Shown here piece after piece: positions 1-64,000 of a stretch of DNA of 64,000 nt. Below the pieces are notes generated by a model. It was not told the origin of the DNA and ran no database searches. It saw only the letters and a program-made list of their open reading frames with translations. The DNA is taken from IMG/VR virus record IMGVR_UViG_3300007770_001284, positions 1 to 64,000 of that record; one strand, 5' to 3'. Both the position numbers and the translations under genes were made by a program. Positions within the stretch are counted from its first letter, which is position 1; each line of letters opens with the position of its first letter.

Positions 1-69
1 TATCATCGATTATCACGAATCTAAATACCTAGCCGTAATGCTTCTTGGTGTTGGTGATGATAATCCCGC

Positions 70-98
70 TTGACACACTTCTGAAATAATGTTATGAT
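70..98 (+). promoter_or_regulatory. sigma70-type promoter
   Basis: TTGACA (70-75), 17-bp spacer, TATGAT (93-98), with extended -10 TG at 90-91. Confidence 0.75.
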
Positions 99-104
99 CC
101 TTTA

Positions 105-206
105 ATGGGCGATCAGAAGCTGTGGGACGAAAATCGACACTCTACATATGAAGAGCTAGAGCGTAGACTAGAGCACTGGGCAGGACGAATGAGGCCAGTA
201 AGATGA
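105..206 (+). CDS. 33-aa hypothetical peptide
   Basis: ATG just after the promoter; MGDQKLWDENRH...; stop overlaps the next start (ATGA). Confidence 0.4.
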   Translation: MGDQKLWDENRHSTYEELERRLEHWAGRMRPVR

Positions 207-604
207 AAATTACAAAAAGACAATTGAGAAGAATTATTAAGGAAGAGTTAGAGTACGGGGAGTTCGCACGAACACCGGAAGTTCAGGCAATGCTCCAAGC
301 TGCTGGCTTCAATGCCGATGGTAGCTTCGGTATGGATGGCTATCCTGGTCCTGCCGATTGGCGATTATACGCTCCAGAAACTATAGAAGATGCAGAGCGT
401 TGGATCGATGCTGCCATCGCTATGAATGATGCGCTGAGGCAAGCAGAGACAGCGCTGGATCGAGGCACATACCAGTACGCAAGCGATGCATGGCAGAAGA
501 TCGTCTATCCAGTCCAAATTGAATATAGCGATACTGGCGCGGCAGACACCGAAGGTCGAGAAGTCGCCGGTAACTGGCTTGAAAAAGCAGGATTTGAGTG
601 GTAA
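203..604 (+). CDS. leader-tagged protein (MKITKRQLRRIIKEE); paralog of 21792..22205
   Basis: N-terminal leader motif; shares GYPGPADW, VYPVQI and GAADTEGR with 21792..22205. Confidence 0.85.
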   Translation: MKITKRQLRRIIKEELEYGEFARTPEVQAMLQAAGFNADGSFGMDGYPGPADWRLYAPETIEDAERWIDAAIAMNDALRQAETALDRGTYQYASDAWQKIVYPVQIEYSDTGAADTEGREVAGNWLEKAGFEW

Positions 605-605
605 A

Positions 606-863
606 ATGAAAATTAGTAATCGTCGATTGCTACAGATCATCAAGGAAGAGTTAGAGACTCCTCCGTATGTGTTAGAGCGAAGTGGAGTGAGCTGGGATGA
701 ACGCTTCTTTGTTGAGATTGTCGGAGGAAGAACGATCGTATACGGTCCATTCGAGCTAGCAGAGCAGTTCTTGAGCATACAAGACGCAGAGCGAGCGCAG
801 CGCATTATTGATGATATCGACGGCTACTACACGTCTGTTCGTCCCACAAGCTTTTTCCAGTAA
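606..863 (+). CDS. leader-tagged protein (MKISNRRLLQIIKEE)
   Basis: ATG at 606 in TAAAATG context; start trimmed from track ORF 486..863. Confidence 0.8.
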   Translation: MKISNRRLLQIIKEELETPPYVLERSGVSWDERFFVEIVGGRTIVYGPFELAEQFLSIQDAERAQRIIDDIDGYYTSVRPTSFFQ

Positions 864-894
864 AAAAACTCGACAGATCTATTAGAATAACGGT

Positions 895-1623
895 ATGATT
901 GTACCGATATGCATCGGCATGCCAAGATCGGCATCTCGGATGACATGGCAACTGGCTAAACAACTGTCACCGCCAGAACCAAGCTGGTGGCAGGATAGAA
1001 TGAATATTGATGCCCCGAGTGCTCGCGTAGAGAACCCACAGGATTCTCCTTGGCCACACAGGTCTCACAACTATGTTTCTGGTAGCGATCCTGTAATCTA
1101 TACATACCGGAACCCTGTGGAGGCATACCTTTCTTTTCTTTCAAGGGTGAGCCCGGCGGTGGTATGGTATCCTAATCGAACAGCAGTAAATGAGATCCTA
1201 CAACACGTTCGAACACAGAGAAAATTGCAGCTAGACAAAGGAAGGGCAAGAAATGTCTTGTGGCTACGATACGAAGACTATTTCGGTGATGACAGAAAAC
1301 GACTTAATGACATCATGGAATTTATGGGAGTAGTAAGATCGCCCGCTGAACAAGAGAATATTCTAAAATATGTGAGCCTTTCTGCAAATCGAGCAAGATC
1401 AAAAGACATTCCGACCAATATTGATGATGCTGTGGCTTTTCACAAGTGGGAGAATACAGTGACCGGAATCCAGGGTCATCATATCAATGAAGCCACGCAA
1501 GGCCGAGTTGGTGCTTATATAGATGCTTATCCTGATGAAGTATCTCAGATTAGGTCAGCTCGACCCAACGAGCCTCTTGGCGAGTTACGACTTTTTGCCG
1601 AGTCACTTGGATATACGGTGTAG
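895..1623 (+). CDS. sulfotransferase-family protein (Sulfotransfer_1-like)
   Basis: 5'-PSB-like GMPRSASRM, 3'-PB-like YTYRNPVEAYLS, LRYED motif. Confidence 0.7.
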   Translation: MIVPICIGMPRSASRMTWQLAKQLSPPEPSWWQDRMNIDAPSARVENPQDSPWPHRSHNYVSGSDPVIYTYRNPVEAYLSFLSRVSPAVVWYPNRTAVNEILQHVRTQRKLQLDKGRARNVLWLRYEDYFGDDRKRLNDIMEFMGVVRSPAEQENILKYVSLSANRARSKDIPTNIDDAVAFHKWENTVTGIQGHHINEATQGRVGAYIDAYPDEVSQIRSARPNEPLGELRLFAESLGYTV

Positions 1624-1624
1624 C

Positions 1625-2086
1625 ATGCTTATTTTCATGTCTATTCTGGCTGGTGTCCTATATGCGAATCTAATTGAATATTGCATTCATCGTTATTTGT
1701 TCCACGGTTTTGGTCGATCGGGTTCAAGCGTCTTTGCATTCCACCTAAGAGTGCATCATTCGATAGCTAGAAGTAACGGGTTTCTTGATGACCGTGTGTC
1801 TCACAATGAGCTGATTGGACTACCGATCGTTGTCCTGCTTCATATTCCGTTCTTGTCGATACTTCCTGTGTTCTTCTACACCATCACGACATACGCATTC
1901 CTGTTCATCGTCGTCCATAACTTGATTCATCGTTATCCGCTTTTCGCACAACGATATTTTTGGTGGCACTGGAACCATCATATGCGGAACCAGAATAAGA
2001 GCTGGGGTGTTGTATTACCGATCACTGACGTCATAGTCGGAACGCTAGAAGACAACAGGATCAAGACTAAGAATCGGCGCGGCTAA
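1625..2086 (+). CDS. fatty acid hydroxylase / sterol desaturase superfamily membrane enzyme
   Basis: His boxes EYCIHRYLFH, HLRVHH, HNLIH, HWNHH; terminal WGVVLPITDVIVGT; hydrophobic segments. Confidence 0.85.
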   Translation: MLIFMSILAGVLYANLIEYCIHRYLFHGFGRSGSSVFAFHLRVHHSIARSNGFLDDRVSHNELIGLPIVVLLHIPFLSILPVFFYTITTYAFLFIVVHNLIHRYPLFAQRYFWWHWNHHMRNQNKSWGVVLPITDVIVGTLEDNRIKTKNRRG

Positions 2087-2094
2087 TAACAGAA
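2072..2094 (+). repeat. 23-bp direct repeat, copy 1 (AATCGGCGCGGCTAATAACAGAA)
   Basis: identical to 2641..2663; the pair flanks CDS 2165..2641. Confidence 0.9.
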
Positions 2095-2164
2095 AGAAAG
2101 TGTGTATTTATCGACCGCGAAGTCTAAAATAAGAAAGGTTCACAAATGAAAGGAGCAACCGATA

Positions 2165-2641
2165 ATGTCAATTTTTGAAACGCTGCGGGAAATGAATATG
2201 CCAGGAGACTCTGTTGTCAGTCTGTCTTTGAGCGAGGGCACCGATGTCTTCGTACATAACGAGTCAGAGGTCGAGACAGCGCTAACGGAGACAACTGTGG
2301 TATCAGAGTTTGCAGAGCTCGTCGCGACCAAGGGACTTGAAGTTACCACTGCATACGGAACGAACGTGCTTGACTCTCTCCGTGATGATGGTTTGCTGGA
2401 TGATTACGATCGAGAAGGGTGGTTCTCTGACTATCTTGCGGAGACGATGAACGATAACTTCTACGATCTAGATCTTATCGAGTATTCTACCGAGAAGTAC
2501 GATTACAAGCGCGGGTTCTGTACCTTGACCGCTGATGTCCGAGTCACTCTTGAGAATCTTCTTGATGTGTGTCCGCCTCTTACTGGGTGGGATGTTCAAG
2601 TGAAGACTCCAAACGGGACGCTCACTGTTACCAACGACTAA
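2165..2641 (+). CDS. acidic hypothetical protein
   Basis: 158-aa ORF with upstream AAGGAG Shine-Dalgarno. Confidence 0.8.
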   Translation: MSIFETLREMNMPGDSVVSLSLSEGTDVFVHNESEVETALTETTVVSEFAELVATKGLEVTTAYGTNVLDSLRDDGLLDDYDREGWFSDYLAETMNDNFYDLDLIEYSTEKYDYKRGFCTLTADVRVTLENLLDVCPPLTGWDVQVKTPNGTLTVTND

Positions 2642-2663
2642 ATCGGCGCGGCTAATAACAGAA
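2641..2663 (+). repeat. 23-bp direct repeat, copy 2
   Basis: identical to 2072..2094. Confidence 0.9.
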
Positions 2664-2678
2664 GTATTATAAGGTGCC

Positions 2679-3470
2679 ATGCATAAAAGAGAAATAATAC
2701 ACATACACATTCCAAAAACAGGCGGTACTTGGTTGAATGAGACCCTAGCAGCTGTTATTCCAGATTATTTTTCGTTTGGTGAGCGTGATCATGTAGCAGT
2801 TGGTGCGCAATTGGAAGGGATTAAGTCATGGAGACGTACGGCACAACAGGTTGTTGATGATATACCGTGTACGTTGGTTGTGGCGCCTACAGGACCAGCC
2901 AAATATCCGCAACGATATCTTTCGGCTACCAAAATCAGCGTGTGTCGAAATCCTTACGATCTTCTTGTCAGCTATTATTGCCATGACTGGGATTGTGCTG
3001 GTGCTCCAGCTAGTGCCGACCTTGGTGATCATCCTATGGGTTGGGACAATATCAATGCGATTCATGGGATTCGTGATTTTGATGGCTTCATAAAAAGATA
3101 TTGCGATCCGGATTTTAAGTGGCATCATGTGCACCGACAACGACACCTGTTTTACCAGATGTACGACGCATCGGGTAGCTGTGGTATCGATATTATCATG
3201 CGGAATGAACGATTGCACGAAGCAATAAGCACATTTTTAGTATCAATGGATTATTGCACTGTTGATGAGATGAAAGTACATGATAGGCGAGTAAATACAT
3301 CTCCGGGAAAGACCCGAGATTATCGTAGTTATTATACTGATGAATTGATGGATCTTGTGACAGAGAAGTGCGCAAAAGAATTGCGAGATTATGCTTACGA
3401 TTTCGACGGCCCTACCGATGCCGACGCATTTCTTGAGAACAGTCGTGAATTGTATTACGATTTTGCCTGA
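2679..3470 (+). CDS. sulfotransferase family 2 protein
   Basis: IHIHIPKTGGT, VCRNPYDLLVSYY, C-terminal YRSYYTDEL...YDF. Confidence 0.85.
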   Translation: MHKREIIHIHIPKTGGTWLNETLAAVIPDYFSFGERDHVAVGAQLEGIKSWRRTAQQVVDDIPCTLVVAPTGPAKYPQRYLSATKISVCRNPYDLLVSYYCHDWDCAGAPASADLGDHPMGWDNINAIHGIRDFDGFIKRYCDPDFKWHHVHRQRHLFYQMYDASGSCGIDIIMRNERLHEAISTFLVSMDYCTVDEMKVHDRRVNTSPGKTRDYRSYYTDELMDLVTEKCAKELRDYAYDFDGPTDADAFLENSRELYYDFA

Positions 3471-3480
3471 TGTTGATGGT

Positions 3481-3526
3481 GGCTAATAACAGAAATCCCT
3501 AAAGGAAGAGAGCAATGCAGAAGAAG
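3481..3526 (+). repeat. 46-bp direct repeat, copy 1 (GGCTAATAACAGAAATCCCTAAAGGAAGAGAGCAATGCAGAAGAAG)
   Basis: matches 4669..4714 with 1 mismatch; includes the SD and the first codons MQKK. Confidence 0.9.
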
Positions 3527-4690
3527 TCAACCCGCAAGAAAACCTCTGAAAAGATTATCCACATACACCAATCAAAGACCGGTGGCACTTGGTTGAACAC
3601 GATACTACCGAAGTATCTAAAAAACGATTATATTGCTATGCCAACCGCATACAATATAGCATCGCAGGTCTGGAAGTATGGAGACGCTGGAGCTCGTTTA
3701 AACCTCTCCCGGAAACATCTTAACGATATCTATCACAGCCCTGAATTTCATGATGTAACAAAAGTCAGTATTTGTAGGAATCCATTCGATTATCTTGTAA
3801 GTCGATATCATCAAGATGGCTTCCAGGGCACGTTTCACCCATTAGAAAAATATAGCATCCCCGGGGTACCAGCTGGAATGGATTGTGCTAACGTAGTTCA
3901 TAAAATAGGTTCTTTTGACGAGTATATCAAAAAATACTGCGACCCGGACTTTCCCTTTGTGGACCCGGATACTAGAACGTTTTTCTTTCATACGATGTTT
4001 CAAGTAGACGGATCGTGCGGTGTCGACATAATAATAAGAAATGAGATGCTTAATTCTGCTGTTGGAAAGATTGTGAGTCTACACTCTCGTTTTCGGGGTA
4101 AAGAGGAGGAGGTAAGACAGGAGATTTTACAAGAATCTATCATCAATGCTTCACCCGCGCGCGAGAAGAAAGATTACAGATCATATTACACTGATGAGTT
4201 ACGTGAATTGGTCGAAAAAAAATGTGATGCTGAACTGATGTTATTTGAATATGACTTCGATGGACCGATTAATGATTATGAGTTTATTAATCCAGACGGA
4301 TTATTCTATCATGTCATGACTTTAACAGCGATGAAAAATGTTAACCCTACAATGAAATCAGATATCCAAGAGGGTATCGTGCGCGCAATGGACATGATTT
4401 TCAACGGCCCTGACGGAATTGATCAGGAGGGATTAAAGATGCTAATGGCAGCTCATCACCATATCACACCAAATGTATTTCTTCCATACGATTCGAACAC
4501 TCTTGTATGGAATGTGGGAAATGATTGGAATGACAATCCAATCTGGAAGATGCTGCCCTCTCAAGTGAGAGTAAGCGGGGTTGGCCTTAAACGATGGGGA
4601 GTGACTGACGAAGAGATAGCACAAGCAAAGGCGAGTAACAACGGCGATGTGCTAGCCCTGCTCCGCGCGGCTAAAAACAGAAATCCCTAA
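3515..4690 (+). CDS. sulfotransferase family 2 protein with C-terminal extension; paralog of 2679..3470
   Basis: IHIHQSKTGGTWLN, ICRNPFDYLVS, KKYCDPDF, GSCGVDIIIRNE and YRSYYTDEL shared with the upstream gene. Confidence 0.85.
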   Translation: MQKKSTRKKTSEKIIHIHQSKTGGTWLNTILPKYLKNDYIAMPTAYNIASQVWKYGDAGARLNLSRKHLNDIYHSPEFHDVTKVSICRNPFDYLVSRYHQDGFQGTFHPLEKYSIPGVPAGMDCANVVHKIGSFDEYIKKYCDPDFPFVDPDTRTFFFHTMFQVDGSCGVDIIIRNEMLNSAVGKIVSLHSRFRGKEEEVRQEILQESIINASPAREKKDYRSYYTDELRELVEKKCDAELMLFEYDFDGPINDYEFINPDGLFYHVMTLTAMKNVNPTMKSDIQEGIVRAMDMIFNGPDGIDQEGLKMLMAAHHHITPNVFLPYDSNTLVWNVGNDWNDNPIWKMLPSQVRVSGVGLKRWGVTDEEIAQAKASNNGDVLALLRAAKNRNP

Positions 4691-4714
4691 AGGAAGAGAG
4701 CAATGCAGAAGAAG
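4669..4714 (+). repeat. 46-bp direct repeat, copy 2
   Basis: see 3481..3526. Confidence 0.9.
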
Positions 4715-4918
4715 CCAGTAAAGAGGAAGAAGAGAGTCAAAGAAAGAGACATGCAGTGGGAAGTAAGAGAGGTAGGAGAGAGAGGCTACGGTGTCTTCCT
4801 CATGGACGAGTACTGCGCTACAGACGAGCCTGTGTGCTATGGTGTCAGTTACTCCAAAGACACTGCCGACAATCGATGTGACCGTCTCAACAACCCGCTG
4901 CACAGAGAAGATATATGA
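4703..4918 (+). CDS. hypothetical protein
   Basis: 71-aa ORF with SD AAGGA; start lies inside repeat copy 2. Confidence 0.7.
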   Translation: MQKKPVKRKKRVKERDMQWEVREVGERGYGVFLMDEYCATDEPVCYGVSYSKDTADNRCDRLNNPLHREDI

Positions 4919-5682
4919 GTCATTATTTAAAATACGCAAAGAATCGATTCTCCCAGAACGGTGAAGACGGTATCCTAGACCAGCTGTTCAAGGACTTGCA
5001 TATCGAGGCAGGTATCGTTGTTGAGTTCGGCGCCTGGGATGGTGTGTATCTTAGTAACACTTACCTGTTATGGAGGTACAAGGACTTCGACGCGGTACTG
5101 ATAGAAAGCGATCTGTGTAAAGCGACAGAACTAGTCTCCGTGACAAGAGGTTTCGATAACGTGGAGGCTGTATACGCTGCGGTGTCTCCTGTTAAAGACC
5201 ACAAGAATTCGCTCGACAATATGTTGGATCGTTCTGCCTTTGATGTTACGGAAGACTCGCTTGCGTTGGTCTCTAGTGATATCGACGGATCCGATTATGG
5301 CATATTCGAGTCTATGGAACGGCATCTTCCAAAAGTTGCTCTTATCGAGACATCCACCGGACCAGATCCACATTCTGGTAATTTGAGACAACTGACCGAT
5401 CTAGCGGAAGCAAAAGGATATACGCTAGTATGTCATACTGGTAATGCGGTCTACGTAAGGAACGATCTTATGCATCATCTAGACCATATAGACTTCGTAT
5501 ACGAAGATATGTGTTGTACTGAAGACGATGTAACTGCGCTACAAAATATCGGCTCTGAGGGTAAGAGTCGAATACCCACAATATACCGTCCTACCCGTGC
5601 GACGACGACTACGTACTTGAATTCTGTTACTAAAGAGATAGCGGCATGCAAGGCCCTCTCTGAGTCGGTGACAGGTGGCTAA
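4915..5682 (+). CDS. FkbM-like SAM-dependent methyltransferase
   Basis: SQNGEDGIL, VVEFGAWDG..LSNT, DIDGSDY, LVCHTGNAVY. Confidence 0.75.
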   Translation: MSHYLKYAKNRFSQNGEDGILDQLFKDLHIEAGIVVEFGAWDGVYLSNTYLLWRYKDFDAVLIESDLCKATELVSVTRGFDNVEAVYAAVSPVKDHKNSLDNMLDRSAFDVTEDSLALVSSDIDGSDYGIFESMERHLPKVALIETSTGPDPHSGNLRQLTDLAEAKGYTLVCHTGNAVYVRNDLMHHLDHIDFVYEDMCCTEDDVTALQNIGSEGKSRIPTIYRPTRATTTTYLNSVTKEIAACKALSESVTGG

Positions 5683-5797
5683 ACGACCATATGTCTTGGG
5701 TCGACAGGGGTAGTTTTTGCACTAGTGCCCTCGGTCGCTCTCCACGTGGAGTATAAAAAAAAGGGAGAATTGAAATCTCTCCTTAGCCCCCGTACGG

Positions 5798-5972
5798 GTG
5801 AGACATTTTTTTGTCTCACTTTTGTATCACATTCTGTAACATTTTTATGTATCATTTGTTACGGTGTTACATTTTTTTGTAACACTATTCCGTAACATTT
5901 ATGTCTCACTTCGGTGGATCTCTCACGCTCAACTCCTCTCAAGTATATTATTGTAACATTACACGTCTCACT
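5798..5972. repeat. iterated TGWNWCA/GTAACA motifs and GTGAGACA-T6-TGTCTCAC inverted repeat in a non-coding region
   Basis: GTAACA at 5836, 5879, 5892, 5953; TGTTAC at 5857, 5865; GTATCA at 5824, 5849; GTCTCACT at 5813, 5903, 5965. Confidence 0.85.
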
Positions 5973-6054
5973 GTTCACGACTGTTTTCCACGAGAGCGTA
6001 CGCTGAGTCTACCCGGCGCGGGGGCGGAAGTGAAAAAAAAGTTTTAACATTATC

Positions 6055-6083
6055 ATGAACAACATCGGCTAACCTCTTATTAT
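6055..6083 (+). promoter_or_regulatory. sigma70-type promoter for 6139..6363
   Basis: ATGAAC-N17-TATTAT; followed by a 5' hairpin GTTGGGGA/TCCTCAAC. Confidence 0.55.
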
Positions 6084-6138
6084 TGGACCACGTTGGGGAT
6101 GGCTCCTCAACATTAACCATGAAGGATGGAAAAAATAA

Positions 6139-6363
6139 ATGCCGTATAGCAAGAATCAGTCCACCAAGCGCTTTAGTTTTGGTATCACACGTAACTCCAC
6201 CAGCAAGAAGGCTGGCGCGAATGTCGTAACAATCGCAACCAACGCGGACGACAGTATGTACTACTCGACCCCCACCACGCAGCTCTCAATGACTGTCAAG
6301 GAAGCCCGAGTACTTCAGAGTTTCCTCAACGAGACTCTCGAGAGTGATATCAGCGTAGGGTAA
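6139..6363 (+). CDS. 74-aa monocistronic hypothetical protein
   Basis: ORF between its own promoter and a strong terminator. Confidence 0.8.
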   Translation: MPYSKNQSTKRFSFGITRNSTSKKAGANVVTIATNADDSMYYSTPTTQLSMTVKEARVLQSFLNETLESDISVG

Positions 6364-6382
6364 TTTTTTACCGACGTGATTT

Positions 6383-6413
6383 AAAGCCGGGGATTTTTCC
6401 CCGGCTTTTTTTT
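6383..6413 (+). terminator. Rho-independent terminator
   Basis: AAAGCCGGGGA-TTTT-TCCCCGGCTTT followed by a T run. Confidence 0.9.
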
Positions 6414-6440
6414 GAACAAAAGGCCGAGCGCTCTTACTAT
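6412..6440 (+). promoter_or_regulatory. sigma70-type promoter for candidate ncRNA
   Basis: TTGAAC-N17-TACTAT; predicted +1 at G6447 coincides with the start of the closing stem. Confidence 0.65.
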
Positions 6441-6446
6441 TGAATT

Positions 6447-6660
6447 GGATCAGGGAGAGGTAAGAAGATGCCGTAGAAACTCGGGGAATGTGGAAGCGGA
6501 AAAAGTCAGCGCGTTGGGGGGACGCAAGGGTGATGTCATCGCCGTGTTTGGGAATGGTGGAACGTCGGCGAAAGCGGTGACGCAAACGAACCGTCAGACC
6601 GCAACATCGCCCGGGTGGTCGGGTCCGAGTTCCGACCACCCACTCCCCCTTCCCTGGTCC
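6447..6660 (+). ncRNA. candidate novel structured ncRNA (~214 nt)
   Basis: closing stem 6447-6456/6651-6660; stems 6528-36/6604-12, 6539-44/6566-71, 6574-78/6598-6602, 6613-22/6632-41. Confidence 0.65.
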
Positions 6661-6691
6661 GATTTACGGAGGAAAATATTTTGCACAGCGC

Positions 6692-6720
6692 GTGCAAAAC
6701 TAGTGGTAATGTGGTACAAT
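6692..6720 (+). promoter_or_regulatory. conserved early promoter, copy 1
   Basis: GTGCAA-N17-TACAAT with extended -10 TG; same motif at 8606, 10068, 13323. Confidence 0.85.
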
Positions 6721-6765
6721 ATAATTGAATGGAGGGATTGGTTCCCCCACTAACTTAGGAAGTAT

Positions 6766-7581
6766 ATGAGACTCCGTGACTACAAAGCCCTCCTCGTATC
6801 AGACCGCAAAGCGGCGATGCTATTCGATCTAACTGAGCGCCACCCACGCGGACCAGAAGCTAAGCTCCGCGCACGTGACTACGAGCCACACGAGGGTTAT
6901 TACAATAACGTCGGTGCTGTGCTGGTGCTGAAAGAGTCTTCAATCCCGGCGACAGCTGAAGGATCACCCGCTACCGGGGGATGGGACCCTCGCGAGATTT
7001 ACGAAATCGAATCCGGCGAGTGGGAGCTTAAGCGACTCCTCGAGCGTATCGAAGTACCTGAGGATGTCGGTCGTGGGTCAACTTGGGGAGTCCAAGATGG
7101 CAATCGGAAGCTGTTCCCCGGGGGAGGATCGGCACTGACTCGTAGGTCCCGCCGCGCTAGCGGACGTATCTACCAAGCGAAGCGGTGGGTCAAGGAAAAT
7201 ATCAAGACTGCTATCTACAGCGTCTCCCTCGGCTACGGCACTGAGGTCCACGTCCACGGTGACAGTGACGAACAAGCGTTCATGCAGTACGAAATGTTCC
7301 TCAAGGGTGGAGTGGCCGGAATCCCGGACGCTCGTAAAGGGTACGACAATCAAGCTCGCTACGTTAAGCCGGCCGATAGTCCGACCGCGCTGATGACTCT
7401 CAACTCGAAGTTCGTCAATGACATGGACAGTCAGGTTGCTGCTAGCCTGGCTAACATTGAAAAGCTGAAGAAGGAAGTGGAAGCGATGAAGGCCGCTAGG
7501 GAGTTGGTGTACAGCTACTCGGTCAACATGGCAGCTACCTACGGTATCGATGATGATGAAGATGACGAGGCGGCAGCATAA
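6766..7581 (+). CDS. hypothetical early protein with C-terminal coiled coil and acidic tail
   Basis: 271-aa ORF with SD AGGAAG; first gene after the promoter at 6692. Confidence 0.85.
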   Translation: MRLRDYKALLVSDRKAAMLFDLTERHPRGPEAKLRARDYEPHEGYYNNVGAVLVLKESSIPATAEGSPATGGWDPREIYEIESGEWELKRLLERIEVPEDVGRGSTWGVQDGNRKLFPGGGSALTRRSRRASGRIYQAKRWVKENIKTAIYSVSLGYGTEVHVHGDSDEQAFMQYEMFLKGGVAGIPDARKGYDNQARYVKPADSPTALMTLNSKFVNDMDSQVAASLANIEKLKKEVEAMKAARELVYSYSVNMAATYGIDDDEDDEAAA

Positions 7582-7844
7582 TGGAAGAAGAACGTACACT
7601 CGGTCCACCTCAGATCCACGTCGGACTGTTCGCTCAAGCACATGAATTCGTGGATGAGTTGTGCGCCGGTATTGTCTATGGCGCGGCAGTCCAAGAGCTG
7701 GCCACACAGCAAGTCAGGATAACCACTGCGCTGGCTGAGACGAAATCTTTGGACGATCCAGGCGTGCAAGAATTGGCGGAGATTGACATGGAGATGGAAT
7801 TGAAGTGGCAACTTGCGTCTGAATTGTTTGGTATCGAGGCTTAA
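7581..7844 (+). CDS. hypothetical protein
   Basis: 87 aa; TAATG-coupled to the upstream gene. Confidence 0.75.
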   Translation: MEEERTLGPPQIHVGLFAQAHEFVDELCAGIVYGAAVQELATQQVRITTALAETKSLDDPGVQELAEIDMEMELKWQLASELFGIEA

Positions 7845-7882
7845 CTAACACCATATTTAATAAGGAATGGAGGTAATGTCGA

Positions 7883-8170
7883 ATGGCAGATAATCTCGCA
7901 GTCTTTCACACTCTCTCGAAAACGTTGGATAATACTGAACTACGTGCAGCAATCAATATTCTGATTCGTGAGCGTAAATCCCGTGATGAGAGAAAGTCCA
8001 ATGATAATAGGTACTTGCTTAAGGTCGGTGACCGCGTTGAGTGGAACGGTCGAGCTGGGAATGCTACCGGTACTGTAACGAAGGTCAAGCGTAAGAAGGC
8101 TCTCGTCACGGAAGATATAATGAAGAGTCGGTGGGATATCCCGCTTAGCATGCTTACAAAGGTTTCATAG
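7883..8170 (+). CDS. hypothetical protein with C-terminal SH3/KOW-like domain
   Basis: LKVGDRVEW...GTVTKVKRKKALV...WDIPLSML; SD GGAGG. Confidence 0.8.
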   Translation: MADNLAVFHTLSKTLDNTELRAAINILIRERKSRDERKSNDNRYLLKVGDRVEWNGRAGNATGTVTKVKRKKALVTEDIMKSRWDIPLSMLTKVS

Positions 8171-8178
8171 GAGTCATC

Positions 8179-8352
8179 ATGGTTTGGACAGTCATATACA
8201 GCGAGGCGACCGTCAGCTATTCGATCACAATCACGACATGTGGCAACGATTACAACGAAGCGTTGCTAGAAGCAGAACGCCGCAAGCCACTTCACAGTAG
8301 TGTCTTCGCCATCCTAAAGGGAAGTCACACAGATACAGTCCGGTTCTACTAA
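8179..8352 (+). CDS. 57-aa hypothetical protein
   Basis: SD AGGAG; MVWTVIYSEATVSY...; below the track length cutoff. Confidence 0.65.
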   Translation: MVWTVIYSEATVSYSITITTCGNDYNEALLEAERRKPLHSSVFAILKGSHTDTVRFY

Positions 8353-8362
8353 GGAGGATACC

Positions 8363-8578
8363 GTGTCAGTAGCAGCAGAGAAGACTAGTCAAGAAAGTAG
8401 ATCGTATAGGAATTACGATTACATCAGCACGTCGTATTGCGACATGTGCAGGGTTCGAACCAGTGTCGTCAACATCGTGGCAACTGGTAGGAAAGTATGT
8501 GGCCGCTGCGATGAGGAACACTATCTCATCGTCGGTGAGCTGGAGAAGAACAGGTGGATGAGGACGGGGAGGCGGTGA
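8363..8578 (+). CDS. small zinc-ribbon protein
   Basis: CDMC...CGRC; SD AAGGAGG; GTG start. Confidence 0.7.
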   Translation: MSVAAEKTSQESRSYRNYDYISTSYCDMCRVRTSVVNIVATGRKVCGRCDEEHYLIVGELEKNRWMRTGRR

Positions 8579-8605
8579 AATAAAGTGAATTTTATTTGCA
8601 GCTTC

Positions 8606-8634
8606 GTGCAATTCTTCCCATAATATGGTACAAT
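8606..8634 (+). promoter_or_regulatory. conserved early promoter, copy 2
   Basis: GTGCAA-N17-TACAAT, then ATAAATGAAGG. Confidence 0.85.
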
Positions 8635-8700
8635 ATAAATGAAGGTGGGGAAAGGAAGAGGTCCTTCTCCCCCCAAATAGTCACCCACTAAGGACAAATC

Positions 8701-9789
8701 ATGGACGTCAAAACTCTCAAAACATGTATCGCAGCCCTTCCACCCAATATCGCTGCGCTAATGCGCGGTCCCACCGGTGTCGGTAAGTCACACGTAGCCA
8801 AGGATGTCGCAGATGTCCTCGGGCTCCCATTCCTCGATGTCCGCGGAAGCACCATGGACGAGGCTAAGGTCGGCGGAATCCCGGATTTCGAGACCTCAAA
8901 GGAACGTGGGGTGTCCACCTTCTGTCCTCCCTCTTGGTTCAAGCGCGCTTGCGATGAGCCAGTTCTCCTGATGCTCGATGAGCTCAACCGCTCGATGCCG
9001 CAGGTACAGCAGGCCTTCTTTCAGATTGTCCTGGACCGAGAGCTCGGTAACGACGCTGACGGTGTACCTCTGAGGCTCCACCCCGGAACGCGTATCATCG
9101 CGGCAGTTAACTGCGGTAACGAATACGATGTCAACGACATGGATCCCGCCCTCTTGCGGCGCTTCTGGGTCTGTGACCTCGAGCCTACCGTAGCCGACTG
9201 GATTGAGTGGGCAACCGAAGCCGGTCTCGATAAGGTCCTGGTGGAGTTCATCCAGCAGAACCCCGAGCACTGGAGAGTCGACCCCGCCGATGTGGAATCT
9301 GGAACGGTCGTTCCTACTCCCGCCTCCTGGCACCGTCTCAGCGACACTCTGGTCTCGGCCGGATTGGAGCCTGCAAAGATGGCTGGATTCGAGGTTAGCT
9401 CGACTACCTACCCTCTGACCATGGGCTTCGTAGGTACGGAAGCTGCGATCTCCTTCGTTGACTTCCTCAAGAACTACGAACGTAACATTACCGCAGAGGA
9501 TGTCCTGGCCGGTAAGGTCACGGCAGAAGATGTCAAGGAGCTCCCCGCTTCTCAGAAGACTGCCCTCATCGACAAGATCAGCACTCACGCTGCTGAGAAC
9601 AAGTGGAAGAAGGCAGAGGTCAAGAGGATCGCGGCGTTCGCAACCGAACTCGGTGGTGAGTTCCTGATTGCAACCTTCACGGCAGTGCAGAGAGCCAACA
9701 ACATGGCGAACCTGCTCCCCCTCAACAAGTTGATTGGAATGGAAGTAGTCTCCCTGGTCAACGATGCACGGGCAGTGTCGAAGGACTAA
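8701..9789 (+). CDS. MoxR-like / AAA_5 family AAA+ ATPase
   Basis: Walker A GPTGVGKS, Walker B LMLDELNR, sensor IAAVN, MDPALLRRF. Confidence 0.9.
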   Translation: MDVKTLKTCIAALPPNIAALMRGPTGVGKSHVAKDVADVLGLPFLDVRGSTMDEAKVGGIPDFETSKERGVSTFCPPSWFKRACDEPVLLMLDELNRSMPQVQQAFFQIVLDRELGNDADGVPLRLHPGTRIIAAVNCGNEYDVNDMDPALLRRFWVCDLEPTVADWIEWATEAGLDKVLVEFIQQNPEHWRVDPADVESGTVVPTPASWHRLSDTLVSAGLEPAKMAGFEVSSTTYPLTMGFVGTEAAISFVDFLKNYERNITAEDVLAGKVTAEDVKELPASQKTALIDKISTHAAENKWKKAEVKRIAAFATELGGEFLIATFTAVQRANNMANLLPLNKLIGMEVVSLVNDARAVSKD

Positions 9790-9806
9790 AGGGGAATGAC
9801 GTCCCC

Positions 9807-9844
9807 GGTGTCGGGGGGTGGGTGACCCCCCGGCGCCATCTTTT
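9807..9844 (+). terminator. GC-rich hairpin terminator
   Basis: GGTGTCGGGGGG/CCCCCCGGCGCC 12-bp stem followed by ATCTTTT. Confidence 0.65.
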
Positions 9845-9860
9845 ATCACCCAGGAAAGAT

Positions 9861-10055
9861 ATGACGAATCAACCCACAGATACTGAAGTCATACAAGCTG
9901 TCCAACGATGGCTTATAGAAGCACGAGACTTCAGGAATGATGGGTATGTCCAGCACGGGTATAAAGAGAAATTGCTAGCGGTGCATGCCACCACAACAGC
10001 AGCTCTACAAACGCTGGGATTGATCACTAATATTTCCTCAGAAAAGAGTAATTAA
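9861..10055 (+). CDS. hypothetical protein
   Basis: ATG at 9861 with AGGAAAG SD; trimmed from track ORF 9822. Confidence 0.7.
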   Translation: MTNQPTDTEVIQAVQRWLIEARDFRNDGYVQHGYKEKLLAVHATTTAALQTLGLITNISSEKSN

Positions 10056-10067
10056 ATCTAACACTTC

Positions 10068-10096
10068 GTGCAATTGTGCTCAACATGTGGTACAAT
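10068..10096 (+). promoter_or_regulatory. conserved early promoter, copy 3
   Basis: GTGCAA-N17-TACAAT, then ATAATTGAAGG. Confidence 0.85.
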
Positions 10097-10118
10097 ATAA
10101 TTGAAGGTAGGAATGGAT

Positions 10119-11537
10119 ATGGCCGCTAAATCAAATACCCCAGAAGCTGGACGCGACATCGGCACGGTAACCCACGCTGATAAGGCAACTGCCGCCGCAT
10201 TCACTCTTAAGCCACACATCGTAGCGATGATGCTCGAAGAGCCCTTCTACGGAAAGGTCCTTCGGAAGGTCTCGAAGATTCGCACCGAGCAGGTCTCAAC
10301 CGCCGGTGTTCTCTGCCAAGATGGTGATCTTAAGCTCTGGTGGAACCCACGGTTCATGGCTGGTCTCCGGGCCAAGCACGTACGTGGAGTCATGAAGCAC
10401 GAAATGCTCCACCTGGTCTTCGAGCACACCACAACTCGTAAGTTCACTCCTCACATCATCTGGAACTACGCTACCGACCTGGCTATCAACAGCCACCTGG
10501 CCGATGAGCTCCCCGAGTTCTGTCTCCTCCCAGGTCGCGGGTTCAAGGCCCTCACCGCGGAAGATAAGGAAAAAATGGGAGAGGAAGCCGTCCGTCGGTA
10601 TGAACTGGTCTCCGCTAAGATCGAATCCTTCCCGCTGCACATGGCAGGGGAATGGTACTTCGCACGGTTGATGGAAGACAAGGACGTCGCTGACTCCATC
10701 CAGGATCCTAACCCCGATAAGAACGATTGTGAAGGTGATGGTGGCGGCGAAGGTCAGCCTGGAGAGGGTCAGCCCGGTCAGGGTGGTGGTCCCGGAAACG
10801 GAACTCCTCAGATGCCCGGTACTCTCGATGACCACGGTGGGTGGGGAGAGATGACGGACGAAGAGCGTGAGTTCGTGAAGGCCAAGATCAAGCAGGCCGC
10901 CGGCGATGCTGCTCGGGAGTGTGATGCTAAGGGTGGCTGGGGTAACGTCCCCGCGGAACTTCGGAAGAAGATTCGGGAAGCCCTCATCAGTGAACTTCCC
11001 TGGCAGAAGGTGCTGGATCGGTTCCTCGGCTACAGCCGTCGGGCCAACCGGTCTACCAGCTGGTCGACCATCCACTCCGCTTACGGTCCCATCACTCCTG
11101 GCGCGAAGCGAGGGTACACTTCTTCGGTAGCCACCTACATCGATCAGAGTGGGTCGGTTGGAGATGAGGAGCTTACGCTGCTCTTCGGTGAGTTGTCCGG
11201 TCTGGCTAAGAAGACTGAGTTCACTTGCTTCCACTTTGACACTGAGATTGATGAGGCCTCCAAGACAGTCTGGAAGAAGGGTCGGACACAGCCGCCGCAC
11301 CGGACTCGGGGTGGAGGTACTTGCTTCATCGCTCCTTCCAAGCACGCAAACGATCGGCGGAAGGAGTTCGACGGTTACGTCATCCTGACGGATGGTTACG
11401 CTAGCGACCCCGGTCCCAGCAAGTTGCCCCGGGCATGGATCATCACCCCTGACGGTGCAGTCCAAGACTGGATGAACAAGTACAAGAAGGACACCATCAT
11501 CCACATGAAGTGGCCGGCCAGCAGGGTCGCCGCTTAA
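10119..11537 (+). CDS. DUF2201-type protein: metallopeptidase-like N-domain, Gly-rich linker, vWA-like C-domain
   Basis: KHEMLHLVFEH (HExxH), WNYATDLAIN, DDHGGW, IDQSGSV (MIDAS), GGGTCF, ILTDGY. Confidence 0.88.
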   Translation: MAAKSNTPEAGRDIGTVTHADKATAAAFTLKPHIVAMMLEEPFYGKVLRKVSKIRTEQVSTAGVLCQDGDLKLWWNPRFMAGLRAKHVRGVMKHEMLHLVFEHTTTRKFTPHIIWNYATDLAINSHLADELPEFCLLPGRGFKALTAEDKEKMGEEAVRRYELVSAKIESFPLHMAGEWYFARLMEDKDVADSIQDPNPDKNDCEGDGGGEGQPGEGQPGQGGGPGNGTPQMPGTLDDHGGWGEMTDEEREFVKAKIKQAAGDAARECDAKGGWGNVPAELRKKIREALISELPWQKVLDRFLGYSRRANRSTSWSTIHSAYGPITPGAKRGYTSSVATYIDQSGSVGDEELTLLFGELSGLAKKTEFTCFHFDTEIDEASKTVWKKGRTQPPHRTRGGGTCFIAPSKHANDRRKEFDGYVILTDGYASDPGPSKLPRAWIITPDGAVQDWMNKYKKDTIIHMKWPASRVAA

Positions 11538-11551
11538 AATCAGGAGACTAC

Positions 11552-11728
11552 ATGTCTACCACGGAAGTCGAGTTCATTATGCTACAGCTGGCGGCTTTTA
11601 GCTTCGTCTGCTTTTCAATCGCCTTTGGAATCATTGGTGTGATGCTCAAGCGTAAGGCCAATGGAGAGATCCGGCCGCGGGTCAAGCGTCATCCTAACGG
11701 TCGTGTCATTCGAAACGCACGCGGCTAA
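11552..11728 (+). CDS. small membrane protein
   Basis: SD AGGAG; one hydrophobic segment followed by a basic tail. Confidence 0.7.
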   Translation: MSTTEVEFIMLQLAAFSFVCFSIAFGIIGVMLKRKANGEIRPRVKRHPNGRVIRNARG

Positions 11729-11773
11729 AAACAAAAACATCTAAAGAGCTAATAACTCCAATAGGAGAAGTGA

Positions 11774-12067
11774 ATGCAACATCGTAAGAAGGTAGAGTGT
11801 GCAGACGGATTCACGGTCTCGGTACAGGGTCACGAGGGTGCGTACTGTTCTCCCAGGAACGATGTCGGTCCCTACGAGTCTGTCGAGTGCGGGTTCCCAA
11901 GTCACTACGATATCCACCTGCAACCCTACGCCGAGGACCCGAGCCGACCGACCGAGACGGTCTACGGTTGGGTCCCGGCCGTCGTGGTCCAGCTCTGTAT
12001 CGACTCCCACGGCGGCATGGTCGCCGGGGAGTTGCCACCCTTTGTCCAGGGATACAAATCCGTGTAA
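11774..12067 (+). CDS. conserved phage hypothetical protein
   Basis: CADGFTVSVQ...YCSPR...VECGFPS...VYGWVP pattern; SD AGGAG. Confidence 0.8.
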   Translation: MQHRKKVECADGFTVSVQGHEGAYCSPRNDVGPYESVECGFPSHYDIHLQPYAEDPSRPTETVYGWVPAVVVQLCIDSHGGMVAGELPPFVQGYKSV

Positions 12068-12345
12068 CAAATAACAGATACATGTAACACCGTAACATTT
12101 ATGTTACACATGGGGTGAACCAAGGGGCCGTAACATTAATGTTTCACCCCCCATACGAGGCCCCTATTTCAAGGCCCATAGGGGCCTACCTCAAGGGCCC
12201 CAAAATTGGCCCCATCTGAGCCCCAAATTTAGGCCCCTCTGTACTCACCCAGAGGCCACTGGTAGGGGTTGCCTTAGGCGAGGGAAATTTTTTTTTCGAG
12301 CTAATTTGAAAACCAAAAGCTAATTTCACACAAAAAATTCTCGAA
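12063..12345. repeat. second GTAACA iteron cluster, followed by phased GGCCCC repeats and A/T tracts
   Basis: TGTAACA at 12063, 12083; CCGTAACATTTATGT at 12090; CCGTAACATTAATGT at 12128; GGCC(CC) at 12126, 12159, 12173, 12183, 12196, 12208, 12232, 12254; GCTAATTT twice. Confidence 0.85.
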
Positions 12346-12561
12346 GCAAATTCTAAAACAGCACCGGTATCATGAAACATCAACTACACCCAAGAGAAAT
12401 AAAAGCTCGCACTCTCATGATATTGATCTCCATAGGGCTAGCACTCATCGTGCATTACTTCGCCAATGAGGCGCATGATATCCCACCACAGTCAGATTGT
12501 GAGTGTATGTGCCCAGACCACCGTGAACACGACACCACCGACCGTTAAAATAAGGAATACC

Positions 12562-12996
12562 ATGAGCAAGTACAACATCCGCATCAAGCCAAGAGATCTC
12601 GCCATAGTGAAAGAGCACATCAAGGATGGGCGTAAGATCGCAGCCATCAAGCACGCGAGGTCGACCGGGAAGCAATACCCTCCCCGCGAGAGCTCCATGC
12701 CCGGGGAAGAGAACAAGCTGGATTACTCCCCTGCCTTGAAATGCGCGAAAGACGCCGTTGAGGTATTGATGGGATCGTGCCAACGACAAGCCGCCCATGC
12801 TCTGTTCACCCCTATGTTCAAGATCCTCAGCTTCAAAGTAGAGACCGAAGATGGTACAGTAGAGGTCGATGTCGACGAATTGCGCATAAGACTCCTGGAT
12901 GGCATGAGCGAAATGAGCCTGTCTGAGATGTCCCACATGACTGACCTCGCAGTATACGTTGCCAAGTGGCAAGGTGATGATGTCGATAATAGTTAA
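12562..12996 (+). CDS. protein with ribosomal bL12 C-terminal-like motif
   Basis: KIAAIKHAR...LKCAKDAVE resembles KI.AIK.VR...LKEAK..VE; SD TAAGGA. Confidence 0.6.
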   Translation: MSKYNIRIKPRDLAIVKEHIKDGRKIAAIKHARSTGKQYPPRESSMPGEENKLDYSPALKCAKDAVEVLMGSCQRQAAHALFTPMFKILSFKVETEDGTVEVDVDELRIRLLDGMSEMSLSEMSHMTDLAVYVAKWQGDDVDNS

Positions 12997-13124
12997 ACGC
13001 CGGAAGGTGTATCATTTCGAAGCGCGAAGATCCTATCCCGATCAATCACTTAGCTGGGCCGATACACCTAAGCGGCGATATCATCTATTTTTATCCTAAC
13101 AGTGATTGGGAAACTACTGGTGTC

Positions 13125-13307
13125 GTGTGTCATGATAGCGATGGAGCTGCTTACGATCAATCGGGTACTGCCTTATACACAGGTATCGTCGTGAGTAACG
13201 TCTACGTGTATACTGCTGACTGTCTGTATTTCTACGACGTGTTATGTGGTGATGGCAGGATCCGGCGCTTGAAATCTACGGAGATCTACGGTATCTCAAA
13301 GGGATAA
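13125..13307 (+). CDS. possible small SH3-like protein (start uncertain)
   Basis: frame open from 12993; GIVV...YDVLCGDGRIRRL; no clear ATG or SD. Confidence 0.4.
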   Translation: MCHDSDGAAYDQSGTALYTGIVVSNVYVYTADCLYFYDVLCGDGRIRRLKSTEIYGISKG

Positions 13308-13322
13308 CTTTTGTTTTTCTTC

Positions 13323-13351
13323 GTGCAAACTGAGCCCACGTGTGGTATAAT
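13323..13351 (+). promoter_or_regulatory. conserved early promoter, copy 4
   Basis: GTGCAA-N17-TATAAT, then ATAAATGAAGG. Confidence 0.85.
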
Positions 13352-13357
13352 ATAAAT

Positions 13358-13740
13358 GAAGGTCGGGGTAGATAGTCCTCTTCCCTCTGTTCTTTGAATC
13401 TCGTAAAGGAAGTAGCAAATGGCTTGGCTCCACGTGTCCGGCTCAATATTGAGCGGCAAAGCTTAGGATGACGATGGTATAAGACCCATCGAGCAAGTAG
13501 AGAGCGTCTGACCCGCAAGGGATGTCCGGTTCTCGATCACGCACCTGTGCCAATCACGTGGCCTTTACGCAATATTATGAGGAGCTGTTGGGGATACCCA
13601 GCAGAGTCGATGGGAGTCGGCAGTCGTCGTTGAAGTCGAAGCTCGCGAGCCAGTTAACTAATGTATCGCGTCTCTCTGAGGGCTGGTGAACAGTTAAATA
13701 ACCAATACCCGCATCGTACGGACGGGCTCCCATCTCTCCT
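13358..13740 (+). ncRNA. candidate structured ncRNA or long structured leader (two modules)
   Basis: stems 13426-36/13555-63, 13441-54, 13472-77/13486-91, CCC-GCAA-GGG 13512-21, 13580-84/13736-40, 13585-92/13597-604, 13609-16/13727-34, 13650-55/13681-86; no credible ORF. Confidence 0.55.
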
Positions 13741-13782
13741 CTACCCTTTTACCCATTACACTCTACCCTTTTACCCATTACA
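13739..13782 (+). repeat. perfect 2 x 22-bp tandem duplication (CTCTACCCTTTTACCCATTACA)
   Basis: copies 13739-13760 and 13761-13782 are identical. Confidence 0.95.
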
Positions 13783-13786
13783 CATC

Positions 13787-14344
13787 ATGTCGAATTACGA
13801 TCCCACTGTACCAATGCTCCGTCAACTGCTGGCTCTCTCTATCCTTGGGAGGCTAGAGGAGGCCGGCTTTGAATTGGAGCCACCGAAGCGTAAGCTCGTC
13901 AAACCCGAGCGAGCGGAGAAGATCTTCTCACGAGTGGTCGGTGACCCGACGACCGGGCTCAAGGTGATGGTATACACGACTGTCATCGGGGATGGTGATA
14001 CAATGCCCTACGAGGTACGTCTCGCGGGGTCTGATGCTATCCGGGTGTCGGCGGTATATGTGACCAAGGACGGAGAGACGAGGGGCCTGACAAGCGATAA
14101 GAGGGTGAACCGTACGGGAGATATCGAGGACATTGTAGATCGCATGGTGACACGTATGCGTGACGCCTGGCGTAGCTGCAAGACGGGAGTTCGTTGTCAT
14201 AGCTGCAATGCTCCTAAGTTCGTTACGAAGAATGGGAAGCAAGTCTGCGCTGAAATCTGCTGGAAGACCGATGAAGAAAAGGATCGGGACTCTGTGGCTT
14301 GGAACTATAGAAAACGTCGCCGGCGCTGGGGTGTCCGGTACTAA
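13787..14344 (+). CDS. hypothetical protein with C-terminal zinc ribbon
   Basis: CHSC...CAEIC; start trimmed to ATG 13787 because the upstream part overlaps the structured RNA and the tandem repeat. Confidence 0.75.
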   Translation: MSNYDPTVPMLRQLLALSILGRLEEAGFELEPPKRKLVKPERAEKIFSRVVGDPTTGLKVMVYTTVIGDGDTMPYEVRLAGSDAIRVSAVYVTKDGETRGLTSDKRVNRTGDIEDIVDRMVTRMRDAWRSCKTGVRCHSCNAPKFVTKNGKQVCAEICWKTDEEKDRDSVAWNYRKRRRRWGVRY

Positions 14345-14356
14345 TGAGGAGAGAAT

Positions 14357-14608
14357 ATGTCTGATGGAAATATTGTTTATCTAGATCGCGACCAATGTAT
14401 CGACTTTGGAGTCGAGTACTTTGGCGCGGGGTCGCTATGCGTCCCGGCTGATAGGCTGCTACGCTCAAAGGATTACGATCGTGTGCACCGAGATCTGCTC
14501 GAACCGCTGGGCCAGAATCTCGTGCACCTCGAGCGGCGTAGCCGCGATGCACCCGGGTGGTTCAATCTTTTCGAAACTCCAAGTCGCTCTCCCGCCCAAG
14601 GCGGGTAA
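14357..14608 (+). CDS. hypothetical protein
   Basis: SD GAGGAG; 83 aa. Confidence 0.75.
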   Translation: MSDGNIVYLDRDQCIDFGVEYFGAGSLCVPADRLLRSKDYDRVHRDLLEPLGQNLVHLERRSRDAPGWFNLFETPSRSPAQGG

Positions 14609-14619
14609 GAGAAGAATTA

Positions 14620-14829
14620 ATGAAGAAGATCTTCGGTTGGTTTGGTTGGCTCTTTTGCGAATTCGCATTTCGCTTGTGGGATATATCGACTGACCATGCA
14701 TGGGAAACCCACTGGATCGCCACGGGGGAGGAGCTTCCTCGCCCCATCCGTCAGCGCCTCGGCGACTTCGTCGCTCGTATCTTTTACGCTATCGGACGCA
14801 AGTTCTATTATTTGGAAGACAGATCATGA
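14620..14829 (+). CDS. hypothetical protein
   Basis: ATG 14620; coupled (ATGA) to the next gene. Confidence 0.65.
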   Translation: MKKIFGWFGWLFCEFAFRLWDISTDHAWETHWIATGEELPRPIRQRLGDFVARIFYAIGRKFYYLEDRS

Positions 14830-15227
14830 GTGCACATAAGCTGTATCCTGTCAGGGATGAAGACATCCCTCGATACATCAACCCACATGACTCCATGGTA
14901 AAATTCGCGGAGCGTGAGCGGTGGAAGATCATGCTGACGGGGAAGAAGATCGTTCCGTGGAAGACCGACATGATCGGTGCACTAGTCAGATACCTCCCAA
15001 CATTTCAGCACGACATCCGTAGAAATGAAGAGAGTCGACCCCTGCTCGGTGCTATGGGTACTGTCATCTCCGGTGAGTGGGTCAGTAACGCTTCTGTCGG
15101 TACTGATTTCTGTTTTTACAATATTCTCTGGCACGGAGTTGGATGTAGCGAAGACATGTCAGCTCGAGCAGATTTTCTCACCAAGACCGTACGTGTCGTT
15201 GACTTGGTGAGCAAGGAAGATAAGTGA
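14826..15227 (+). CDS. hypothetical protein
   Basis: ATG 14826 overlapping the upstream stop. Confidence 0.7.
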   Translation: MSAHKLYPVRDEDIPRYINPHDSMVKFAERERWKIMLTGKKIVPWKTDMIGALVRYLPTFQHDIRRNEESRPLLGAMGTVISGEWVSNASVGTDFCFYNILWHGVGCSEDMSARADFLTKTVRVVDLVSKEDK

Positions 15228-15231
15228 TATT

Positions 15232-15699
15232 ATGACAAAGATTTTGTTCCTGCACGGAAAGGAATCGAAGCCCGGTGGCGAAAAGGTTAGTCGGCTCGAG
15301 CGAGACGGATACACTATTTTTAACCCCCTATTGACAAAGCACTCGTTCGAAGAGTCTGTTGCAACTGCTCAAGAGGTTGTTGATACCCAATCGCCCGATA
15401 TCATTGTGGGCTCGAGCCGCGGGGGTGCAATTGCCATGTGCCTCGAGACGCATGCGCGTCTCGTATTGATCGCTCCCGCCTGGTCTCACTATCGCCAGAC
15501 GGCGGGGAAGAAGCTAGCTAGCGACACTGTGGTCCTCCATTCTAGAGATGATACGATTATCAGGTTCGAAGACAGTAAGCGTCTTGTAGAAGTATACGAT
15601 GCCACCTTAGTTGAAACAGGTACCGACCATCGGATGAAAGATGAAGAAGCGCTAGAGTCTCTGGCAAGTACAGTAAGAAGGTGTGTTAATGAAAGTTAG
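15232..15699 (+). CDS. alpha/beta hydrolase (YqiA/UPF0227-like esterase)
   Basis: LFLHGKES oxyanion motif, GSSRGG nucleophile elbow, LHSRDD (Asp), DHRM (His). Confidence 0.85.
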   Translation: MTKILFLHGKESKPGGEKVSRLERDGYTIFNPLLTKHSFEESVATAQEVVDTQSPDIIVGSSRGGAIAMCLETHARLVLIAPAWSHYRQTAGKKLASDTVVLHSRDDTIIRFEDSKRLVEVYDATLVETGTDHRMKDEEALESLASTVRRCVNES

Positions 15700-15997
15700 C
15701 AATTTCCTGATTGGACTTTTTCTTGGAGCCGTATTCGCTTCTGTCTTTATGTCACATCGCCATGACTCAGAGATAGAGCAGCGCGATTTCCGATGTAACG
15801 AGAGAATATCGAAGATGAGTAGAGACCACCAGACGTATATTAACAATATTGAAGATGTCGATGAAGCATGCGCTGAGCTGCTTGAACGAAACACAGAGCT
15901 GGAGACAGCAGTGGTTGTTCTAAACCAGACAATCATACAAGACGAAGTGAATTGTTTGTGGAGGATTAACCAAGTTGAAAAGGAGTGCTGCCAATGA
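15689..15997 (+). CDS. membrane-anchored coiled-coil protein
   Basis: N-terminal hydrophobic helix followed by a heptad-rich region. Confidence 0.7.
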   Translation: MKVSNFLIGLFLGAVFASVFMSHRHDSEIEQRDFRCNERISKMSRDHQTYINNIEDVDEACAELLERNTELETAVVVLNQTIIQDEVNCLWRINQVEKECCQ

Positions 15998-16185
15998 ACA
16001 AGCTGGAAAAAGTAATCGTGTGGAGATTAATCTCTATCGTCATTACTCTCTTTGTGCTATTAGCTGCGACAGGAAATATGAAAGCCGCTACATGGGTTAC
16101 TGTACTTCTTCATGTAGTGTTGACCGCTGCACATCTTACATTCGAATCAGTTTGGGATGAATGGAGGGCTAATGATAGTGGGTGA
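15994..16185 (+). CDS. DUF2061-like small membrane protein
   Basis: KVIVWRLIS...TG...A...H...FESVW pattern. Confidence 0.65.
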   Translation: MNKLEKVIVWRLISIVITLFVLLAATGNMKAATWVTVLLHVVLTAAHLTFESVWDEWRANDSG

Positions 16186-16387
16186 TCTAGTACGGCCTAA
16201 GGAGTCCCATGCAGACATGTTCTCGTCACATGACGATATCGGTGTGGTTCTAGAGGTACACCATCCAAGAACAGCCCAACCCGATTATCGAACACCTACA
16301 TCATTGCTTGTTTTTTTTCCGCATGCTGGATTGAAGAAAAAGTGGTTTCACAAATATGAACTGGAGATGGTTAATGTACGCGGGTGA
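16172..16387 (+). CDS. SH3-like miniprotein (MIVGDLV)
   Basis: GDLV...IGVVLEV...LLVFF...ELEMV; SD GGAGG. Confidence 0.75.
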   Translation: MIVGDLVRPKESHADMFSSHDDIGVVLEVHHPRTAQPDYRTPTSLLVFFPHAGLKKKWFHKYELEMVNVRG

Positions 16388-16550
16388 TATTGTAAAAGCA
16401 GATTCATGGCTAGAGGAAATTGGTGGAAAGGTGGGGATTATCATCTTGGTACATGGCGGAGAGCATTGCAGATCAGCAAGAGTATTGTTCGACACAGGAA
16501 TTACTCTCATACGTCTAGACAACTTGAGGCTAGCAAATGAAGGTTGGTGA
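16374..16550 (+). CDS. SH3-like miniprotein (MYAGDIV)
   Basis: GDIV...VGIII...RVLF...NLRLA. Confidence 0.75.
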   Translation: MYAGDIVKADSWLEEIGGKVGIIILVHGGEHCRSARVLFDTGITLIRLDNLRLANEGW

Positions 16551-16695
16551 CTCAGTGATGTTGACAAACGCGGTGGTGGAGCAGTGGATAAGAATTGGCC
16601 TCGTGCTGGGATACTCTCGTGGGATGGTGCTGGTATTTTGGGGGGAAGATTTCCCTTGTGAAGAAGAGTATCCAGAACAAATACGGGTGGTGTGA
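16537..16695 (+). CDS. SH3-like miniprotein (MKVGDSV), 52 aa
   Basis: read directly from sequence: MKVGDSVMLT...IGLVL...VLVFW...QIRVV. Confidence 0.75.
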   Translation: MKVGDSVMLTNAVVEQWIRIGLVLGYSRGMVLVFWGEDFPCEEEYPEQIRVV

Positions 16696-16940
16696 TGAAA
16701 ATTGGCGATACAGTTAGACAAAACTTCAAGCTCATCGAGTTTAGAGGCAGTAAAGTACCGAAGCGTCCTGATCAAGTTGGCGTGGTTGTTGAGGTCTCTG
16801 ACCGCCGACACGAGTTCCCTGAAAAATATGCCAAGTGGGCAGAGTGGCTCGGACGCTCTGTTACTGTGCTGTGGTCGAATGGAAAGCTAATCGAGAATAT
16901 GGCAGAGAATTCTTTGGACGTAATCGATGAAAGTCGGTGA
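16695..16940 (+). CDS. SH3-like miniprotein (MKIGDTV)
   Basis: GDTV...VGVVVEV...VTVLW...SLDVI. Confidence 0.78.
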   Translation: MKIGDTVRQNFKLIEFRGSKVPKRPDQVGVVVEVSDRRHEFPEKYAKWAEWLGRSVTVLWSNGKLIENMAENSLDVIDESR

Positions 16941-17127
16941 TATAGTGGTCGGTCTTGCTCAAGATCCGTGGGGTGAGGAGGCAACCTGGCACACAGACGT
17001 CACGGGGCTCATAATTCGTGTGATTAAAGATGTGGAGTACCCACCTCTTATCGAAGTTTTGTGGGATGACGGTTACGTTTCTAAAGTATGCCAAGATGAA
17101 TTGGGGGTGCTTAATGAAGGTAGGTGA
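16927..17127 (+). CDS. SH3-like miniprotein (MKVGDIV)
   Basis: GDIV...TGLII...IEVLW...ELGVL. Confidence 0.78.
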   Translation: MKVGDIVVGLAQDPWGEEATWHTDVTGLIIRVIKDVEYPPLIEVLWDDGYVSKVCQDELGVLNEGR

Positions 17128-17281
17128 CACGGTGCGCTGGAAAAACGTGCGAGTCCATGGGACAGTCATTGGTGTTGTAGTGAACGAGCTTCGTCACGGC
17201 ATGAATTCATCTTTCGTAGATGTACTTGTAAATGGAGAAGTGGTACCTGTCAACTGGCTAGCGTTAGAGGTGATTAAATGA
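17114..17281 (+). CDS. SH3-like miniprotein (MKVGDTV)
   Basis: GDTV...IGVVV...VDVLV...ALEVI. Confidence 0.75.
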   Translation: MKVGDTVRWKNVRVHGTVIGVVVNELRHGMNSSFVDVLVNGEVVPVNWLALEVIK

Positions 17282-17457
17282 GTGAATACGAAGCAGTTGG
17301 AATTGCAGAAGGATTTATTGAGTGTGACGATAACAAGAAGATTATCGAAGCGTGGCAATACTTAATTGATACTGGTCTATGCTGGCGACTGCAAGGCTGG
17401 TTTGGAAGAGCTGCTATGGAAATGATCGAAGAAGGCCTGTGTCACGAAAGCGGATAA
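17278..17457 (+). CDS. 59-aa conserved phage hypothetical protein
   Basis: read directly: EAWQYLIDTGLCWRLQGWFGRAA...IEEG. Confidence 0.75.
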   Translation: MSEYEAVGIAEGFIECDDNKKIIEAWQYLIDTGLCWRLQGWFGRAAMEMIEEGLCHESG

Positions 17458-17460
17458 GAA

Positions 17461-17811
17461 ATGATTAGATTCTCTTTACTAGTTTTATTGCTTAGCTGCG
17501 GCCCTAACAAGCTGTTCAAAACCAAGTATCTTTCTCTATCAGAGAGTCCTTGTGTCGACGGCACAGTACTCAACATCGAACAAGCAGGATGCGAGAGTTT
17601 CTACTGGGGTACAATGTCTAGCGGTGAAGTTCTAAAAATCAGGTGTACATACTCTCCTAACGAAAGCTGGTGGACTAGTACATCTTTTTATGCGGTGCCG
17701 TACGGCCATCCCCTCATAGAAAGTAGCTGGGGAATGTACTGTGAAGATAGACATGTCAAGATGTTCGCTCTTCCGCGTGATGTTCGTCTAGACAAAGAGA
17801 GTGTTAAATGA
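17461..17811 (+). CDS. putative lipoprotein
   Basis: MIRFSLLVLLLS-C lipobox-like signal. Confidence 0.7.
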   Translation: MIRFSLLVLLLSCGPNKLFKTKYLSLSESPCVDGTVLNIEQAGCESFYWGTMSSGEVLKIRCTYSPNESWWTSTSFYAVPYGHPLIESSWGMYCEDRHVKMFALPRDVRLDKESVK

Positions 17812-17916
17812 CAGAGCGTGAATTTATCCATTGGCTACGAGGATACATCTCTCTTGATGAATCTCTAGATAAACCACGTGTAAATAGAATAAGAGAATAT
17901 TTAAAGCGGGTTCAAG

Positions 17917-18162
17917 TTGAAACAAAAAATTAAAGAATGGGCTGGTAGCTGCCAGCGGTGTGATAGAGAAAGTGACGTACATATTATGTCTATGTTTGAT
18001 ATATCTCTTATCTGTATGGAGTGCTTTGAAGAAGAGCAAGTCCACCCAAGGTATGAAGCAGCTCGAGATGCCGAGCTCAGAGAGTTAAAGAAGGGCAATA
18101 CGAATTTTGAGGGAATTGGGTATCCGGCAAATGACATTGCAAATGACCCTATCGATTGGTAA
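17917..18162 (+). CDS. small zinc-binding protein
   Basis: CQRC...CMEC; TTG start. Confidence 0.7.
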   Translation: MKQKIKEWAGSCQRCDRESDVHIMSMFDISLICMECFEEEQVHPRYEAARDAELRELKKGNTNFEGIGYPANDIANDPIDW

Positions 18163-18178
18163 CCACATAAGAAATAAA

Positions 18179-18988
18179 ATGAAAGATAAAGCGACAGAGA
18201 CGCTTGAAAACATTTATCACAGAGGACAAGAAAAAATCTGGGACGGCCGAGTTGTGCTACGAGAACTTGTCGAAAAACACGGTGCCCCCCACGAGCTACC
18301 ACCAGGAAAGAAGCGCGCCTTGCAGAATATTTTTGCAGTCATTCTTGCCGGTGAGGCCGCGGCCTGGAAAATATCTCTTCAATTGGCAGATAGCGTAGAA
18401 GAAGTTGAAGCGAGAATGGCTGCGACCAGTCAAGCGCATGACGAGGCGCGCCACTTTTACGTGATGCGAGACTATTTGGAGTTGACTGACTACGTTCCCC
18501 GTCCCGTACCTCATCCCGTTCGCGAAGCATTGAGGATGGTAGTCTCTACTAAAAATTTATCGAAGAAGCTCCTCGGTATGCAATTAATGGTTGAACCGGT
18601 GGCTCTAACCATCTTTCAAGAGGTCCGACGTACTTCACCTGAACCAATATTGGCTGAGCTGCTTGAGTACTTTGAGAGGGACGAGGCTCGGCATGTTGCA
18701 TTGGGCGTCTACCATCTCCCGTCAGTCGTGAAAGATCTATCCACGCCGCAGCTTATCTCTCTTATCATGTGGCAGATGAGAGTGTTTATGCTCGAGCTTC
18801 ATGGATTAAAAGAACTGCGTGAAGATTTTGAAGCCATCGGTCTAGACCCAAAAGACTTATTCGAGCTAGCAGAGAAAAAACAATTAAGCGCTCTTCAGGA
18901 TTTTGTTGCCGAGCTGGGACTGAGCCCTAAGGTGTGGGAGCCAATACGTTATTTTATCCGTTGGCAGAAGGAAAGAATTCTGCAATGA
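18179..18988 (+). CDS. ferritin-like diiron-carboxylate protein
   Basis: E(AAAW)...DEARH...VE...DEARH, the canonical two ExxH ligand pattern. Confidence 0.8.
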   Translation: MKDKATETLENIYHRGQEKIWDGRVVLRELVEKHGAPHELPPGKKRALQNIFAVILAGEAAAWKISLQLADSVEEVEARMAATSQAHDEARHFYVMRDYLELTDYVPRPVPHPVREALRMVVSTKNLSKKLLGMQLMVEPVALTIFQEVRRTSPEPILAELLEYFERDEARHVALGVYHLPSVVKDLSTPQLISLIMWQMRVFMLELHGLKELREDFEAIGLDPKDLFELAEKKQLSALQDFVAELGLSPKVWEPIRYFIRWQKERILQ

Positions 18989-19212
18989 GGGTAGGAGATA
19001 TTGTCAAGGTAAGAGATCATGTTGATATTAATGTGCATCGGTTTTTCGGTTTAGATACGCTCCAAAAAAAGAAAGAAACGAGGGTCGGTCTTATCATTGA
19101 TTGCCAAGAGATGTATGATGGTTTCTGCGAATATGAAGTAATTTTTGAGGGGTGGTCTAGTTGGTTCCGTGATCTAGAGCTTGAGGTGCTTAATGAACAG
19201 GATATTCTCTAA
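18985..19212 (+). CDS. SH3-like miniprotein (MRVGDIV)
   Basis: GDIV...VGLII...YEVIF...ELEVL. Confidence 0.75.
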   Translation: MRVGDIVKVRDHVDINVHRFFGLDTLQKKKETRVGLIIDCQEMYDGFCEYEVIFEGWSSWFRDLELEVLNEQDIL

Positions 19213-19774
19213 AGAAAATAATGACATTTATAAATTAGACTTTAGATTTGATCAAGAAAAAATGGTTGAAGCTTACCACATTGCGGAGGATCGAATCGGA
19301 TTTTCTAGCGGTGTGGTTAATTGTATAAGCATCACAAAACGAGTTGATGGCTCATCCAGTAATCCTCGTGGAATATTTTGGATGAACAATAAAGACTATA
19401 AAGAAGTGCAAGTCGAAAAGTACGTTGATGAAACGAAATATAGCAAATTCGAAGAGCTTTTAGAAGACACCTACTTCAGAAAAGTTTATGATGATATGTC
19501 TAGACGTTTTGTGATGGGACGTGTTCGAATATTGCGATTGGGCTCAAGAAAATGTTTAAGCTATCACCGCGATCCTGAACCGAGAATTCACATTCCGATT
19601 ATAACAAACCCAGGAAGCATGATGATCGTTAATAATTTCGCAACTCATATGAAGGCAGATGGGTCTGCATATTTTATGGACACAACGAAGTACCACACAG
19701 CCTTAAACGGCGGAGAAGAAGAACGTATACATCTCGTAGCAACTGTTCTCGAAAGGACAGATGAACGTCGGTGA
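19193..19774 (+). CDS. 2OG-Fe(II) oxygenase, aspartyl/asparaginyl beta-hydroxylase-like
   Basis: YHRD (HxD), RIHIPIITN, YHTALN (distal His), RIHLV. Confidence 0.8.
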   Translation: MNRIFSKENNDIYKLDFRFDQEKMVEAYHIAEDRIGFSSGVVNCISITKRVDGSSSNPRGIFWMNNKDYKEVQVEKYVDETKYSKFEELLEDTYFRKVYDDMSRRFVMGRVRILRLGSRKCLSYHRDPEPRIHIPIITNPGSMMIVNNFATHMKADGSAYFMDTTKYHTALNGGEEERIHLVATVLERTDERR

Positions 19775-19952
19775 TTTAGTCAACATAAGGGATCCCATCG
19801 ACGACACAATAAAATGTGCTGTGCTGCTTTCCGTACCAACAAAAAATCCCTATGTCGGATACACTGCAGTTGTGCTACTCAACGGTAGAACATTTGAAAT
19901 ACTCTGGGAGACGCTCTTTGAGCTCAACAAAAAAGTGTGGGATGATACTTAA
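19761..19952 (+). CDS. SH3-like miniprotein (MNVGDLV)
   Basis: GDLV...AVLL...AVVLLNG...LFEL. Confidence 0.7.
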   Translation: MNVGDLVNIRDPIDDTIKCAVLLSVPTKNPYVGYTAVVLLNGRTFEILWETLFELNKKVWDDT

Positions 19953-19961
19953 TACATTGGA

Positions 19962-20258
19962 ATGAATAAGGTTGGCGGGCTCCTTTTTTTATTAACCTTG
20001 TGCGCATGCGCGCACACAGGCCCGAGTAGACGCACCGCTGAAAGGTGCACCCCACTGCTCGAAGAAATTCTTATCATCCAAGATTTTAGAGAAGAATTAA
20101 ATCAAGAGATCGCAGTCGCTATCCATAGTCGTAAAGCGGGGGAGCTCACAAAAGAGCAGTACCACGAAATATTTGAGCTGTGGTTAAGCCGTGAAAACGG
20201 ATTACGTTCTTACGTGACAGAATTATATGACAGAGCTTACAAGACAGGATGCTTATAG
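19962..20258 (+). CDS. putative lipoprotein
   Basis: MNKVGGLLFLLTLCA-C signal. Confidence 0.7.
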   Translation: MNKVGGLLFLLTLCACAHTGPSRRTAERCTPLLEEILIIQDFREELNQEIAVAIHSRKAGELTKEQYHEIFELWLSRENGLRSYVTELYDRAYKTGCL

Positions 20259-20259
20259 T

Positions 20260-20288
20260 GTGTAAACGTAACAGTCTATTATTACAAT
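20260..20288 (+). promoter_or_regulatory. sigma70-type promoter
   Basis: GTGTAA-N17-TACAAT, a variant of the early promoter motif. Confidence 0.65.
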
Positions 20289-20308
20289 ATGTTAAGTGAG
20301 GGGTTAGT

Positions 20309-20803
20309 TTGAGTAACATAGTAGAACGAGCTAAACAATTTGCATTGGAACACCACAAGGGTCAAGTTCATGGTCCGAGACCTTTTTGGCACCACCTTAG
20401 AGATGTTGTGAATGTTTTGAAAGAATTCGGCGTGAAGGACGCAGATCTTCTTGCTGCTGCATGGCTTCACGACGTAGTTGAAGATACATCAGTTACTATA
20501 ACTAAGGTTAAGACAGAATTTGGTGATCGGGTCGGTGTACTAGTTGATGCATTGACCGACGGTCCGGGAAAGACGAGAGCAGAAAAGAAAGCGAAGCCGT
20601 ACCGCATGCTCCCTACAATTCCTGGTGCAACAACAGTGAAGGTAGCTGATCGAATCGCAAACGTCCGTTTTTCCCATAAGCAGCACGCGCAACGTTATCT
20701 GACATGCTACAAGACAGAGCATCCAGGTTTTTTGAAAGCCCTGCGAGTGCAGGATGAGCTAAAAGAAATGTGGCATCATTTAGACTCATTGCTGACCGAT
20801 TAA
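20309..20803 (+). CDS. HD-domain (p)ppGpp hydrolase-like protein (small alarmone hydrolase / MESH1-like)
   Basis: A..FA...H.GQ, HLRDV, AAWLHDVVEDT, EFGDRV..LVDALTD, VKVADRIANVR. Confidence 0.85.
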   Translation: MSNIVERAKQFALEHHKGQVHGPRPFWHHLRDVVNVLKEFGVKDADLLAAAWLHDVVEDTSVTITKVKTEFGDRVGVLVDALTDGPGKTRAEKKAKPYRMLPTIPGATTVKVADRIANVRFSHKQHAQRYLTCYKTEHPGFLKALRVQDELKEMWHHLDSLLTD

Positions 20804-20806
20804 TAT

Positions 20807-20829
20807 AAAGGGCAGTTAGCTCTTTTTTT
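20807..20829 (+). terminator. Rho-independent terminator
   Basis: AAAGGGC-AGTTA-GCTCTTT followed by a T run. Confidence 0.6.
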
Positions 20830-21018
20830 AGGTTTACAGCAATAATATTAATATGCTGGGGTGACTATTTAGTTGCAAAGATAGAGCTTTGTGAGAGAGT
20901 CGACATTTTGAAGGCTGTAATTGAGGACAGTTCCAGCCAGAAGCAATATTTAGTAACCAGATCACCTGCTTCAGGTTGTGGTGTGTGTACACGCTTAAGT
21001 CCTCGAGGGAATGCTAGA

Positions 21019-21354
21019 ATGAAAATAACAAAAAGACACCTTAGAAAGATTATTAAAGAAGCCATTAATGAGGCCCGTGAACCGATGACTCCGGATTATG
21101 TTTTTAATGCATTGACGAAGGGAAAAAGCGCTCGCACAGGGACGCCGTTCATCGATACAGCTATGGACGGACTCGCGACCGGTGATGGTCGCATAGTCGC
21201 CAATGCTATTATGGACGCGCTATGGGTTGATGATCCTCCCGTGGGTGCAGATAAAGAATTAGAAGGTCTCGTGCTTGACCTACCTCCCGACGCTGACGAA
21301 TACGATCTAGCTGCCGTCGCAGCAGAGTGGGGAACCCGGCACTTCAGAGGCTAA
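21019..21354 (+). CDS. leader-tagged protein (MKITKRHLRKIIKEAINE)
   Basis: leader motif; start trimmed from track ORF 20908. Confidence 0.8.
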   Translation: MKITKRHLRKIIKEAINEAREPMTPDYVFNALTKGKSARTGTPFIDTAMDGLATGDGRIVANAIMDALWVDDPPVGADKELEGLVLDLPPDADEYDLAAVAAEWGTRHFRG

Positions 21355-21379
21355 AGACTTTATTTAGGAGAATAATGTT

Positions 21380-21790
21380 ATGTTAGAACTATTACAAGCG
21401 TGCTGGAATTTAGTAGCAGGACTTGTTGCGTCTCTTTGGGGACTAGTGGTTACGGTATCGGTTTTAGTTGGTGATGTTTTGCTACATCTTCATACCGACG
21501 CTCCTCGTCTTGAGGGGTTGGTGGTTGGTGTCACGCTAGCGTGGTTGCTTCTTCGCCGAGATCGTCATCCGGTATTACGCGTCTTAAGTGCACCTTTGAA
21601 ATTGGTGCTCGATGTTTTAGACCTCGCCTGGGATCAGGTTGTAGAAGTAGCAAGTGATGGTTGGAATATCATTAACGGTTCCATTCGAGGAGCGGTAGGT
21701 TGGTGTTGGGGTAAGATTTCCAGCACTGGCTCATGGGTAATGAATAGATTACGTGCGCTCAAAGCACGATTAGAAAAAGCTGGAGAATAA
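21380..21790 (+). CDS. membrane protein
   Basis: SD AGGAG; hydrophobic amphipathic helices. Confidence 0.75.
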   Translation: MLELLQACWNLVAGLVASLWGLVVTVSVLVGDVLLHLHTDAPRLEGLVVGVTLAWLLLRRDRHPVLRVLSAPLKLVLDVLDLAWDQVVEVASDGWNIINGSIRGAVGWCWGKISSTGSWVMNRLRALKARLEKAGE

Positions 21791-21791
21791 A

Positions 21792-22205
21792 ATGAAGATG
21801 TCCAAAAGACAATTAAGAAAAATTATTAGAGAAGTAGCTGCAGAGTCTGAACACGGTGACTTTTCAAAGAATTCCATAATCCGAGCCGCCCGGCCGGAGA
21901 TCAGCGGTTTCAGTCCTGACGGCAGCTCTGGCAGTTCTGGTTATCCTGGCCCTGCCGATTGGAAGTTGTATCCACCAGAAACCATGGACGAAGCTGAAGG
22001 CTGGATCGCCGCTGCTATAGAGATGAACGATGGGTTGATGAAGGCTGAAGAAGCCCTTGAGAAAGGAGAGTTCTACGAGGCGCGAGATGCTTTTGTTAAA
22101 TATGTCTATCCTGTGCAGATAAAATTTGAAGAGCACGGTGCCGCAGATACCGAAGGTAGAAGGGTAGCTGCTTCGTGGCTGGAAGATAAAGGATTTAGAT
22201 GGTAA
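21792..22205 (+). CDS. leader-tagged protein (MKMSKRQLRKIIRE); paralog of 203..604
   Basis: leader plus the shared GYPGPADW/VYPVQI/GAADTEGR domain. Confidence 0.85.
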   Translation: MKMSKRQLRKIIREVAAESEHGDFSKNSIIRAARPEISGFSPDGSSGSSGYPGPADWKLYPPETMDEAEGWIAAAIEMNDGLMKAEEALEKGEFYEARDAFVKYVYPVQIKFEEHGAADTEGRRVAASWLEDKGFRW

Positions 22206-22206
22206 A

Positions 22207-22665
22207 ATGAAAATTACAAAGAGACAGCTCAAAAGAATTATTAGAGAAGAAAAACGAAAAATGATGGATGAGTGTCCTGGTGATATGGACATGGGTCACT
22301 CCGCTGACGTCGTTGAAATTAGTCCAGAACCCGTTGAGTCTGATTCTGGGTTGATGGCAGAGACAACCTCTGCTGACGGTGAGCTAGTTGTTGAAATGGA
22401 ACTAGCAAGTAGGGCCCTCGAACAAGTTGTTGAGTCAGTCCAGAATGCTGCTCATCTATGCCCGGATTGTACCGGTCCAGTAGCTGCTCAAGCTCAGATA
22501 ATGGAAGCAATGGTCGCACAGGCCGAAGCCCTCCAGGAGATGCTGGAGGCACAAGCTGGTCTTGTTGCAGAATCTGTTGAACTTGACTTTACAGGCGATG
22601 TCGGTGAGCTTCCTGGTGAAGATGCCTTCGCTATAGGTTACACAGCCGGCTCTCAAGGGTTATAA
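22207..22665 (+). CDS. leader-tagged acidic protein (MKITKRQLKRIIREE)
   Basis: leader motif; acidic helical body. Confidence 0.85.
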   Translation: MKITKRQLKRIIREEKRKMMDECPGDMDMGHSADVVEISPEPVESDSGLMAETTSADGELVVEMELASRALEQVVESVQNAAHLCPDCTGPVAAQAQIMEAMVAQAEALQEMLEAQAGLVAESVELDFTGDVGELPGEDAFAIGYTAGSQGL

Positions 22666-22670
22666 TACAA

Positions 22671-23204
22671 ATGAAGGTTACACGACAGCGCCTCAGACAG
22701 ATCATCAAGGAAGAGCTTGGTTCAATCGTAACGGGTAGGGAAAAAGGGATGCAAGTTTCAGAGCACCCACCTGCAGGGACAACAGGTCTGGAGATTGGAG
22801 ATGTCGTGTATCTTACACCTGAGGCATACGGTGATGCTGACCTACATAAGTTTGGTAGCGATTGGCCACCGATAACAGTCACAGAACTTGGCAACGTCGA
22901 AGATCTCCACGGTACAACTGTACCTGCGAAAACAGACCCACCGTCTGACTGGGATTGGGTCGCTGGTGCAACCGGGCCTGGATTTGTTGGAGAGTATGAA
23001 GCTGCTCCAGGTCTTGGGAACCACGAAGATCTTGTTTTTCCGATGCATGCTATCGATTGGGAATACACAAAACGAGGACCCAAAGAACCGTGGAAGATGC
23101 CTCCGGGACCAGGAATGTACGTCGGCGGATCCGAGCAATGGGATAACGTTACAGAGTCATATTCATTGTTAGACGCGCTAGGGTTAAGGAAGACACCAAA
23201 ATGA
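22671..23204 (+). CDS. leader-tagged protein (MKVTRQRLRQIIKEE)
   Basis: leader motif. Confidence 0.85.
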   Translation: MKVTRQRLRQIIKEELGSIVTGREKGMQVSEHPPAGTTGLEIGDVVYLTPEAYGDADLHKFGSDWPPITVTELGNVEDLHGTTVPAKTDPPSDWDWVAGATGPGFVGEYEAAPGLGNHEDLVFPMHAIDWEYTKRGPKEPWKMPPGPGMYVGGSEQWDNVTESYSLLDALGLRKTPK

Positions 23205-26032
23205 AAACGCAATTTTACGGTGCGGCGCTTACGCGGCGTCTGCAGGAAGAGCGGGAAACAATATTATTTGAATTAGCTAAGGAGAAGAAAAGCTTACGTC
23301 TTTTGTTCGAAGCTTCAGGTAATCCCCAGTTCGATGCGTTAGCTCTTCAATTAGAGCTGATCCAATTAAATGAGTTCATTCTACCTGAAAGTCGCCTTCT
23401 GGTTTCCTGTGGTCTGGATCTAAAGAGTAGAATTGTTGAGGGGACCGTCAGGGAAATTCAAGAATATTATGAGTTAACTGACGAAGAAGCCGAGGTACTA
23501 CGCGAGGGATTTTGGGATGCTGTCCAGTCTGGAATTGGAAACTTTGCGGGTGGCGTTGATAAAGTTTTAAAGAAAGTTAAACTAAAGAAAGAGCCCGCGG
23601 GGTGGGACCAGGCACAAAAGATATTTCAAAAAGTTGCAGAAAAAGAAGGAAACCAAGTAGTCAAAGACCTTGTGAAAGCAATTGACGAGGAAGCCAGAGA
23701 GCTTGAATCAGGTCTCGGTTCTGGAAAGAACGACCTTACTTTTCCGTACAACAAGCATTCAAATGTGTTCCAGTCTGGTGTTAATACAATCGCTTCCGTT
23801 TACGACACCGTTGTCGACGCGACAGACAAAGATGCAGGTGCTGAGGGGTATCTCCCTGTTGAAGTAGCCAACGAGATAATCGAGCAATTGCGGATTATTG
23901 TCAACAAATATATCGCTGATGTTGAACGAGAAAAAGGTGGGATGTACGTTTCTTTCGGAGGAACAGGCGAGGCTATAGCAGACGAAAAAGCATTGCCAGC
24001 TCGAGAAGCCTACACCCGTTACGAAAGATTACTTCAAGAAGCAGAAGAGGGTGAAGCGCAGTTAGACCCAGAAGAGGAATACGAAAAGATTATGCGGGGT
24101 CAAGATTCCCCCACATTTAAGCGTATGTCTTCTATGAAGGCGCCTGTGATTATTGCTGGACTTGGTGTTTCGCTTGCCGCGCTGGGGTGGATGTCACAAA
24201 TGCCCTGGTTCCAGGATCTTATTTTACGGATTCTAGGTCTAGAGAAACCTACAGGCCCAAAGATTGTAGATGAAATCAAGGCCGCACCTCCCTTTCAGTT
24301 TTCGGGTGACTTAAAAAGCGGAGAAGGACTGACACAGTTTTTCGAAAGAGCCGTTGAAGGTGCTCCCGATCTCGGTCCGAATGCATCATCAGATAATTTT
24401 CTTAAAGTTGCTGAAAAGCTCGGCGGGGGTGATCTTGACAAGGGCCTAAAAAATATAGCATCTTTTACAGAGGGTGCAGGTGATCCTGGTGCTGCATACA
24501 CCGCGCTAAAGGGTTTAGCAGATAGTGGCAAGTCAATGCCCATCGGAGAATTCTTCAAACAGGCAACAGAAATGTCTGGCACAGGTGGTACAATTTTTGC
24601 AGTCCACCCTGGTGAGAAGATAGCACAGGGTGTTGCAAAGAAAGTTGTTAAAGAGGTTGTTAAGGGTGGTGTAAAGTCTGCCGGCGGCGGTGGCGCCGCG
24701 GCGGCAGTAGCCACAATGACAGCTGCAGGACCTATTTTAGCCGGTATTGGTCTTGGTGCTGTTGTCGCCGGTGCATCGTTAGCTGCGATCCGACAGCGGG
24801 CCAAGAAAAAATCTCGAATGGGAGTATTGAACGATTTGTTAGCTACGCTGAATTTGGTCGAACCAAAACCGGTGGACCTACCTCCCCAGGAAGATGTAAC
24901 GGTCCAGGTTGTGCTTACCAACCCCGAAGAGGGTGAGGTAGTCGAAGGTCGCAGATACAACAAGTATAGCCTCGTAAATGCCCTGTATGACCCCATGGAC
25001 GAAGCGACGGTGGTGGCCATGGCTGGTCTTGAGGGTGACCCTGACTTAGAGAAGACAGGCGGAAAATTGAGTTTTATGTTACCAAGCGTTGCTTTAACTG
25101 ATCCCGCGCCGAAAGTAGCGGACATCGACGAAATTCCAGATGTCATTAAAGGAATTAATGCTAAGTTACCTGATTTAGATCTGGACGATCCGACGGTAAA
25201 TGTAAAAGTTGTTGACAACAGAAAAGCAAAAAAGACGAAACCAGTTAAGCCTCCCGTTCCAGTTGTTCCTGACAATATTGCAAAGGGAGAGCATGCAGTC
25301 TGCGTATTCACTGTAAAGGATGGTGCAGAGGTATGGAGAATCTTAAAGAAGGTAACGTATAGGAAATATGCTTCTGATGCGAAGAAATCCGGTGATAAGG
25401 ATGCACCAAAGTTTGCTGATCGCTACAAGCGATATGACGATATTCTAGCCAGCCTAAGAGCCGACGGCGTGTTCGTTGATACTCCCGAGCTAGAGAAAGA
25501 GTTAACGCAAATTTCCAGTGGACCTCAGGGAGATCAGTACAAAGCAACCTACACCAGGACCCGAAAGAACAAGAAGACAGGTGAAACCACTCGCAAAAAG
25601 TCAGTGACAGGTGGGTACACAACAGCTGGAGAAGTTGCCTCAATCGGTGATATCAGGAAGAACATTAAGGGTGCAGGAAACAAGCGCCCCCGCGGGGTAG
25701 ACAAGTACACAGTGATTTACCTTGTAGGAAATGATGTACTAAGTGCTGTTGAAAAAGCTGGAATGAGCAAGGACGAGGCAAAGAATATCATCATGGCAGC
25801 CCTGTCAAAATGGTCAAACGACGAAAAGCGTCCTAAGATGAAAGACCTCGGTGTAACAGACGACGCAGTAGCTGGCGTTTTACGGTCGGCTAGCCTTGCA
25901 GAAACCTATCAAATATCTACCGGCCGACAGAGAGTTATGGTGGTAGGTGTGAAACAATTCTCAAAGATCCTAAGAGAAAACCATGCCGCAAATGAATTGG
26001 GAAGGTGGCAAAAGTTAGCAGGGATCAGATGA
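23201..26032 (+). CDS. 943-aa candidate internal head / ejection protein
   Basis: embedded in the leader-gene cluster; two hydrophobic Gly/Ala segments; repeated L/I-x-E sites; ends RWQKLAGIR. The ORF is secure; the function is inferred. Confidence 0.75.
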   Translation: MKTQFYGAALTRRLQEERETILFELAKEKKSLRLLFEASGNPQFDALALQLELIQLNEFILPESRLLVSCGLDLKSRIVEGTVREIQEYYELTDEEAEVLREGFWDAVQSGIGNFAGGVDKVLKKVKLKKEPAGWDQAQKIFQKVAEKEGNQVVKDLVKAIDEEARELESGLGSGKNDLTFPYNKHSNVFQSGVNTIASVYDTVVDATDKDAGAEGYLPVEVANEIIEQLRIIVNKYIADVEREKGGMYVSFGGTGEAIADEKALPAREAYTRYERLLQEAEEGEAQLDPEEEYEKIMRGQDSPTFKRMSSMKAPVIIAGLGVSLAALGWMSQMPWFQDLILRILGLEKPTGPKIVDEIKAAPPFQFSGDLKSGEGLTQFFERAVEGAPDLGPNASSDNFLKVAEKLGGGDLDKGLKNIASFTEGAGDPGAAYTALKGLADSGKSMPIGEFFKQATEMSGTGGTIFAVHPGEKIAQGVAKKVVKEVVKGGVKSAGGGGAAAAVATMTAAGPILAGIGLGAVVAGASLAAIRQRAKKKSRMGVLNDLLATLNLVEPKPVDLPPQEDVTVQVVLTNPEEGEVVEGRRYNKYSLVNALYDPMDEATVVAMAGLEGDPDLEKTGGKLSFMLPSVALTDPAPKVADIDEIPDVIKGINAKLPDLDLDDPTVNVKVVDNRKAKKTKPVKPPVPVVPDNIAKGEHAVCVFTVKDGAEVWRILKKVTYRKYASDAKKSGDKDAPKFADRYKRYDDILASLRADGVFVDTPELEKELTQISSGPQGDQYKATYTRTRKNKKTGETTRKKSVTGGYTTAGEVASIGDIRKNIKGAGNKRPRGVDKYTVIYLVGNDVLSAVEKAGMSKDEAKNIIMAALSKWSNDEKRPKMKDLGVTDDAVAGVLRSASLAETYQISTGRQRVMVVGVKQFSKILRENHAANELGRWQKLAGIR

Positions 26033-26361
26033 AAATCACAAGGCGACAGCTAAGAAGAATAATCAAAGAGCAGATGTCAAACCCACAGGTTGGGTTTAAG
26101 CCGCTGGAGTCTTTCCAGATCCCATATCGCAATTATGGGTATGAGGGTCGTAGGATCATTGATCGAGATCGAGCGTGGCTTGAATTTGTTCCAAAGGGTT
26201 CACCACCAAAGACTCAAGAAGACATGTTTAGAACAGTAACACTTTTAGATAGCGATGATCCAGAAATAGGGCTCGCTATGGCAACTGTGCACGCTCCGAA
26301 GTCTGCCGGTCCGGTGGAAAGCTATGACGTTTACAGCGTATACGCTACCACTACAGGATAA
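26029..26361 (+). CDS. leader-tagged protein (MKITRRQLRRIIKEQ)
   Basis: leader motif; ATGA-coupled. Confidence 0.85.
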   Translation: MKITRRQLRRIIKEQMSNPQVGFKPLESFQIPYRNYGYEGRRIIDRDRAWLEFVPKGSPPKTQEDMFRTVTLLDSDDPEIGLAMATVHAPKSAGPVESYDVYSVYATTTG

Positions 26362-26364
26362 ATA

Positions 26365-26664
26365 ATGAAAATTACTCGCCGCCAGCTTAGAAGAATTATT
26401 AGGGAAGCGATCCACGATCCTGGTGATGATGCGCTTATCGATACCCTTATATTTGGGTGGGAACAGTCGGGCATCGCCGATCCAGATCTCCCCCCCCAGC
26501 GGAAAGGAGACGCAGCTCTGGCATGGGTTTCTAAGAATGAGCCAGATATTGCACGTCAAATTAACGCACTTTCTACTCATAAGCTAAAAGCCTTGTACAG
26601 CGCGGCATTTGACGAAGATGCAGACCGCGGTCATAAAACAAGCGCGATGGACTGGAATAGATAA
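26365..26664 (+). CDS. leader-tagged protein (MKITRRQLRRIIREA)
   Basis: leader motif. Confidence 0.85.
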   Translation: MKITRRQLRRIIREAIHDPGDDALIDTLIFGWEQSGIADPDLPPQRKGDAALAWVSKNEPDIARQINALSTHKLKALYSAAFDEDADRGHKTSAMDWNR

Positions 26665-27041
26665 TGAAAATTACTCGCCGCCAGCTTAGACAGATAATTC
26701 GAGAGTCTATCTTGGAAGAGAGGAAAGGCGCATCAGCATCTGATATCGCTCGTTTCAAACCACAGCTTATTGAGTGGACAGAGATTCTAATCGATGAATT
26801 GGCTGAGGCGGTACCTACTATGAAAGAGATGAGTGAGAAGGCTCGGACAAATATGGTGCGAAGCCTTGCTGACAAAGTTTCTGTTGAGCTAACTGGCTTG
26901 ACAAGCGGCATGAGTTATTCTTCGCAGAAGCGAATTGAAAAAAGAGCTGAGGATAAAGCTCATCAGAAATGGGACAGAGACCGAAGAGCTCGAGCGTCAA
27001 ATGTACGTTATTATGGTGAGTGGGAAGGATTTTCAGGGTAA
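26664..27041 (+). CDS. leader-tagged protein (MKITRRQLRQIIRES)
   Basis: leader motif; the 30 bp around the start are identical to those of the previous gene. Confidence 0.85.
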   Translation: MKITRRQLRQIIRESILEERKGASASDIARFKPQLIEWTEILIDELAEAVPTMKEMSEKARTNMVRSLADKVSVELTGLTSGMSYSSQKRIEKRAEDKAHQKWDRDRRARASNVRYYGEWEGFSG

Positions 27042-27042
27042 A

Positions 27043-27321
27043 ATGAAGATTACAAAAAATCAGATTAGAAGAATTCTCAAAGAAACCATGTACAATTTGT
27101 GGGCAAATTACAGTCCTGAATCGATCAAGGCAGCCGAGGCGGCCTTAAATATTTTAGGCCATGACCCGAACGTTCGCGGTGCAGAAGTTGAAAATGAAAT
27201 TCACAATTATCTAGAGAATACCCTTGGCATGAGCTCATCAAGCGATGAAATTTTTGCTATCGGTGATGAAGCAATGGAAGCAGCAGAAGTGATGCTTGGT
27301 CTTCCGAAGGATACGCTCTAA
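27043..27321 (+). CDS. leader-tagged protein (MKITKNQIRRILKET)
   Basis: leader motif; ATG 27043 in TAAAATG. Confidence 0.82.
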   Translation: MKITKNQIRRILKETMYNLWANYSPESIKAAEAALNILGHDPNVRGAEVENEIHNYLENTLGMSSSSDEIFAIGDEAMEAAEVMLGLPKDTL

Positions 27322-27617
27322 TGAAAATTACCACTAGACAGCTTAGAAGTCTCATCCGCGAAGTTCTTATTAAAGAACAAGTTGTCGGCTATACAGCTCC
27401 AGAAGAAAAAGGGGATGATGACGATGGTGGTGGATACTTAGATGTGGGTGATATGGGAGTTGACATCTCTCAATCGTCTGAGGAAGGAACGCAAGCATCA
27501 GGACAAGCAGTGAAGAGTCTAACGCAGCAGCGACAACAAGATCTAGATACTGGTGATGTCGAGGCAGCCGAATCAGATGAACAACAACTGTCAGCAGCTC
27601 AAAAGATGAGAGGATAA
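27321..27617 (+). CDS. leader-tagged acidic protein (MKITTRQLRSLIRE)
   Basis: leader motif. Confidence 0.85.
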   Translation: MKITTRQLRSLIREVLIKEQVVGYTAPEEKGDDDDGGGYLDVGDMGVDISQSSEEGTQASGQAVKSLTQQRQQDLDTGDVEAAESDEQQLSAAQKMRG

Positions 27618-27618
27618 A

Positions 27619-28242
27619 ATGAAAGTTACAAAAAGACAACTATTAAAGATTATACGCGAAGAGGCCGAAGCGTCAGACGAAGCCGGCTCGGTAACTGTCA
27701 CCACTGAAACTGATGAAGTTGATGAAAATGACGAACAAATGAAGCACGATGATGATGGGGATGTCACGGAATCTTTTCGTAGAGAGCTGCGACGTATCGT
27801 AAGAAAAGAATATCGACGAGGAATCCGTGAGGGCCGGACCGGGCACGCTGTGGGGACTGGCTTTGCAGGATGGAGACCGTCGAGTCGTCCCAATTTTGCA
27901 ACATCATATTCCAGCGAAGCAAAATACGCGGATTCGAGATATCAGACTCATCCCAAGTATAAAACAGGTGAGCTGGATACGCTGGCTGAGGTACAGGGGT
28001 GGACTTCCGAATATACGTTGGAGAGTAACGAGAGTGGTGCTTTGAGAACAAAGGCTCGTATCGATCACGGCTCTGTTGTTGTAGAGTTCGGACATTCAAT
28101 GACTTTAAGACTAGACGCTGACGATACTTTTGCGCTATCTAAATTACTACAGGACGCCGCGAGCAGACTCGCCATCGACGAACGAGAATACATCACATTA
28201 CGTGATCCGCAAGCAGGCGGTCTCACAGAGGAAGACTACTAG
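27619..28242 (+). CDS. leader-tagged protein (MKVTKRQLLKIIREE) with an internal second leader-like segment
   Basis: leader; internal FRRELRRIVRKEY. Confidence 0.85.
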   Translation: MKVTKRQLLKIIREEAEASDEAGSVTVTTETDEVDENDEQMKHDDDGDVTESFRRELRRIVRKEYRRGIREGRTGHAVGTGFAGWRPSSRPNFATSYSSEAKYADSRYQTHPKYKTGELDTLAEVQGWTSEYTLESNESGALRTKARIDHGSVVVEFGHSMTLRLDADDTFALSKLLQDAASRLAIDEREYITLRDPQAGGLTEEDY

Positions 28243-28245
28243 AGC

Positions 28246-28386
28246 ATGGCGAACCCACTTAAAAAAATCCGTGACTGGATGGAATGGAGGGGTCTTACAC
28301 CCAAAGATGCCCTTGGTGCCTTAGTTCCAATGGCTTTCCTGGTTGGAATAACGCTATTGTTTTTATGGGGAGCGTGGCAGGCATGA
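28246..28386 (+). CDS. 46-aa membrane peptide
   Basis: read directly: MANPLKKIRDWMEW...LVGITLLFLWGAWQA. Confidence 0.6.
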   Translation: MANPLKKIRDWMEWRGLTPKDALGALVPMAFLVGITLLFLWGAWQA

Positions 28387-28580
28387 ACCATACGGCACCA
28401 TTGGTGGGAATTCTTTTGATGGCTGGTTGCCCAAAGAAAATCGAAGAAGAAAAACCGGTGCATATTTGGCCTACTGACCCGATTAGACTAGAGCTGCCAG
28501 AAGAAGATTATGATCTAGAAGATTTACCAGAAGCTGGAGAAGATACCGGCGCTAAGGAAGAAAGCAATGAAATTCACTAA
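28383..28580 (+). CDS. small putative lipoprotein
   Basis: MNHTAPLVGILLMAG-C lipobox; ATGA-coupled. Confidence 0.6.
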   Translation: MNHTAPLVGILLMAGCPKKIEEEKPVHIWPTDPIRLELPEEDYDLEDLPEAGEDTGAKEESNEIH

Positions 28581-29262
28581 GCGACAAATTTTAAGAATTA
28601 TACATGAAGAAGTTAAAGGTCTCGAAGATCTTGAAGGCGTTGATAGCATTGAGGGTATCGAATCACCAGTTGACGTCGAAGCAGTTGAAGATGCCTGGGC
28701 TGGTGGCGAGAACATAGTCGAGCCCATGGACCATTCAGAAGCGGGTGGTGGTGAAAAAGAACCAACCACAGGAGTTGAGGTCCAAGAAATAGTCGAACGT
28801 GTTGCTCGTAAACTACGAATCAAGCGGCTTATTAAAGAAATTGATTGGGTTGATCCTATGGCATTCTTACCAGACGCAGAAGCAACAGAACAAGCTTGGG
28901 CTGCAGGAGATAGACTTTCACTCATGATCGATCAGCCGGGTCTAGTTGGCGAAGAAGAACCAGCAGAGGAGAGCGAAGAAGAAATTTCTGAACGGATTCT
29001 TCGAAAGGTACGACTTAAGAAATTAGTGCGGGAAGCAGAAGAAGAAGCTGCTCCAGCTAATCCTGAAGCGAAGACAACAGCAGGGAAAAAAGCTGGTAAA
29101 GCCCTCGATAAAAGTGGCGTTCAACCTTTACTAATCGCGATTGATGAAGCAGGATCAGAGGCAGCAGTGGAAGAAATATTGACTCAACTAATCGGTCAGC
29201 TTTCAGATGATGGGAAAAAGTATCTTAAGAAAGCAATGTCAGATATTATTCGAGCACAATAA
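28567..29262 (+). CDS. leader-tagged acidic protein (MKFTKRQILRIIHEE) with internal repeats of a leader-like segment
   Basis: leader; internal RKLRIKRLIKE and RKVRLKKLVRE; repeated E.AWA.G. Confidence 0.85.
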   Translation: MKFTKRQILRIIHEEVKGLEDLEGVDSIEGIESPVDVEAVEDAWAGGENIVEPMDHSEAGGGEKEPTTGVEVQEIVERVARKLRIKRLIKEIDWVDPMAFLPDAEATEQAWAAGDRLSLMIDQPGLVGEEEPAEESEEEISERILRKVRLKKLVREAEEEAAPANPEAKTTAGKKAGKALDKSGVQPLLIAIDEAGSEAAVEEILTQLIGQLSDDGKKYLKKAMSDIIRAQ

Positions 29263-29270
29263 GAGTACAC

Positions 29271-29549
29271 TCACGCTACTTCTTTTAATATTTTTATAGC
29301 TCTTAATTTTAAGGACTTTGGACAAGCCTTAATAAAAGCTTCTGTCTTACGAGCAGTAGATTGAGATAACCCTGCTATGGAATCAAGCAGCAGGACCGGT
29401 CTTCTTGTTCGAGTGTACTTGGCACCTTTTGTTGAATTATTATGCTCCCATAACCTGCGCTCCAAACCCGTTGTGATGCCGCAGTATAAAGAACCGTCTT
29501 TGCATTCGACCAGATAGACAGACCACAAAATTTCTTTTTTGTATGACAT
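29271..29549 (-). CDS. GIY-YIG nuclease (UPF0213/YhbQ-like)
   Basis: VYLVECKDGSLYCGITT..ERRL.EHN...GAKYTR. Confidence 0.9.
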   Translation of the reverse strand: MSYKKEILWSVYLVECKDGSLYCGITTGLERRLWEHNNSTKGAKYTRTRRPVLLLDSIAGLSQSTARKTEAFIKACPKSLKLRAIKILKEVA

Positions 29550-29866
29550 CTAAAGATAATAAAAGAAAATTCAAACCAGGACAACTGGTCCTTACAGATT
29601 CCCATGCTGGTGTACAGGTGAAGGTAAAGCTTACAAAGCGTGACAGCCAGGATCTGGGGTGGTTCGGGGTCCTCACAGATAAAGAAGATGCCAAGGCGTT
29701 AAAGGAGGCCGGGGTACCTTGGATCGAGCCAGAAAAAGATGAGACCTTTACGTACGACTACCAAATACTTAAACTTGTCTACAGGAGTAGAAAAAAACTA
29801 GAGGTTCGTGAAACTAATGGAAAACGTACTATCCGGAAGCGCAGGTCAAAACGATCAGAAAGATAA
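29543..29866 (+). CDS. hypothetical protein
   Basis: 107 aa; FKPGQLV beta-barrel-like start and a basic tail. Confidence 0.7.
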   Translation: MTSKDNKRKFKPGQLVLTDSHAGVQVKVKLTKRDSQDLGWFGVLTDKEDAKALKEAGVPWIEPEKDETFTYDYQILKLVYRSRKKLEVRETNGKRTIRKRRSKRSER

Positions 29867-29867
29867 A

Positions 29868-30116
29868 ATGATCGGACCATTCGACGCTGCTCGTGAGGAT
29901 GCTTTAAAGTTTATTTGTGGGATGCAAACGTTTTCAACATTTCAAGCTATTGCCGACCGGCTTGCGTTGTTAGATGCGTTGACAAACATGTCACTTATAA
30001 AATCTGGAACGCTTGTAGAATATGAAACCGTTTTAAATCAGCACAACGCCGAGATTAAAGAAATAGAGAGCGTCATTGCAGTATTTTGCTCTCTCCCCGA
30101 TGCACCTCAAGCTTGA
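29868..30116 (+). CDS. hypothetical protein
   Basis: ATG in TAAAATG directly after the upstream stop; trimmed from track ORF 29808. Confidence 0.65.
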   Translation: MIGPFDAAREDALKFICGMQTFSTFQAIADRLALLDALTNMSLIKSGTLVEYETVLNQHNAEIKEIESVIAVFCSLPDAPQA

Positions 30117-31018
30117 GAGTCGATACCGTAGGTAACCTCTACTAAGGCACCCGGATCAGGTGCAGTTGTAAAGAAAACAGTGTTTATCTGCTGATCGTAG
30201 TCCCACGCACTTTCAGCGATCTGGGCCTCGTCTATGAATACTGTGATTGTCTCTATAACAGGAGTGAATGTTAATTCGATTTCTTCAATCGGTTCGTAAG
30301 CCTTACTAGCTTCCTCTACGCCGGGAGTCCAGTCATCATCGCATATATCAACTTCGACTCCATTAAAATCTCTTGCTAATTCAAGGTAAGCTTCCCCCAC
30401 TTGGTCAGCGCAAGAACTTTCATCTAACCCAACGATTGATGCGACATATACCCTAGATCGGATGCTAGTTATCCAATCAGCAAATGTTGCTGCTGTCCAG
30501 CTAAATGACTGTTCATCTTCGTCTGAAACAAACACAACTAGTAAAGCAGCTGTATTACGCATCCAGGTAGATGAGTACGCACCTAGCTCCATGTAAGAAT
30601 GAACTGCTTCGAAACCGGCTTCGCCCCAAGAGCTATAACCAGTGCCAAGTGCGTTTAATGCGTCGGTTGCGTCGACGATATCATCACCAGGCACGAGTGG
30701 AAACGTTGAATTAGAAAGCGCTTCATCAGGATCTGCGCTGATTATTCCCAATCGCCAAGATGTTGTTATTGGCAAACTTGTTAACATTTCTTCCAGTCCC
30801 AACAAAAGCTGCGTGTCATGATTATTCATACTTCCAGATCGATCAATAACCCATAGGATATCGTACCCGTCTGTTTCATCTGGCTGAATAAATGAGTCGA
30901 CCCACAGCTGTGGATACGTCTCAACGGGTACCTCATATGTTAGTATATTATCAGATGTGCACCCAAGCCCACTAAGCAAAGTTGTGGCTAAGAGAAGTAA
31001 AAATGTAAAGCCCCTCAT
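30107..31018 (-). CDS. vWA-domain lipoprotein
   Basis: signal ...LLSGLG-C; ILWVIDRSGSM (MIDAS), VVFVSDEDE; SD AGGAGG. Confidence 0.8.
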   Translation of the reverse strand: MRGFTFLLLLATTLLSGLGCTSDNILTYEVPVETYPQLWVDSFIQPDETDGYDILWVIDRSGSMNNHDTQLLLGLEEMLTSLPITTSWRLGIISADPDEALSNSTFPLVPGDDIVDATDALNALGTGYSSWGEAGFEAVHSYMELGAYSSTWMRNTAALLVVFVSDEDEQSFSWTAATFADWITSIRSRVYVASIVGLDESSCADQVGEAYLELARDFNGVEVDICDDDWTPGVEEASKAYEPIEEIELTFTPVIETITVFIDEAQIAESAWDYDQQINTVFFTTAPDPGALVEVTYGIDSQA

Positions 31019-31063
31019 CTCTTCCTCCTATTTTAACTATAGGAAAAAAAAATCAATTTCCGT

Positions 31064-31092
31064 GTGTACTTTTACCTTGTGGTGATTATCTT
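31064..31092 (+). promoter_or_regulatory. possible promoter for hsp20
   Basis: GTGTAC-N17-TATCTT. Confidence 0.45.
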
Positions 31093-31154
31093 TTATATGT
31101 TCCCCCGGATTGGGGAATTATAAAGATAAAAGTTAATCTGGAGGTAATTTAACA

Positions 31155-31625
31155 ATGAATCTTTTTCCTGTTACTCGTATGAGTATTCTTAATCCCGTCT
31201 CTGAGTTTGATCGTGTTTTTGATGCACTTTTGAATGCAACCACAGCCACCCGTGCTAGCACGGCGGCGGGATCTCCCAGCGCATATGATGATATGCGTAC
31301 GCCTACTATCCCTCGCGCAAATATTCTAGAAAGTAAGGGAGGGTACTCAATCGAGATGGCCGTGCCCGGGTTTTCTCGAGGTGATTTCAACATTTCTGTT
31401 GATGATAATGTACTGACTGTATCCGTCAGCTCTGAAGATACGCCAGAATATACGGACGCTCTAAAGCGACAAGAGTTTAACTACGCCTCATTTGAGCGTA
31501 GCTGGACGTTGCCTGATGGAGTGAGTGCTGGTGGAATTGACGCTGAATATAATTCGGGTATTCTTTCTCTAAGCATTCCTGTTGAGTCTAAGTCTGCGCG
31601 GAAGCTTCAGATTGAAGTTAAGTAA
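31155..31625 (+). CDS. hsp20: small heat-shock protein (Hsp20 / alpha-crystallin)
   Basis: EMAVPGFSRGDF, FERSWTLP, AEYNSGILSLSIP. Confidence 0.93.
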   Translation: MNLFPVTRMSILNPVSEFDRVFDALLNATTATRASTAAGSPSAYDDMRTPTIPRANILESKGGYSIEMAVPGFSRGDFNISVDDNVLTVSVSSEDTPEYTDALKRQEFNYASFERSWTLPDGVSAGGIDAEYNSGILSLSIPVESKSARKLQIEVK

Positions 31626-31645
31626 AAGAACGAATATGTTCTTTC

Positions 31646-31674
31646 AAGCGGCCCGGAATTCCGGGCCGCTTTTG
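31646..31674. terminator. Rho-independent terminator
   Basis: AAGCGGCCCGG-AATT-CCGGGCCGCTT followed by TTT. Confidence 0.9.
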
Positions 31675-31777
31675 TTTGTGCTGCTATATTTAAGCGTGCT
31701 GGATCCTCTTATGTAGACGATTACATTTATTACGAATGCTAAGTTGTGAGTACTAATTTGAAGAAGGAAATTCTGTT

Positions 31778-31948
31778 ATGCAAAACCCAAGGCATTCACA
31801 AACATTATACCACCTGCGAAAGTCGTTATTATCGCTCACAAGAGCAAGAAGCAATGCGTTAGCTGCAGGAAATTTTGAGACTGCGCATGCACTAAAGAAG
31901 TGCATCGAGATTATCACGACTCAGATTAAACTGCAGAATTTAAAATGA
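31778..31948 (+). CDS. 56-aa hypothetical protein
   Basis: SD AAGGA; MQNPRHSQTLY...; ATGA-coupled to the next gene. Confidence 0.6.
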   Translation: MQNPRHSQTLYHLRKSLLSLTRARSNALAAGNFETAHALKKCIEIITTQIKLQNLK

Positions 31949-32247
31949 AAAAGATCAAAGAAGAAATCGGTAGAAATTATAAAACAATCGACCCAACGCC
32001 TATTGACTTTTTCCACGATTCTCGAGTGAGCGTTGAAATATCTCCAACAGGTCTTGGGGACTTCGCTGTGTCGATTACAGCTCCTGAGTTAAAATATAAG
32101 TCTGGTATGAGAAAGTTCGGATCAGAGGAAGAAGCAACAGCGTTTGCAAGAAACGAGTATACTCGTCTGATCACGCAGATTAATAACGCAAATACGCTGG
32201 AAGAACGACTGTTTATTCGAGTTCTTCAACGTCTACAAAGAAAGTGA
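31945..32247 (+). CDS. hypothetical protein
   Basis: 100 aa; converges on the protease gene. Confidence 0.75.
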   Translation: MKKIKEEIGRNYKTIDPTPIDFFHDSRVSVEISPTGLGDFAVSITAPELKYKSGMRKFGSEEEATAFARNEYTRLITQINNANTLEERLFIRVLQRLQRK

Positions 32248-33030
32248 AGCTTTTCCAGCCAACACAAAATTTCTTAATGCTGGTGTTACGCATCCAATAG
32301 TGAATTCATCAAACGATATTGCTGCGCCGCTTATTATAGATATGATTTCGCCGTCTTCATTTAGTATTGGAGACCCGCTACTACCAGGCGCAGCTGGTAC
32401 AGAGAATATGTATATGTCTGAGACTTGTCCCACAAAGTATCCATCAAAGACTGGAACTGCTAATGGAACAGCCAAGTTGTGTGGCGATGACATGGTATAA
32501 ATTTTTTCGTGCAAGATAACATCATCATCTGCAACCTGTAGCTCTGGACCCAGGTTTGCATCTGCTATCAACATGCACAAATCGTTGTTTGAGTCAACGG
32601 CTATGATTGTGCCATATCCCTCTCTACCAAAGCCAGACTGAAGATGCATTTTATATTGTATGCTTAGATCTTTCGTTACTGGAGTTGAGTTTCCAGGCGC
32701 GCTACAAACATGTCCAGCTGTCAGGACCAGCGAACGACCATCATGCTCACCGATGATCACACCAGAACCGGTTGCAGATATTCCTGCAACTGGTTCTCCA
32801 GCAGGAGCGCAGTTTATTTTGTTATCATCGCAAGCAAGGTTGTAAAGATCAATGTCCTGTGTTACCATTATAAACGATTCAATAGGAAACTTATCAGATG
32901 CTGTCTGCACCGTTGGACTTCGAAGCACCGCCCCGAGCTTCATAGCATACATCAAGTTAGCAGCACCCAGCACTGTTGCTACAAAGCAAAGTGACAAAAA
33001 AACAGTACGGCTAGTCAAGAAATTTCGCAT
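32233..33030 (-). CDS. membrane-anchored trypsin-like serine protease
   Basis: GSGVII, LTAGHVC (His), NDL (Asp), PGSSGSP (Ser); N-terminal TM segment. Confidence 0.9.
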   Translation of the reverse strand: MRNFLTSRTVFLSLCFVATVLGAANLMYAMKLGAVLRSPTVQTASDKFPIESFIMVTQDIDLYNLACDDNKINCAPAGEPVAGISATGSGVIIGEHDGRSLVLTAGHVCSAPGNSTPVTKDLSIQYKMHLQSGFGREGYGTIIAVDSNNDLCMLIADANLGPELQVADDDVILHEKIYTMSSPHNLAVPLAVPVFDGYFVGQVSDIYIFSVPAAPGSSGSPILNEDGEIISIISGAAISFDEFTIGCVTPALRNFVLAGKASLSL

Positions 33031-33110
33031 GTGCCCCTATTAATATCTATTGGTCGGTTTCTTTTTAGTTCCGTACATAGCTAAATGGTTCTCCTGATAT
33101 TTGCGCAAGA

Positions 33111-33139
33111 TTGTAAATTACTAGAAAAGTCCTTACGAT
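33111..33139 (+). promoter_or_regulatory. sigma70-type promoter for the helicase
   Basis: TTGTAA-N17-TACGAT. Confidence 0.6.
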
Positions 33140-33155
33140 ATAATATGGATAACAT

Positions 33156-34784
33156 ATGAGCTTTACGTATAACGGGTACTTTCCGTATCCATCAATTAGA
33201 GACCAGCAGTCAGAAGCTGTCGACTTTATCTTAGATTCTTTCATTAATAAACAAAAGCGTTTTGTTATTTTGGAAGCAGGGACTGGTGTGGGGAAAAGTG
33301 CTGTAGGTCTCACGGTTGCTCGTTATATGACCGCGAATTTCTCGCCGAAGGGGGAGAGTGTTGCTGGTGGATATTTCCTCACAACTCAAAAAATCCTACA
33401 GCAACAATACATCAATGATTTTGGTGGAACAGCTGGAGCGATGAAGTCGATTATGTCTTCAACAAACTACAAGTGCAGCTATAACAAGAAGGCCACTTGT
33501 GCTGAAAGTTTACGAGCATTAAGGACGGCAGAAAAAGGATCACCGTTTTGGAGAGCATGCACGTTTAGTTGCAAGTATAGAAAAACAAAAGATGAATTTA
33601 TTCAGTCTTCCGAAGGCGTCACCAATTTTCCATACTTTCTGGCAGAAACGCAGTACGCGGGAAAGCTAAAACAGCGACAAGTTCTTGTGATTGATGAAGC
33701 TCACAACGCATGTGGAGAGCTCAGCAAATTTATTGAAATAACAATATCAGATAAATTTTGCAAGGACTTTCTAAAATTTCCGTTACCAACTGGGGGCACC
33801 CCCGCTCAATACATCAAGTGGATAAAAGACACGTACGTTCCAGCCATCGCTTCGAGGCTTAAGCATCTTGAGCAAATGATGGAAAAATATGTTGGTCTAA
33901 AAGACAAGATGCGTAGCGGAGAATTTGCTAACGTTGCAAAGAAATTCGAGATGTTAGATAAGCATGTATGTAAAATGCGGAGATTTCTAAAGCTATACTC
34001 TACTGATAACTGGGTGTTAAATGAAATTCCCGCAGATGGAAGGTCAGGAAGAAAAATAGAATTTAAGCCTATTGATGTTGCTCCCTTTTCAAGCGAAATG
34101 CTTCTAAATTATGGCGACCACGTTTTGCTTATGTCTGCCACGATATTAGACGCGGAAGCGTTTGTGGAAATGTTGGGTATACCCAAAGACCAGTACACCT
34201 TTATTTCTATGCCCACACCATTCCCGCCCGAGAATCGTCCTGTTTTTTATTCTGGTATGGGGAAAATGAGCTCTAAAACGATCGAAGAAACGTTACCCAA
34301 GATGGCACAGGCAGTAAAAGCGATTCTTGAGCAGCACAAGGGTGAGAAGGGTATCATTCACTGCCATTCTTACAGGATCGTGAATTATCTTAAAAAGAAC
34401 ATCCGCAGCAAGAGATTGCTTTCCCATAATTCTGATAATCGCGATGCGATATTAGAAAAGCATCGAAAATCAAAATCTGCAACGGTTTTGTTATCACCCT
34501 CTATGACAGAGGGTGTTGATTTGCACGGTGATTTAAGCCGGTTTCAAATCATATGTAAGATACCATACCCATATTTGGGCGATAAACTTATAAGAAAAAA
34601 AATGAATAAGTGGAAGTGGTGGTATCCACTGCAGACGGCCAAAACTATTGTACAAGGAACAGGCAGGTCTGTTAGATCGCTAGATGACACTGCTGTAACG
34701 TACATCTTAGATTCTGACTGGGAGCTTTTTTACAATCGAAATCGAAATATATTTCCAGATTCTTTTAGGGAGTCATTAAAATGA
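33156..34784 (+). CDS. DinG/XPD-family SF2 helicase
   Basis: Q motif IRDQQ, AGTGVGKS, DEAHN, MSAT, EGVD, QGTGRSVR; Cys cluster consistent with an Fe-S domain. Confidence 0.9.
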   Translation: MSFTYNGYFPYPSIRDQQSEAVDFILDSFINKQKRFVILEAGTGVGKSAVGLTVARYMTANFSPKGESVAGGYFLTTQKILQQQYINDFGGTAGAMKSIMSSTNYKCSYNKKATCAESLRALRTAEKGSPFWRACTFSCKYRKTKDEFIQSSEGVTNFPYFLAETQYAGKLKQRQVLVIDEAHNACGELSKFIEITISDKFCKDFLKFPLPTGGTPAQYIKWIKDTYVPAIASRLKHLEQMMEKYVGLKDKMRSGEFANVAKKFEMLDKHVCKMRRFLKLYSTDNWVLNEIPADGRSGRKIEFKPIDVAPFSSEMLLNYGDHVLLMSATILDAEAFVEMLGIPKDQYTFISMPTPFPPENRPVFYSGMGKMSSKTIEETLPKMAQAVKAILEQHKGEKGIIHCHSYRIVNYLKKNIRSKRLLSHNSDNRDAILEKHRKSKSATVLLSPSMTEGVDLHGDLSRFQIICKIPYPYLGDKLIRKKMNKWKWWYPLQTAKTIVQGTGRSVRSLDDTAVTYILDSDWELFYNRNRNIFPDSFRESLK

Positions 34785-35272
34785 AAGTTTATCAAAACGT
34801 TGAAGACCTACGAGCGTATATCGACGCCACTGGGTGGGGCGCAGATATCCCGGTCTATATTACCAGTGGTGGATTTGACCCACTTCACATTGGACACTTG
34901 CGGTGTATCTTGGAAACAGCTGATAAGGCAGATCTAGACGGTGGTGTTGTTGTGGTGGTTGTTAACGGCGACGGATTCTTACAGCGAAAAAAGGGAGCGG
35001 TGTTTATGCCAGAAGATGAGCGTTGCGAAATAATTGCAGGGATTCGGGGAGTCGACGCAGTCGTAAAATGGGACGATGGTAGCCAAACAGTCATCGGTGC
35101 GATTGAAGTGCTTAAGCCGAATTACTTCACGAAGGGTGGAGACAGGGCATCACCAGAAGATATTCCAGAATGGGATATATGTCAAGAAGTTGGGTGCAAA
35201 GTACTTTTTAACGTTGGTGGGAAGAAAATACAAAGCTCTTCATGGTTGGTTGGTAGCGATAGCACAAGGTGA
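34781..35272 (+). CDS. cytidylyltransferase / nucleotidyltransferase (HIGH family)
   Basis: SGGFDPLHIGH, VNGD, KGGDR. Confidence 0.9.
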   Translation: MKVYQNVEDLRAYIDATGWGADIPVYITSGGFDPLHIGHLRCILETADKADLDGGVVVVVVNGDGFLQRKKGAVFMPEDERCEIIAGIRGVDAVVKWDDGSQTVIGAIEVLKPNYFTKGGDRASPEDIPEWDICQEVGCKVLFNVGGKKIQSSSWLVGSDSTR

Positions 35273-35314
35273 AATATTTAAGTGATATAATATGGTTGGA
35301 GCTGGAGAACAATT

Positions 35315-35743
35315 ATGAAAAAAAAAGAGTTTCACGGTGCTGGATTTTTCTTAATAGATCCTGCAACGAATCTTATGTTGGCGCTCGTTAACAATCATGG
35401 GCTTTATGATTTTCCGAAGGGTGTTAAAGAGCCTGGGGAGCTACCATTAGAAACAGCAACAAGAGAATGCTTCGAAGAATGCTCTATATTAATAGAAGAA
35501 GAAGAGTTGATGAGCTGCGGTCCTTTTAGAGAAGGTGGACTAATAATGTTTTGCGCAGAAACGTCAAAGAAGCCAGTAATTTTCCCAAATGAAAAAACTG
35601 GTATCTTAGAGCATACGTCATATGAGTGGGTAAAACCAGAAGTGTTTAAAGAAAGTTGTGTTGGATATCTAAAGCCGATGCTTCAGAAAATTGTGTCATC
35701 GCTGGCAGACCAATCACACCCTCTAGTCTCGGACCATACTTAA
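35315..35743 (+). CDS. NUDIX hydrolase
   Basis: FPKG-x5-E-x7-RECFEEC Nudix box. Confidence 0.88.
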   Translation: MKKKEFHGAGFFLIDPATNLMLALVNNHGLYDFPKGVKEPGELPLETATRECFEECSILIEEEELMSCGPFREGGLIMFCAETSKKPVIFPNEKTGILEHTSYEWVKPEVFKESCVGYLKPMLQKIVSSLADQSHPLVSDHT

Positions 35744-35756
35744 GCACAGGGATAGC

Positions 35757-36923
35757 ATGTCAATTTTTCAAAGACACAAGACAATCGCTGATCGATCTGC
35801 TGGAGATCGATCCCGACATCGCAAAAAAATTGAGCGCGCTATTAAAGAGGGTATCTATAATATCGTTGCAGAAGAATCCATAATAGGAAAAGAGGGAAAG
35901 AAGAAATTTCGGATTCCTGTCCGCGGTATTAAGGAGTATCGTTTTGTCTATGGTGACAACGGATCAAAAAGAGTGGGCTCTGCGCAGGGTAAAGATGTCA
36001 AGCGTGGACAAGTGATCGGTAAAAAAGAGCAAGCAGAAGCTCCCGGAGAAGGCGAGGCTGGAAACCAGAAAGGAGAAGAGTATTACGAAGTAGAGCTTAC
36101 GCTAGACCAATTATCAGAATATCTTTTCAAAGATTTAGAGCTTCCAAACTTTGAAAAAAAGAAAAACATGAATGTGATATCGAAAAAGATCAAACGTCAT
36201 GGCTACAGAAGCAAAGGTATCCGACCACGATTAGACAAAAAAAAGACTGTAGTTGAAAAACTTAAGCGAAAAAATAAAAGCAAATTTATTTCAAGTGCAG
36301 AAAAGCAAGAAGAAGAAAGTTTCCCGTTCCACGATAATGACCTAAAGTATAGACACTACAAGGTTCACGAGAAAAAAAGCTCTAATGCAGTCATATTCTT
36401 CTTAATGGATATTTCAGGATCGATGTCAAAGCCAAAAAAATATCTAGCGCGAAGCTTCTTTTTTCTGTTATATCATTTTATTAGAGCGAGATATGATACA
36501 GTTGATTTAGTTTTTGTGGCTCATGATGTAGAGGCCTACGAAGTGACAGAAGAACAATTTTTTGGACGAGGATCTTCAGGGGGAACACTGGTATCCAGCG
36601 CGCTGAGCATGACAGATAACGTTATATCATCTAGATATCACCCTAATAGTTGGAATGTATATATTTTTCAGTGCTCTGATGGTGATAACTGGCCTACTGA
36701 TAACCAGAAGACGACTGAGCTAGCAAATCGGTTGCTTGAAAAAGTTCAATTTTTTGGATATTGTCAAATAGAGCCGAACGCAGAAAGAGCCGCTCACCCC
36801 AACCATGGCAGCTTACAAGAAGTGTATCAGCCTCTTATAGGACAAAAGTTTAAAACTGCTGAGGTCAGCTCAAAAGAGCATATCTGGCCAGCATTTAGAA
36901 CGTTTTTTGGAAATGATTTATGA
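35757..36923 (+). CDS. yeaH: YeaH/YhbH (DUF444) family protein
   Basis: DRSRHRKKI, FLMDISGSM, GGT.VSSAL, WNVYIFQCSDGDNW. Confidence 0.9.
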   Translation: MSIFQRHKTIADRSAGDRSRHRKKIERAIKEGIYNIVAEESIIGKEGKKKFRIPVRGIKEYRFVYGDNGSKRVGSAQGKDVKRGQVIGKKEQAEAPGEGEAGNQKGEEYYEVELTLDQLSEYLFKDLELPNFEKKKNMNVISKKIKRHGYRSKGIRPRLDKKKTVVEKLKRKNKSKFISSAEKQEEESFPFHDNDLKYRHYKVHEKKSSNAVIFFLMDISGSMSKPKKYLARSFFFLLYHFIRARYDTVDLVFVAHDVEAYEVTEEQFFGRGSSGGTLVSSALSMTDNVISSRYHPNSWNVYIFQCSDGDNWPTDNQKTTELANRLLEKVQFFGYCQIEPNAERAAHPNHGSLQEVYQPLIGQKFKTAEVSSKEHIWPAFRTFFGNDL

Positions 36924-38230
36924 GCGCTAATTTCTTAAAATCTCTTGAAGCGTGGGATGAAAAGATAGTCAAGCTAGCTAGCGAATACGGGTTAGATTGG
37001 TTTCCTATCATTTATGAAACCTGTGACTATTATGAGATGATTGGTAACATGGCATATCACGGCATGCCCACGCATTATAGGCATTGGAGCTTCGGGAAAT
37101 CATTCGAGCGTACCCATGCAATGTATGATGCTGGACTAGAGGGTCTTCCATACGAACTAATAATAAACAGCGATCCTTCGTTAGCCTACTTGATGGAAGA
37201 AAACCCATTGTACTTACAAGTTTTGATTATGTGCCACTGCGTTGGTCACTCAGATTTTTTTAAGAACAATATTACTTTTGCAAATACAGGGCCAGACCAT
37301 ATTCTATTACGCATGCGCAATGCAAAGAGATTTGTCGACGGTCTAATAGAAGATCCTTCAATCGGTGTACAAAGGGTAGAAGAAATTCTAGATGCTGCTC
37401 ATGCCCTTTCTCTTCAAGTGCCAAGACGTTATAAAAAATATGTGACGCAGAAAGAACAAAAAATGCACTTAATTCATGATATCAAAAACGGTAAATATGA
37501 GAATGCTGACATAACACCCAGCCCTAAAGCAATACCGGTTAGTCCAGAGCAAAATATTTTGGCATTCCTCGCCGAGTGCAGTCCTCATCTCGAAGACTGG
37601 GAGCGGGAGCTATTACACTTCGCGCGCGAGGATGCTGAATATTTCATGCCACAAATTAGGACAAAGATCATGAATGAAGGGTGGGCGTCATTTTGGCATT
37701 ACAGATTGATGCACGACCTTCAGCTCCCAACCTCGATGCATATTCCTTTTCTCAAAATGCACAATGAAGTTACAAAACCTCACCTGGGGAGCATTAACCC
37801 TTACCATTTGGGATTTTATCTTTTTAGAAAAATAGAAGAGCGCCACGGGCTAAAAGAATGTTTCATCGCAAGAGAAGCATTAAATGATGAATCGTTTATA
37901 AGACAATATTTAACAGAGGAAGATTGTGTTAATTTAAACTTGTTTACGTTTGGACTGGACAAAAAAAGCTATGTAATAGAGGATGTATCGGATGAACCTG
38001 GATGGAAATCAGTGAAAGAAAACCTAATCAAACAGGTTTCTGCGAATAATATTCCTTCAATTATAGTTGACAGAGTGGACAGCGCAAACATACTGTGCTT
38101 GAAACACGATCATGACGGCCGCGATTTGGAGCTAGAGTATGCAGAATCAGTTATTGAACACATCACAACGTTATGGGGGGATGTAGTTAAACTTGATACG
38201 TTCATTGAAGATGAGCCATTTGAGATTTAA
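36920..38230 (+). CDS. spoVR: SpoVR/YcgB family protein
   Basis: GMPTHYRHWSFGK, YELIINSDP, HCVGHSDFFKNN, TKIMNEGWASFWH, NPYHLG. Confidence 0.93.
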   Translation: MSANFLKSLEAWDEKIVKLASEYGLDWFPIIYETCDYYEMIGNMAYHGMPTHYRHWSFGKSFERTHAMYDAGLEGLPYELIINSDPSLAYLMEENPLYLQVLIMCHCVGHSDFFKNNITFANTGPDHILLRMRNAKRFVDGLIEDPSIGVQRVEEILDAAHALSLQVPRRYKKYVTQKEQKMHLIHDIKNGKYENADITPSPKAIPVSPEQNILAFLAECSPHLEDWERELLHFAREDAEYFMPQIRTKIMNEGWASFWHYRLMHDLQLPTSMHIPFLKMHNEVTKPHLGSINPYHLGFYLFRKIEERHGLKECFIAREALNDESFIRQYLTEEDCVNLNLFTFGLDKKSYVIEDVSDEPGWKSVKENLIKQVSANNIPSIIVDRVDSANILCLKHDHDGRDLELEYAESVIEHITTLWGDVVKLDTFIEDEPFEI

Positions 38231-38244
38231 TACGGAGCAAAAAT

Positions 38245-40179
38245 ATGTCAAAGAATAAGAGCAAATATCTTGATATCATTACTAGTCAAAGAAAAAAGAA
38301 GTCTTCTGAAAAGTTTGAGGGAAGTTTGCTTGACTATTTTGCACTCTTAGAAAAGAATCCATCGTTAGCTGACCGCGCGCATAAGAGGCTTTACGATGTT
38401 ATAACGTCACACGGGGTCTCAGTACTTGAAGACGAAGACCCACGAAAGTACAAGCTTTTTGATGGTGACAATGTTAAGATTTATGATTATTTCGCTGATG
38501 AATTTTTTGGAATGGAAAATGTTATTTCAAAAATCTTAAGATACCTGAGGTCTGCTGCGCATAATGGTGAAGAGTCCAGACAGGTGTTATTATTAATGGG
38601 TCCAGTTGGTGCCGGGAAATCTGCTTTAACAGAGCATATCAAAGCTTCGCTTGAAAGTGTAAAATATTATCACCTAAAAGACGATCCGCAGAGAGGCGAT
38701 CCACTACAGCTAGTTCCGCGATCGCTACGGAAACGTTTCAGCAAGATGCTTAACGTTTCAATTGAGGGAGATATTTCTCCTGTTGCCAGGTTCTTATTGT
38801 TCGAAAAGTACGAGGGGTCTTACGAAGAATTTGAAGTTGTTGAAACAACATTCTCTCAACGTGCTCGTCGGGGGATCGCAACAGTACCGCCAATGGATGC
38901 AAACAGCCAAGATGTTTCAGTGTTAATTGGGTCAGAAGACATTTCGAAGCTAGACAAATATTCTGAAGATGACCCCCGGGCGCTATCCCTAAATGGTGCG
39001 TTTAACGTCGGTAACAGAGGGCTGGTCGAACTTGTGGAGGTCTTTAAGAACGAAATTGAGTTTCTCCATACTATCATTACTGCAACACAGGAGAAGAGGA
39101 TTCCTTCCCCCGGAAAGCATGACATGCTACACTTCGACGGTGTTATTCTTGCTCATTGTAATGAAGCCGAATGGAACCGGTTTCAAAGCGAACATACAAA
39201 CGAGGCAATATTAGATAGAATTGTTAAAGTTGAAGTACCGTATGTTCTAGAGCTAGCGCAAGAAATGAAGATATATCAAAAAATTCTTGATCGTTCCCAT
39301 TTTTCTTCTCATATCGCGCCTCATACACTTCGTGTGGCGTCAATGTTTTCTATTCTTAGTCGGCTCCATGCTAGCCAAAAGTGCGATCTTCTTACGAAGC
39401 TTAAGATTTATAACGGCGAAGATGTTGTTGAAAAGGGTCGTGTCAAAAAAATTGATATTAAAGACCTAAGAGACGAAGCTCCGCATGAGGGAATGCAGGG
39501 TATTTCAACGCGCTTTATAATGAAGGCTATCGATAATGCTTTGAGCGATTCTGATAAAGATTTTATTACTCCTGTTTCTATTCTTGACTCATTAGTGAAG
39601 CAGGTCAAAGAGCAACTTACTGATTTTGATTTTCAAAACCACTGTCTAGATCTGCTCAGAAATACCGTACGTGACGAGTATCTTCGTATGCTGGAAAACG
39701 AAATTGCAAAAGCGTTTATAACAGCATACGAAGAACAAGCACAGGCTATTTTCGAAAATTACCTCGACAATGCCGAAGCCTTCACAACTCACTCTAAAAT
39801 GAAAGACAAAGTAACAAAGGAAGAGCGCACCCCTGACGAAGAATTTATGAAAGCAATTGAGGGAGCGATCGGGGTGAGCAATTCTGGAAGAGAGGGCTTC
39901 AGGGCTGACGTTACCGCATATATGTTTTCAAAAATGAGACGTGGCGAAGTTGTAGACTATACATCTTATGAACCGTTAAAAGACGCAATCGAAACATATC
40001 TCATCACATCTGTGAAAGATCTGGCACGAATTGTTACAAAATCAAAAACAAGAGATGACGACCAAAAACAAAAGTACTCAAGCATGGTACAAACGCTGAT
40101 CGACGAATATGGTTATACAGCTGCGTCCGCGGAAGAGATCTTGGTGTTCGCCAGCAATAACTTATGGAGAGATAGCTAA
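38245..40179 (+). CDS. prkA: PrkA/YeaG AAA+ serine protein kinase
   Basis: FFGME, LMGPVGAGKS, GNRGLVELVEVFK, NEAILDR, GISTRF. Confidence 0.93.
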   Translation: MSKNKSKYLDIITSQRKKKSSEKFEGSLLDYFALLEKNPSLADRAHKRLYDVITSHGVSVLEDEDPRKYKLFDGDNVKIYDYFADEFFGMENVISKILRYLRSAAHNGEESRQVLLLMGPVGAGKSALTEHIKASLESVKYYHLKDDPQRGDPLQLVPRSLRKRFSKMLNVSIEGDISPVARFLLFEKYEGSYEEFEVVETTFSQRARRGIATVPPMDANSQDVSVLIGSEDISKLDKYSEDDPRALSLNGAFNVGNRGLVELVEVFKNEIEFLHTIITATQEKRIPSPGKHDMLHFDGVILAHCNEAEWNRFQSEHTNEAILDRIVKVEVPYVLELAQEMKIYQKILDRSHFSSHIAPHTLRVASMFSILSRLHASQKCDLLTKLKIYNGEDVVEKGRVKKIDIKDLRDEAPHEGMQGISTRFIMKAIDNALSDSDKDFITPVSILDSLVKQVKEQLTDFDFQNHCLDLLRNTVRDEYLRMLENEIAKAFITAYEEQAQAIFENYLDNAEAFTTHSKMKDKVTKEERTPDEEFMKAIEGAIGVSNSGREGFRADVTAYMFSKMRRGEVVDYTSYEPLKDAIETYLITSVKDLARIVTKSKTRDDDQKQKYSSMVQTLIDEYGYTAASAEEILVFASNNLWRDS

Positions 40180-40433
40180 TGTCAAAAATTGGGTTTAGCG
40201 AGGGGCTATTAGTGTTTGCAATAGCTGCATTATGGCACAATCAGATACTGGCCATTATTGCGATGAGTTTGGCAATTTTCGGTGCAGTCGTTCGTGTATC
40301 AATAGAGCAAAATCAAAAAGCTAAAGAAAACGAAGCAAAGGCGGAGGCGGCAAAATTATTGAATGAACAAGTTCAAGAAGTCGGCGATGCCATTGGCAGC
40401 GTTTTTAGGAAAAAAAAGAATAATTTTCACTGA
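40179..40433 (+). CDS. small membrane protein
   Basis: two hydrophobic helices followed by a charged tail. Confidence 0.7.
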   Translation: MSKIGFSEGLLVFAIAALWHNQILAIIAMSLAIFGAVVRVSIEQNQKAKENEAKAEAAKLLNEQVQEVGDAIGSVFRKKKNNFH

Positions 40434-40441
40434 GGCTTCTT

Positions 40442-41779
40442 ATGGACCTGTACGCCTCAGTTGTTGCCGGCGAAGAAGCTGATAAAGTTACTCGTGCAGC
40501 TGTAAATTCTATCGATCACCTTATAAATGATTTGCGTGACAATCGAAATTCAATAATTCTTGGTCATAGATTGCATACACTTGGGTGGTCTGATTCTTTT
40601 CGTCTTCTCATTGACGGCTTAGATGCATGTCCACTAGTATACCGAAATTTAATATTAAATTCAGCTCACACTATATATCGTCAGTGCTCACTGGCTGTTC
40701 CGCTTTACCTTGTTACACTACAAGAATTATTAAAAAATCACAAAAGAGAAGAGCTAACAAAAAAGCTTAGAGCTACTATTGATAAGCAAGTTCTTCATAA
40801 AAAAAGAGTTTCTTCTATAGCTGCGAAAGATGTATGGAAAAAAACAGTCCATGATGAATTAACAAACCAGATTTTGTGTGTTTTATCAGATGCAATTGAT
40901 TCAGCGGGGGCACTGGGCGCTATAGAGCTAAAAAGAGACAAGTCACTTCGTGTAGAGGTTGACGAGGGTGTTGTTGTGTCTGCATCTATCCACCCTCAAT
41001 TTGCCGCTAGGGTTTCTAGTTTTCTTAGATTAGAAGACTGCAAGGTTGTTGTCATTGACGGAGCTGTTACAAGCGTCGGTGAATTGAACAGGCTGTTAGT
41101 ACGTGCAAATGAGAGCAAGCTAAAAATTGCAATATTTGCCAGCCAGTTCTCTGATGAAGTGCTGAATACGCTGGTAGTGAATTGGCAGCAGGGAAAGCTA
41201 ATAGTCGTTCCTGCAATTTTCAATGAAGATCTTGATGATATTAACCAGGTTAGAGATCTTGCTTCTACTGCTGGTGTTATACCAATTTCAACAGACGTAG
41301 GTAATTCATTGTCATCACTTGATATCGATGAAGTTAAAGAGATGAAAGGAGTGATATTTGATAACATACGAAAGCAGTGTGAAATTATTTTAGACACCGA
41401 TAGTCTGGGAAGAGTTCTTACATTGAGAGCGGAATTACAGACAAAGAGAAGTAAAGAAGAAGTTGAAGACATTAAAGACGTTTTGGCTAGTCGCTTAACC
41501 AAGCTAACAAGCAGAAAAACAACAATCTATATTCCCTGCGAATCTGATGAGTTCGGGCTAGTTAAAGATAGAGCTGCTAGCTTATTTACATTTGTGAAGT
41601 GTTGCGCAAATGAAGGTGTTATCCACACTCACGAAATCTATAAAGATGTGGGTGCCAGTACGCTCCCACAGCTGCCTATTTTTTTACCAGCTTACTCTGC
41701 ACACCTTTCTATTCTTAAAGCAATTACAGACTGTGAACAGATACATAAAATTGGTGCATTAATTTTAGTGGATCGGTGA
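40442..41779 (+). CDS. divergent Cpn60/GroEL-like protein
   Basis: apical-domain-like VVVIDG...EVLNTLVVN...DLA...RLTKL; lacks GDGTT; 445 aa. Confidence 0.7.
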   Translation: MDLYASVVAGEEADKVTRAAVNSIDHLINDLRDNRNSIILGHRLHTLGWSDSFRLLIDGLDACPLVYRNLILNSAHTIYRQCSLAVPLYLVTLQELLKNHKREELTKKLRATIDKQVLHKKRVSSIAAKDVWKKTVHDELTNQILCVLSDAIDSAGALGAIELKRDKSLRVEVDEGVVVSASIHPQFAARVSSFLRLEDCKVVVIDGAVTSVGELNRLLVRANESKLKIAIFASQFSDEVLNTLVVNWQQGKLIVVPAIFNEDLDDINQVRDLASTAGVIPISTDVGNSLSSLDIDEVKEMKGVIFDNIRKQCEIILDTDSLGRVLTLRAELQTKRSKEEVEDIKDVLASRLTKLTSRKTTIYIPCESDEFGLVKDRAASLFTFVKCCANEGVIHTHEIYKDVGASTLPQLPIFLPAYSAHLSILKAITDCEQIHKIGALILVDR

Positions 41780-42252
41780 TGCCGAAAGAGCTAGAAGAAA
41801 AACATTGGTTCAATGGAAGCTCTTCGCCAGTGAGTTTTTGTGATATAATTGAAAGCATTAAAGAGCACGCTGAATTCGAATTGTTTGTCGGGTGTGATTC
41901 TCATAAGATCAGTGAAAAATATATTTTTGCTACAGTGATTGCGTTGCACAAACCCGGTAAGGGGGGACATTTTTTCTTTTATAGGAGAAAAGTAAAAGAT
42001 AAGCGCTTTGACAATATTAAGATAAGACTGCTGGAAGAGACAGAGTTGGCCATCAGCGTGGCAAGATTAGTAAGAGAGTATTTCCCAACAAAGGCTGTTG
42101 CCGTGCATCTCGACATTAACGCTGATCCGTGTTACCGATCAGCAGCAGTATTACGACCAGCTACATCATACGTAATTTCTTCAGGGTTTCAGGTAGCGAT
42201 TAAGCCTCTATCTTGGGCTTCTTCAAGCCTGGCGGATGCTTTTGCAAAATAA
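41776..42252 (+). CDS. RNase H-like YkuK (DUF458) family protein
   Basis: LFVGCDS, RLLEETELAI, VHLDIN, IKPLSWASSSLAD. Confidence 0.85.
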   Translation: MMPKELEEKHWFNGSSSPVSFCDIIESIKEHAEFELFVGCDSHKISEKYIFATVIALHKPGKGGHFFFYRRKVKDKRFDNIKIRLLEETELAISVARLVREYFPTKAVAVHLDINADPCYRSAAVLRPATSYVISSGFQVAIKPLSWASSSLADAFAK

Positions 42253-42296
42253 TTTGTTTACTTGCTAAGCATCAGCCTTAAATTTGTTGAAGGATT

Positions 42297-42518
42297 ATGG
42301 AGGGAAATATGAACCCACAAGAAGTGCGAGACTTAGTTCATAATATTATTAATTTTACAGGTGATGAAGTTGGCAGGAAGCTTGTTGAAACCACAACTGT
42401 ATCGTGGAGTGAAAATAATAATGTTGATGTGTTGACCAACGAACAAGCGCAAGCAATATTGGCGGCATTAACAGAGACTATAAGACAGTCAGCATTCACA
42501 ATTTTGTCAAAGTATTAA
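42297..42518 (+). CDS. hypothetical protein
   Basis: 73-aa ORF (start may be ATG 42309). Confidence 0.7.
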   Translation: MEGNMNPQEVRDLVHNIINFTGDEVGRKLVETTTVSWSENNNVDVLTNEQAQAILAALTETIRQSAFTILSKY

Positions 42519-42526
42519 TTGCTAAA

Positions 42527-42991
42527 ATGCGTGGTATAAAGCACATCATAGAGTGTAGATGTATTTTGCCTACGTTAAAAAATAAGAAAGACCCACCATT
42601 ACATCAGTTTGTAGTTTTTTCTGTTATAGATGATAATGACAAGGTATGCGAAAAATATGCTCAATGTAATAATTGCGGCGTAGTACACAAAGTATACGAT
42701 TTATGCAAATCAGAAATTTTAGCATCAAGAGAAGAATTAAAGAGCGCGCTTACAATTGAAGATATTAAATTTACACTTCCAGAATCTGTCGCTGGCATTT
42801 TAGAAAATTATGAATGTGACTTACCAACATACGAGCATGTAAAATTTATGTACGATTTTAATGTAAAGGGCGAATTTACAATTTTGACAAAGGAACAAGA
42901 AGGCTCCAAAATAGAAGGAAAGATCCTTAGGTACAAAGAGGGAAAAACATTTTCCATAGAACCCTTTGTCTCCACCACTGAAATAAAATGA
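42527..42991 (+). CDS. hypothetical protein, possible zinc binder
   Basis: ECRC and CNNC. Confidence 0.75.
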   Translation: MRGIKHIIECRCILPTLKNKKDPPLHQFVVFSVIDDNDKVCEKYAQCNNCGVVHKVYDLCKSEILASREELKSALTIEDIKFTLPESVAGILENYECDLPTYEHVKFMYDFNVKGEFTILTKEQEGSKIEGKILRYKEGKTFSIEPFVSTTEIK

Positions 42992-43248
42992 AGACTATTA
43001 CCGAAAAAATCAAAGCAAAAAAAGATGCGGAATGGCTAAACGAAACCAAAGAATCTCGTGAAATTACAAAAGAAATTTTAAAATACGGTGTGTCTCAATC
43101 ACAGATAAAAACCATCATTAAGTTATTGGCGCTCGAACTTGAAGATGTTCCAACAATGAAAGCAATTTCAGAAATTTTATCTGAAAATGTTAACGAGCCG
43201 TTAGATACAGTTAATATACTTCAACCGGGAGGGAAAACAAATGAGTGA
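42988..43248 (+). CDS. hypothetical protein
   Basis: 86 aa; ATGA-coupled. Confidence 0.75.
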   Translation: MKTITEKIKAKKDAEWLNETKESREITKEILKYGVSQSQIKTIIKLLALELEDVPTMKAISEILSENVNEPLDTVNILQPGGKTNE

Positions 43249-43435
43249 TTCTAACAATATTCTTGAGAATTGGGAAAGCATTAAAGAGCTTGTAAATGCT
43301 TTGGAGCTTGACATTCATAAGAATGCGAATGGAAACAAGTCTGCTGGAGTCCGCGCAAGAAGAGGTCTTCGTCAACTTAAGAATGATGCTGGCTCTCTTG
43401 TTAAGTTGACGCTAAGCGTAGAAAAAGCAGATTAA
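43241..43435 (+). CDS. histone H1-like nucleoprotein Hc1 family
   Basis: GNKSAGVRARRGL matches the Hc1 signature GNKAAG.RAR. Confidence 0.8.
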   Translation: MSDSNNILENWESIKELVNALELDIHKNANGNKSAGVRARRGLRQLKNDAGSLVKLTLSVEKAD

Positions 43436-43467
43436 TCAAATTCTACCGTAGTATATCCTTTTAAGAG

Positions 43468-43492
43468 GGAGGGCTTTGCCCTCCTTTTTTTT
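43468..43492 (+). terminator. Rho-independent terminator between convergent genes
   Basis: GGAGGGC-TTT-GCCCTCC followed by a long T run. Confidence 0.85.
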
Positions 43493-43512
43493 GTTTTTTT
43501 GAAACGCAATAC

Positions 43513-43839
43513 TTAATGTTTGTGATGGGGGCCCTTAAATTCTTTGAGTGTTTTTGGGCCCGAGGTTTTCAAAAATTGCTTCGCTGCTTTCTCGATTTGA
43601 CAAATACGCATCCTGGTAACATTAAACATGTCTCCCACCTCTTGCAACGTAAACGGTCCGGTTCGCGCAGCCAGAATGATACAGTTATGATGCTTTTCAT
43701 TTTCCATGGCATGCCAATAACGACATGAAGTTTTTTCGCACATCTGACCCGCTTCTTTATGCGCCGCAAAGCAAGTCATACCCTCGATTATCTCAGGCTC
43801 ATCGATGTTATCATTTTTTAGTGAATCATTATTATCCAT
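43513..43839 (-). CDS. sigma-70 region 4 HTH protein with Cys-rich N-terminus
   Basis: FTLQEVGDMFNVTRMRICQIEKAA; Cys/His cluster upstream. Confidence 0.85.
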   Translation of the reverse strand: MDNNDSLKNDNIDEPEIIEGMTCFAAHKEAGQMCEKTSCRYWHAMENEKHHNCIILAARTGPFTLQEVGDMFNVTRMRICQIEKAAKQFLKTSGPKTLKEFKGPHHKH

Positions 43840-43909
43840 ATAGCTTCCTCTTAGTTCGATCTAACGTTATTCTAAAAGGAAACAATTGCATTTTTCAAGG
43901 AGAATAAAT

Positions 43910-45217
43910 TTGAAAGATAAAAGAAAGAGGTTTGTCTTAGACACGAGTGTATTGCTGTACGATAAAAAAGCCATCCATTCGTTCCCTGGAAATGATGTTA
44001 TCTTACCTCTACAAGTGATGGATGAGCTTGATAGATTTAAAGAAAAATCTGGAATTGTAGGAGAAGCAGCAAGATATATCAATCGATTTCTCGATGACTT
44101 GCGTGACATTGGGCGACTAGACGAAGGAGTGGAAGTACCTGATGAGTATTCAGAAAAACAAACAATTCGTATTACACTTAATGATAACAAGAGCATGTTA
44201 CCCCCCGGGTTAGCTCATGATAGCGGCGATAATATGATACTAGCCACATGTATGAATGAGAAGGCCAAGGGGGATGCAGATGCCATCGTGGTCATCACCA
44301 AGGACATCAACCTAAGGGTAAAGTGCGATGCACTTGGAATACGATCTGAGGACTATTACAAGGACCATATAGAAGTAGGTCAGGTGGAATATTCTGGATG
44401 GCGAAAGATTACGATCGTTAAAGAAGAGATTGATAATTTTTTCAAAAATGGTGTGATCGATATTGACGGAGATTTTTTCCCAAATGAGTTTGTTGTTTTA
44501 AGCGATGGTGGAAACTCATCAGCTTTGTCAATGCATCGTAAGGGACGTCTACACTCATTAGAATGTAAGCCGGCACCTATGATGTCAAATTTTGAAGCAA
44601 AAAATAAAGAGCAGGCTTTCGCGGCTGAGGCCTTGTTACGAAGTGATATTCCGTTAGTGAGCTTAACAGGTCTAGCAGGTTCCGGTAAAACCTACGTTGC
44701 GCTAATGGCTGGACTCGATGGAATTCAGCGCGGGAACTACGATCGTATTGTAATAAGTCGTTCTATCCAGCCCGTTGGTCGAGAACTCGGCTTTTTACCA
44801 GGAGATGTTGATGATAAAATGCAGCCCTGGCTGGCACCGATTTTAGATAATTTTCGAACTATGTTATCAGACAAAGATTACACATACTTCCAGTTGATGA
44901 AAGATCGTGGTGAGCTCGAGGTTGCGCCGCTGGCGTACATCCGCGGGCGAACATTCAACAACTCATTTATTATCGTTGATGAAGCACAGAATGCAACAAT
45001 CCACGAATTGAAAACCCTCATCACCAGGGTGGGGAAAAATTCAAAGATTGTTTTGCTAGGTGATACTGACCAGATAGATACACCGTATATAAATAAATTG
45101 AGCAATGGGTTGTCTATCGTAGTACATAAATTCAAAAATGAACCGGACGCTGCACACATCAAATTGGTAAGAGGTCAAAGATCAAATATAGCTTCTAGGG
45201 CTTCTGCTATTCTTTAA
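43910..45217 (+). CDS. phoH: PIN-PhoH protein (PhoH2/YlaK type)
   Basis: PIN FVLDTSVLLYD...D..IL...TKDINLR; GLAGSGKT, RGRTF, DEAQN, GD..QID; TTG start after AAGGAG. Confidence 0.92.
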   Translation: MKDKRKRFVLDTSVLLYDKKAIHSFPGNDVILPLQVMDELDRFKEKSGIVGEAARYINRFLDDLRDIGRLDEGVEVPDEYSEKQTIRITLNDNKSMLPPGLAHDSGDNMILATCMNEKAKGDADAIVVITKDINLRVKCDALGIRSEDYYKDHIEVGQVEYSGWRKITIVKEEIDNFFKNGVIDIDGDFFPNEFVVLSDGGNSSALSMHRKGRLHSLECKPAPMMSNFEAKNKEQAFAAEALLRSDIPLVSLTGLAGSGKTYVALMAGLDGIQRGNYDRIVISRSIQPVGRELGFLPGDVDDKMQPWLAPILDNFRTMLSDKDYTYFQLMKDRGELEVAPLAYIRGRTFNNSFIIVDEAQNATIHELKTLITRVGKNSKIVLLGDTDQIDTPYINKLSNGLSIVVHKFKNEPDAAHIKLVRGQRSNIASRASAIL

Positions 45218-45229
45218 CTTCTCGTTCAC

Positions 45230-45236
45230 ATATTTA
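45230..45236 (+). promoter_or_regulatory. ATANTTA motif, putative late promoter (one of several copies)
   Basis: ATATTTA 15 nt upstream of 45252; also at 7853, 17897, 19945, 35274, 35736, and on the minus strand at 31034. Confidence 0.4.
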
Positions 45237-45251
45237 GTTCAGAGGTGGTTT

Positions 45252-45611
45252 ATGTCTAGCGCACGCACTAAGAAATATAATAGGAATAGATACAGGAAAA
45301 CCTACCAACCCGTGCGTGCATTGCCCGTTTGGGGGATTCATTCTGATAAGGAAATCGTATTAGAGACGTTGCGCGTTTCGTTTAAGGGCTTAGACGAAAT
45401 TACCTTTACTCTTAACGGAAGATACAGCAGTCTACCAGGTATTGTGGTAACACCCATCGGTTCGACAGCTGATCTTGGAGACGTCAACATCTTCATCTCT
45501 TCGTTAACACTTGGTAGCGTACCATCGGGCGGAGGAAAATCCGTGTCGGTAGTACTGGGCGCGAGCACTCATTTCGAGGGTGACGTTTTCGTACAGGCAT
45601 TAATGATATGA
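45252..45611 (+). CDS. hypothetical (virion-associated?) protein
   Basis: 119 aa; P.IV.TPIG motif shared with the N-terminus of the next gene. Confidence 0.75.
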   Translation: MSSARTKKYNRNRYRKTYQPVRALPVWGIHSDKEIVLETLRVSFKGLDEITFTLNGRYSSLPGIVVTPIGSTADLGDVNIFISSLTLGSVPSGGGKSVSVVLGASTHFEGDVFVQALMI

Positions 45612-46723
45612 TATTTAATCAAACAGACCACATCATTGCCCACGGCTCCTTTGAGATTCTAGATGAATACGATAGCGTGAGTTTTTATGTACCGGGTTAT
45701 AAAAATTCAATGCCGTCGCTAGTGCTGACGCCCATTGGGACGAATGCTAATGTGAACGTCTTTGTTGATGAGTCGGCAACAGCTTACACGACATCGACAT
45801 ACGATCTCACAAAACCCTTTTTCAGCAAAGATGGTGAGCCCTTCAACCTGTACGATCCCAATACTGCCGCCTGGGCCGATGATGACTACCCGCACAAGGG
45901 TACGCTGGTGGCCTGGTGGCGGCTAAATGAAGATATAACAGGTGACGGTATAGCCAAGGACAGCGGAGCGAATGGCGCATATGATGGATCACAACCTACA
46001 TCCGCCGATCGACCAACATTTTCTCAGACATTGTTTCCATCTCGTTATGTCCAGAGTGGTAGTTGTACATTTGACGGTACAACAGACCATATCGAACTTG
46101 GTGGTTTCTGGGATAGTATTATAGGAAACGGCACCAATGGAACGTCGCAAATGACGTTTTCAGCTTGGGTCTATCGCGACATCACCGCTAGTGGTACTCA
46201 GACCATCATCTCGTTCGGTGGGACAGACGTGCTGCTCTATCTGAGCGGCGAAGACGTCAAATTCTACACCCTCTGGGGATCAGGTCCCTCCGCGGTTACG
46301 TGGGAAGCGACTTCATATGTGGTGCCTATCAATACATGGACTCATGTGGTCGTGACATATGACGCCACCGACGCAACCAATAATCCACGCATTTATATCG
46401 ATGGAAATCTCAGCAACGCTACCGAAACTGGGACTACCCCAGTTGCCCCTTGGTACGGTATCGTTGGGGATTCCTATATTGGCGCGTACTCCGCAACCCC
46501 AGCCGGACCGTGGAACGGCCAGATAGCTGACGTTGCCGTATGGAACTCAATCTTGACGGGAACACAAATAAAGGCAATCTACAACGCTAGCATAGCGGGT
46601 ATCGAGCCCAGCGAGGGATGGTCATTTACAGTGAGACGCTCTTCCGATGTCGGTAACCAAACTATTCATTGGCAATCAATTGCCCCGGACGGCATAAGAG
46701 CCCCCAACATTAGGTCAATATAA
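45608..46723 (+). CDS. LamG / concanavalin A-like lectin domain protein
   Basis: LVAWWRLNE, MTFSAWVY, WTHVVVTYD, IYIDG, WNGQIADVAVWNSILT..QI.AIYN. Confidence 0.88.
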   Translation: MIFNQTDHIIAHGSFEILDEYDSVSFYVPGYKNSMPSLVLTPIGTNANVNVFVDESATAYTTSTYDLTKPFFSKDGEPFNLYDPNTAAWADDDYPHKGTLVAWWRLNEDITGDGIAKDSGANGAYDGSQPTSADRPTFSQTLFPSRYVQSGSCTFDGTTDHIELGGFWDSIIGNGTNGTSQMTFSAWVYRDITASGTQTIISFGGTDVLLYLSGEDVKFYTLWGSGPSAVTWEATSYVVPINTWTHVVVTYDATDATNNPRIYIDGNLSNATETGTTPVAPWYGIVGDSYIGAYSATPAGPWNGQIADVAVWNSILTGTQIKAIYNASIAGIEPSEGWSFTVRRSSDVGNQTIHWQSIAPDGIRAPNIRSI

Positions 46724-46724
46724 G

Positions 46725-49700
46725 ATGGCAAAAGACTTTCGCACAAATCAGATTAGAACCTCAACGATCATCGGTTCCGGATCGCTCAGCACAGCAACAC
46801 CATCAGGTCATCAGGTTGGGTTAGTAATATGTAGCGGCTCGGGCGCATCGGATTTCGATGGAGGATATGTAGACCCCAATATACTCAAGTTCGTAGGCGA
46901 TGATGTCTGGATGGTCGTTAGTGGTACAGCTGACCATACTTCGTATATGGCAGAACAAAAACCTGCTGGTGGGTCTGTCTTGTTCCTGGGTGACGTCGTA
47001 GTTAGCGGAACGCTGTGGGCTGAAAGAAGCGTCATCGAAGTTGACAACCAAGTTATCGGTGACATGATGGTACCGAACGCGTTGGTGGCCGGCACCGAAC
47101 CTGAGGATCTAGCGGGTGGGGTAGCAGCCAAACTTCTTGTCGATCCGTTCACAACGAACGCAGGAGGAACTGGAACGCAGGATGGTACAGTATCGTTCAA
47201 TATCGTTACAGCGCCCGGCGCTGGTGTCGCTTGGAGATACGACGGCACATTAAAGACAGACGTTTTCTTCCACGTTTCAGGTAGCCGTGACGTAAGGAAT
47301 ACTAACAATAGGGGTCTTGCACTGTTCGACGGTGACGTGCACGTCTCAGGTAACTTCAGTGTCGATGAAGGCGGTACCTTCACCACAGACATTATTCTCG
47401 ATAACGATACGACCGCCCCTCCTGTCATAAAGCATGCTAAGGATTACGGCGGCAGTGGTGAGGTGGTCTATAGCGAGTACGCGATTAGAAACGTGGACTC
47501 CGGTCCGAGCTGGTGGCATCTCGACATTGTACACTCTGGAGCGAATGCTTCTCCCAGCGGCATAGACTCTGGCATAAGACTGAAGGTAAACGACGGTGCT
47601 ACAGATCTTGCAGATCGATCGGCATTCGTTGTATCAGCATCAGGTGATATTGCCATTGACCCAGGGAAAGAGATAAGGTTCGCTGGCAGAAGCGGCGGGT
47701 ATGGACCACATATCGAATATAATGTGCCAGATAGTTCCTCACCGACCAATTACGCCAATGGGCAACTTGCCTTTAAGCATTATTATTCATCACTTGACAC
47801 CCCAACATCATTCAACTTTACGGGTGGTGTAGTAACAGCGTCGAATGGAATTTACTTACCTGATGCGGATACATTTGGAGGTGATTATATCGCCTCGGCC
47901 CGAGGGCAAACTCGGGGAATTATGTTCGCGGGTAGCTCTGGAGACGACGGTGATGGAGTCGGCCCAGGCGATGCAGGGATATATTACAACGAAGATAACC
48001 TAGTAAATGAAGTCTTGGGCGGAACTTATAACACTCTGTGCATGGTCGCGTCGAATACCGGCTCCAACATCCATATCGAAGCTGGAAATTATTTAACCTT
48101 ACGTGCCGGAACGCGCGCTGAGCCGGGTGATATCGAGATCAGTGGTTCGAATGACATGTGGCTCAGGGCCCTCGGGTCACTTAGGGCAGATGTTGAAACA
48201 AATATACTCATGGTTCCGCAAGGTTACACAACTTTTGCGGGGGATCTTGCCGCTGTTCCTACCCCACAAGGTGACGTCAAGTTCTTTGTTTCAGGTGCGG
48301 TTGGTGGAAAACATGGGGGATCAAGAAGCATAGCGCTATTCGGTGGGGACCTTGTCACGAGTGGAGTCCTTTATGTTGATGGTACCACAGGCGACGGCGG
48401 CGCTCCTGTTTACGGTGGTTCTGCTCTGGTCCTGCGTGGGGGTATTACATGGGATATGAGCGGATCGACGGATCCCGATGGAGATTCCTGGATATGGGAA
48501 AATAGTGACGATCTCTTTGTGAAGGGGAGAGACCACCTCTATCTTCATGCTTCAGGTACTGCTGGTTCTGGTACCGTAACAGTGTCTGGATCGGTTGCTG
48601 ATGTCTATGCCGCGGCGGGTAGTGCTACGGTAAGCGGTTCTAATCAAGTTATCCTCCTCGCTGGTAATGATGTACTCTCTACAGCGGCCGATGACCATGT
48701 GTTCATAAGCGGTGAAACGGCATTCTTTGCAGGTGACGACAAGTCGGTTCCTGTCGCTGCTAGCGATGTTCACTTCTTAGTCTCTGGCTCGCTAAATACA
48801 AGACATACCTCAACGAGGGGTACAGCATTATTCACCGGTGATCTTGTCACGAGTGGAGTCCTTTATGCTGACGGTGCTATCACTGATGGTGGCGCACCTG
48901 GATATGGTGGATCCAGTTTGGTCCTCCGTAACGGAATCGCATGGGATGTATCGGGTTCTGCTGGAGACAATGGTCAAGCCTGGTTGTGGGAATTTGGCGA
49001 TGTTCTTTACTTGAAGGGCAAAGATGGTGTAACTCTCCACGCATCTGGTACAGACGGTTCTGGAACAGCAAATATAAGCGGATCAATTGTCAATGTTTAT
49101 GCAGGCGCAGGGAGTGCTACTTTAAGCTCATCTCTAGATACCTTCATCAAGTCTGGCGATGATATTGTACTGTCGGCATCTGACAAGATCTTCATGTATC
49201 CCGAAGGCGGAAAGATCTACGCGGCAGAGAATACAGCTGTTGGCTACAATCAGTGCACAATTGATTTAACAGTTCCTGCCTTCCAACTGAGAGCCTCAGA
49301 CTCAGATTATTTCCAGATTGATGTGGGCGCTGATGGTAGCACCATATTCACTACGGTGGATGGAGACGCCAATGCGGCGAACTTGACCATGAACGTCGAT
49401 GGTGCCGTTGACATAAACGCAGTGAGTAATGTGACACTTGACGTTTCGGCCGGCCCTATCTCAATCGGAACTACTGCAGTTGCGCAACAAATAACAATCG
49501 GTGGAGACACCAGCACCCGGACCGAGATTGAGCTGAACGCGATAGCTATAGACGTTAATGCCGGAAGCGGCGGTGTAGACATCGGAGCGGGTGGTGACAT
49601 AACGTTAAGCGGCTCCGGCGATCTGGAGCTAATCGGAACCACCGGCGTTACGATTCGGGGTGATGTATCACTAACAGACAACCTAACTGTATTTGGTGAT

Positions 49701-52700
49701 TTCATTAAGGGTCACGTCATATCAGCATCGATCCAGGATCCAGTTCTTCTATTGAACTCTGGATCACTCACCAGTAATTCTGGTGGTGGTATCGCCATTG
49801 CATCTGGATCAAACATCGCCAATGTAGCATTAGTGTTTGGACGTGATGTAAGCAATAACAATTCCTTTCTGGCTGGTCGATTAGATGTCCAAGACGGTGA
49901 TGAGATAGATTTCACCGGAGCAGTTCCGGTGGATCTCAGAGCGGCGGGTCTACGAATAAGAAACATGCTATTCGTAACTTCGAGTCATGGTAGCGGTGGT
50001 GGTAACTTCGATATTGATGTTAATAACCCTACCGATGGGAAGCTTACAGTCTATACAGGCGATGGCAGCTTACTTCTTTCATCGTCGGGTGGTAACGCTG
50101 CTCTTGAATCTAGCGGTGGAACAGCTAGTCTAAGCGCTTCTGCAGACACGAACGTCGTCGCGGGGCAAGACGTTAAGATTAAGTCGACAAGAGCCGTAAG
50201 AGTTATGGGTAACGAGGCCGGGAACAGCCACCCGTCGCTTAAGCCTGACATCGCATTCTACGTTTCTGGAGCAATCGGCTCTCAAGGTGGGGCAACAAGA
50301 GGCACCTCGGTTTTCGGTGGGGATCTTGTCATCAGTGGAAACACTCACACAGAAAACATCTACGCTGGGGAGTACATCTACCACAGAGATGATGACGATA
50401 CGTTTATAAGACTCCAGGGCGACGACGTCATGGTTAACGTAGGCGGAACTACTTTCATAAAGATGTCCGAGCTTGCGGCTGCACAAGACAAGGTCGTTAT
50501 AAACGGTGGTCAGAGTGATATAGACTTTAGAGTCGCTTCGGTAAATCGGTCTGGGGCATTGCTCGTCGACGCAGCCGCGGATCAGGTCCTTATATTATCT
50601 GGCGGTGGAGACTCTTCTGCTAACGAGGCGAATTATTCTGACACCGCGTTCTTTGTCTCTGGTAGTGTGGGCTCTAAGGACGGCGGTAGCAAAGGCGCGG
50701 CGCTGTTCGGCGGAGATCTCGCTACCAGCGGTGCGCTCTATATCATGGGTAGCGTATCCGACGGGGCTGGTGATGCAAGCTTAGTGCTTTCAAATGGAAT
50801 CACTTGGAACCTCGACTCAAGTGGTGTCGGTGACGCGTGGATATACGAAGATTCCAACGATCTTTTTGTGAAGGGTCGCGACGATCTATACCTCCACGCA
50901 TCAGGTGCTGCTGGCTCTCTTGGGACAATGCAACTCTCTGGCTCTGTGGTGAATATATTTGCTGGCGCTGGCGACGTTGCAGTCAGCGGATCTGACGATA
51001 TTTCATTGCAGGCTGGCGATTATATGTTCACAACAGTCGCTCAGGCGGCGCTCTTTAACGGAGGCGGCAGAACAGGTTTTGACGCGGTGGGCTCAGATAC
51101 GGTCTTCTTTGTTTCGGGCGCGATTGGTTCGAAAGATGGGACGACAAGAGGGACGACAGTCGTCGGTGGAGACCTGGTCGTTTCGGGCGCAATATCTCTC
51201 CTGACAGATATCTCGCTAGGCGACGGTGTGGACCTTGCCCTAGACGCTGGTGATAAATTTTACTTCAACGGTCTTAGCGGTGATCAATTTATTACTGGAG
51301 ACGGCACCACTCTTACGATCGATGGTGATGACACCGTCACAGTGGACTACGATGTCGACACTAATTTCCAGCGCGGTGGTGTCGCACAGCTCACCATGGG
51401 CAGCTCAGGCTTTGTATGGAACGAAGATGGACTGGCGGGGACCGCTGTAGACTTTAGGGTAGAGTCGAACACAAGAGAAGGTGCAATATTCATTGACGCT
51501 TCTGAAGATCAAGTGCTTATTTTGTCTGGTGGGGGTGACTCATCAGATAATGAAGCCTCCTATACTGATACTGCGTTCTTTGTCTCCGGTAGTGTTGGGT
51601 CGAAGGGCGGTGGAAGCAAGGGCGCGGCCCTCTTCGGAGGAGATCTTGTTCTTAGTGGAAATCTCCACGCGGCCGAATACATCTATCATGATGGAGACGA
51701 TGACACTTTCCTAAGACTCCAGGCTGACAATATCATTGCGAATGTGGGTGGCTTGCAATTCTTGAAGATGAAGGAAGCAAGTCAGGATGAATTCGTCATT
51801 AACGAGGGCGCAAATGATATAGATTTCCGAGTTCAATCATCCAACCTCCAGGGAATGTTACTGTTAGATGCTGCCGAGGACCAGCTTCTGCTTGGTACAA
51901 ATTCCACCGATGCAAGTGGTGAAAGTCTTGGCACTGATACGAATATATTCATATCAGGATCGATCGATTCTATGGATTCCACGACAAAGGGAACCGCGGT
52001 ATTCGGTGGAGACCTCTATGTATCAGGTACAGCCAACCTACAAGCAGTGCAGCTTGGTAACCTTACTCTCACAAACACAAACGCATATCTCAGATTCTAT
52101 GACACGGATCATTACGTAAGAAAGAATGGCACGAATGTAGAATTTAGAGACTCGGCTGGAGGAACCACTTACACACTCACTCAGCTTGCAGCACTTTCCG
52201 TCACGGACAACACAGATGTATTCTCCATCACTCATGGTGTGCCGTCATACGTCGTTACGACTGGGTCGTTCTCCTTCGACACAGATGGGAGGCCCACCAA
52301 CTACACACCCGGTGCGGGGGGGCCAGGAGCCGACACATATTTCTTCATAAGCGGCTCGAAGGGTGTGAAAGATACCGCCACTCGGGGGGCTGCTGTCTTT
52401 GGTGGCGATACACTTACATCTGGAACGATATATCTCGGTAAGCAATCCGCTGATGATGCGCCTTCGACAGTCACAGCTAACGCAATCGCACTCTACGCTT
52501 CTGCTAGCGCAGGTGTTACTCAACTCTACTTTAGAAACTCAGTGACCGAAACAAAGATCGGTTCAGGCGGCAGCCTTGACGACGCGTATGACACCCCCGC
52601 GGGCGGAGGGTCGCCAAGTACGGGTGCCGGCGCAGTTATAACAGTCGATGGACAACCAGTTCAGTTTGTTAATACCGGAACAAATATAGCAGTTGCAATA

Positions 52701-53171
52701 ACAGGATCATTAGCTTTCCAAGATACCTCCAGTAACTCAACACCCCCAATGGTTAAGAGCCTCACTGAGGGTTCTGATCTGAAATTCGGTAACTACATAT
52801 CAGGCGGAGGATCAGTTAGTGAAGTATTCAAGCTCACCGGTGGGGCTGGAAACATTATGTTGGCGTCTAATAAAAAAGTTGCTTTCTCACCATCGGAGAC
52901 GAATGCATTCTTGGCGCACAAGACGATCTCTTCTCATGGTGGTACGACCAGCGCAGTGGCTACCCGTAACTTCGTTCCGGATGTCGACAATACTTACACA
53001 TTGGGAACGGCAGCGTATCGCTGGTCCGATATATATACGGGCGACTTACATCTTAAGAATGATCGCGGGGACTGGACAATACTCGAGGAAGCTGATATGT
53101 TGGTTGTAGTTAATAACCTAACAGGAAAAAGATACAAAATGAATCTCACACCCCTCGAGGAGAACGAATAA
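46725..53171 (+). CDS. 2148-aa repetitive tail-fibre / adhesin-like protein
   Basis: about 10 copies of D..FFVSG-x10/11-G.ALFGGDLV.SG; C-terminal PDVDNTYTLGTAAYRWSDIYTGDLHLKNDRGDW fibre-end motif. Confidence 0.8.
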   Translation: MAKDFRTNQIRTSTIIGSGSLSTATPSGHQVGLVICSGSGASDFDGGYVDPNILKFVGDDVWMVVSGTADHTSYMAEQKPAGGSVLFLGDVVVSGTLWAERSVIEVDNQVIGDMMVPNALVAGTEPEDLAGGVAAKLLVDPFTTNAGGTGTQDGTVSFNIVTAPGAGVAWRYDGTLKTDVFFHVSGSRDVRNTNNRGLALFDGDVHVSGNFSVDEGGTFTTDIILDNDTTAPPVIKHAKDYGGSGEVVYSEYAIRNVDSGPSWWHLDIVHSGANASPSGIDSGIRLKVNDGATDLADRSAFVVSASGDIAIDPGKEIRFAGRSGGYGPHIEYNVPDSSSPTNYANGQLAFKHYYSSLDTPTSFNFTGGVVTASNGIYLPDADTFGGDYIASARGQTRGIMFAGSSGDDGDGVGPGDAGIYYNEDNLVNEVLGGTYNTLCMVASNTGSNIHIEAGNYLTLRAGTRAEPGDIEISGSNDMWLRALGSLRADVETNILMVPQGYTTFAGDLAAVPTPQGDVKFFVSGAVGGKHGGSRSIALFGGDLVTSGVLYVDGTTGDGGAPVYGGSALVLRGGITWDMSGSTDPDGDSWIWENSDDLFVKGRDHLYLHASGTAGSGTVTVSGSVADVYAAAGSATVSGSNQVILLAGNDVLSTAADDHVFISGETAFFAGDDKSVPVAASDVHFLVSGSLNTRHTSTRGTALFTGDLVTSGVLYADGAITDGGAPGYGGSSLVLRNGIAWDVSGSAGDNGQAWLWEFGDVLYLKGKDGVTLHASGTDGSGTANISGSIVNVYAGAGSATLSSSLDTFIKSGDDIVLSASDKIFMYPEGGKIYAAENTAVGYNQCTIDLTVPAFQLRASDSDYFQIDVGADGSTIFTTVDGDANAANLTMNVDGAVDINAVSNVTLDVSAGPISIGTTAVAQQITIGGDTSTRTEIELNAIAIDVNAGSGGVDIGAGGDITLSGSGDLELIGTTGVTIRGDVSLTDNLTVFGDFIKGHVISASIQDPVLLLNSGSLTSNSGGGIAIASGSNIANVALVFGRDVSNNNSFLAGRLDVQDGDEIDFTGAVPVDLRAAGLRIRNMLFVTSSHGSGGGNFDIDVNNPTDGKLTVYTGDGSLLLSSSGGNAALESSGGTASLSASADTNVVAGQDVKIKSTRAVRVMGNEAGNSHPSLKPDIAFYVSGAIGSQGGATRGTSVFGGDLVISGNTHTENIYAGEYIYHRDDDDTFIRLQGDDVMVNVGGTTFIKMSELAAAQDKVVINGGQSDIDFRVASVNRSGALLVDAAADQVLILSGGGDSSANEANYSDTAFFVSGSVGSKDGGSKGAALFGGDLATSGALYIMGSVSDGAGDASLVLSNGITWNLDSSGVGDAWIYEDSNDLFVKGRDDLYLHASGAAGSLGTMQLSGSVVNIFAGAGDVAVSGSDDISLQAGDYMFTTVAQAALFNGGGRTGFDAVGSDTVFFVSGAIGSKDGTTRGTTVVGGDLVVSGAISLLTDISLGDGVDLALDAGDKFYFNGLSGDQFITGDGTTLTIDGDDTVTVDYDVDTNFQRGGVAQLTMGSSGFVWNEDGLAGTAVDFRVESNTREGAIFIDASEDQVLILSGGGDSSDNEASYTDTAFFVSGSVGSKGGGSKGAALFGGDLVLSGNLHAAEYIYHDGDDDTFLRLQADNIIANVGGLQFLKMKEASQDEFVINEGANDIDFRVQSSNLQGMLLLDAAEDQLLLGTNSTDASGESLGTDTNIFISGSIDSMDSTTKGTAVFGGDLYVSGTANLQAVQLGNLTLTNTNAYLRFYDTDHYVRKNGTNVEFRDSAGGTTYTLTQLAALSVTDNTDVFSITHGVPSYVVTTGSFSFDTDGRPTNYTPGAGGPGADTYFFISGSKGVKDTATRGAAVFGGDTLTSGTIYLGKQSADDAPSTVTANAIALYASASAGVTQLYFRNSVTETKIGSGGSLDDAYDTPAGGGSPSTGAGAVITVDGQPVQFVNTGTNIAVAITGSLAFQDTSSNSTPPMVKSLTEGSDLKFGNYISGGGSVSEVFKLTGGAGNIMLASNKKVAFSPSETNAFLAHKTISSHGGTTSAVATRNFVPDVDNTYTLGTAAYRWSDIYTGDLHLKNDRGDWTILEEADMLVVVNNLTGKRYKMNLTPLEENE

Positions 53172-56100
53172 TGCCTGTTGTTACTTCTGTTATAAGCGGT
53201 TCTAATGATAGTTTAATTCTATCAGGTGGGGTGAACGAGGGAGTTCACCTTACTGGGTCTGTTTTCTTTAAGAATGCCGCTAAGTTTGGTGGTGGTTACG
53301 GTGACTCTGGGGTAACCATCACATCAGCCGGCGCAGTTTCTGCAGATGGGAATGTAGTAGCCGGCGGAAATATAACAATTGGCGGAAATATCTCTGGAGA
53401 CGGAGACGAAAGCAAAACTATTTTCGCAGAAACGGCTACTTCTTCAAACACGATTACAATCGGTGGTGGTGGTAAGGTCGTCGCGTCTGGAGACTTGCAG
53501 ATTACCCACACGGGTTCATTTGGTGCGCTGCAGGTCGGAACAGATTACGATGGTAACAATGTTCCTGATGCTGGATATCCGTTCAGAGTGTCAAATGATG
53601 CTGATGACGTAGGAATAGTCATTGATGCTGGAAACAACAAGGTCGCTTCGCTTCTTTTTTCTGAGCGAAGTCTAGAAACCGCGGCACCTGGATGGTTTGT
53701 AGACCACAATGCAGACGTTAAAAATAGATCATCATGGCGCACACAGGGCGAAGAGCAAGGCCAGGGTGCGATAGTAATTCATAATGACCTAAAATCTGTA
53801 AGAATCGGTGGGGGTGATATTGCAGGCGATGGGTATGACGCGGAGAGTCTTGTCATCACAAGCTCTGACTATCGTGATCCGTCAATGATTCGTATTCGTA
53901 CCAAGCACGGTTCCCGAAGCAAAGAAGCGTATCCTGCAATTTCGTGGATGATGGAAGCAGCCACAAGCACCAACACTGGTCATTGGGTTATGGGAATTGA
54001 TCCCTACTCTGACGGTGATGGTGATAGCGCTGGCGAGTATCTCAAGATAAACGCATCAAGTCCCGGCAGCTCAACTGGTATGTCAAATACTACTGCAATG
54101 ACATTTAGAAAGGGTGGCGATGACGCAGCTGTAGGCGTTGGAGGCTCCACTAACAGCAGATCCTTAATTCCTACGGGCACGCTCCACGTGGAAAATGCGA
54201 AAGCCATCGCGTACTCGATGACCAAAGATCTGACAAGCGCGCAGCTCTTCATTGGAAACTCATATAACTCAACAAACGCTGCATCGGCCGGAATATATCT
54301 TGACGTGTCATCTGACTCAGATGATACAAAGCACTCTGCTCACTTGATAGCTGTTAGCAACGGCGTTGCAGCAGAACATACTGCGTATTTCTCACTTGGC
54401 CTGTATGACGGTTCTGGAAACGCAAACTCAACAAGAAGTCGATTTAGGGTGGACGACCAAGGTGGCGCTCTTTTTATAAGCGGTACTAACCCATCCGCTG
54501 GAGCTGGTTGGCCGAAACCAGAAGTCTCGAATAATGAGGTAAACGTTGAGGTACCGTCTGGGTCGCTGACGCTGTTATCTAATGTGAATTTTGCCAGCCA
54601 GCCAACGCTCAACTTTGTGGCTTGGCCCGCCAACGCATACGCTGCCCGATCAGTCACCTCTGGTCAAGAAATGGGCAGAATTTCTTGGTGGAGTTCCGAT
54701 ACGGATCTTTCTGAAGGGGAGCGAGTTGGTGCATTTATAGAAGCGGTTGCAGACGCTAACCATACAGCCGTTGCCAAGTCTCCAATGAAGCTAGATTTCT
54801 ACACTAGGGGAAATGCCGCGGCAAGCCCAGACGTAAGACTGTCAATCAGCTCGAGCGGCAGGGTGACCATAGCTGGTGACGCGGATGTTGGTGGCGATCT
54901 TACTGTTGAGGGTAACGATATCAAGGACTCCGGTGGGAACGCAGCTGTCACATTTGACGGTTCACAAAATACGACGTTGGGTGGCAATTTGACGGGGTCC
55001 AATGCTCTCCTGTCAGGTGACCTCAACCTGGGTACGGGTATTGCCTTCCAGCAAGCCAGCTCTAATCTCACTGTTGAAGTAACAAATAGTATCGTACTAG
55101 ACTCAGACAGCGGATTTGTCCACATCAAAGATGGCGGTGCTAGCCACTTTAAGTTTGATTGCAACAATACAGCATTCACGATCTACGATGACACGTTCGC
55201 AGCAGATTATCTTTCATTCCAAGTTGCGGCAGATGGCGCGTCGACGATCTCGACAGGTGATAACGGATCGGGTGAGTCAGGTCACTTAACGCTGGCCCCG
55301 GATGGAGAAATATATCTGGAAACTAAGGGAGCTGTGCACGGTCCTATAGACTTACCCTTATCTATGTCTTCCGATAAGAGCATGATCCTTCAAACTGATG
55401 CGGATGGTGATGACACGGGTGACGTCAGTACGATGCATTGGGATTTCCTACGCTATACAACACTCGTCGCCCAGATGAATGGTTACGGTGATCTTTGGCT
55501 CAATGGTGATCTTACTATTGAGGGTAACGATCTTAGGGACTCTGGTGATAACGCTGTCATTACCTTTGATGGTTCCGGTAACGTTCACAACAACGTTAAG
55601 TTCAATAACGGCTTGACAGTCGGAAGTACGAAATATCTTTACGACGATACGGGTGGTGCCCTATATTTCGCCGGAAGCACACACCTCCAGACAGCTGGTG
55701 ATTTCACAGTTGGTGGCAATCTTAAGAAGGGCACACTGACAATCACTGCCAATGAAATCGATGCGTCTTCCGGCGATCTCACATTAGACGTTGCAGGGGA
55801 CATCGCGTTGGACGCCGCAGGCGATCAGATAGCGTTTAAAGATAGCGGTGTCACACGTCTGACCGTTGATATGACAGAGAGTCTTCCAGTACTAAGTGGT
55901 AGCGGTGACTTTTACATTAAGTCAAGCGAGTCTCTTATCTTCCAAATTGACACAGATAACAACGGATCGGAGAAATATTCATTCCTGGATGGTGCTGGGA
56001 CTGAAGTCTTTAGTATCGCTGAAACTGGAACGCTCTTTGTATCCGGGAATGTGATCCAAGATAGCGGTGGAAACAACAACATCTTATTCGATGGTGATGG

Positions 56101-58606
56101 TCACACTACAATAAATACCACCACCACGTTAACAGCTACTGGCGGGGGACAGTTGACAATCCAGGGTACAGCAACCACGAACAACAACGCCACTGCTTCC
56201 TCTAACAACACTGCCACTGTTTTAATCGAACCAGCCTCAATAACTGCCGCTGCTCATGTAAGCAGAATTTCATCCCTTCAGATCGATGAACCAAATATTA
56301 GCACAGGCGGTAATTCTATAGCTGAGGCGGCCGCTCTATGGATTGATGCACCCCCAACGGAAGCTGTCGGTAAATATTTGACTTCCAACGCGTCAGGACA
56401 ACAGATAGATAATTTAGCGGCATATTTTTCTGGGTCTATCAGGTCTAACACTAGCTGGGTCGGAGAAAATGTCCTTGCAGAGGCGGACAATATCTATAAA
56501 AATGACAGCTCCTTGCCCGGTTCATACCTCTCTACCGCCCGTGATACTTCCACTGCGGCCGCGGCCGATGTCCCGACAGTAAGAAATCTCTTGGCGACAC
56601 ATGACGGAAAGACCACTGGTAATTATGCCATCAGCATCGGCGGCGCTAGCGGCGATAATTACAATTGGCCGGCCGATGTTGTACCGAGGTGGGGATTGAA
56701 TCCTTCATCTACAACCAATGATGGTACAACTGCAATTGACGTCTGGACAGGATACCTTCCAGGAACTCTAACTACTGGCGCCACGACCTCTTGGTCGGCA
56801 AGCGCAAATGCTCATAATTTGCATGGCGGCAGTGCCGCATCTTCGCTAGGGGACTCTTCATCTGATACGACACCAGATCATGATGCCGCTAAACACACAT
56901 TAGATCCGATCGGCGGAGACGTCGTCGACGCACATATAGAAGTTCATAACGGCTATTCTTCGGGAAACAACGGTATTCGTTTCGCCCTTGGTAATTTTAT
57001 AAACCAAGGTACATATTCTGCTACTCCTAATGCTAATTCTGATAATTTCGTCTTTCATTTTACATGCTGGACTGATAATGCCAGTTGGGAGAGCAGTGAT
57101 GACTTCATTGTATATTTTACTAAATCCGATGGCACCCAGCTAAGTGCTACTAATATTACAGTCCTCGCCCGGAAAGTTTCGAATTCGGCTACTTGGGAAA
57201 ATTCTGATGCCACCACCGACACCGGCAGTGCTACAGCAAATGTTGAGTTTCGTCCTCAAGATACTTCCGGGTGTGTTCTTGCCAGTTCGGCCTTAGGGGA
57301 GGGGTTCGCGAATAGGGCTCAAGTAAAAATCACCGTCCAGGCATCGAACATGGGTTCTCTCAGTCATGTGTTTATAGCAAACTCCGCGACTGGGAACGTC
57401 GAAAAACTTCATATTTCCAATGTGTTTGCTTTTGCTTACGACACAGGAGCTAACCCTCCGTACGAAGACGTCGCAGCGAAAACTTATCTTGATAATGATA
57501 CCCCAGGAACTGCTGGGAATATTGCAACCGCTCTAGAATTTAATAATGCAGTTTATACTGGCGCTGAAGGCGCTTCGTGGACCACCCTAAGGTTTCTGAT
57601 GTCGACTGGTGGCGCAGCAATTGACCAACCAGATAGTGACGGAGCCATGAGCGCCATGAGCAATAACGAACACGCCGTCTTTATGGTTTCGTACGACGGC
57701 GGTACAAATTACAGCACAGCGGATTGGAAGTGGAGAAAGTATACCGCCACAGGCGCGCCGCCAGCAGTACCTTCCCACGGCCTTGGCCAAGATTACTGGA
57801 TCGATCTGGCCAATAACGGTGTTATTGACGGTTCGGAAATGGGCTATGAATGGCAATGGTTTGAAATAGATCTTCCGCTGGACTCTGAACATGATCTTTC
57901 ATCGTTTAGAGGTAGGTTTGGCTGCGATGCAACGTCTGAAGACAGGGGGTTTGCTGTACATCAACATTCTATTAACCAGTATCACCAACAGGGTGTCAAA
58001 ACTTATCGTGATGCAAACTCAATTGTTCATGAAACGTTTTCAGGAAAACAGGATATAGAGTGGAAAGCCAGAAGTTATGCTAACGAAGGGACTACCAACA
58101 CTTGGCTCAAGTATGATGCTACCGCAGAAACTGTCTCACTTGGAACCATGGCGCCGGCGCTGTCTGGAAGTCATAACATTTATGCACCGGCTTATATTTC
58201 TGTCACTAGTGGGGAAACGTCATCTACTCTCACAAACGTACAAAATGTTTGGGACGAAGCCAATTATCCCGGGGGCAACATAACCTATGACCAGCATGTA
58301 CAACAAGGGATTACATACACTGCCTCTAACGGAAGATTTACCGTCGATGCAGCTGGAGTATACGACGTCACTTTCGTTGGTATCCTAGAAGCGCAGTCCA
58401 CAGACTGCAGTCTTCTCCTATATGTCAACACCACTGCAGAAATAACGGCGACAACCCAAGTCCACACATCAGTCGATCCAGTGGAGAGAACCCTCACAGG
58501 AATATTTCACCTGAATGCTAATGACTACATCCAGATTTATATAGATGACACTTCTGGCGGTACTGTCAATACCGGGTCGACAATTAGTATTAGAAAAATT
58601 GGTTAA
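53171..58606 (+). CDS. 1811-aa fibre-like protein with C-terminal C1q/TNF-like domain
   Basis: beta-rich G/S/T/D composition; repeated GDLTVEGND..DSG.NA..TFDGS; NGRFTVDAAGVYDVTF...LNANDYIQIY. Confidence 0.78.
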   Translation: MPVVTSVISGSNDSLILSGGVNEGVHLTGSVFFKNAAKFGGGYGDSGVTITSAGAVSADGNVVAGGNITIGGNISGDGDESKTIFAETATSSNTITIGGGGKVVASGDLQITHTGSFGALQVGTDYDGNNVPDAGYPFRVSNDADDVGIVIDAGNNKVASLLFSERSLETAAPGWFVDHNADVKNRSSWRTQGEEQGQGAIVIHNDLKSVRIGGGDIAGDGYDAESLVITSSDYRDPSMIRIRTKHGSRSKEAYPAISWMMEAATSTNTGHWVMGIDPYSDGDGDSAGEYLKINASSPGSSTGMSNTTAMTFRKGGDDAAVGVGGSTNSRSLIPTGTLHVENAKAIAYSMTKDLTSAQLFIGNSYNSTNAASAGIYLDVSSDSDDTKHSAHLIAVSNGVAAEHTAYFSLGLYDGSGNANSTRSRFRVDDQGGALFISGTNPSAGAGWPKPEVSNNEVNVEVPSGSLTLLSNVNFASQPTLNFVAWPANAYAARSVTSGQEMGRISWWSSDTDLSEGERVGAFIEAVADANHTAVAKSPMKLDFYTRGNAAASPDVRLSISSSGRVTIAGDADVGGDLTVEGNDIKDSGGNAAVTFDGSQNTTLGGNLTGSNALLSGDLNLGTGIAFQQASSNLTVEVTNSIVLDSDSGFVHIKDGGASHFKFDCNNTAFTIYDDTFAADYLSFQVAADGASTISTGDNGSGESGHLTLAPDGEIYLETKGAVHGPIDLPLSMSSDKSMILQTDADGDDTGDVSTMHWDFLRYTTLVAQMNGYGDLWLNGDLTIEGNDLRDSGDNAVITFDGSGNVHNNVKFNNGLTVGSTKYLYDDTGGALYFAGSTHLQTAGDFTVGGNLKKGTLTITANEIDASSGDLTLDVAGDIALDAAGDQIAFKDSGVTRLTVDMTESLPVLSGSGDFYIKSSESLIFQIDTDNNGSEKYSFLDGAGTEVFSIAETGTLFVSGNVIQDSGGNNNILFDGDGHTTINTTTTLTATGGGQLTIQGTATTNNNATASSNNTATVLIEPASITAAAHVSRISSLQIDEPNISTGGNSIAEAAALWIDAPPTEAVGKYLTSNASGQQIDNLAAYFSGSIRSNTSWVGENVLAEADNIYKNDSSLPGSYLSTARDTSTAAAADVPTVRNLLATHDGKTTGNYAISIGGASGDNYNWPADVVPRWGLNPSSTTNDGTTAIDVWTGYLPGTLTTGATTSWSASANAHNLHGGSAASSLGDSSSDTTPDHDAAKHTLDPIGGDVVDAHIEVHNGYSSGNNGIRFALGNFINQGTYSATPNANSDNFVFHFTCWTDNASWESSDDFIVYFTKSDGTQLSATNITVLARKVSNSATWENSDATTDTGSATANVEFRPQDTSGCVLASSALGEGFANRAQVKITVQASNMGSLSHVFIANSATGNVEKLHISNVFAFAYDTGANPPYEDVAAKTYLDNDTPGTAGNIATALEFNNAVYTGAEGASWTTLRFLMSTGGAAIDQPDSDGAMSAMSNNEHAVFMVSYDGGTNYSTADWKWRKYTATGAPPAVPSHGLGQDYWIDLANNGVIDGSEMGYEWQWFEIDLPLDSEHDLSSFRGRFGCDATSEDRGFAVHQHSINQYHQQGVKTYRDANSIVHETFSGKQDIEWKARSYANEGTTNTWLKYDATAETVSLGTMAPALSGSHNIYAPAYISVTSGETSSTLTNVQNVWDEANYPGGNITYDQHVQQGITYTASNGRFTVDAAGVYDVTFVGILEAQSTDCSLLLYVNTTAEITATTQVHTSVDPVERTLTGIFHLNANDYIQIYIDDTSGGTVNTGSTISIRKIG

Positions 58607-58786
58607 TTGATCAATTAAATTATTAAATTAGAAAAATTTACTAAAGAAAACAGATATACTGGATTACTGAGGAGCTGAATTCAGAATTAGAATAATAGCT
58701 CTGTAAAATTTGTACAGGAAAATAATTCAATTTCTTTTCTTTATACAGTGGCCCGCCAGGGGTTATTATTCTGGTGAGGTACCTGA

Positions 58787-60709
58787 ATGTTTAGTAGTCC
58801 GTTTGAAACCAACACAGTAACAATTGATCAATCTGCTGATGTTGTATTCGTTGCAGACATGTTTGTTGAAGATTACGTAGGTGGAGCTGAATTAACCACA
58901 GAAGCGTTAGCATCTTCCTCAGGCTTGAATGTACAGAAATTACATGCAGCACATGTCACAATGGAACTGTTGGCCGCTGGAGTGGAAAAATATTGGATAT
59001 TTGGAAATTTCAGTTCGCTTAATCCAGAACTAATTCCTAGTATAGTGGGGAATATGAAATATTCTATTCTAGAATATGACTATAAGTTCTGTGCATATCG
59101 TTCAATAGAAAAACACAAGTTTGAAACAGGAAATGAATGTAACTGTCATGATCAAATTCATGGTAAAATTATATCATCTTTCTTCCACGGTGCCCAGTCT
59201 ATCTGGTGGATGAGCGAAGAACAAGAACAAAGATATTTAGAGAGATTTCCTTTCTTGTCAGAAAATACAAGGGTTGTTCTTAGCAGCGTATTTGATGAAA
59301 GTTTCTTTGCTGCTATCAAGGTATTGACTGAGCAAAATAAAGACACAGAAAAGAAAGGATGGATTGTCCTCGGTTCTGATTCTTGGATTAAGGGTGCCGG
59401 CGCTGCAGAAGCCTATTGTCAGGAAAACAATTTAGAGTATGAGGTTGTTTGGAATATTCCGTATCAAGATATTCTTCAGAAGCTAGCTGTTGCACAAGGA
59501 TTCGTTTACCTTCCAGAGGGTGGTGATACATGTCCGCGAATGGTAATTGAGGCAAAGCTTTTGGGATGTGAGCTAGTATTGAATGACCACGTTCAACATA
59601 AGGACGAAGAATGGTTTACTTCTTCTTCGATTATAGACACATTGTCGTATTTGTACGCAGCTCGTAATCGATTCTGGAGCACGATTAAAAATACAATGAA
59701 CTATGTTCCAACGCTTAGTGGATATGTGACTGTTAGAAATGCAAATGATATGGGATATCCATGGAAGGCTTGTATAGAGTCAATGCTCGGATTTTGTAAT
59801 GAGGTTGTTGTTGTAGACGGTGGTTCAACCGACAACACTTGGGAGGAGCTGGAAGCGTATTCAAGAGATGAATCGCGATTAGTCGTTAAGCGTTTCGCAA
59901 TTGATCCGACACACCCAAGCTTTGCATATGAATCTGATGGTAAATTAAAGGCTCGCGCAAGAGAGCTATGCACTAGCGACTATTGTTGGCAAATGGACGC
60001 TGATGAAATTGTGCATGAAACAGACTATGCAAAAATTCATCAAATCTTAATGTCATTTCCGAAGCTTATCGATGTTATTGCGTTACCTATTATTGAGTAT
60101 TGGGGGTCGATTGAGAAAGTTAGGGTTGATGTGAATCCTTGGAAATGGCGTTTGAGCAGGAACCTGCCACACATCACACAAGGTATACCAGCAGATTTGC
60201 GTCGGTTTGATGATGATGGTAATGAGTACGCTGCATTTGGCACTGACACGTGCGATTACATCCATGCCGAATCACGGGAGAGACTACAGTTTTGGTCATT
60301 TTACTCTCAGGATGTACATGAAATGAGGGCTGCGTCGCTGTCAGGGAACGCAGATGCTTTAGAAGCATACGAAGAGTGGTTTAACGCCGTTGTCGATCAT
60401 CTCCCCGGCGTACACCATTATTCATGGTTTGACATTGGTAATAAGATAAAGCAATATAAGAAGCACTGGGGGGCGTTTTGGAAAAGCCAATATCGTCATG
60501 ATGCTGAGGACACCGCCGAGAACAACGTCATGTTTGATAAGCCGTGGGAGGAAGTGACGGATAACGATATTGATAATTTGGCAGTTCGATTGGCTGATCA
60601 ACTTGGTGGGTGGATATTTCACAGAAAGATTGATTTTTCTGAACCGACACCACACATAACGATTAATAGAGAACATCCCGTTGCATTTCTTAAGAAGCAC
60701 TCAGATTAG
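58787..60709 (+). CDS. two-domain glycosyltransferase (GT-B-like N-half plus GT2 C-half)
   Basis: GFVYLPEGGDTCPRMVIEAKLLGC; VTVRNA...VVVVDGGSTD; WQMDADE. Confidence 0.82.
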   Translation: MFSSPFETNTVTIDQSADVVFVADMFVEDYVGGAELTTEALASSSGLNVQKLHAAHVTMELLAAGVEKYWIFGNFSSLNPELIPSIVGNMKYSILEYDYKFCAYRSIEKHKFETGNECNCHDQIHGKIISSFFHGAQSIWWMSEEQEQRYLERFPFLSENTRVVLSSVFDESFFAAIKVLTEQNKDTEKKGWIVLGSDSWIKGAGAAEAYCQENNLEYEVVWNIPYQDILQKLAVAQGFVYLPEGGDTCPRMVIEAKLLGCELVLNDHVQHKDEEWFTSSSIIDTLSYLYAARNRFWSTIKNTMNYVPTLSGYVTVRNANDMGYPWKACIESMLGFCNEVVVVDGGSTDNTWEELEAYSRDESRLVVKRFAIDPTHPSFAYESDGKLKARARELCTSDYCWQMDADEIVHETDYAKIHQILMSFPKLIDVIALPIIEYWGSIEKVRVDVNPWKWRLSRNLPHITQGIPADLRRFDDDGNEYAAFGTDTCDYIHAESRERLQFWSFYSQDVHEMRAASLSGNADALEAYEEWFNAVVDHLPGVHHYSWFDIGNKIKQYKKHWGAFWKSQYRHDAEDTAENNVMFDKPWEEVTDNDIDNLAVRLADQLGGWIFHRKIDFSEPTPHITINREHPVAFLKKHSD

Positions 60710-60723
60710 CCAGGAAGGATTCA

Positions 60724-61506
60724 ATGGCTAAGGTCAGTATTGTACTAGCAGTTCACAATGGCGGAAAAACGATCGGTCGAGCACTTAAGTCCGTTGCTGA
60801 GCAGACGTATCGGGATTTTGAAACAATTTTAGTGGACAACAATTGTACTGATAATACACTTGAGATAGCAAAAGAATATTCTGAGACTGCGAACATACGA
60901 GTTGTTAAGTGCAAGACTCCTGGCCATCCAGCAGCTTTAAACACTGGGATATACAACAGCGATTCTCCTTATATCGCTCGACAAGACGATGATGACTATT
61001 GGTATCCAAGTAAGCTAGAGAAGCAGGTCGCATTTTTAGATTCAAATCCAGAAGTAGGTGTTCTGGGAACTCGAATACGATTAGTGAATGCGGCCGGCGA
61101 AGAAGAAGAGCTTGGATCAATGGGGCGCCCAGTTGTGTACCCGCCTGATGATCACAATATCAAGTATTTTTTGATCCAAGGGCAGAACGCTTTTTGTCAT
61201 TCTTCTGTTGTCATGAGACGAGAGGTGCCGCTAATAGCTGGTGGTTATAGTGAGCATTTTCCACTAGCGCAAGATATGCATTTATGGTTAAAGGCTATAC
61301 CATATTTCGCCTTTGCAAATTTACCAGAAGTATTAGTTGATTACACTCAGGCACCGACCGACTGGGACAATCAAAAATATGATCCGAGAGTTGTCAGAGT
61401 TTTGTCGACGATGTATTACCAACTATACAAACTTCAGGGTGTAATTTCTGGTGATAGGCAGGAAGTGATTTACGATTGGGAGATTGAAAGGAAATATGAG
61501 CGATAG
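60724..61506 (+). CDS. GT2 family glycosyltransferase
   Basis: VSIVLAVHNG, LVDNNCTDNT, YIARQDDDD, HSSVVMR, QDMHLW. Confidence 0.92.
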   Translation: MAKVSIVLAVHNGGKTIGRALKSVAEQTYRDFETILVDNNCTDNTLEIAKEYSETANIRVVKCKTPGHPAALNTGIYNSDSPYIARQDDDDYWYPSKLEKQVAFLDSNPEVGVLGTRIRLVNAAGEEEELGSMGRPVVYPPDDHNIKYFLIQGQNAFCHSSVVMRREVPLIAGGYSEHFPLAQDMHLWLKAIPYFAFANLPEVLVDYTQAPTDWDNQKYDPRVVRVLSTMYYQLYKLQGVISGDRQEVIYDWEIERKYER

Positions 61507-62638
61507 TCAATGGGCACCCAAAGCGCTAAAAGATATGATCAATTTCGATGGTACTGCTCCTGAAATCGATTGGCGACTCTTAGGACAGGGTCGGTTGCTG
61601 GATAGGTGCACACGTTCCAATCCAGAGCTCACTTTTATGATACCTTTCGCTGCAGATTCTTTATCACGGGTAATCAATTTATGTCTTGTTGTATCGCACT
61701 TATTGATGAACACCAGTTCAAAGATTCTTCTTACAATAGCAGACGTAAATTACACACTGGATGAATTACAAAATAACCCGAGACTTGGTAACAACGGTAG
61801 AAACTGGAATTACGAGGGTTATTTTTTTGCTACGCTTGCTCAATGGTGGGGTGGCGACACCTTTGAAAAGGTAGCGCTTGGTCGGCTCACTGTAATATTA
61901 CGACCCCGGAAACCTGGAGAACCATTTCATCGAACACTTTATCTTAATGATATGCTTGAGCAAGTTACAACTCGATATGTCGCAAATTTAGACGCCGACG
62001 TCTTAATCGACGCATCGACGATCAGGCTGGCACAGACTATGTTAAGCACCACACTGGATGGAGATGGCGTTGCTGATTTTATTTATCCATACGGTCATGG
62101 CCAGTATTCTTTAAGGGTATGGGCAAAGCACCAGCTTGAGACCTCAAGCGCCCCCGACGGCCACCGCGAAGCTGAAGAAGCAGCTTCAGCGGAGTTGGCA
62201 TATGCAATCATTGAATTGATTGCAAAAGACAATATTGATTTGTTATATTATCAAAATACAATATTAGACGTAGTGAGTGTTCCCTGGTCATCGGCCTTTG
62301 GTCACATATTTTTTGCGAAGACAGAAGCTTATTTGAGGGCGTACGGAGAGAATGAGAATTTTGTTTCGTGGGGTGCTGAAGATATAGAGAGGTTTACTAG
62401 GTTTTCGAAGCTTGGGTTTAAAGTTATGAGATTTCCTTATCCTGTTGTACATCTCGAGCATCCTCGAGGTCTTGATTCTGGAAAGTCTAATCCGCATTTT
62501 CAATCGAATGAAGACTTGTGGGTTTCGCTACAAGACAAAGATGTTGATTGGATCAAGAATTATTATGAAAATTGTGAATATTACAAAGCTCGAAAATGGA
62601 AGAGCCTGGACATGGGTGAATTATTTAAATGGCAATAG
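61496..62638 (+). CDS. glycosyltransferase with GT7 C-terminal-like domain
   Basis: FMIPF, FHRTLYLN, NLDADV, YGENENFVSWGAEDIE. Confidence 0.8.
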   Translation: MSDSQWAPKALKDMINFDGTAPEIDWRLLGQGRLLDRCTRSNPELTFMIPFAADSLSRVINLCLVVSHLLMNTSSKILLTIADVNYTLDELQNNPRLGNNGRNWNYEGYFFATLAQWWGGDTFEKVALGRLTVILRPRKPGEPFHRTLYLNDMLEQVTTRYVANLDADVLIDASTIRLAQTMLSTTLDGDGVADFIYPYGHGQYSLRVWAKHQLETSSAPDGHREAEEAASAELAYAIIELIAKDNIDLLYYQNTILDVVSVPWSSAFGHIFFAKTEAYLRAYGENENFVSWGAEDIERFTRFSKLGFKVMRFPYPVVHLEHPRGLDSGKSNPHFQSNEDLWVSLQDKDVDWIKNYYENCEYYKARKWKSLDMGELFKWQ

Positions 62639-62649
62639 GTGAAAATTAG

Positions 62650-63450
62650 ATGTTTTTTTATTCTGAATTAGGAAAAAATGGAAGGATTGGAAATCAAATG
62701 TTCCAATATGCCACGCTTTTTGCGTTGGGCAAAAATAGACAAATTGACATTGGTATACCTGCCGCTGCAGTTGAGGTGTTTAAGAATACTACAAAGCCGC
62801 TTAGTATTGTTGAGGCCTTCCCCAATTTGTCCGCGAAAAAAATAGACGACATTGAGGCTAAAGGGCAATATCAAGAAGAGAGCTTTTTATTTTCACCAAA
62901 CCTGTTTTTGTTAATGGACAATTGTGATATTCATGGTTACTTCCAGTCTCCCCTTTACTTCTCTAAATTCCAGGAGGAGTTGAGAGAAGAGTTTCAATTT
63001 AGCAGAGATATAGATTCTGTTGCTCAAGGAAAAATAGATGATATTCGATCTTCTGATTCTCTTGTATGTGCCGTACATTTCAGGCGCTCCGATTATCTAG
63101 AGTTCCCAAATTTTCACACTAATCTAGAAGCAGAATACTACAACACGGCAATCTCGATTATGCTAAATAAATTTCCTGACATTAAATTTGTAGCGTTTTC
63201 AGATGATGCTGAGTGGCTTCAAGAGACTTTGCCCCCAGAGATTTTGGCTTCCCCAGGTGAAAACCAATTCGAAGATATGTGTATGATGACTAAATGTGAC
63301 GCTCACGTAATCGCTAATTCTTCGTTTAGCTGGTGGGGGGCTTGGTTATCAACAAGTACTAATCTTGTTATCGCGCCCCAGCGCTGGTTTGGTCCTGAGG
63401 GGCCGAAAGACTGGAGTACAATTTACCCACCGGGATGGGGCTTGCTGTAG
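62650..63450 (+). CDS. alpha-1,2-fucosyltransferase (GT11)
   Basis: GRIGNQMFQYA, GYFQS, VHFRRSDY, FSDD, IIANSSFSWWGAWL. Confidence 0.92.
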   Translation: MFFYSELGKNGRIGNQMFQYATLFALGKNRQIDIGIPAAAVEVFKNTTKPLSIVEAFPNLSAKKIDDIEAKGQYQEESFLFSPNLFLLMDNCDIHGYFQSPLYFSKFQEELREEFQFSRDIDSVAQGKIDDIRSSDSLVCAVHFRRSDYLEFPNFHTNLEAEYYNTAISIMLNKFPDIKFVAFSDDAEWLQETLPPEILASPGENQFEDMCMMTKCDAHVIANSSFSWWGAWLSTSTNLVIAPQRWFGPEGPKDWSTIYPPGWGLL

Positions 63451-63458
63451 GAGAAATA

Positions 63459-64000
63459 ATGTCTTGGTTTCCAGATGATATGAAAAATGCTGAGTGGGGT
63501 AACGTAGAGCTCGATACAGAGAGTACGTTATACAAATTGCTGTACCGTCCTGATGAGAAAAAACTCGACTTGAGCGATCACACATTTATTATTCCATATG
63601 CAACAGATTCTTATGTAAGATTATGGAATCTTGTAACCAGCGTTTTATACCTGCGAATTCATACATCTGCCAATATACTGATTTTCGCAGCAGAAGACCC
63701 AACTCTCAATATAGAACAAAATTTAGTTGCTGGGTTACAAGGCTTGTACACACCGAATATTACAAATGAATTTCTCCAAAAATTTATTGAAAGAGTAAAA
63801 ATAATAAGTGCTACTCGTTCGACTGATCAACCGTTCCATCGTACACGCTATTTGAATGAAATGTTGGCAGTCGTAGATACACCGTATGTCGTAAATTTCG
63901 ATGCAGACATATTGCTTCCATTGGGAACAATGGCAGTTTCTGCATTGGCACTTAGAGATGAAAATGCTGACTTTGTTTATCCGTATGGTCATGGTAAGAA
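63459..64000 (+). CDS. glycosyltransferase, paralog of 61496..62638 (runs off the window end)
   Basis: read directly: MSWFPDD...FIIPYATDS...PFHRTRYLNEML...NFDADI...FVYPYGHG. Confidence 0.85.
   Translation, partial: MSWFPDDMKNAEWGNVELDTESTLYKLLYRPDEKKLDLSDHTFIIPYATDSYVRLWNLVTSVLYLRIHTSANILIFAAEDPTLNIEQNLVAGLQGLYTPNITNEFLQKFIERVKIISATRSTDQPFHRTRYLNEMLAVVDTPYVVNFDADILLPLGTMAVSALALRDENADFVYPYGHGK

What the first reader, a model, noticed from the sequence alone, without database searches (positions are those of the whole stretch)
13352..13786. Second long non-coding, heavily base-paired region behind a strong early promoter
Seen: about 430 nt without a credible ORF in an otherwise gene-dense genome. 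Module 1 (13426-13563) is closed by GGC..CACGTG/CACGTGGCC and contains hairpins 13441-54, 13472-91 and a CCC-GCAA-GGG GNRA loop. Module 2 (13580-13740) has AGGAG/CTCCT and GATGGGAG/CTCCCATC closing stems, an 8-bp hairpin at 13585-604, and a distal stem 13650-55/13681-86 separated by an A/U-rich asymmetric bubble. Inference: one or two ncRNAs. The stem-bubble-stem shape of module 2 is loosely 6S-RNA-like (an RNA polymerase decoy), though shorter than typical.
Basis: partly seen in the sequence, partly recalled or inferred. Interest (0 to 1): 0.7.

Follow-up and report, generated by a model that had tools for sequence, protein, structure and literature searches.

The report
Two conserved phage RNA genes
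The 430-base gap holds two separate, evolutionarily conserved folded RNA genes of a marine jumbo phage, transcribed from a strong early promoter through a ribosomal-RNA-style anti-termination signal; in related phages they sit among tRNA genes, they match no described RNA family, and they are not 6S RNA.

Summary
As one piece it folds no better than shuffles (z -0.24), but conservation settles the question.

- **Module 1 (M1, 13404-13567).** It is about 94% identical across 11 distinct sequences from marine phage contigs. 11 of 35 base pairs carry compensatory changes, against 2.6 in shuffles (0 of 500 reach it).
- **Module 2 (M2, 13579-13741).** Seven homologues each fold into the same three helices, built from different sequences (MFE z -2.3 to -3.2).
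- **Independence.** Relatives have the orders M1-M2, M2-M1, M1-X-M2 and M1 alone. In three loci the modules lie inside or immediately upstream of tRNA genes, and in three a CCA-adding-type nucleotidyltransferase gene follows the array.
- **New signal.** Every operon leader that drives these modules carries a boxA element (consensus GYTCTTTAANA) 33-79 nt after the -10 box. No neighbouring protein-gene leader has one.
- **Expression.** In four marine metatranscriptomes, contigs cover M1 and the next module but not the flanking ORFs.

No Rfam family matches, 6S included. The M1 model found nothing in 153 bacterial genomes.

**Verdict:** two new stable RNA genes in a Nus/boxA-antiterminated RNA operon. 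Their effector function is unknown, and the 6S reading is not supported.

The parts
13320..13351 (+). Early promoter: TTCGTGCAA (-35 region), 15-nt spacer, extended -10 TGTGGTATAAT. The transcription start is inferred at about 13358.
   Evidence: Sequence. Near-identical promoters have their -10 ends at 6720, 8634, 10096 and 13351; the loose pattern occurs 11 times against 1.25 in shuffles. The same promoter precedes M1 in relatives. An RNA-seq contig of a relative begins about 10 nt after the predicted start.
13358..13403 (+). Untranslated leader: a G-rich/C-rich 5' stem-loop region, then a boxA-like element GTTCTTTGAAT at 13389-13399, then a short A/U-rich spacer.
   Evidence: The published gammaproteobacterial consensus is GYTCTTTAANA (PMC5725501), and E. 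coli rrnH reads TGCTCTTTAACAA in L155. Five relatives match the consensus perfectly, five have one mismatch and the window has two. The element lies 33-40 nt after the -10 box (+79 in L140; L142 read by eye). No boxA lies in the leader of any of the 15 other promoters in the same loci; one such motif sits at +101, inside an ORF.
13404..13567 (+). M1, a structured RNA gene of about 164 nt. P1 pairs 13405-13409 with 13562-13566. An invariant 20-nt 5' bulge, AAG-N-AGCAAAUGGCUUGGCU, occupies 13410-13429. P2 pairs 13430-13436 with 13555-13561. Inside lie hairpin Ha (13438-13456), hairpin Hb (13472-13491, 8-nt loop with invariant UANGA) and a long hairpin Hc (13500-13533) capped by GCAA. A possible closing helix pairs GGG/AGG near 13465-13467 with CCC/CCU near 13544-13546.
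   Evidence: Alignment A2 of 11 distinct sequences, 94% mean identity; alifold; pair counts with controls. The window-specific G>A at column 63 together with C>U at column 148 suggests the extra helix, from one event only. Strain variants at 13501, 13504 and 13505 keep Hc paired.
13568..13578 (+). A/U-rich single-stranded linker between M1 and M2. It is a candidate endonuclease (RNase E-type) processing site; this is inferred.
   Evidence: In all relatives the modules are separated by short A/U- or U-rich linkers.
13579..13741 (+). M2, a structured RNA gene of about 163 nt. The outer stem pairs GAGGAG 13579-13584 with CUCCUC 13736-13741. Hairpin P2 occupies 13585-13604. After the linker AGUC, the long stem P3 pairs 13609-13618 with 13725-13734 and encloses a branched interior.
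   Evidence: Alignment A3; alifold finds 11 of 28 pairs with compensatory change. MFE z is -2.3 to -3.2 in six homologues. The same three helices appear in seven independent folds, with five P2 and five P3 sequence variants.
13739..13782 (+). Exact 22-nt tandem duplication (CTCTACCCTTTTACCCATTACA, two copies) between M2 and the start codon. It is a strain polymorphism and not part of the conserved RNAs.
   Evidence: Sequence. Contigs of closely related strains in runs X14 and X7 lack one copy ('13739 left out 22').
13787..14344 (+). First protein gene downstream (185 aa): a Zn-ribbon protein with an Arg-rich C-terminal tail and unknown function. In this phage it has no promoter of its own, so it is probably read through from the RNA operon.
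   Evidence: ORF. No Pfam or PHROG family. 51 marine homologue clusters. AF2 model pLDDT 88, with no solved fold match.

Best explanation
The gap is a small stable-RNA operon.

**Shown, or directly supported.** Host RNA polymerase starts at a strong early promoter (-10 box at 13346-13351). It transcribes a leader carrying a boxA element and then two independent structured RNA genes, M1 (about 164 nt) and M2 (about 163 nt). Both structures are maintained by selection, and the two modules are independent of each other.

**Inferred.**
- As in ribosomal RNA operons, boxA recruits NusB/NusE and the other Nus factors. The polymerase then resists Rho termination while it makes long untranslated, highly folded RNA.
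- The modules are cut apart at their A/U-rich linkers, and by RNase P where a tRNA follows. They accumulate as discrete stable RNAs.
- In this phage the operon has no terminator after M2, so it also reads into the 185-aa gene.
- What the RNAs do is not established. The clues are their company in relatives (tRNAs, a tRNA/tmRNA-like module, a CCA-adding-type enzyme), the near-invariance of M1 including its unpaired stretches, and early high-level expression. My committed reading is that they act in trans as protein- or RNA-binding cofactors or decoys aimed at a conserved host component of the tRNA/translation machinery. That puts them in the same unexplained class as the T4 RNAC/RNAD and GOLLD/ROOL RNAs.
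For: - **Conservation and covariation of M1:**
- **Conservation and covariation of M2:**
- **Independent modules, order variable:** M1-M2 in the window, L138, L146 and L132; M2-M1 in L140 and L142; M1-X-M2 in L005; M1 without M2 in L139, L144, L133, L129 and L131.
- **Placement among tRNA genes:** in L140 and L142 the modules lie between tRNA-Arg and tRNA-Lys/Leu. In L133, L140 and L142 M1 ends 10-12 nt before a tRNA.
- **Neighbouring enzyme:** a PolyA_pol-head (CCA-adding type) gene follows the arrays in L005, L139 and L144.
- **boxA:** present in all 11 RNA-operon leaders examined (L142 and L131 by eye). It is absent from the leaders of the 15 other promoters in the same loci. In the own genome it is the only boxA-like site behind a promoter. 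Consensus from PMC5725501; E. coli rrnH boxA read.
- **RNA-level selection:** G-U and A-U exchanges in helices.
- **Expression:** 24 public runs, 18 of them RNA libraries from 11 studies, hold M1 words. In four RNA runs, contigs cover M1 plus the next module and nothing of the flanking ORFs, and one contig starts about 10 nt after the predicted start.
- **No conserved ORF:**
Against: - No host is known and no strand-specific read-level data were available. The RNA-run contigs are shallow (2-5x), so stable processed species and their exact ends are not shown.
- The window's own boxA has two mismatches to the gammaproteobacterial consensus, and the host's own boxA is unknown.
- M1 folds no better than shuffled sequence (z about -0.2 to -0.6).
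- M1 variation is small (94% identity), and most double changes come from two or three divergent sequences (window, L131, L140). They therefore represent few independent events.
- In the window genome the tRNAs, the tmRNA and the nucleotidyltransferase lie more than 200 kb away in the record. The translation link rests on relatives.
- No binding partner or target is identified. Ro60, RtcB and SmpB are absent from the 75%-complete record.
Confidence: 0.6

Rival explanations
1. M1 (and perhaps M2) acts in cis on the transcribing polymerase as a processive antiterminator RNA, like the put RNAs of phage HK022 or EAR. It would let the polymerase run through the many stem-plus-U-tract structures of the RNA/tRNA array. 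Its conservation would then reflect contacts with the conserved polymerase.
For: The modules always occupy the promoter-proximal position, directly after boxA. The arrays downstream are full of stable stems followed by U-rich tracts. Unpaired M1 nucleotides are extremely conserved.
Against: - boxA already supplies an antitermination signal.
- In L140 and L142, M2 precedes M1.
- M1 is 2-3 times larger and more branched than put.
- A/U-rich linkers and tRNA-array placement fit released stable RNAs.
- No Rfam antiterminator family matches.
Confidence: 0.15
2. M1 is a catalytic or self-assembling RNA. It would be either a new self-cleaving/processing ribozyme that helps liberate the neighbouring RNAs, or a small relative in kind of the tRNA-associated phage RNAs GOLLD/ROOL, which form multimeric RNA-only assemblies.
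For: - About 94% identity over 164 nt, with many invariant unpaired nucleotides, while flanking leaders and the neighbouring protein (66% identical) diverge.
- Multi-junction fold with a GNRA loop and a loop carrying an invariant UANGA.
- Same genomic habit as GOLLD/ROOL, near tRNAs in phages (PMC5737381).
- A nearly invariant palindrome AAGCUU lies in a linker.
Against: - No match to GOLLD, ROOL or any ribozyme family.
- RNA-run contigs bridge the M1 3' boundary into the next module, so cleavage there is at least incomplete.
- The palindrome is broken in L131.
- No biochemical data exist.
Confidence: 0.12
3. One reading: M2 is a short 6S-like RNA that mimics an open promoter and sequesters host sigma-70 RNA polymerase.
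For: The size (about 165 nt) and early strong expression would suit a polymerase decoy. In the window's own fold there is a long closing stem with an A/U-rich interior.
Against: - No hit to the 6S model or any Rfam family at permissive thresholds, in the window and in six homologous loci.
- The conserved architecture is a three-helix junction with a branched interior.
- The interior 'bubble' is the least conserved part and differs between homologues.
Confidence: 0.04
4. The region is a cis-regulatory 5' UTR (riboswitch, thermometer or translational operator) of the 185-aa gene at 13787.
For: In this phage no promoter or terminator separates M2 from the ATG, which lacks a Shine-Dalgarno sequence. 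The gene must therefore be expressed from this transcript.
Against: - The modules are uncoupled from the gene in relatives. In L005 two other genes and a promoter intervene. In L146 and L138 a new promoter follows M2. In L140 and L142 tRNAs follow.
- In L157 the homologue has its own promoter directly upstream, and none of L156-L158 has M1 or M2 within 8 kb.
- The segment next to the ATG is a polymorphic duplication.
Confidence: 0.05
5. The region encodes one or more small proteins.
For: ORFs of 25, 28 and 55 aa exist on the + strand.
Against: - The ORFs are not conserved in frame or position.
- Indels of 1 nt occur in M1.
- Substitutions are pairwise compensatory, not codon-periodic.
- The 55-aa ORF spans a module junction that relatives lack.
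Confidence: 0.02

Closest known systems
Phage T4 small stable RNAs RNAC and RNAD (species 1 and 2), encoded in the T4 tRNA cluster
   Same: They are phage-encoded, 119-139 nt, non-coding and transcribed with the tRNA genes. Their function is still unknown (PMC3014915; PMC9697503; annotation). In relatives, M1 and M2 sit in the same kind of place.
   Different: There is no sequence or structure homology: model R1 finds nothing in the T4 region. T4 RNAC ends in a tRNA-like T-arm, which M1 and M2 lack. The T4 RNAs are late, whereas these sit behind an early-type promoter with boxA.
rRNA-operon / lambda nut antitermination signal (boxA bound by NusB-NusE, with NusA, NusG and SuhB)
   Same: A boxA matching GYTCTTTAANA lies in the promoter-proximal untranslated leader, after a stem-loop. 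That is the rrn order (boxB, then boxA), and it sits ahead of long structured untranslated RNA.
   Different: Here it heads a phage operon of small RNAs and tRNAs, not rRNA. No N-like protein or boxC was identified. Nus binding is inferred, not tested. The window copy deviates at two positions.
GOLLD and ROOL RNAs
   Same: They are structured RNAs of unknown function that are often near tRNA genes and in phages or prophages, possibly co-transcribed with tRNAs (PMC5737381).
   Different: They are 3-5 times larger and give no Rfam match here. They are found mainly in Firmicutes and rumen or lake data, not in marine jumbo phages.
6S RNA
   Same: Similar length, abundant, non-coding.
   Different: No covariance-model match. 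M2 is a junction fold, not a rod with a central bubble.
tmRNA / tRNA-like RNAs of huge phages
   Same: Huge phages carry tRNAs, tmRNAs and CCA-adding enzymes (PMC7162821). This genome has a canonical tmRNA. The first ~20 nt of M2 closely resemble the start of a tRNA/tmRNA-like module (Y) in relatives.
   Different: M1 and M2 have no T-arm, no CCA end conserved in the window, and no tag reading frame. ARAGORN and Rfam do not call them.

Membership tests
6S RNA (Rfam RF00013 and relatives) | Match to the family covariance model | tested here: not met
   cmscan of 13250-13850 at E <= 10 gives no match to any family. Six homologous loci at E <= 5 give none on M1 or M2.
6S RNA (Rfam RF00013 and relatives) | One extended, mostly double-stranded rod with a large conserved central bubble | tested here: not met
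   Seven homologues fold as outer stem plus hairpin plus long stem with a branched interior. The interior is poorly conserved.
6S RNA (Rfam RF00013 and relatives) | Binds sigma-70 holoenzyme and templates product RNA | not testable with these tools
   Needs biochemistry.
boxA (Nus-factor) antitermination leader | Sequence GYTCTTTAANA (gammaproteobacterial consensus, PMC5725501) | tested here: inconclusive
   Perfect in L005, L129, L138, L146/L132 and L131. One mismatch in L139/L133/L144, L140 and L142. The window reads GTTCTTTGAAT, with two mismatches at positions 8 and 11. The host's own boxA is unknown.
boxA (Nus-factor) antitermination leader | Located in the transcribed leader just downstream of the promoter, ahead of untranslated RNA | tested here: met
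   It lies 33-40 nt after the -10 box (+79 in L140) in every RNA operon. It is absent from the leaders of the 15 other promoters in the same loci. It is the only promoter-linked site among 39 loose matches in the genome.
boxA (Nus-factor) antitermination leader | NusB/NusE binding and Rho resistance | not testable with these tools
   Needs reporter assays in nus mutants or binding assays.
Phage small stable RNAs of tRNA clusters (T4 RNAC/RNAD type) | Encoded within or next to a phage tRNA gene cluster | tested here: met
   Met in relatives L140, L142 and L133. In the window genome itself the tRNAs lie at 244-254 kb of the record.
Phage small stable RNAs of tRNA clusters (T4 RNAC/RNAD type) | Homology to RNAC/RNAD | tested here: not met
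   Model R1 finds nothing in L154, the T4 tRNA region.
Phage small stable RNAs of tRNA clusters (T4 RNAC/RNAD type) | Accumulates as a discrete processed RNA | tested here: inconclusive
   RNA-run contigs cover M1 and the next module but not the flanking ORFs. Depth is low, the data are contigs only, and no ends were mapped.
tRNA / tmRNA | Acceptor stem, T-arm with GTTCRAnYC loop, CCA-compatible 3' end | tested here: not met
   ARAGORN finds nothing in the window and Rfam gives no tRNA or tmRNA hit on M1 or M2. The CCA in the relatives' ...GGCCACU is part of helix P1, and it covaries to CCUUU in the window.
GOLLD / ROOL | Match to the family models | tested here: not met
Riboswitch / cis-regulatory leader | Constant association with one downstream gene family | tested here: not met
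   Downstream partners differ between loci: another RNA module, a tRNA, a nucleotidyltransferase gene, unrelated ORFs or the 185-aa gene. Homologues of the gene occur without the RNAs.

The most novel reading that the evidence does not exclude
M1 is a previously undescribed class of highly conserved, complex-folded phage RNA with a biochemical role of its own. It could be a ribozyme, or a tight ligand or decoy for a universal host machine such as RNA polymerase, the ribosome or tRNA-processing enzymes. It is spread through cosmopolitan marine jumbo phages and visible in many ocean metatranscriptomes. Together with M2, X and Y it defines a phage 'stable-RNA operon' that borrows the host's rRNA antitermination system.
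Probability: 0.25. Interest if true: 0.85.

Novelty: new variant of a known kind. Interest (0 to 1): 0.62.

Why it matters
Small stable RNAs next to phage tRNA genes (T4 RNAC/RNAD, GOLLD, ROOL) have stayed unexplained for decades. Here is a compact, very strongly conserved example with four useful properties:
- clear boundaries;
- a defined promoter;
- a testable transcription mechanism (boxA and Nus factors);
- traces in ocean metatranscriptomes.

If the boxA reading holds, a lytic jumbo phage uses the host's ribosomal-RNA antitermination machinery to mass-produce its own non-coding RNAs. M1, at about 94% identity with many invariant unpaired bases, is a good candidate for structure determination and partner fishing.

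The work also corrects a tempting mis-annotation as 6S RNA.

Tried and rejected
- **Rfam:** the whole window at gathering thresholds, the region at E <= 10 and six homologous loci at E <= 5. Only tRNAs and one weak tmRNA hit on module Y were found.
- **DNA similarity to INPHARED phages:** none.
- **A 14-mer scan of viral contigs:** mostly chance hits.
- **Genome-contig scan with a 19-base pattern:** seven chance hits, no homologue.
- **Metagenome scan:** of its 19 loci, eight are chance matches. The M1 model R1 gives 45-87-nt partial hits on seven of them.
- **R1 searches:** nothing further in the own genome, in two bacterial genomes, in 151 sampled genomes of one bacterial phylum, in the T4 tRNA region, in the E. 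coli rrnH operon, or in three more distant phage loci.
- **M2 as a mimic of the 16S rRNA 3' end** (GGAUC..CACCUCCU and GUCGU..AACAA look alike by eye): profile and BLAST comparison with E. coli rrnH gave nothing above chance. Rejected.
- **M1 as a reduced or permuted RNase P RNA** (CR-I/CR-V-like strings): the order is wrong, the candidate P4 strand is used in the covarying helix P2, and there is no CM hit. Rejected.
- **Hammerhead-like core in M1 or M2:** key positions do not fit. Rejected.
- **Replication-origin primer RNA:** GC skew is positive throughout, with no switch near 13 kb, and the modules sit in tRNA arrays. Rejected.
- **Y-RNA/Ro or RtcB system and SmpB partner:** families absent from the record.
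- **The downstream 185-aa protein as a clue:** no Pfam or PHROG family. The AF2 model is confident but has no solved-structure match, only weak AFDB similarity to zinc-finger nucleic-acid-binding domains.
- **Literature:** full-text search for the invariant M1 string found no paper. The supplements of the IMG/VR structured-RNA survey are not held.

Full report
**Setting.** The window is the first 64 kb of a 254,743-bp IMG/VR virus record, estimated 75% complete. It is a marine jumbo phage with 44% G+C. Its nearest protein relatives in the INPHARED phage collection are only about 35% identical. Genes run almost entirely on the + strand, and GC skew is positive throughout.

**Checking the observation.**
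- The extended -10 TGGTATAAT lies at 13343-13351.
- M1 has the CCACGTG/CACGTGG closing helix, hairpins at 13441-54 and 13472-91, and the CCC-GCAA-GGG loop.
- M2 has the GAGGAG/CTCCTC and GATGGGAG/CTCCCATC stems and the 13585-13604 hairpin.

Only short ORFs occur on the + strand (25, 28 and 55 aa). None is kept in relatives.

The promoter belongs to a family with near-identical copies whose -10 boxes end at 6720, 8634, 10096 and 13351. All are followed by ...TGAAGGTNGGG.

Thermodynamics alone would have discarded the finding. The whole region folds no better than dinucleotide shuffles (z -0.24), and M1 alone gives z about -0.6. M2 is moderately stable (z -2.8).

**Related sequences.**
- The downstream protein led to four viral loci. 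In one lineage (L005 and others) the promoter plus M1 is 78% identical to the window but sits 1.5 kb away from the homologous gene.
- An invariant 19-mer of M1 retrieved 19 metagenome loci, of which 11 carry a true M1, one cut off at a contig end.
- Together this gives 11 distinct full-length M1 sequences, 94% identical on average. By contrast, the neighbouring protein is 66% identical between the two viral lineages, and the leaders and linkers are freely variable.

**M1 structure.** RNAalifold and a curated structure give these elements:
- an outer helix P1 (AGUGG/CCACU; AAAGG/CCUUU in the window);
- an invariant 20-nt bulge, AAG-N-AGCAAAUGGCUUGGCU;
- helix P2 (CCACACG/CGUGUGG; CCACGUG/CACGUGG in the window);
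- a hairpin Ha;
- a hairpin Hb with an 8-nt loop containing an invariant UANGA;
- a long hairpin Hc capped by a GNRA loop.

Of the cells, 96.6% are paired. Eleven of 35 pairs change on both sides, against 2.6 +/- 1.2 in column shuffles (0 of 500) and 0-2 when partners are slid by 1-3 columns. A window-specific G>A plus C>U pair hints at one more helix, closing the inner junction. Strain-level variants at 13501, 13504 and 13505 convert pairs to G-U or A-U and keep Hc intact.

The caveat is that variation is small. The double changes come mainly from the window, L131 and L140, so they represent few independent events.

**M2 structure.** Seven homologues each fold on their own into the same three helices:
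- a short outer stem, GAGG/CCUC (six pairs in the window);
- an adjacent 8-9-bp hairpin with five different sequences;
- after a 4-nt linker, a 10-bp stem (GGUGGGGAUC/GAUCCCCACC and variants) enclosing a branched, less conserved interior.

MFE z-scores are -2.3 to -3.2 in all six homologues tested.

**Two genes, not one.** The order of the modules changes between loci:

| Arrangement | Loci |
|---|---|
| M1-M2 | window, L138, L146, L132 |
| M2-M1 | L140, L142 |
| M1-X-M2 | L005 |
| M1 without M2 | L139, L144, L133, L129, L131 |

X and Y are two further structured modules that the window lacks. Y has a canonical T-arm and acceptor stem.

In L140 and L142 the modules lie between tRNA-Arg and tRNA-Lys/Leu inside tRNA arrays. 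In L133, L140 and L142, M1 ends 10-12 nt before a tRNA. In L005, L139 and L144 the array is followed by a PolyA_pol-head (CCA-adding type) nucleotidyltransferase gene. The window's genome has a homologue of that gene at 231.9 kb, beside a canonical tmRNA, with tRNAs at 244-254 kb.

Modules are separated by short A/U-rich linkers. Where M2 is the last module it is followed by a U-rich tract and then a new promoter. Where M1 follows it, the U-tract is weak or absent. In the window no promoter or terminator intervenes before the ATG at 13787, so that gene is probably expressed by read-through.

**A boxA leader.** In every operon the stretch between the promoter and the first module contains G(C/U)UCUUU(A)A.
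- Five relatives match the published gammaproteobacterial boxA consensus GYTCTTTAANA perfectly (PMC5725501).
- Five have one mismatch.
- The window has GTTCTTTGAAT at 13389-13399, with two mismatches.
- For comparison, the E. coli rrnH leader in L155 reads TGCTCTTTAACAA.

The element lies 33-40 nt after the -10 box (79 in L140). None of the 15 other promoters in the same loci, which drive ORFs, has one in its leader; the single such motif sits at +101, inside an ORF. Among 39 loose matches in the genome (21 expected), only the one at 13389 lies behind a promoter.

boxA is the NusB/NusE loading site of rRNA operons and lambda nut sites. Its presence ahead of long untranslated, structured RNA is what one expects if the transcript must escape Rho. 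This supports the non-coding RNA-operon reading, and it gives a mechanism that can be tested in E. coli.

**Expression.** M1 words occur in 24 public runs, 18 of them RNA libraries from 11 studies of marine, seawater and vent samples. In four RNA runs, short contigs cover M1 and run into the next module (M2 in one, Y in two). The flanking ORFs have zero coverage, and one contig starts about 10 nt downstream of the predicted start. Depth is low and only contigs were available, so this supports transcription without proving it, and it does not define the ends.

**Comparison with known families.**
- No Rfam 15 family matches. This covers 6S, tmRNA, RNase P, SRP, Y RNA, GOLLD, ROOL, phi29 pRNA, riboswitches and the known ribozymes.
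- The M1 model R1 finds only the M1 copy in the own genome.
- R1 finds nothing in T4's RNAC/RNAD region, the E. coli rrn operon or three more distant phage loci, or in 153 bacterial genomes.
- The 6S idea fails both the model test and the architecture test.
- The nearest analogues in kind are T4 RNAC/RNAD, whose function is still unknown, and GOLLD/ROOL, which lie near tRNAs in phages.
- Several resemblances seen by eye did not survive checking: 16S 3' end, RNase P CR-I/CR-V and hammerhead. They are listed under tried and rejected.

**Mechanism and confidence.**

*Shown:*
- two conserved, independently placed structured RNA modules;
- a conserved promoter;
- a conserved boxA-like leader;
- association with tRNA arrays in relatives;
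- presence in RNA libraries.

*Inferred:*
- Nus-dependent antitermination;
- endonucleolytic release of the modules;
- accumulation as stable RNAs;
- trans action on a conserved host component of the tRNA/translation apparatus.

The last step is the weakest. A cis-acting antiterminator role, or a catalytic or self-assembling role for M1, remains open.

**Downstream gene.** The 185-aa protein has 51 marine homologue clusters and a confident AF2 model (pLDDT 88). It has a zinc ribbon and an Arg-rich tail but no informative fold match. More distant homologues occur without M1 or M2 within 8 kb, and the L157 copy sits directly behind its own promoter. The RNAs are therefore not its dedicated regulator.

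Noticed in passing
window 13739-13782: An exact 22-nt tandem duplication (CTCTACCCTTTTACCCATTACA, two copies) lies just before the ATG at 13787, which has no Shine-Dalgarno sequence. Closely related strains in two public runs carry a single copy.
   Followed up: partly
window 6690-6730, 8600-8650, 10060-10110, 13320-13362; genome 225670-225710: A family of near-identical early promoters: TTCGTGCAA, 15 nt, TGTGGTAYAATATAAWTGAAGGT. Each is followed by a G-rich 5' stem-loop. Only the 13351 copy has a boxA and non-coding RNA behind it.
   Followed up: partly
L005:1543-1657; L139:~665-780; L129:~1733-1852: Module X is a third conserved structured RNA of about 115 nt, closed by GGUUUAG.../...CUAAACC. 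It lies between M1 and the next module in some relatives. It is absent from the window's genome and has no Rfam match.
   Followed up: no
L139:795-975; L144 (reverse strand, about 1660-1850 of the oriented locus); L131:1075-1240: Module Y is a tRNA/tmRNA-like RNA of about 180 nt. It has a canonical T-arm (GGAGGUUCGAAUCCUUCC) and a 7-bp acceptor stem, and the L131 copy ends CCACCA. ARAGORN misses it, and only L131 gives a weak Rfam tmRNA hit (E 0.018). Its first ~20 nt are nearly the same as the start of M2, which suggests common descent.
   Followed up: partly
L005:1845-1915; L129:1862-1935; L131:1245-1300: A conserved pseudoknot-like element, CACCAGGGARUGGCCCACCUUGGG ... GGGCC followed by U-rich sequence, lies immediately upstream of unrelated ORFs. 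It may be a terminator or a translational control element.
   Followed up: no
genome (outside window) 228165-228509 (- strand), 231860-232402, 244341-254720: A canonical tmRNA (tag ANNNNHFEYALAA), a PolyA_pol-head nucleotidyltransferase homologue and five tRNAs (Met, Lys, Asn, Arg, Leu) lie near the far end of the record. The same tRNA set recurs in the relatives' arrays. No SmpB was found in the record.
   Followed up: partly
window 13787-14344: The 185-aa protein has a CxxC...C...C zinc ribbon and an Arg-rich C-terminal tail. It belongs to a family of 51 clusters known only from marine metagenomes. The AF2 model is confident but has no solved-structure match.
   Followed up: yes
window 8701-11537 and 35757-40179: There is a MoxR-type AAA ATPase plus a DUF2201 metallopeptidase/VWA pair. 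Separately, a three-gene cluster ends in PrkA (PrkA Pfam domains; the first of its two upstream ORFs also weakly matches a PHROG sporulation-protein family). Both are unusual host-like modules for a phage.
   Followed up: no
window 5000-15000: This stretch has 51-53% G+C against a genome mean of 44%. It coincides with the cluster of early promoters.
   Followed up: no

What the first reader, a model, noticed from the sequence alone, without database searches (positions are those of the whole stretch)
35757..40179. Complete, rearranged YeaH-SpoVR-PrkA stress/dormancy operon in a phage
Seen: all three genes are intact with catalytic motifs, in the order yeaH-spoVR-prkA. Known: in bacteria this module (usually prkA/yeaG first) is linked to nitrogen starvation, stationary phase and sporulation. 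Inference: the phage controls host dormancy or development, or repurposes an AAA+/vWA chaperone-kinase to keep starved cells productive.
Basis: partly seen in the sequence, partly recalled or inferred. Interest (0 to 1): 0.65.

Follow-up and report, generated by a model that had tools for sequence, protein, structure and literature searches.

The report
Phage-borne PrkA–YeaH–SpoVR stress module
A large family of giant marine phages carries an intact, strongly conserved copy of a three-gene bacterial starvation module, which more likely breaks down host proteins to feed phage production than controls sporulation; phages with this module were already known.

Summary
Window 35757-40179 holds three intact, tightly packed genes: YeaH/DUF444 (vWA domain, MIDAS motif intact), SpoVR, and PrkA (AAA+ ATPase motifs intact).

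The contig is a genuine 255-kb jumbo myovirus, not a chimera. The same gene order occurs in 78 of 78 informative related viral contigs, under strong purifying selection (dN/dS about 0.04) and with phage-like base composition.

All three proteins are closest to Bacillota and Thermodesulfobacteriota homologues (PrkA 56%, YeaH and SpoVR 42-47% identity). Those bacteria always have prkA first. The phage order is not unique, though: Thermus phages (known since phiYS40) and a deep subfamily that includes bacterial chromosomes share it.

Recent papers report no kinase activity in purified PrkA. In E. coli, YeaG is required for bulk protein breakdown during starvation. So "kinase" and "sporulation control" are poor readings. 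The best reading is an ATP-driven protein-turnover machine that keeps nutrient-poor hosts productive; this is inferred, not shown.

A new lead: the SpoVR model resembles zinc-metallopeptidase catalytic domains, and an intein sits inside SpoVR's universally conserved NEGWA|S motif in one relative. This lead is weakly supported.

The parts
35757..36923 (+). yeaH-like gene (DUF444). The N-terminal region is conserved but poorly modelled; the C-terminal part is a vWA domain with an intact MIDAS motif (D218, S220, S222, T277, D308/D310).
   Evidence: Pfam E 1e-111. MIDAS residues invariant in 28 phage and bacterial sequences. AF2 model with vWA domain at pLDDT 85-95; Foldseek hits to vWA domains including Rea1 MIDAS and NorD. 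AGGGA Shine-Dalgarno-like motif upstream.
36920..38230 (+). spoVR-like gene. Its start overlaps the yeaH stop (ATGA), which suggests translational coupling. It carries the family-universal H106-x3-H110 and N252-E253-G-W-A...H260 motifs.
   Evidence: Pfam SpoVR E 5e-117 plus SpoVR_C. Universal residues. AF2 model pLDDT 84.6, pTM 0.83. VIA-align top hits are zincin metallopeptidase domains, Z up to 11.
38245..40179 (+). prkA/yeaG-like gene: an AAA+ ATPase domain (residues 27-380) plus a PrkA C-terminal domain (383-635). Walker A is GPVGAGKS at residues 119-126.
   Evidence: Pfam E 3e-132 and 2e-74. Matches solved structure 9xip at E 3e-91 over residues 21-638. ATPase residues invariant in 82 clade members. 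GGAG motif 11 nt upstream of the start.
33156..35743 (+). Co-directional upstream genes: helicase, cytidylyltransferase-like and NUDIX. Only 13 nt separate NUDIX from yeaH, so these probably share a transcription unit with the module (inferred).
   Evidence: Pfam. This synteny recurs in many related loci but varies. A TATAAT-like box lies in the 33031-33155 divergent intergenic region.
40179..43248 (+). Co-directional downstream genes: orf84 (whose start overlaps the prkA stop), orf445, an RNaseH-like gene and small ORFs. Their presence varies across the clade.
   Evidence: orf445 is not a decayed yeaH or spoVR copy.
43463..43499 (+). First strong intrinsic-terminator-like hairpin downstream of the module (12-bp stem followed by a T-run). 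Probable end of the transcription unit (inferred).
   Evidence: sequence seen.

Best explanation
The three genes form one functional unit that this jumbo-phage lineage has kept for a long time. PrkA is an ATP-driven AAA+ motor. YeaH is a vWA/MIDAS adaptor. SpoVR is a partner whose predicted fold resembles zinc metallopeptidases.

By analogy with the cellular YeaG (SpdA) system, the phage most likely uses this unit during infection to unfold and turn over host cytoplasmic proteins. That would release amino acids and energy, or remodel the proteome, so that a nutrient-limited marine host can still produce a very large phage.

Shown here: the genes are intact; the clade conserves them; selection is purifying; the origin is cellular; the functional motifs are preserved; PrkA and SpoVR co-occur in genomes.

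Inferred: that the three proteins form a complex, that they cause proteolysis, that the targets are host proteins, and that SpoVR supplies a peptidase or substrate-handling activity.
For: 1. Function of homologues.
- E. coli yeaG is required for non-specific, starvation-induced degradation of cytoplasmic proteins, which fuels new synthesis (PMC13684143).
- PrkA is an ATPase whose Walker A lysine is essential in vivo (PMC9512850).
- Pure PrkA has neither kinase nor protease activity. It is a clade III AAA+ protein like FtsH/YME1, with a pore loop, and it oligomerises with ATP (PMC13001217). So any proteolysis needs a partner.

2. The triad behaves as a unit.
- The three genes are adjacent in 78 of 78 informative phage loci and in 77 bacterial and metagenome loci.
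- In 151 Bacillota genomes, PrkA occurs in 55, SpoVR in 55, and both in 54.
- The three gene trees are congruent.

3. Selection. dN/dS is about 0.03-0.04 for all three genes. All ATPase and MIDAS residues, and the universal SpoVR residues, are kept.

4. SpoVR.
- The model is confident.
- The exhaustive structural search returns almost only zincin peptidase catalytic domains: M1, M3, M4, M9, M30, M32 and M61, at Z 11.0 down to about 6.
- The universal H-x3-H and (N/H)-E-G-(W/F)-A motifs resemble the M1 HExxH and NEGFA motifs.
- hhalign places NEGWA on the M1 zinc-binding Glu helix.
- In relative L045, a LAGLIDADG intein sits exactly between NEGWA and S257. Inteins typically occupy functional sites (general knowledge).

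5. Context. The module lies among nucleotide-metabolism and starvation-type genes (NUDIX, PhoH, RNaseH-like), in a marine phage seen in several seawater metagenome studies.
Against: - No experiment addresses the phage proteins.
- The SpdA paper does not mention YeaH or YcgB at all (0 occurrences), and the mechanism of YeaG-dependent proteolysis is unknown.
- The reported PrkA protease activity is disputed.
- The zincin reading of SpoVR is weak. Foldseek finds nothing. The profile search of PDB finds nothing. hhalign probability is 1.7%. The Glu of HExxH is absent. The tool warns that helical models can reach Z of about 13 by chance. I could not inspect the model coordinates.
- In Thermus phage Lalka8 the module sits between the portal and minor-head genes and TerL, which hints at a morphogenetic role there.
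- The host is unknown.
- Expression is unproven. Two libraries labelled metatranscriptomic hold fragments of all three genes, but the tool flags them as probably DNA.
Confidence: 0.45

Rival explanations
1. Regulatory takeover. The module acts on a few specific host regulators, not on bulk protein. This would block or steer the host's stationary-phase, persistence or dormancy programme so the cell stays permissive.
For: prkA and yeaG mutants have pleiotropic regulatory phenotypes: altered sigK and sporulation gene expression, osmotic stress survival, RpoS-linked survival, and metabolic heterogeneity under nitrogen starvation. Authors of PMC13001217 suggest non-enzymatic regulatory effects. Dormancy is a plausible barrier to phage production (general knowledge).
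Against: No specific target is known in any organism. The likely hosts do not sporulate. E. coli data point to broad, non-specific turnover. A dedicated three-protein ATP-driven machine kept at dN/dS of about 0.04 fits either reading, so nothing here favours this one.
Confidence: 0.2
2. Phage-directed chaperone or maturation machine. The AAA+/vWA pair, with SpoVR, assembles, activates or processes phage proteins (for example virion or replication complexes), as MoxR-vWA systems do for their client enzymes.
For: AAA+ plus vWA/MIDAS pairs are classic maturation chaperones; the YeaH vWA model matches the NorD and Rea1 MIDAS domains. In Thermus phages the module lies next to portal, minor head and terminase genes. 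The same window encodes a second AAA+ (AAA_5) gene next to a fused metallopeptidase-VWA (DUF2201) gene, so this phage uses such machines more than once.
Against: In this clade the module lies about 100 kb from the head and tail genes, among metabolism genes. PrkA is not a MoxR-type AAA+: there are no AAA_5 or AAA_3 hits, and it is assigned to clade III in PMC13001217. The cellular homologues work without any phage client.
Confidence: 0.12
3. Counter-defence. The module degrades or sequesters host immunity or stress proteins.
For: Only general plausibility. Jumbo phages carry many anti-defence genes, and an unfoldase-protease could remove defence proteins.
Against: There is no link to any defence system. 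The module's cellular homologues are housekeeping stress genes. I ran no PADLOC search, so this is untested, not rejected.
Confidence: 0.05
4. Artefact: host DNA assembled into a viral contig, or decaying cargo without function.
For: None found. One database phage record (Enterobacter phage LAU1) does begin with host yeaG-yeaH, so such artefacts exist.
Against: The same arrangement is found in at least 155 IMG/VR contigs. A second contig with an identical PrkA and all 12 tested neighbouring genes (L015) and Logan contigs from other samples cover the junctions. GC and GC3 equal those of neighbouring phage genes. dN/dS is about 0.04.
Confidence: 0.01

Closest known systems
Bacillota/Thermodesulfobacteriota prkA-yhbH(yeaH)-spoVR operon (Clostridium, Caloramator, Petroclostridium, Syntrophobacteria MAGs)
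   Same: The same three families, with the highest identity of any cellular group: PrkA 55-58%, YeaH 42-47%, SpoVR 42-44%. Lengths are the same and all motifs are kept. The PrkA and SpoVR trees group the phage clade with these bacteria (SH-aLRT 99 and 94); the YeaH tree leaves the relationship unresolved.
   Different: The gene order is prkA-first in 77 of 77 complete loci, whereas the phage order is yeaH-spoVR-prkA. The phage clade branches outside the sampled bacteria, not inside them, so the capture is old and the donor cannot be named.
E. coli YeaG(SpdA)-YeaH plus unlinked YcgB
   Same: The same families. This is the system with the best functional data: starvation survival and bulk proteolysis.
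   Different: Only 32%, 28% and 32% identity. It is a different deep subfamily. ycgB is unlinked. It is under RpoS/NtrC control, which a phage copy would not share.
Thermus phages phiYS40, TMA, phiLo, MN1 and Lalka ('conserved bacterial protein/vWA' - SpoVR - 'serine kinase')
   Same: A phage-borne triad in the same yeaH-spoVR-prkA order. This shows phage carriage is already on record.
   Different: About 30% identity and a distant part of the PrkA tree. They belong to a subfamily with a shorter YeaH (about 330-380 aa) that also occurs on bacterial chromosomes. They lie beside head and packaging genes. A common origin of the shared gene order is not rejected (AU test p = 0.26).
Ralstonia jumbo phage RsoM2USA and huge metagenomic phages LR745206 and LR756504
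   Same: Jumbo phages that carry all three genes.
   Different: They are of the proteobacterial YeaG type (62-64% identical to E. coli YeaG) and in the canonical order. They represent separate acquisitions.
FtsH/YME1 (AAA+ fused to an M41 zinc metallopeptidase) and MoxR-AAA+ plus DUF2201 (metallopeptidase-VWA) pairs
   Same: What it may work like: a clade III AAA+ motor (as PMC13001217 reports for PrkA) combined with a zincin-type domain and, in the DUF2201 systems, a VWA domain. An AAA_5 gene next to a DUF2201 gene is present in this same window.
   Different: There is no sequence-level homology of SpoVR to M41, M1 or DUF2201_N. The parts are three separate proteins. The catalytic Glu of HExxH is missing. 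This is a resemblance only, not membership.

Membership tests
PrkA/YeaG family | N-terminal AAA_PrkA domain plus PrkA C-terminal domain, full length | tested here: met
   Pfam E 3e-132 (profile positions 2-357 of 358) and 2e-74 (1-255 of 255). Solved structure 9xip at E 3e-91.
PrkA/YeaG family | Intact ATPase site: the Walker A Lys (equivalent to B. subtilis K108, essential in vivo), acidic Walker B-like residues, and conserved Asn and Arg residues | tested here: met
   K125, S126, E262, E265, N306, R325, R373 and R423 are invariant in 82 clade members and 75 bacterial homologues.
PrkA/YeaG family | ATP hydrolysis and ATP-dependent oligomerisation | not testable with these tools
   Needs purified protein.
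Ser/Thr protein kinase (the historical annotation) | Kinase P-loop and catalytic residues; phosphotransfer activity | not tested
   I did not search for kinase motifs. The literature reports a degenerate P-loop and no kinase activity in two orthologues. I do not file the gene as a kinase.
YeaH/YhbH (DUF444) vWA proteins | DUF444 profile match and a vWA fold with a complete MIDAS motif (DxSxS, T, D) | tested here: met
   Pfam E 1e-111. MIDAS residues invariant. Foldseek probability 1.00 to vWA domains.
SpoVR/YcgB family | SpoVR and SpoVR_C profile matches and the family's universal residues | tested here: met
   Pfam E 5e-117 and 1e-07. All 27 near-universal residues are present.
Conserved prkA-yeaH-spoVR operon | The three genes adjacent and co-directional | tested here: met
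   Gaps of -4 nt and 14 nt between the genes. Conserved in 78 of 78 informative loci.
Conserved prkA-yeaH-spoVR operon | Canonical order with prkA first | tested here: not met
   The order here is yeaH-spoVR-prkA. The canonical order holds in 77 of 77 nearest cellular loci.
SpdA starvation-induced protein degradation system | Required for bulk, non-specific turnover of cytoplasmic proteins in starved cells | not testable with these tools
   This is a functional definition (PMC13684143). It needs pulse-chase or proteomic experiments.
Zincin/gluzincin metallopeptidases (for SpoVR) | HExxH motif on the active-site helix | tested here: not met
   Only H106-x3-H110 is found. Position 107 is C, V or A, never E, in the sequences shown.
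Zincin/gluzincin metallopeptidases (for SpoVR) | Third zinc ligand Glu on a following helix (the NEGFA-like motif in M1) | tested here: inconclusive
   E253 within (N/H)-E-G-(W/F)-A is universal, and hhalign aligns it to the M1 Glu helix. But it lies 143 residues after H110, against about 19 in M1. I could not measure 3D proximity.
Zincin/gluzincin metallopeptidases (for SpoVR) | Zincin fold or detectable homology | tested here: inconclusive
   VIA-align: nearly all of the top 50 hits are zinc-peptidase-fold proteins or uncharacterised entries, Z 11.0-5.8, 160-205 residues aligned. Foldseek: none at E <= 1e-3. hhalign probability 1.7%. PDB profile search: none.
MoxR-vWA chaperone systems | AAA+ partner of the MoxR type (AAA_3 or AAA_5) | tested here: not met
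   PrkA gives no AAA_3 or AAA_5 hit. A separate true AAA_5 gene lies at 8701-9789.
Viral 'sporulation' auxiliary metabolic gene | The host sporulates and the gene acts in sporulation | not testable with these tools
   The host is unknown. Capsid relatives infect hosts that, to my knowledge, do not sporulate. The label rests only on the B. subtilis gene name.

The most novel reading that the evidence does not exclude
SpoVR is the missing peptidase (or substrate-gripping pseudo-peptidase) of the PrkA/YeaG(SpdA) system. The triad would then be a split, FtsH-like, ATP-dependent protease: a clade III AAA+ motor, a vWA/MIDAS adaptor and a divergent zincin. A cosmopolitan clade of marine jumbo phages would deploy its own copy to digest the host proteome for building blocks. 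That would be a virus-encoded counterpart of the starvation-induced bulk proteolysis that PMC13684143 compares to autophagy.
Probability: 0.25. Interest if true: 0.85.

Novelty: new member of a known kind. Interest (0 to 1): 0.5.

Why it matters
The PrkA/YeaG-YeaH-SpoVR/YcgB triad is one of the most widespread bacterial stress modules still lacking a mechanism. Only in 2026 was YeaG tied to bulk starvation proteolysis, while pure PrkA proved to be neither a kinase nor a protease.

A compact phage version that is strongly selected and abundant in nature gives three things:
- An independent argument that the three proteins act together.
- A concrete, testable candidate (SpoVR as a zincin-like partner) for where the proteolytic chemistry could sit.
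- A corrected ecological reading. Viral 'spoVR' counted as a sporulation gene in marine viromes (PMC8940887) more likely marks phages that recycle host protein in nutrient-poor water.

If true, this changes how such auxiliary genes are scored in ocean virome surveys.

Tried and rejected
- DNA search of the module against 50,697 phage records: no match.
- Complex prediction of PrkA residues 1-600 with full-length YeaH: score 0.00, 'no answer'. This is not evidence either way.
- ESM Atlas feature search for SpoVR with its own families excluded: nothing usable. The Atlas fold search returned only the SpoVR cluster itself.
- PDB sequence and profile searches for YeaH and SpoVR: nothing relevant.
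- Weak Pfam scan of 28 SpoVR sequences: a single hit to the putative zinc peptidase DUF5700 (E 0.0065, one member). Too thin to use.
- Test of whether orf445, downstream of prkA, is a decayed yeaH or spoVR left over from a tandem duplication: no similarity.
- Test that the gene-order change arose independently of the Thermus-phage subfamily. The PrkA tree suggests it did. But in the concatenated tree the phage-plus-Bacillota node has only 52% support, and the AU test does not reject one clade of all rearranged modules (p = 0.257). This is left open.
- A literature search for 'YeaG' plus 'cryo-EM' returned only noise. I found no paper for PDB 9xip.
- dN/dS on random pairs was saturated (dS > 1.5); I redid it on close pairs.
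- Model coordinates are not exposed to the Python box, so I could not measure the H106/H110/E253 geometry.

Full report
OBSERVATION

The window carries three back-to-back ORFs on the + strand at exactly the reported coordinates: 35757-36923, 36920-38230 and 38245-40179. Pfam assigns them to DUF444/YeaH (E 1e-111), SpoVR plus SpoVR_C (5e-117) and AAA_PrkA plus PrkA_C (3e-132 and 2e-74), each over nearly the whole profile.

The genes are tightly packed. Only 13 nt separate the upstream NUDIX gene from yeaH. The yeaH stop and spoVR start overlap (ATGA). A 14-nt gap precedes prkA, and the next ORF starts on the prkA stop. Shine-Dalgarno-like GGAG or AGGGA motifs precede yeaH and prkA. The consensus promoter and terminator scans are no richer than shuffled sequence. 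The first convincing terminator hairpin is at 43463-43489, so the module probably lies in a long transcript that starts near the divergent intergenic region at 33031-33155. That is inferred.

IS IT A PHAGE, AND IS THE JUNCTION REAL?

The window is the first 64 kb of a 254,743-bp IMG/VR virus record. The record is 94% coding, with 226 of 248 ORFs on one strand. It encodes:
- TerL (140492-142093)
- a T4-type major head protein (149802-151709)
- two tail sheath paralogues
- a baseplate wedge protein
- an SbcCD-like nuclease
- a large DNA polymerase
- five tRNAs and a tmRNA

The closest cultured capsid relatives are Flavobacterium phage immuto, Microcystis phage Mel-JY01 and Rhodothermus phage RM378.

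The module's GC (0.40) and GC3 (0.34-0.39) equal those of the neighbouring helicase, PhoH and TerL genes. A second IMG/VR contig (L015) has an identical PrkA and all 12 tested neighbouring genes. Contigs from other seawater samples tile the region without mismatches. A chimera is excluded.

HOW WIDESPREAD, AND IS IT UNDER SELECTION?

PrkA homologues at 63-100% identity occur in at least 155 IMG/VR contigs, up to 361 kb long, and in thousands of marine metagenome proteins. In 80 fetched loci the order yeaH-spoVR-prkA is found in 78. The two exceptions are cut by contig ends. Flanking genes vary.

Close pairs give dN/dS of 0.038, 0.033 and 0.039 for the three genes, with dS near saturation. All ATPase residues of PrkA, the YeaH MIDAS residues, and the SpoVR residues that are near-universal across the whole family are kept.

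ORIGIN

E. coli YeaG, YeaH and YcgB are only 32%, 28% and 32% identical to the phage proteins. Thermus-phage and RsoM2USA copies are about 30% identical.

A scan of one genome per prokaryotic species finds the closest cellular PrkA in Clostridia and other Bacillota, and in Syntrophobacteria and Thermodesulfobacteriota MAGs, at 55-58% identity. YeaH is 42-47% and SpoVR 42-44% identical. All 77 complete genome and metagenome loci checked have the order prkA-yeaH-spoVR.

Trees of PrkA (127 rows), SpoVR and YeaH (34-35 rows), and the concatenated set all recover the marine phage clade as monophyletic, with SH-aLRT 99-100. It sits beside, not inside, the Bacillota/Thermodesulfobacteriota group. So the three genes were captured together, long ago, from a lineage of that type. 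No donor can be named.

Other phage copies are separate acquisitions. RsoM2USA and two huge metagenomic phages carry the proteobacterial YeaG type in the canonical order. Thermus phages belong to a distant, fast-evolving subfamily.

THE 'REARRANGEMENT'

The phage order is a cyclic permutation of the order in its nearest relatives, but it is not unique. All Thermus phages examined have it. So do members of their subfamily found in cellular or plasmid-like contexts, and three complete Bacillota chromosomes (G010, G061, G103).

The PrkA tree places canonical-order lineages around the phage clade, which favours an independent permutation. In the concatenated mixture-model tree, however, the phage-plus-Bacillota node has only 52% support. 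An AU test does not reject a single clade of all rearranged modules (p = 0.257). The history of the order therefore remains open. No remnant of a tandem duplication is left downstream.

WHAT IT DOES

The historical names mislead.
- B. subtilis PrkA binds and hydrolyses ATP through its Walker A lysine and showed no kinase activity. A slow casein-degrading activity was reported (PMC9512850).
- Highly purified B. anthracis PrkA has neither kinase nor protease activity. Its authors model it as a clade III AAA+ protein like YME1/FtsH with a pore loop, and it oligomerises with ATP (PMC13001217).
- In E. coli, yeaG (renamed spdA) is required for RpoS-dependent, largely non-specific degradation of cytoplasmic proteins during carbon starvation. 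This supplies amino acids and ATP for new synthesis (PMC13684143). That paper does not mention YeaH or YcgB.

Together these results point to an AAA+ motor that needs partners.

The partners are obvious from genomics. The triad is adjacent in phages and bacteria alike. In 151 sampled Bacillota genomes, PrkA and SpoVR are each present in 55 and co-occur in 54.

YeaH is a vWA/MIDAS protein. Its model matches Rea1-MIDAS and NorD, both of which are partners of AAA+ motors.

A NEW LEAD ON SpoVR

An AlphaFold2 model built from 28 phage and bacterial sequences is confident (pLDDT 84.6, pTM 0.83). Foldseek finds no solved relative.

The exhaustive VIA-align search returns a list made almost entirely of zincin metallopeptidase catalytic domains, at Z 11.0 down to about 6, with 160-205 residues aligned over model residues 1 to about 340. 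It includes:
- M1 aminopeptidases and LTA4 hydrolase
- M3 oligopeptidases
- thermolysin and LasB
- M30, M32, M61, M9 and DPP III families
- ACE

Across the entire family, including E. coli YcgB and the Thermus phage copies, three motifs are invariant, in this order:
- G75-x3-E79, on a strand in the model
- H106-x3-H110, on the helix that follows the next strand (residues 88-92)
- (N/H)-E253-G-(W/F)-A...H260

This recalls the GAMEN, HExxH and NEGFA motifs of the M1 family (GAMEN is from general knowledge; the other two were seen). hhalign aligns NEGWA with the M1 Glu helix.

In one clade member (L045), a LAGLIDADG intein is inserted exactly between NEGWA and the following Ser. Inteins typically occupy functionally critical sites (general knowledge).

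Several points count against this lead:
- The Glu of HExxH is absent.
- The H-x3-H and NEGWA motifs are 143 residues apart.
- hhalign probability is 1.7%.
- No sequence search links SpoVR to peptidases.
- The tool warns that helical models can reach this Z by chance.

I rate a true zincin-like fold at about 0.6, and an active peptidase at about 0.3.

BEST EXPLANATION AND RIVALS

Most likely (0.45), the phage triad is an ATP-driven protein-turnover machine, related to the cellular SpdA system. It would be expressed with metabolism genes (helicase, NUDIX, RNaseH-like, PhoH) to recycle or remodel host protein so that a nutrient-limited marine cell can build a 255-kb phage.

Rivals:
- Narrow regulatory control of host dormancy (0.2).
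- A chaperone or maturation role for phage proteins, suggested by the head-gene context in Thermus phages (0.12).
- Counter-defence (0.05).
- Artefact (0.01).

Expression is not shown. Two seawater libraries whose source is recorded as metatranscriptomic contain short contigs matching all three genes at about 97-100% identity, most of them with no or one mismatch, but the tool flags them as probably DNA.

NOVELTY

Phage-borne PrkA, SpoVR and DUF444 genes are already on record:
- Thermus phage phiYS40 and its relatives.
- RsoM2USA (PMC8504454).
- PHROG families 19072, 35217 and 22605.
- spoVR as the most abundant 'sporulation' auxiliary gene in an oxygen-minimum-zone virome (PMC8940887).

This locus is therefore a new member of a known kind. 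What this analysis adds:
- The triad is a conserved feature of a very large marine jumbo-phage clade.
- It has a Bacillota-like, ancient origin.
- The sporulation and kinase reading is corrected.
- SpoVR may be a zincin-like protein.

In the 13 papers that contain both 'SpoVR' and 'metallop...', neither word appears in a title or abstract, and the one I read does not make this link. I cannot exclude that the link is noted elsewhere.

Noticed in passing
window 8701-9789 and 10101-11537: A second AAA+/vWA/metallopeptidase system lies in the same window: a MoxR-type AAA_5 ATPase next to a protein with DUF2201_N ('putative metallopeptidase') plus a DUF2201 VWA-like domain. Its GC (0.57) and GC3 (0.66-0.68) are far above the genome average of 0.44, which suggests a more recent acquisition.
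   Followed up: partly
G000 228165-228509 (-), i.e. L013 4165-4509: Phage-encoded tmRNA (Rfam RF00023, 124 bits). ARAGORN reads the tag peptide as ANNNNHFEYALAA. Five tRNAs (Met, Lys, Asn, Arg, Leu) lie at 244-255 kb.
   Followed up: partly
L045 3255-5816: In one related phage, SpoVR is 853 aa because a LAGLIDADG intein is inserted exactly between the universally conserved NEGWA and the following Ser.
   Followed up: yes
proteins P0130, P0157 and other 1000-1570-aa hits: Many distant PrkA homologues carry one or two LAGLIDADG inteins inside the AAA+ domain.
   Followed up: partly
L098 (JBBAUR010000009.1) and L099 (PBIO01000025.1): Two contigs of about 90-100 kb, binned into Bdellovibrionota and Halobacteriovorax MAGs, carry the phage-type module. 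L099 also has the phage synteny from helicase to PhoH. These are either misbinned phage contigs or a hint at the host.
   Followed up: no
window 46725-53171 and 53171-58606: Two giant adjacent ORFs of 2148 and 1811 aa in a GC-richer stretch (about 0.50). They have no family match except a weak BclA_C-like C-terminus on the second, so they may be fibre or surface proteins.
   Followed up: no
G000 155117-158260 and 158288-161377: Two tandem tail sheath paralogues of about 1040 aa each.
   Followed up: no
window 32233-33030 (-): A trypsin-like serine peptidase gene on the minority strand, divergent from the helicase-to-module gene block.
   Followed up: no
L185 (Enterobacter phage LAU1, MN688132.1 1-3308): This database 'phage' record begins with yeaG-yeaH next to tail genes. 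It looks like host flank of a prophage, not phage cargo.
   Followed up: partly
L089 5271-5997; L002 3028-4878: Some relatives have extra DNA between spoVR and prkA: a 727-nt stretch with no open frame as translated in L089, and a 616-aa ORF of unknown function in phiYS40.
   Followed up: no
G127, G136, G039 (Bacillota genomes): Some Bacillota genomes carry two PrkA/SpoVR sets. Judging by the domain E-values and SpoVR lengths, the two sets look like different subtypes, but I did not check their gene order or subfamily.
   Followed up: no
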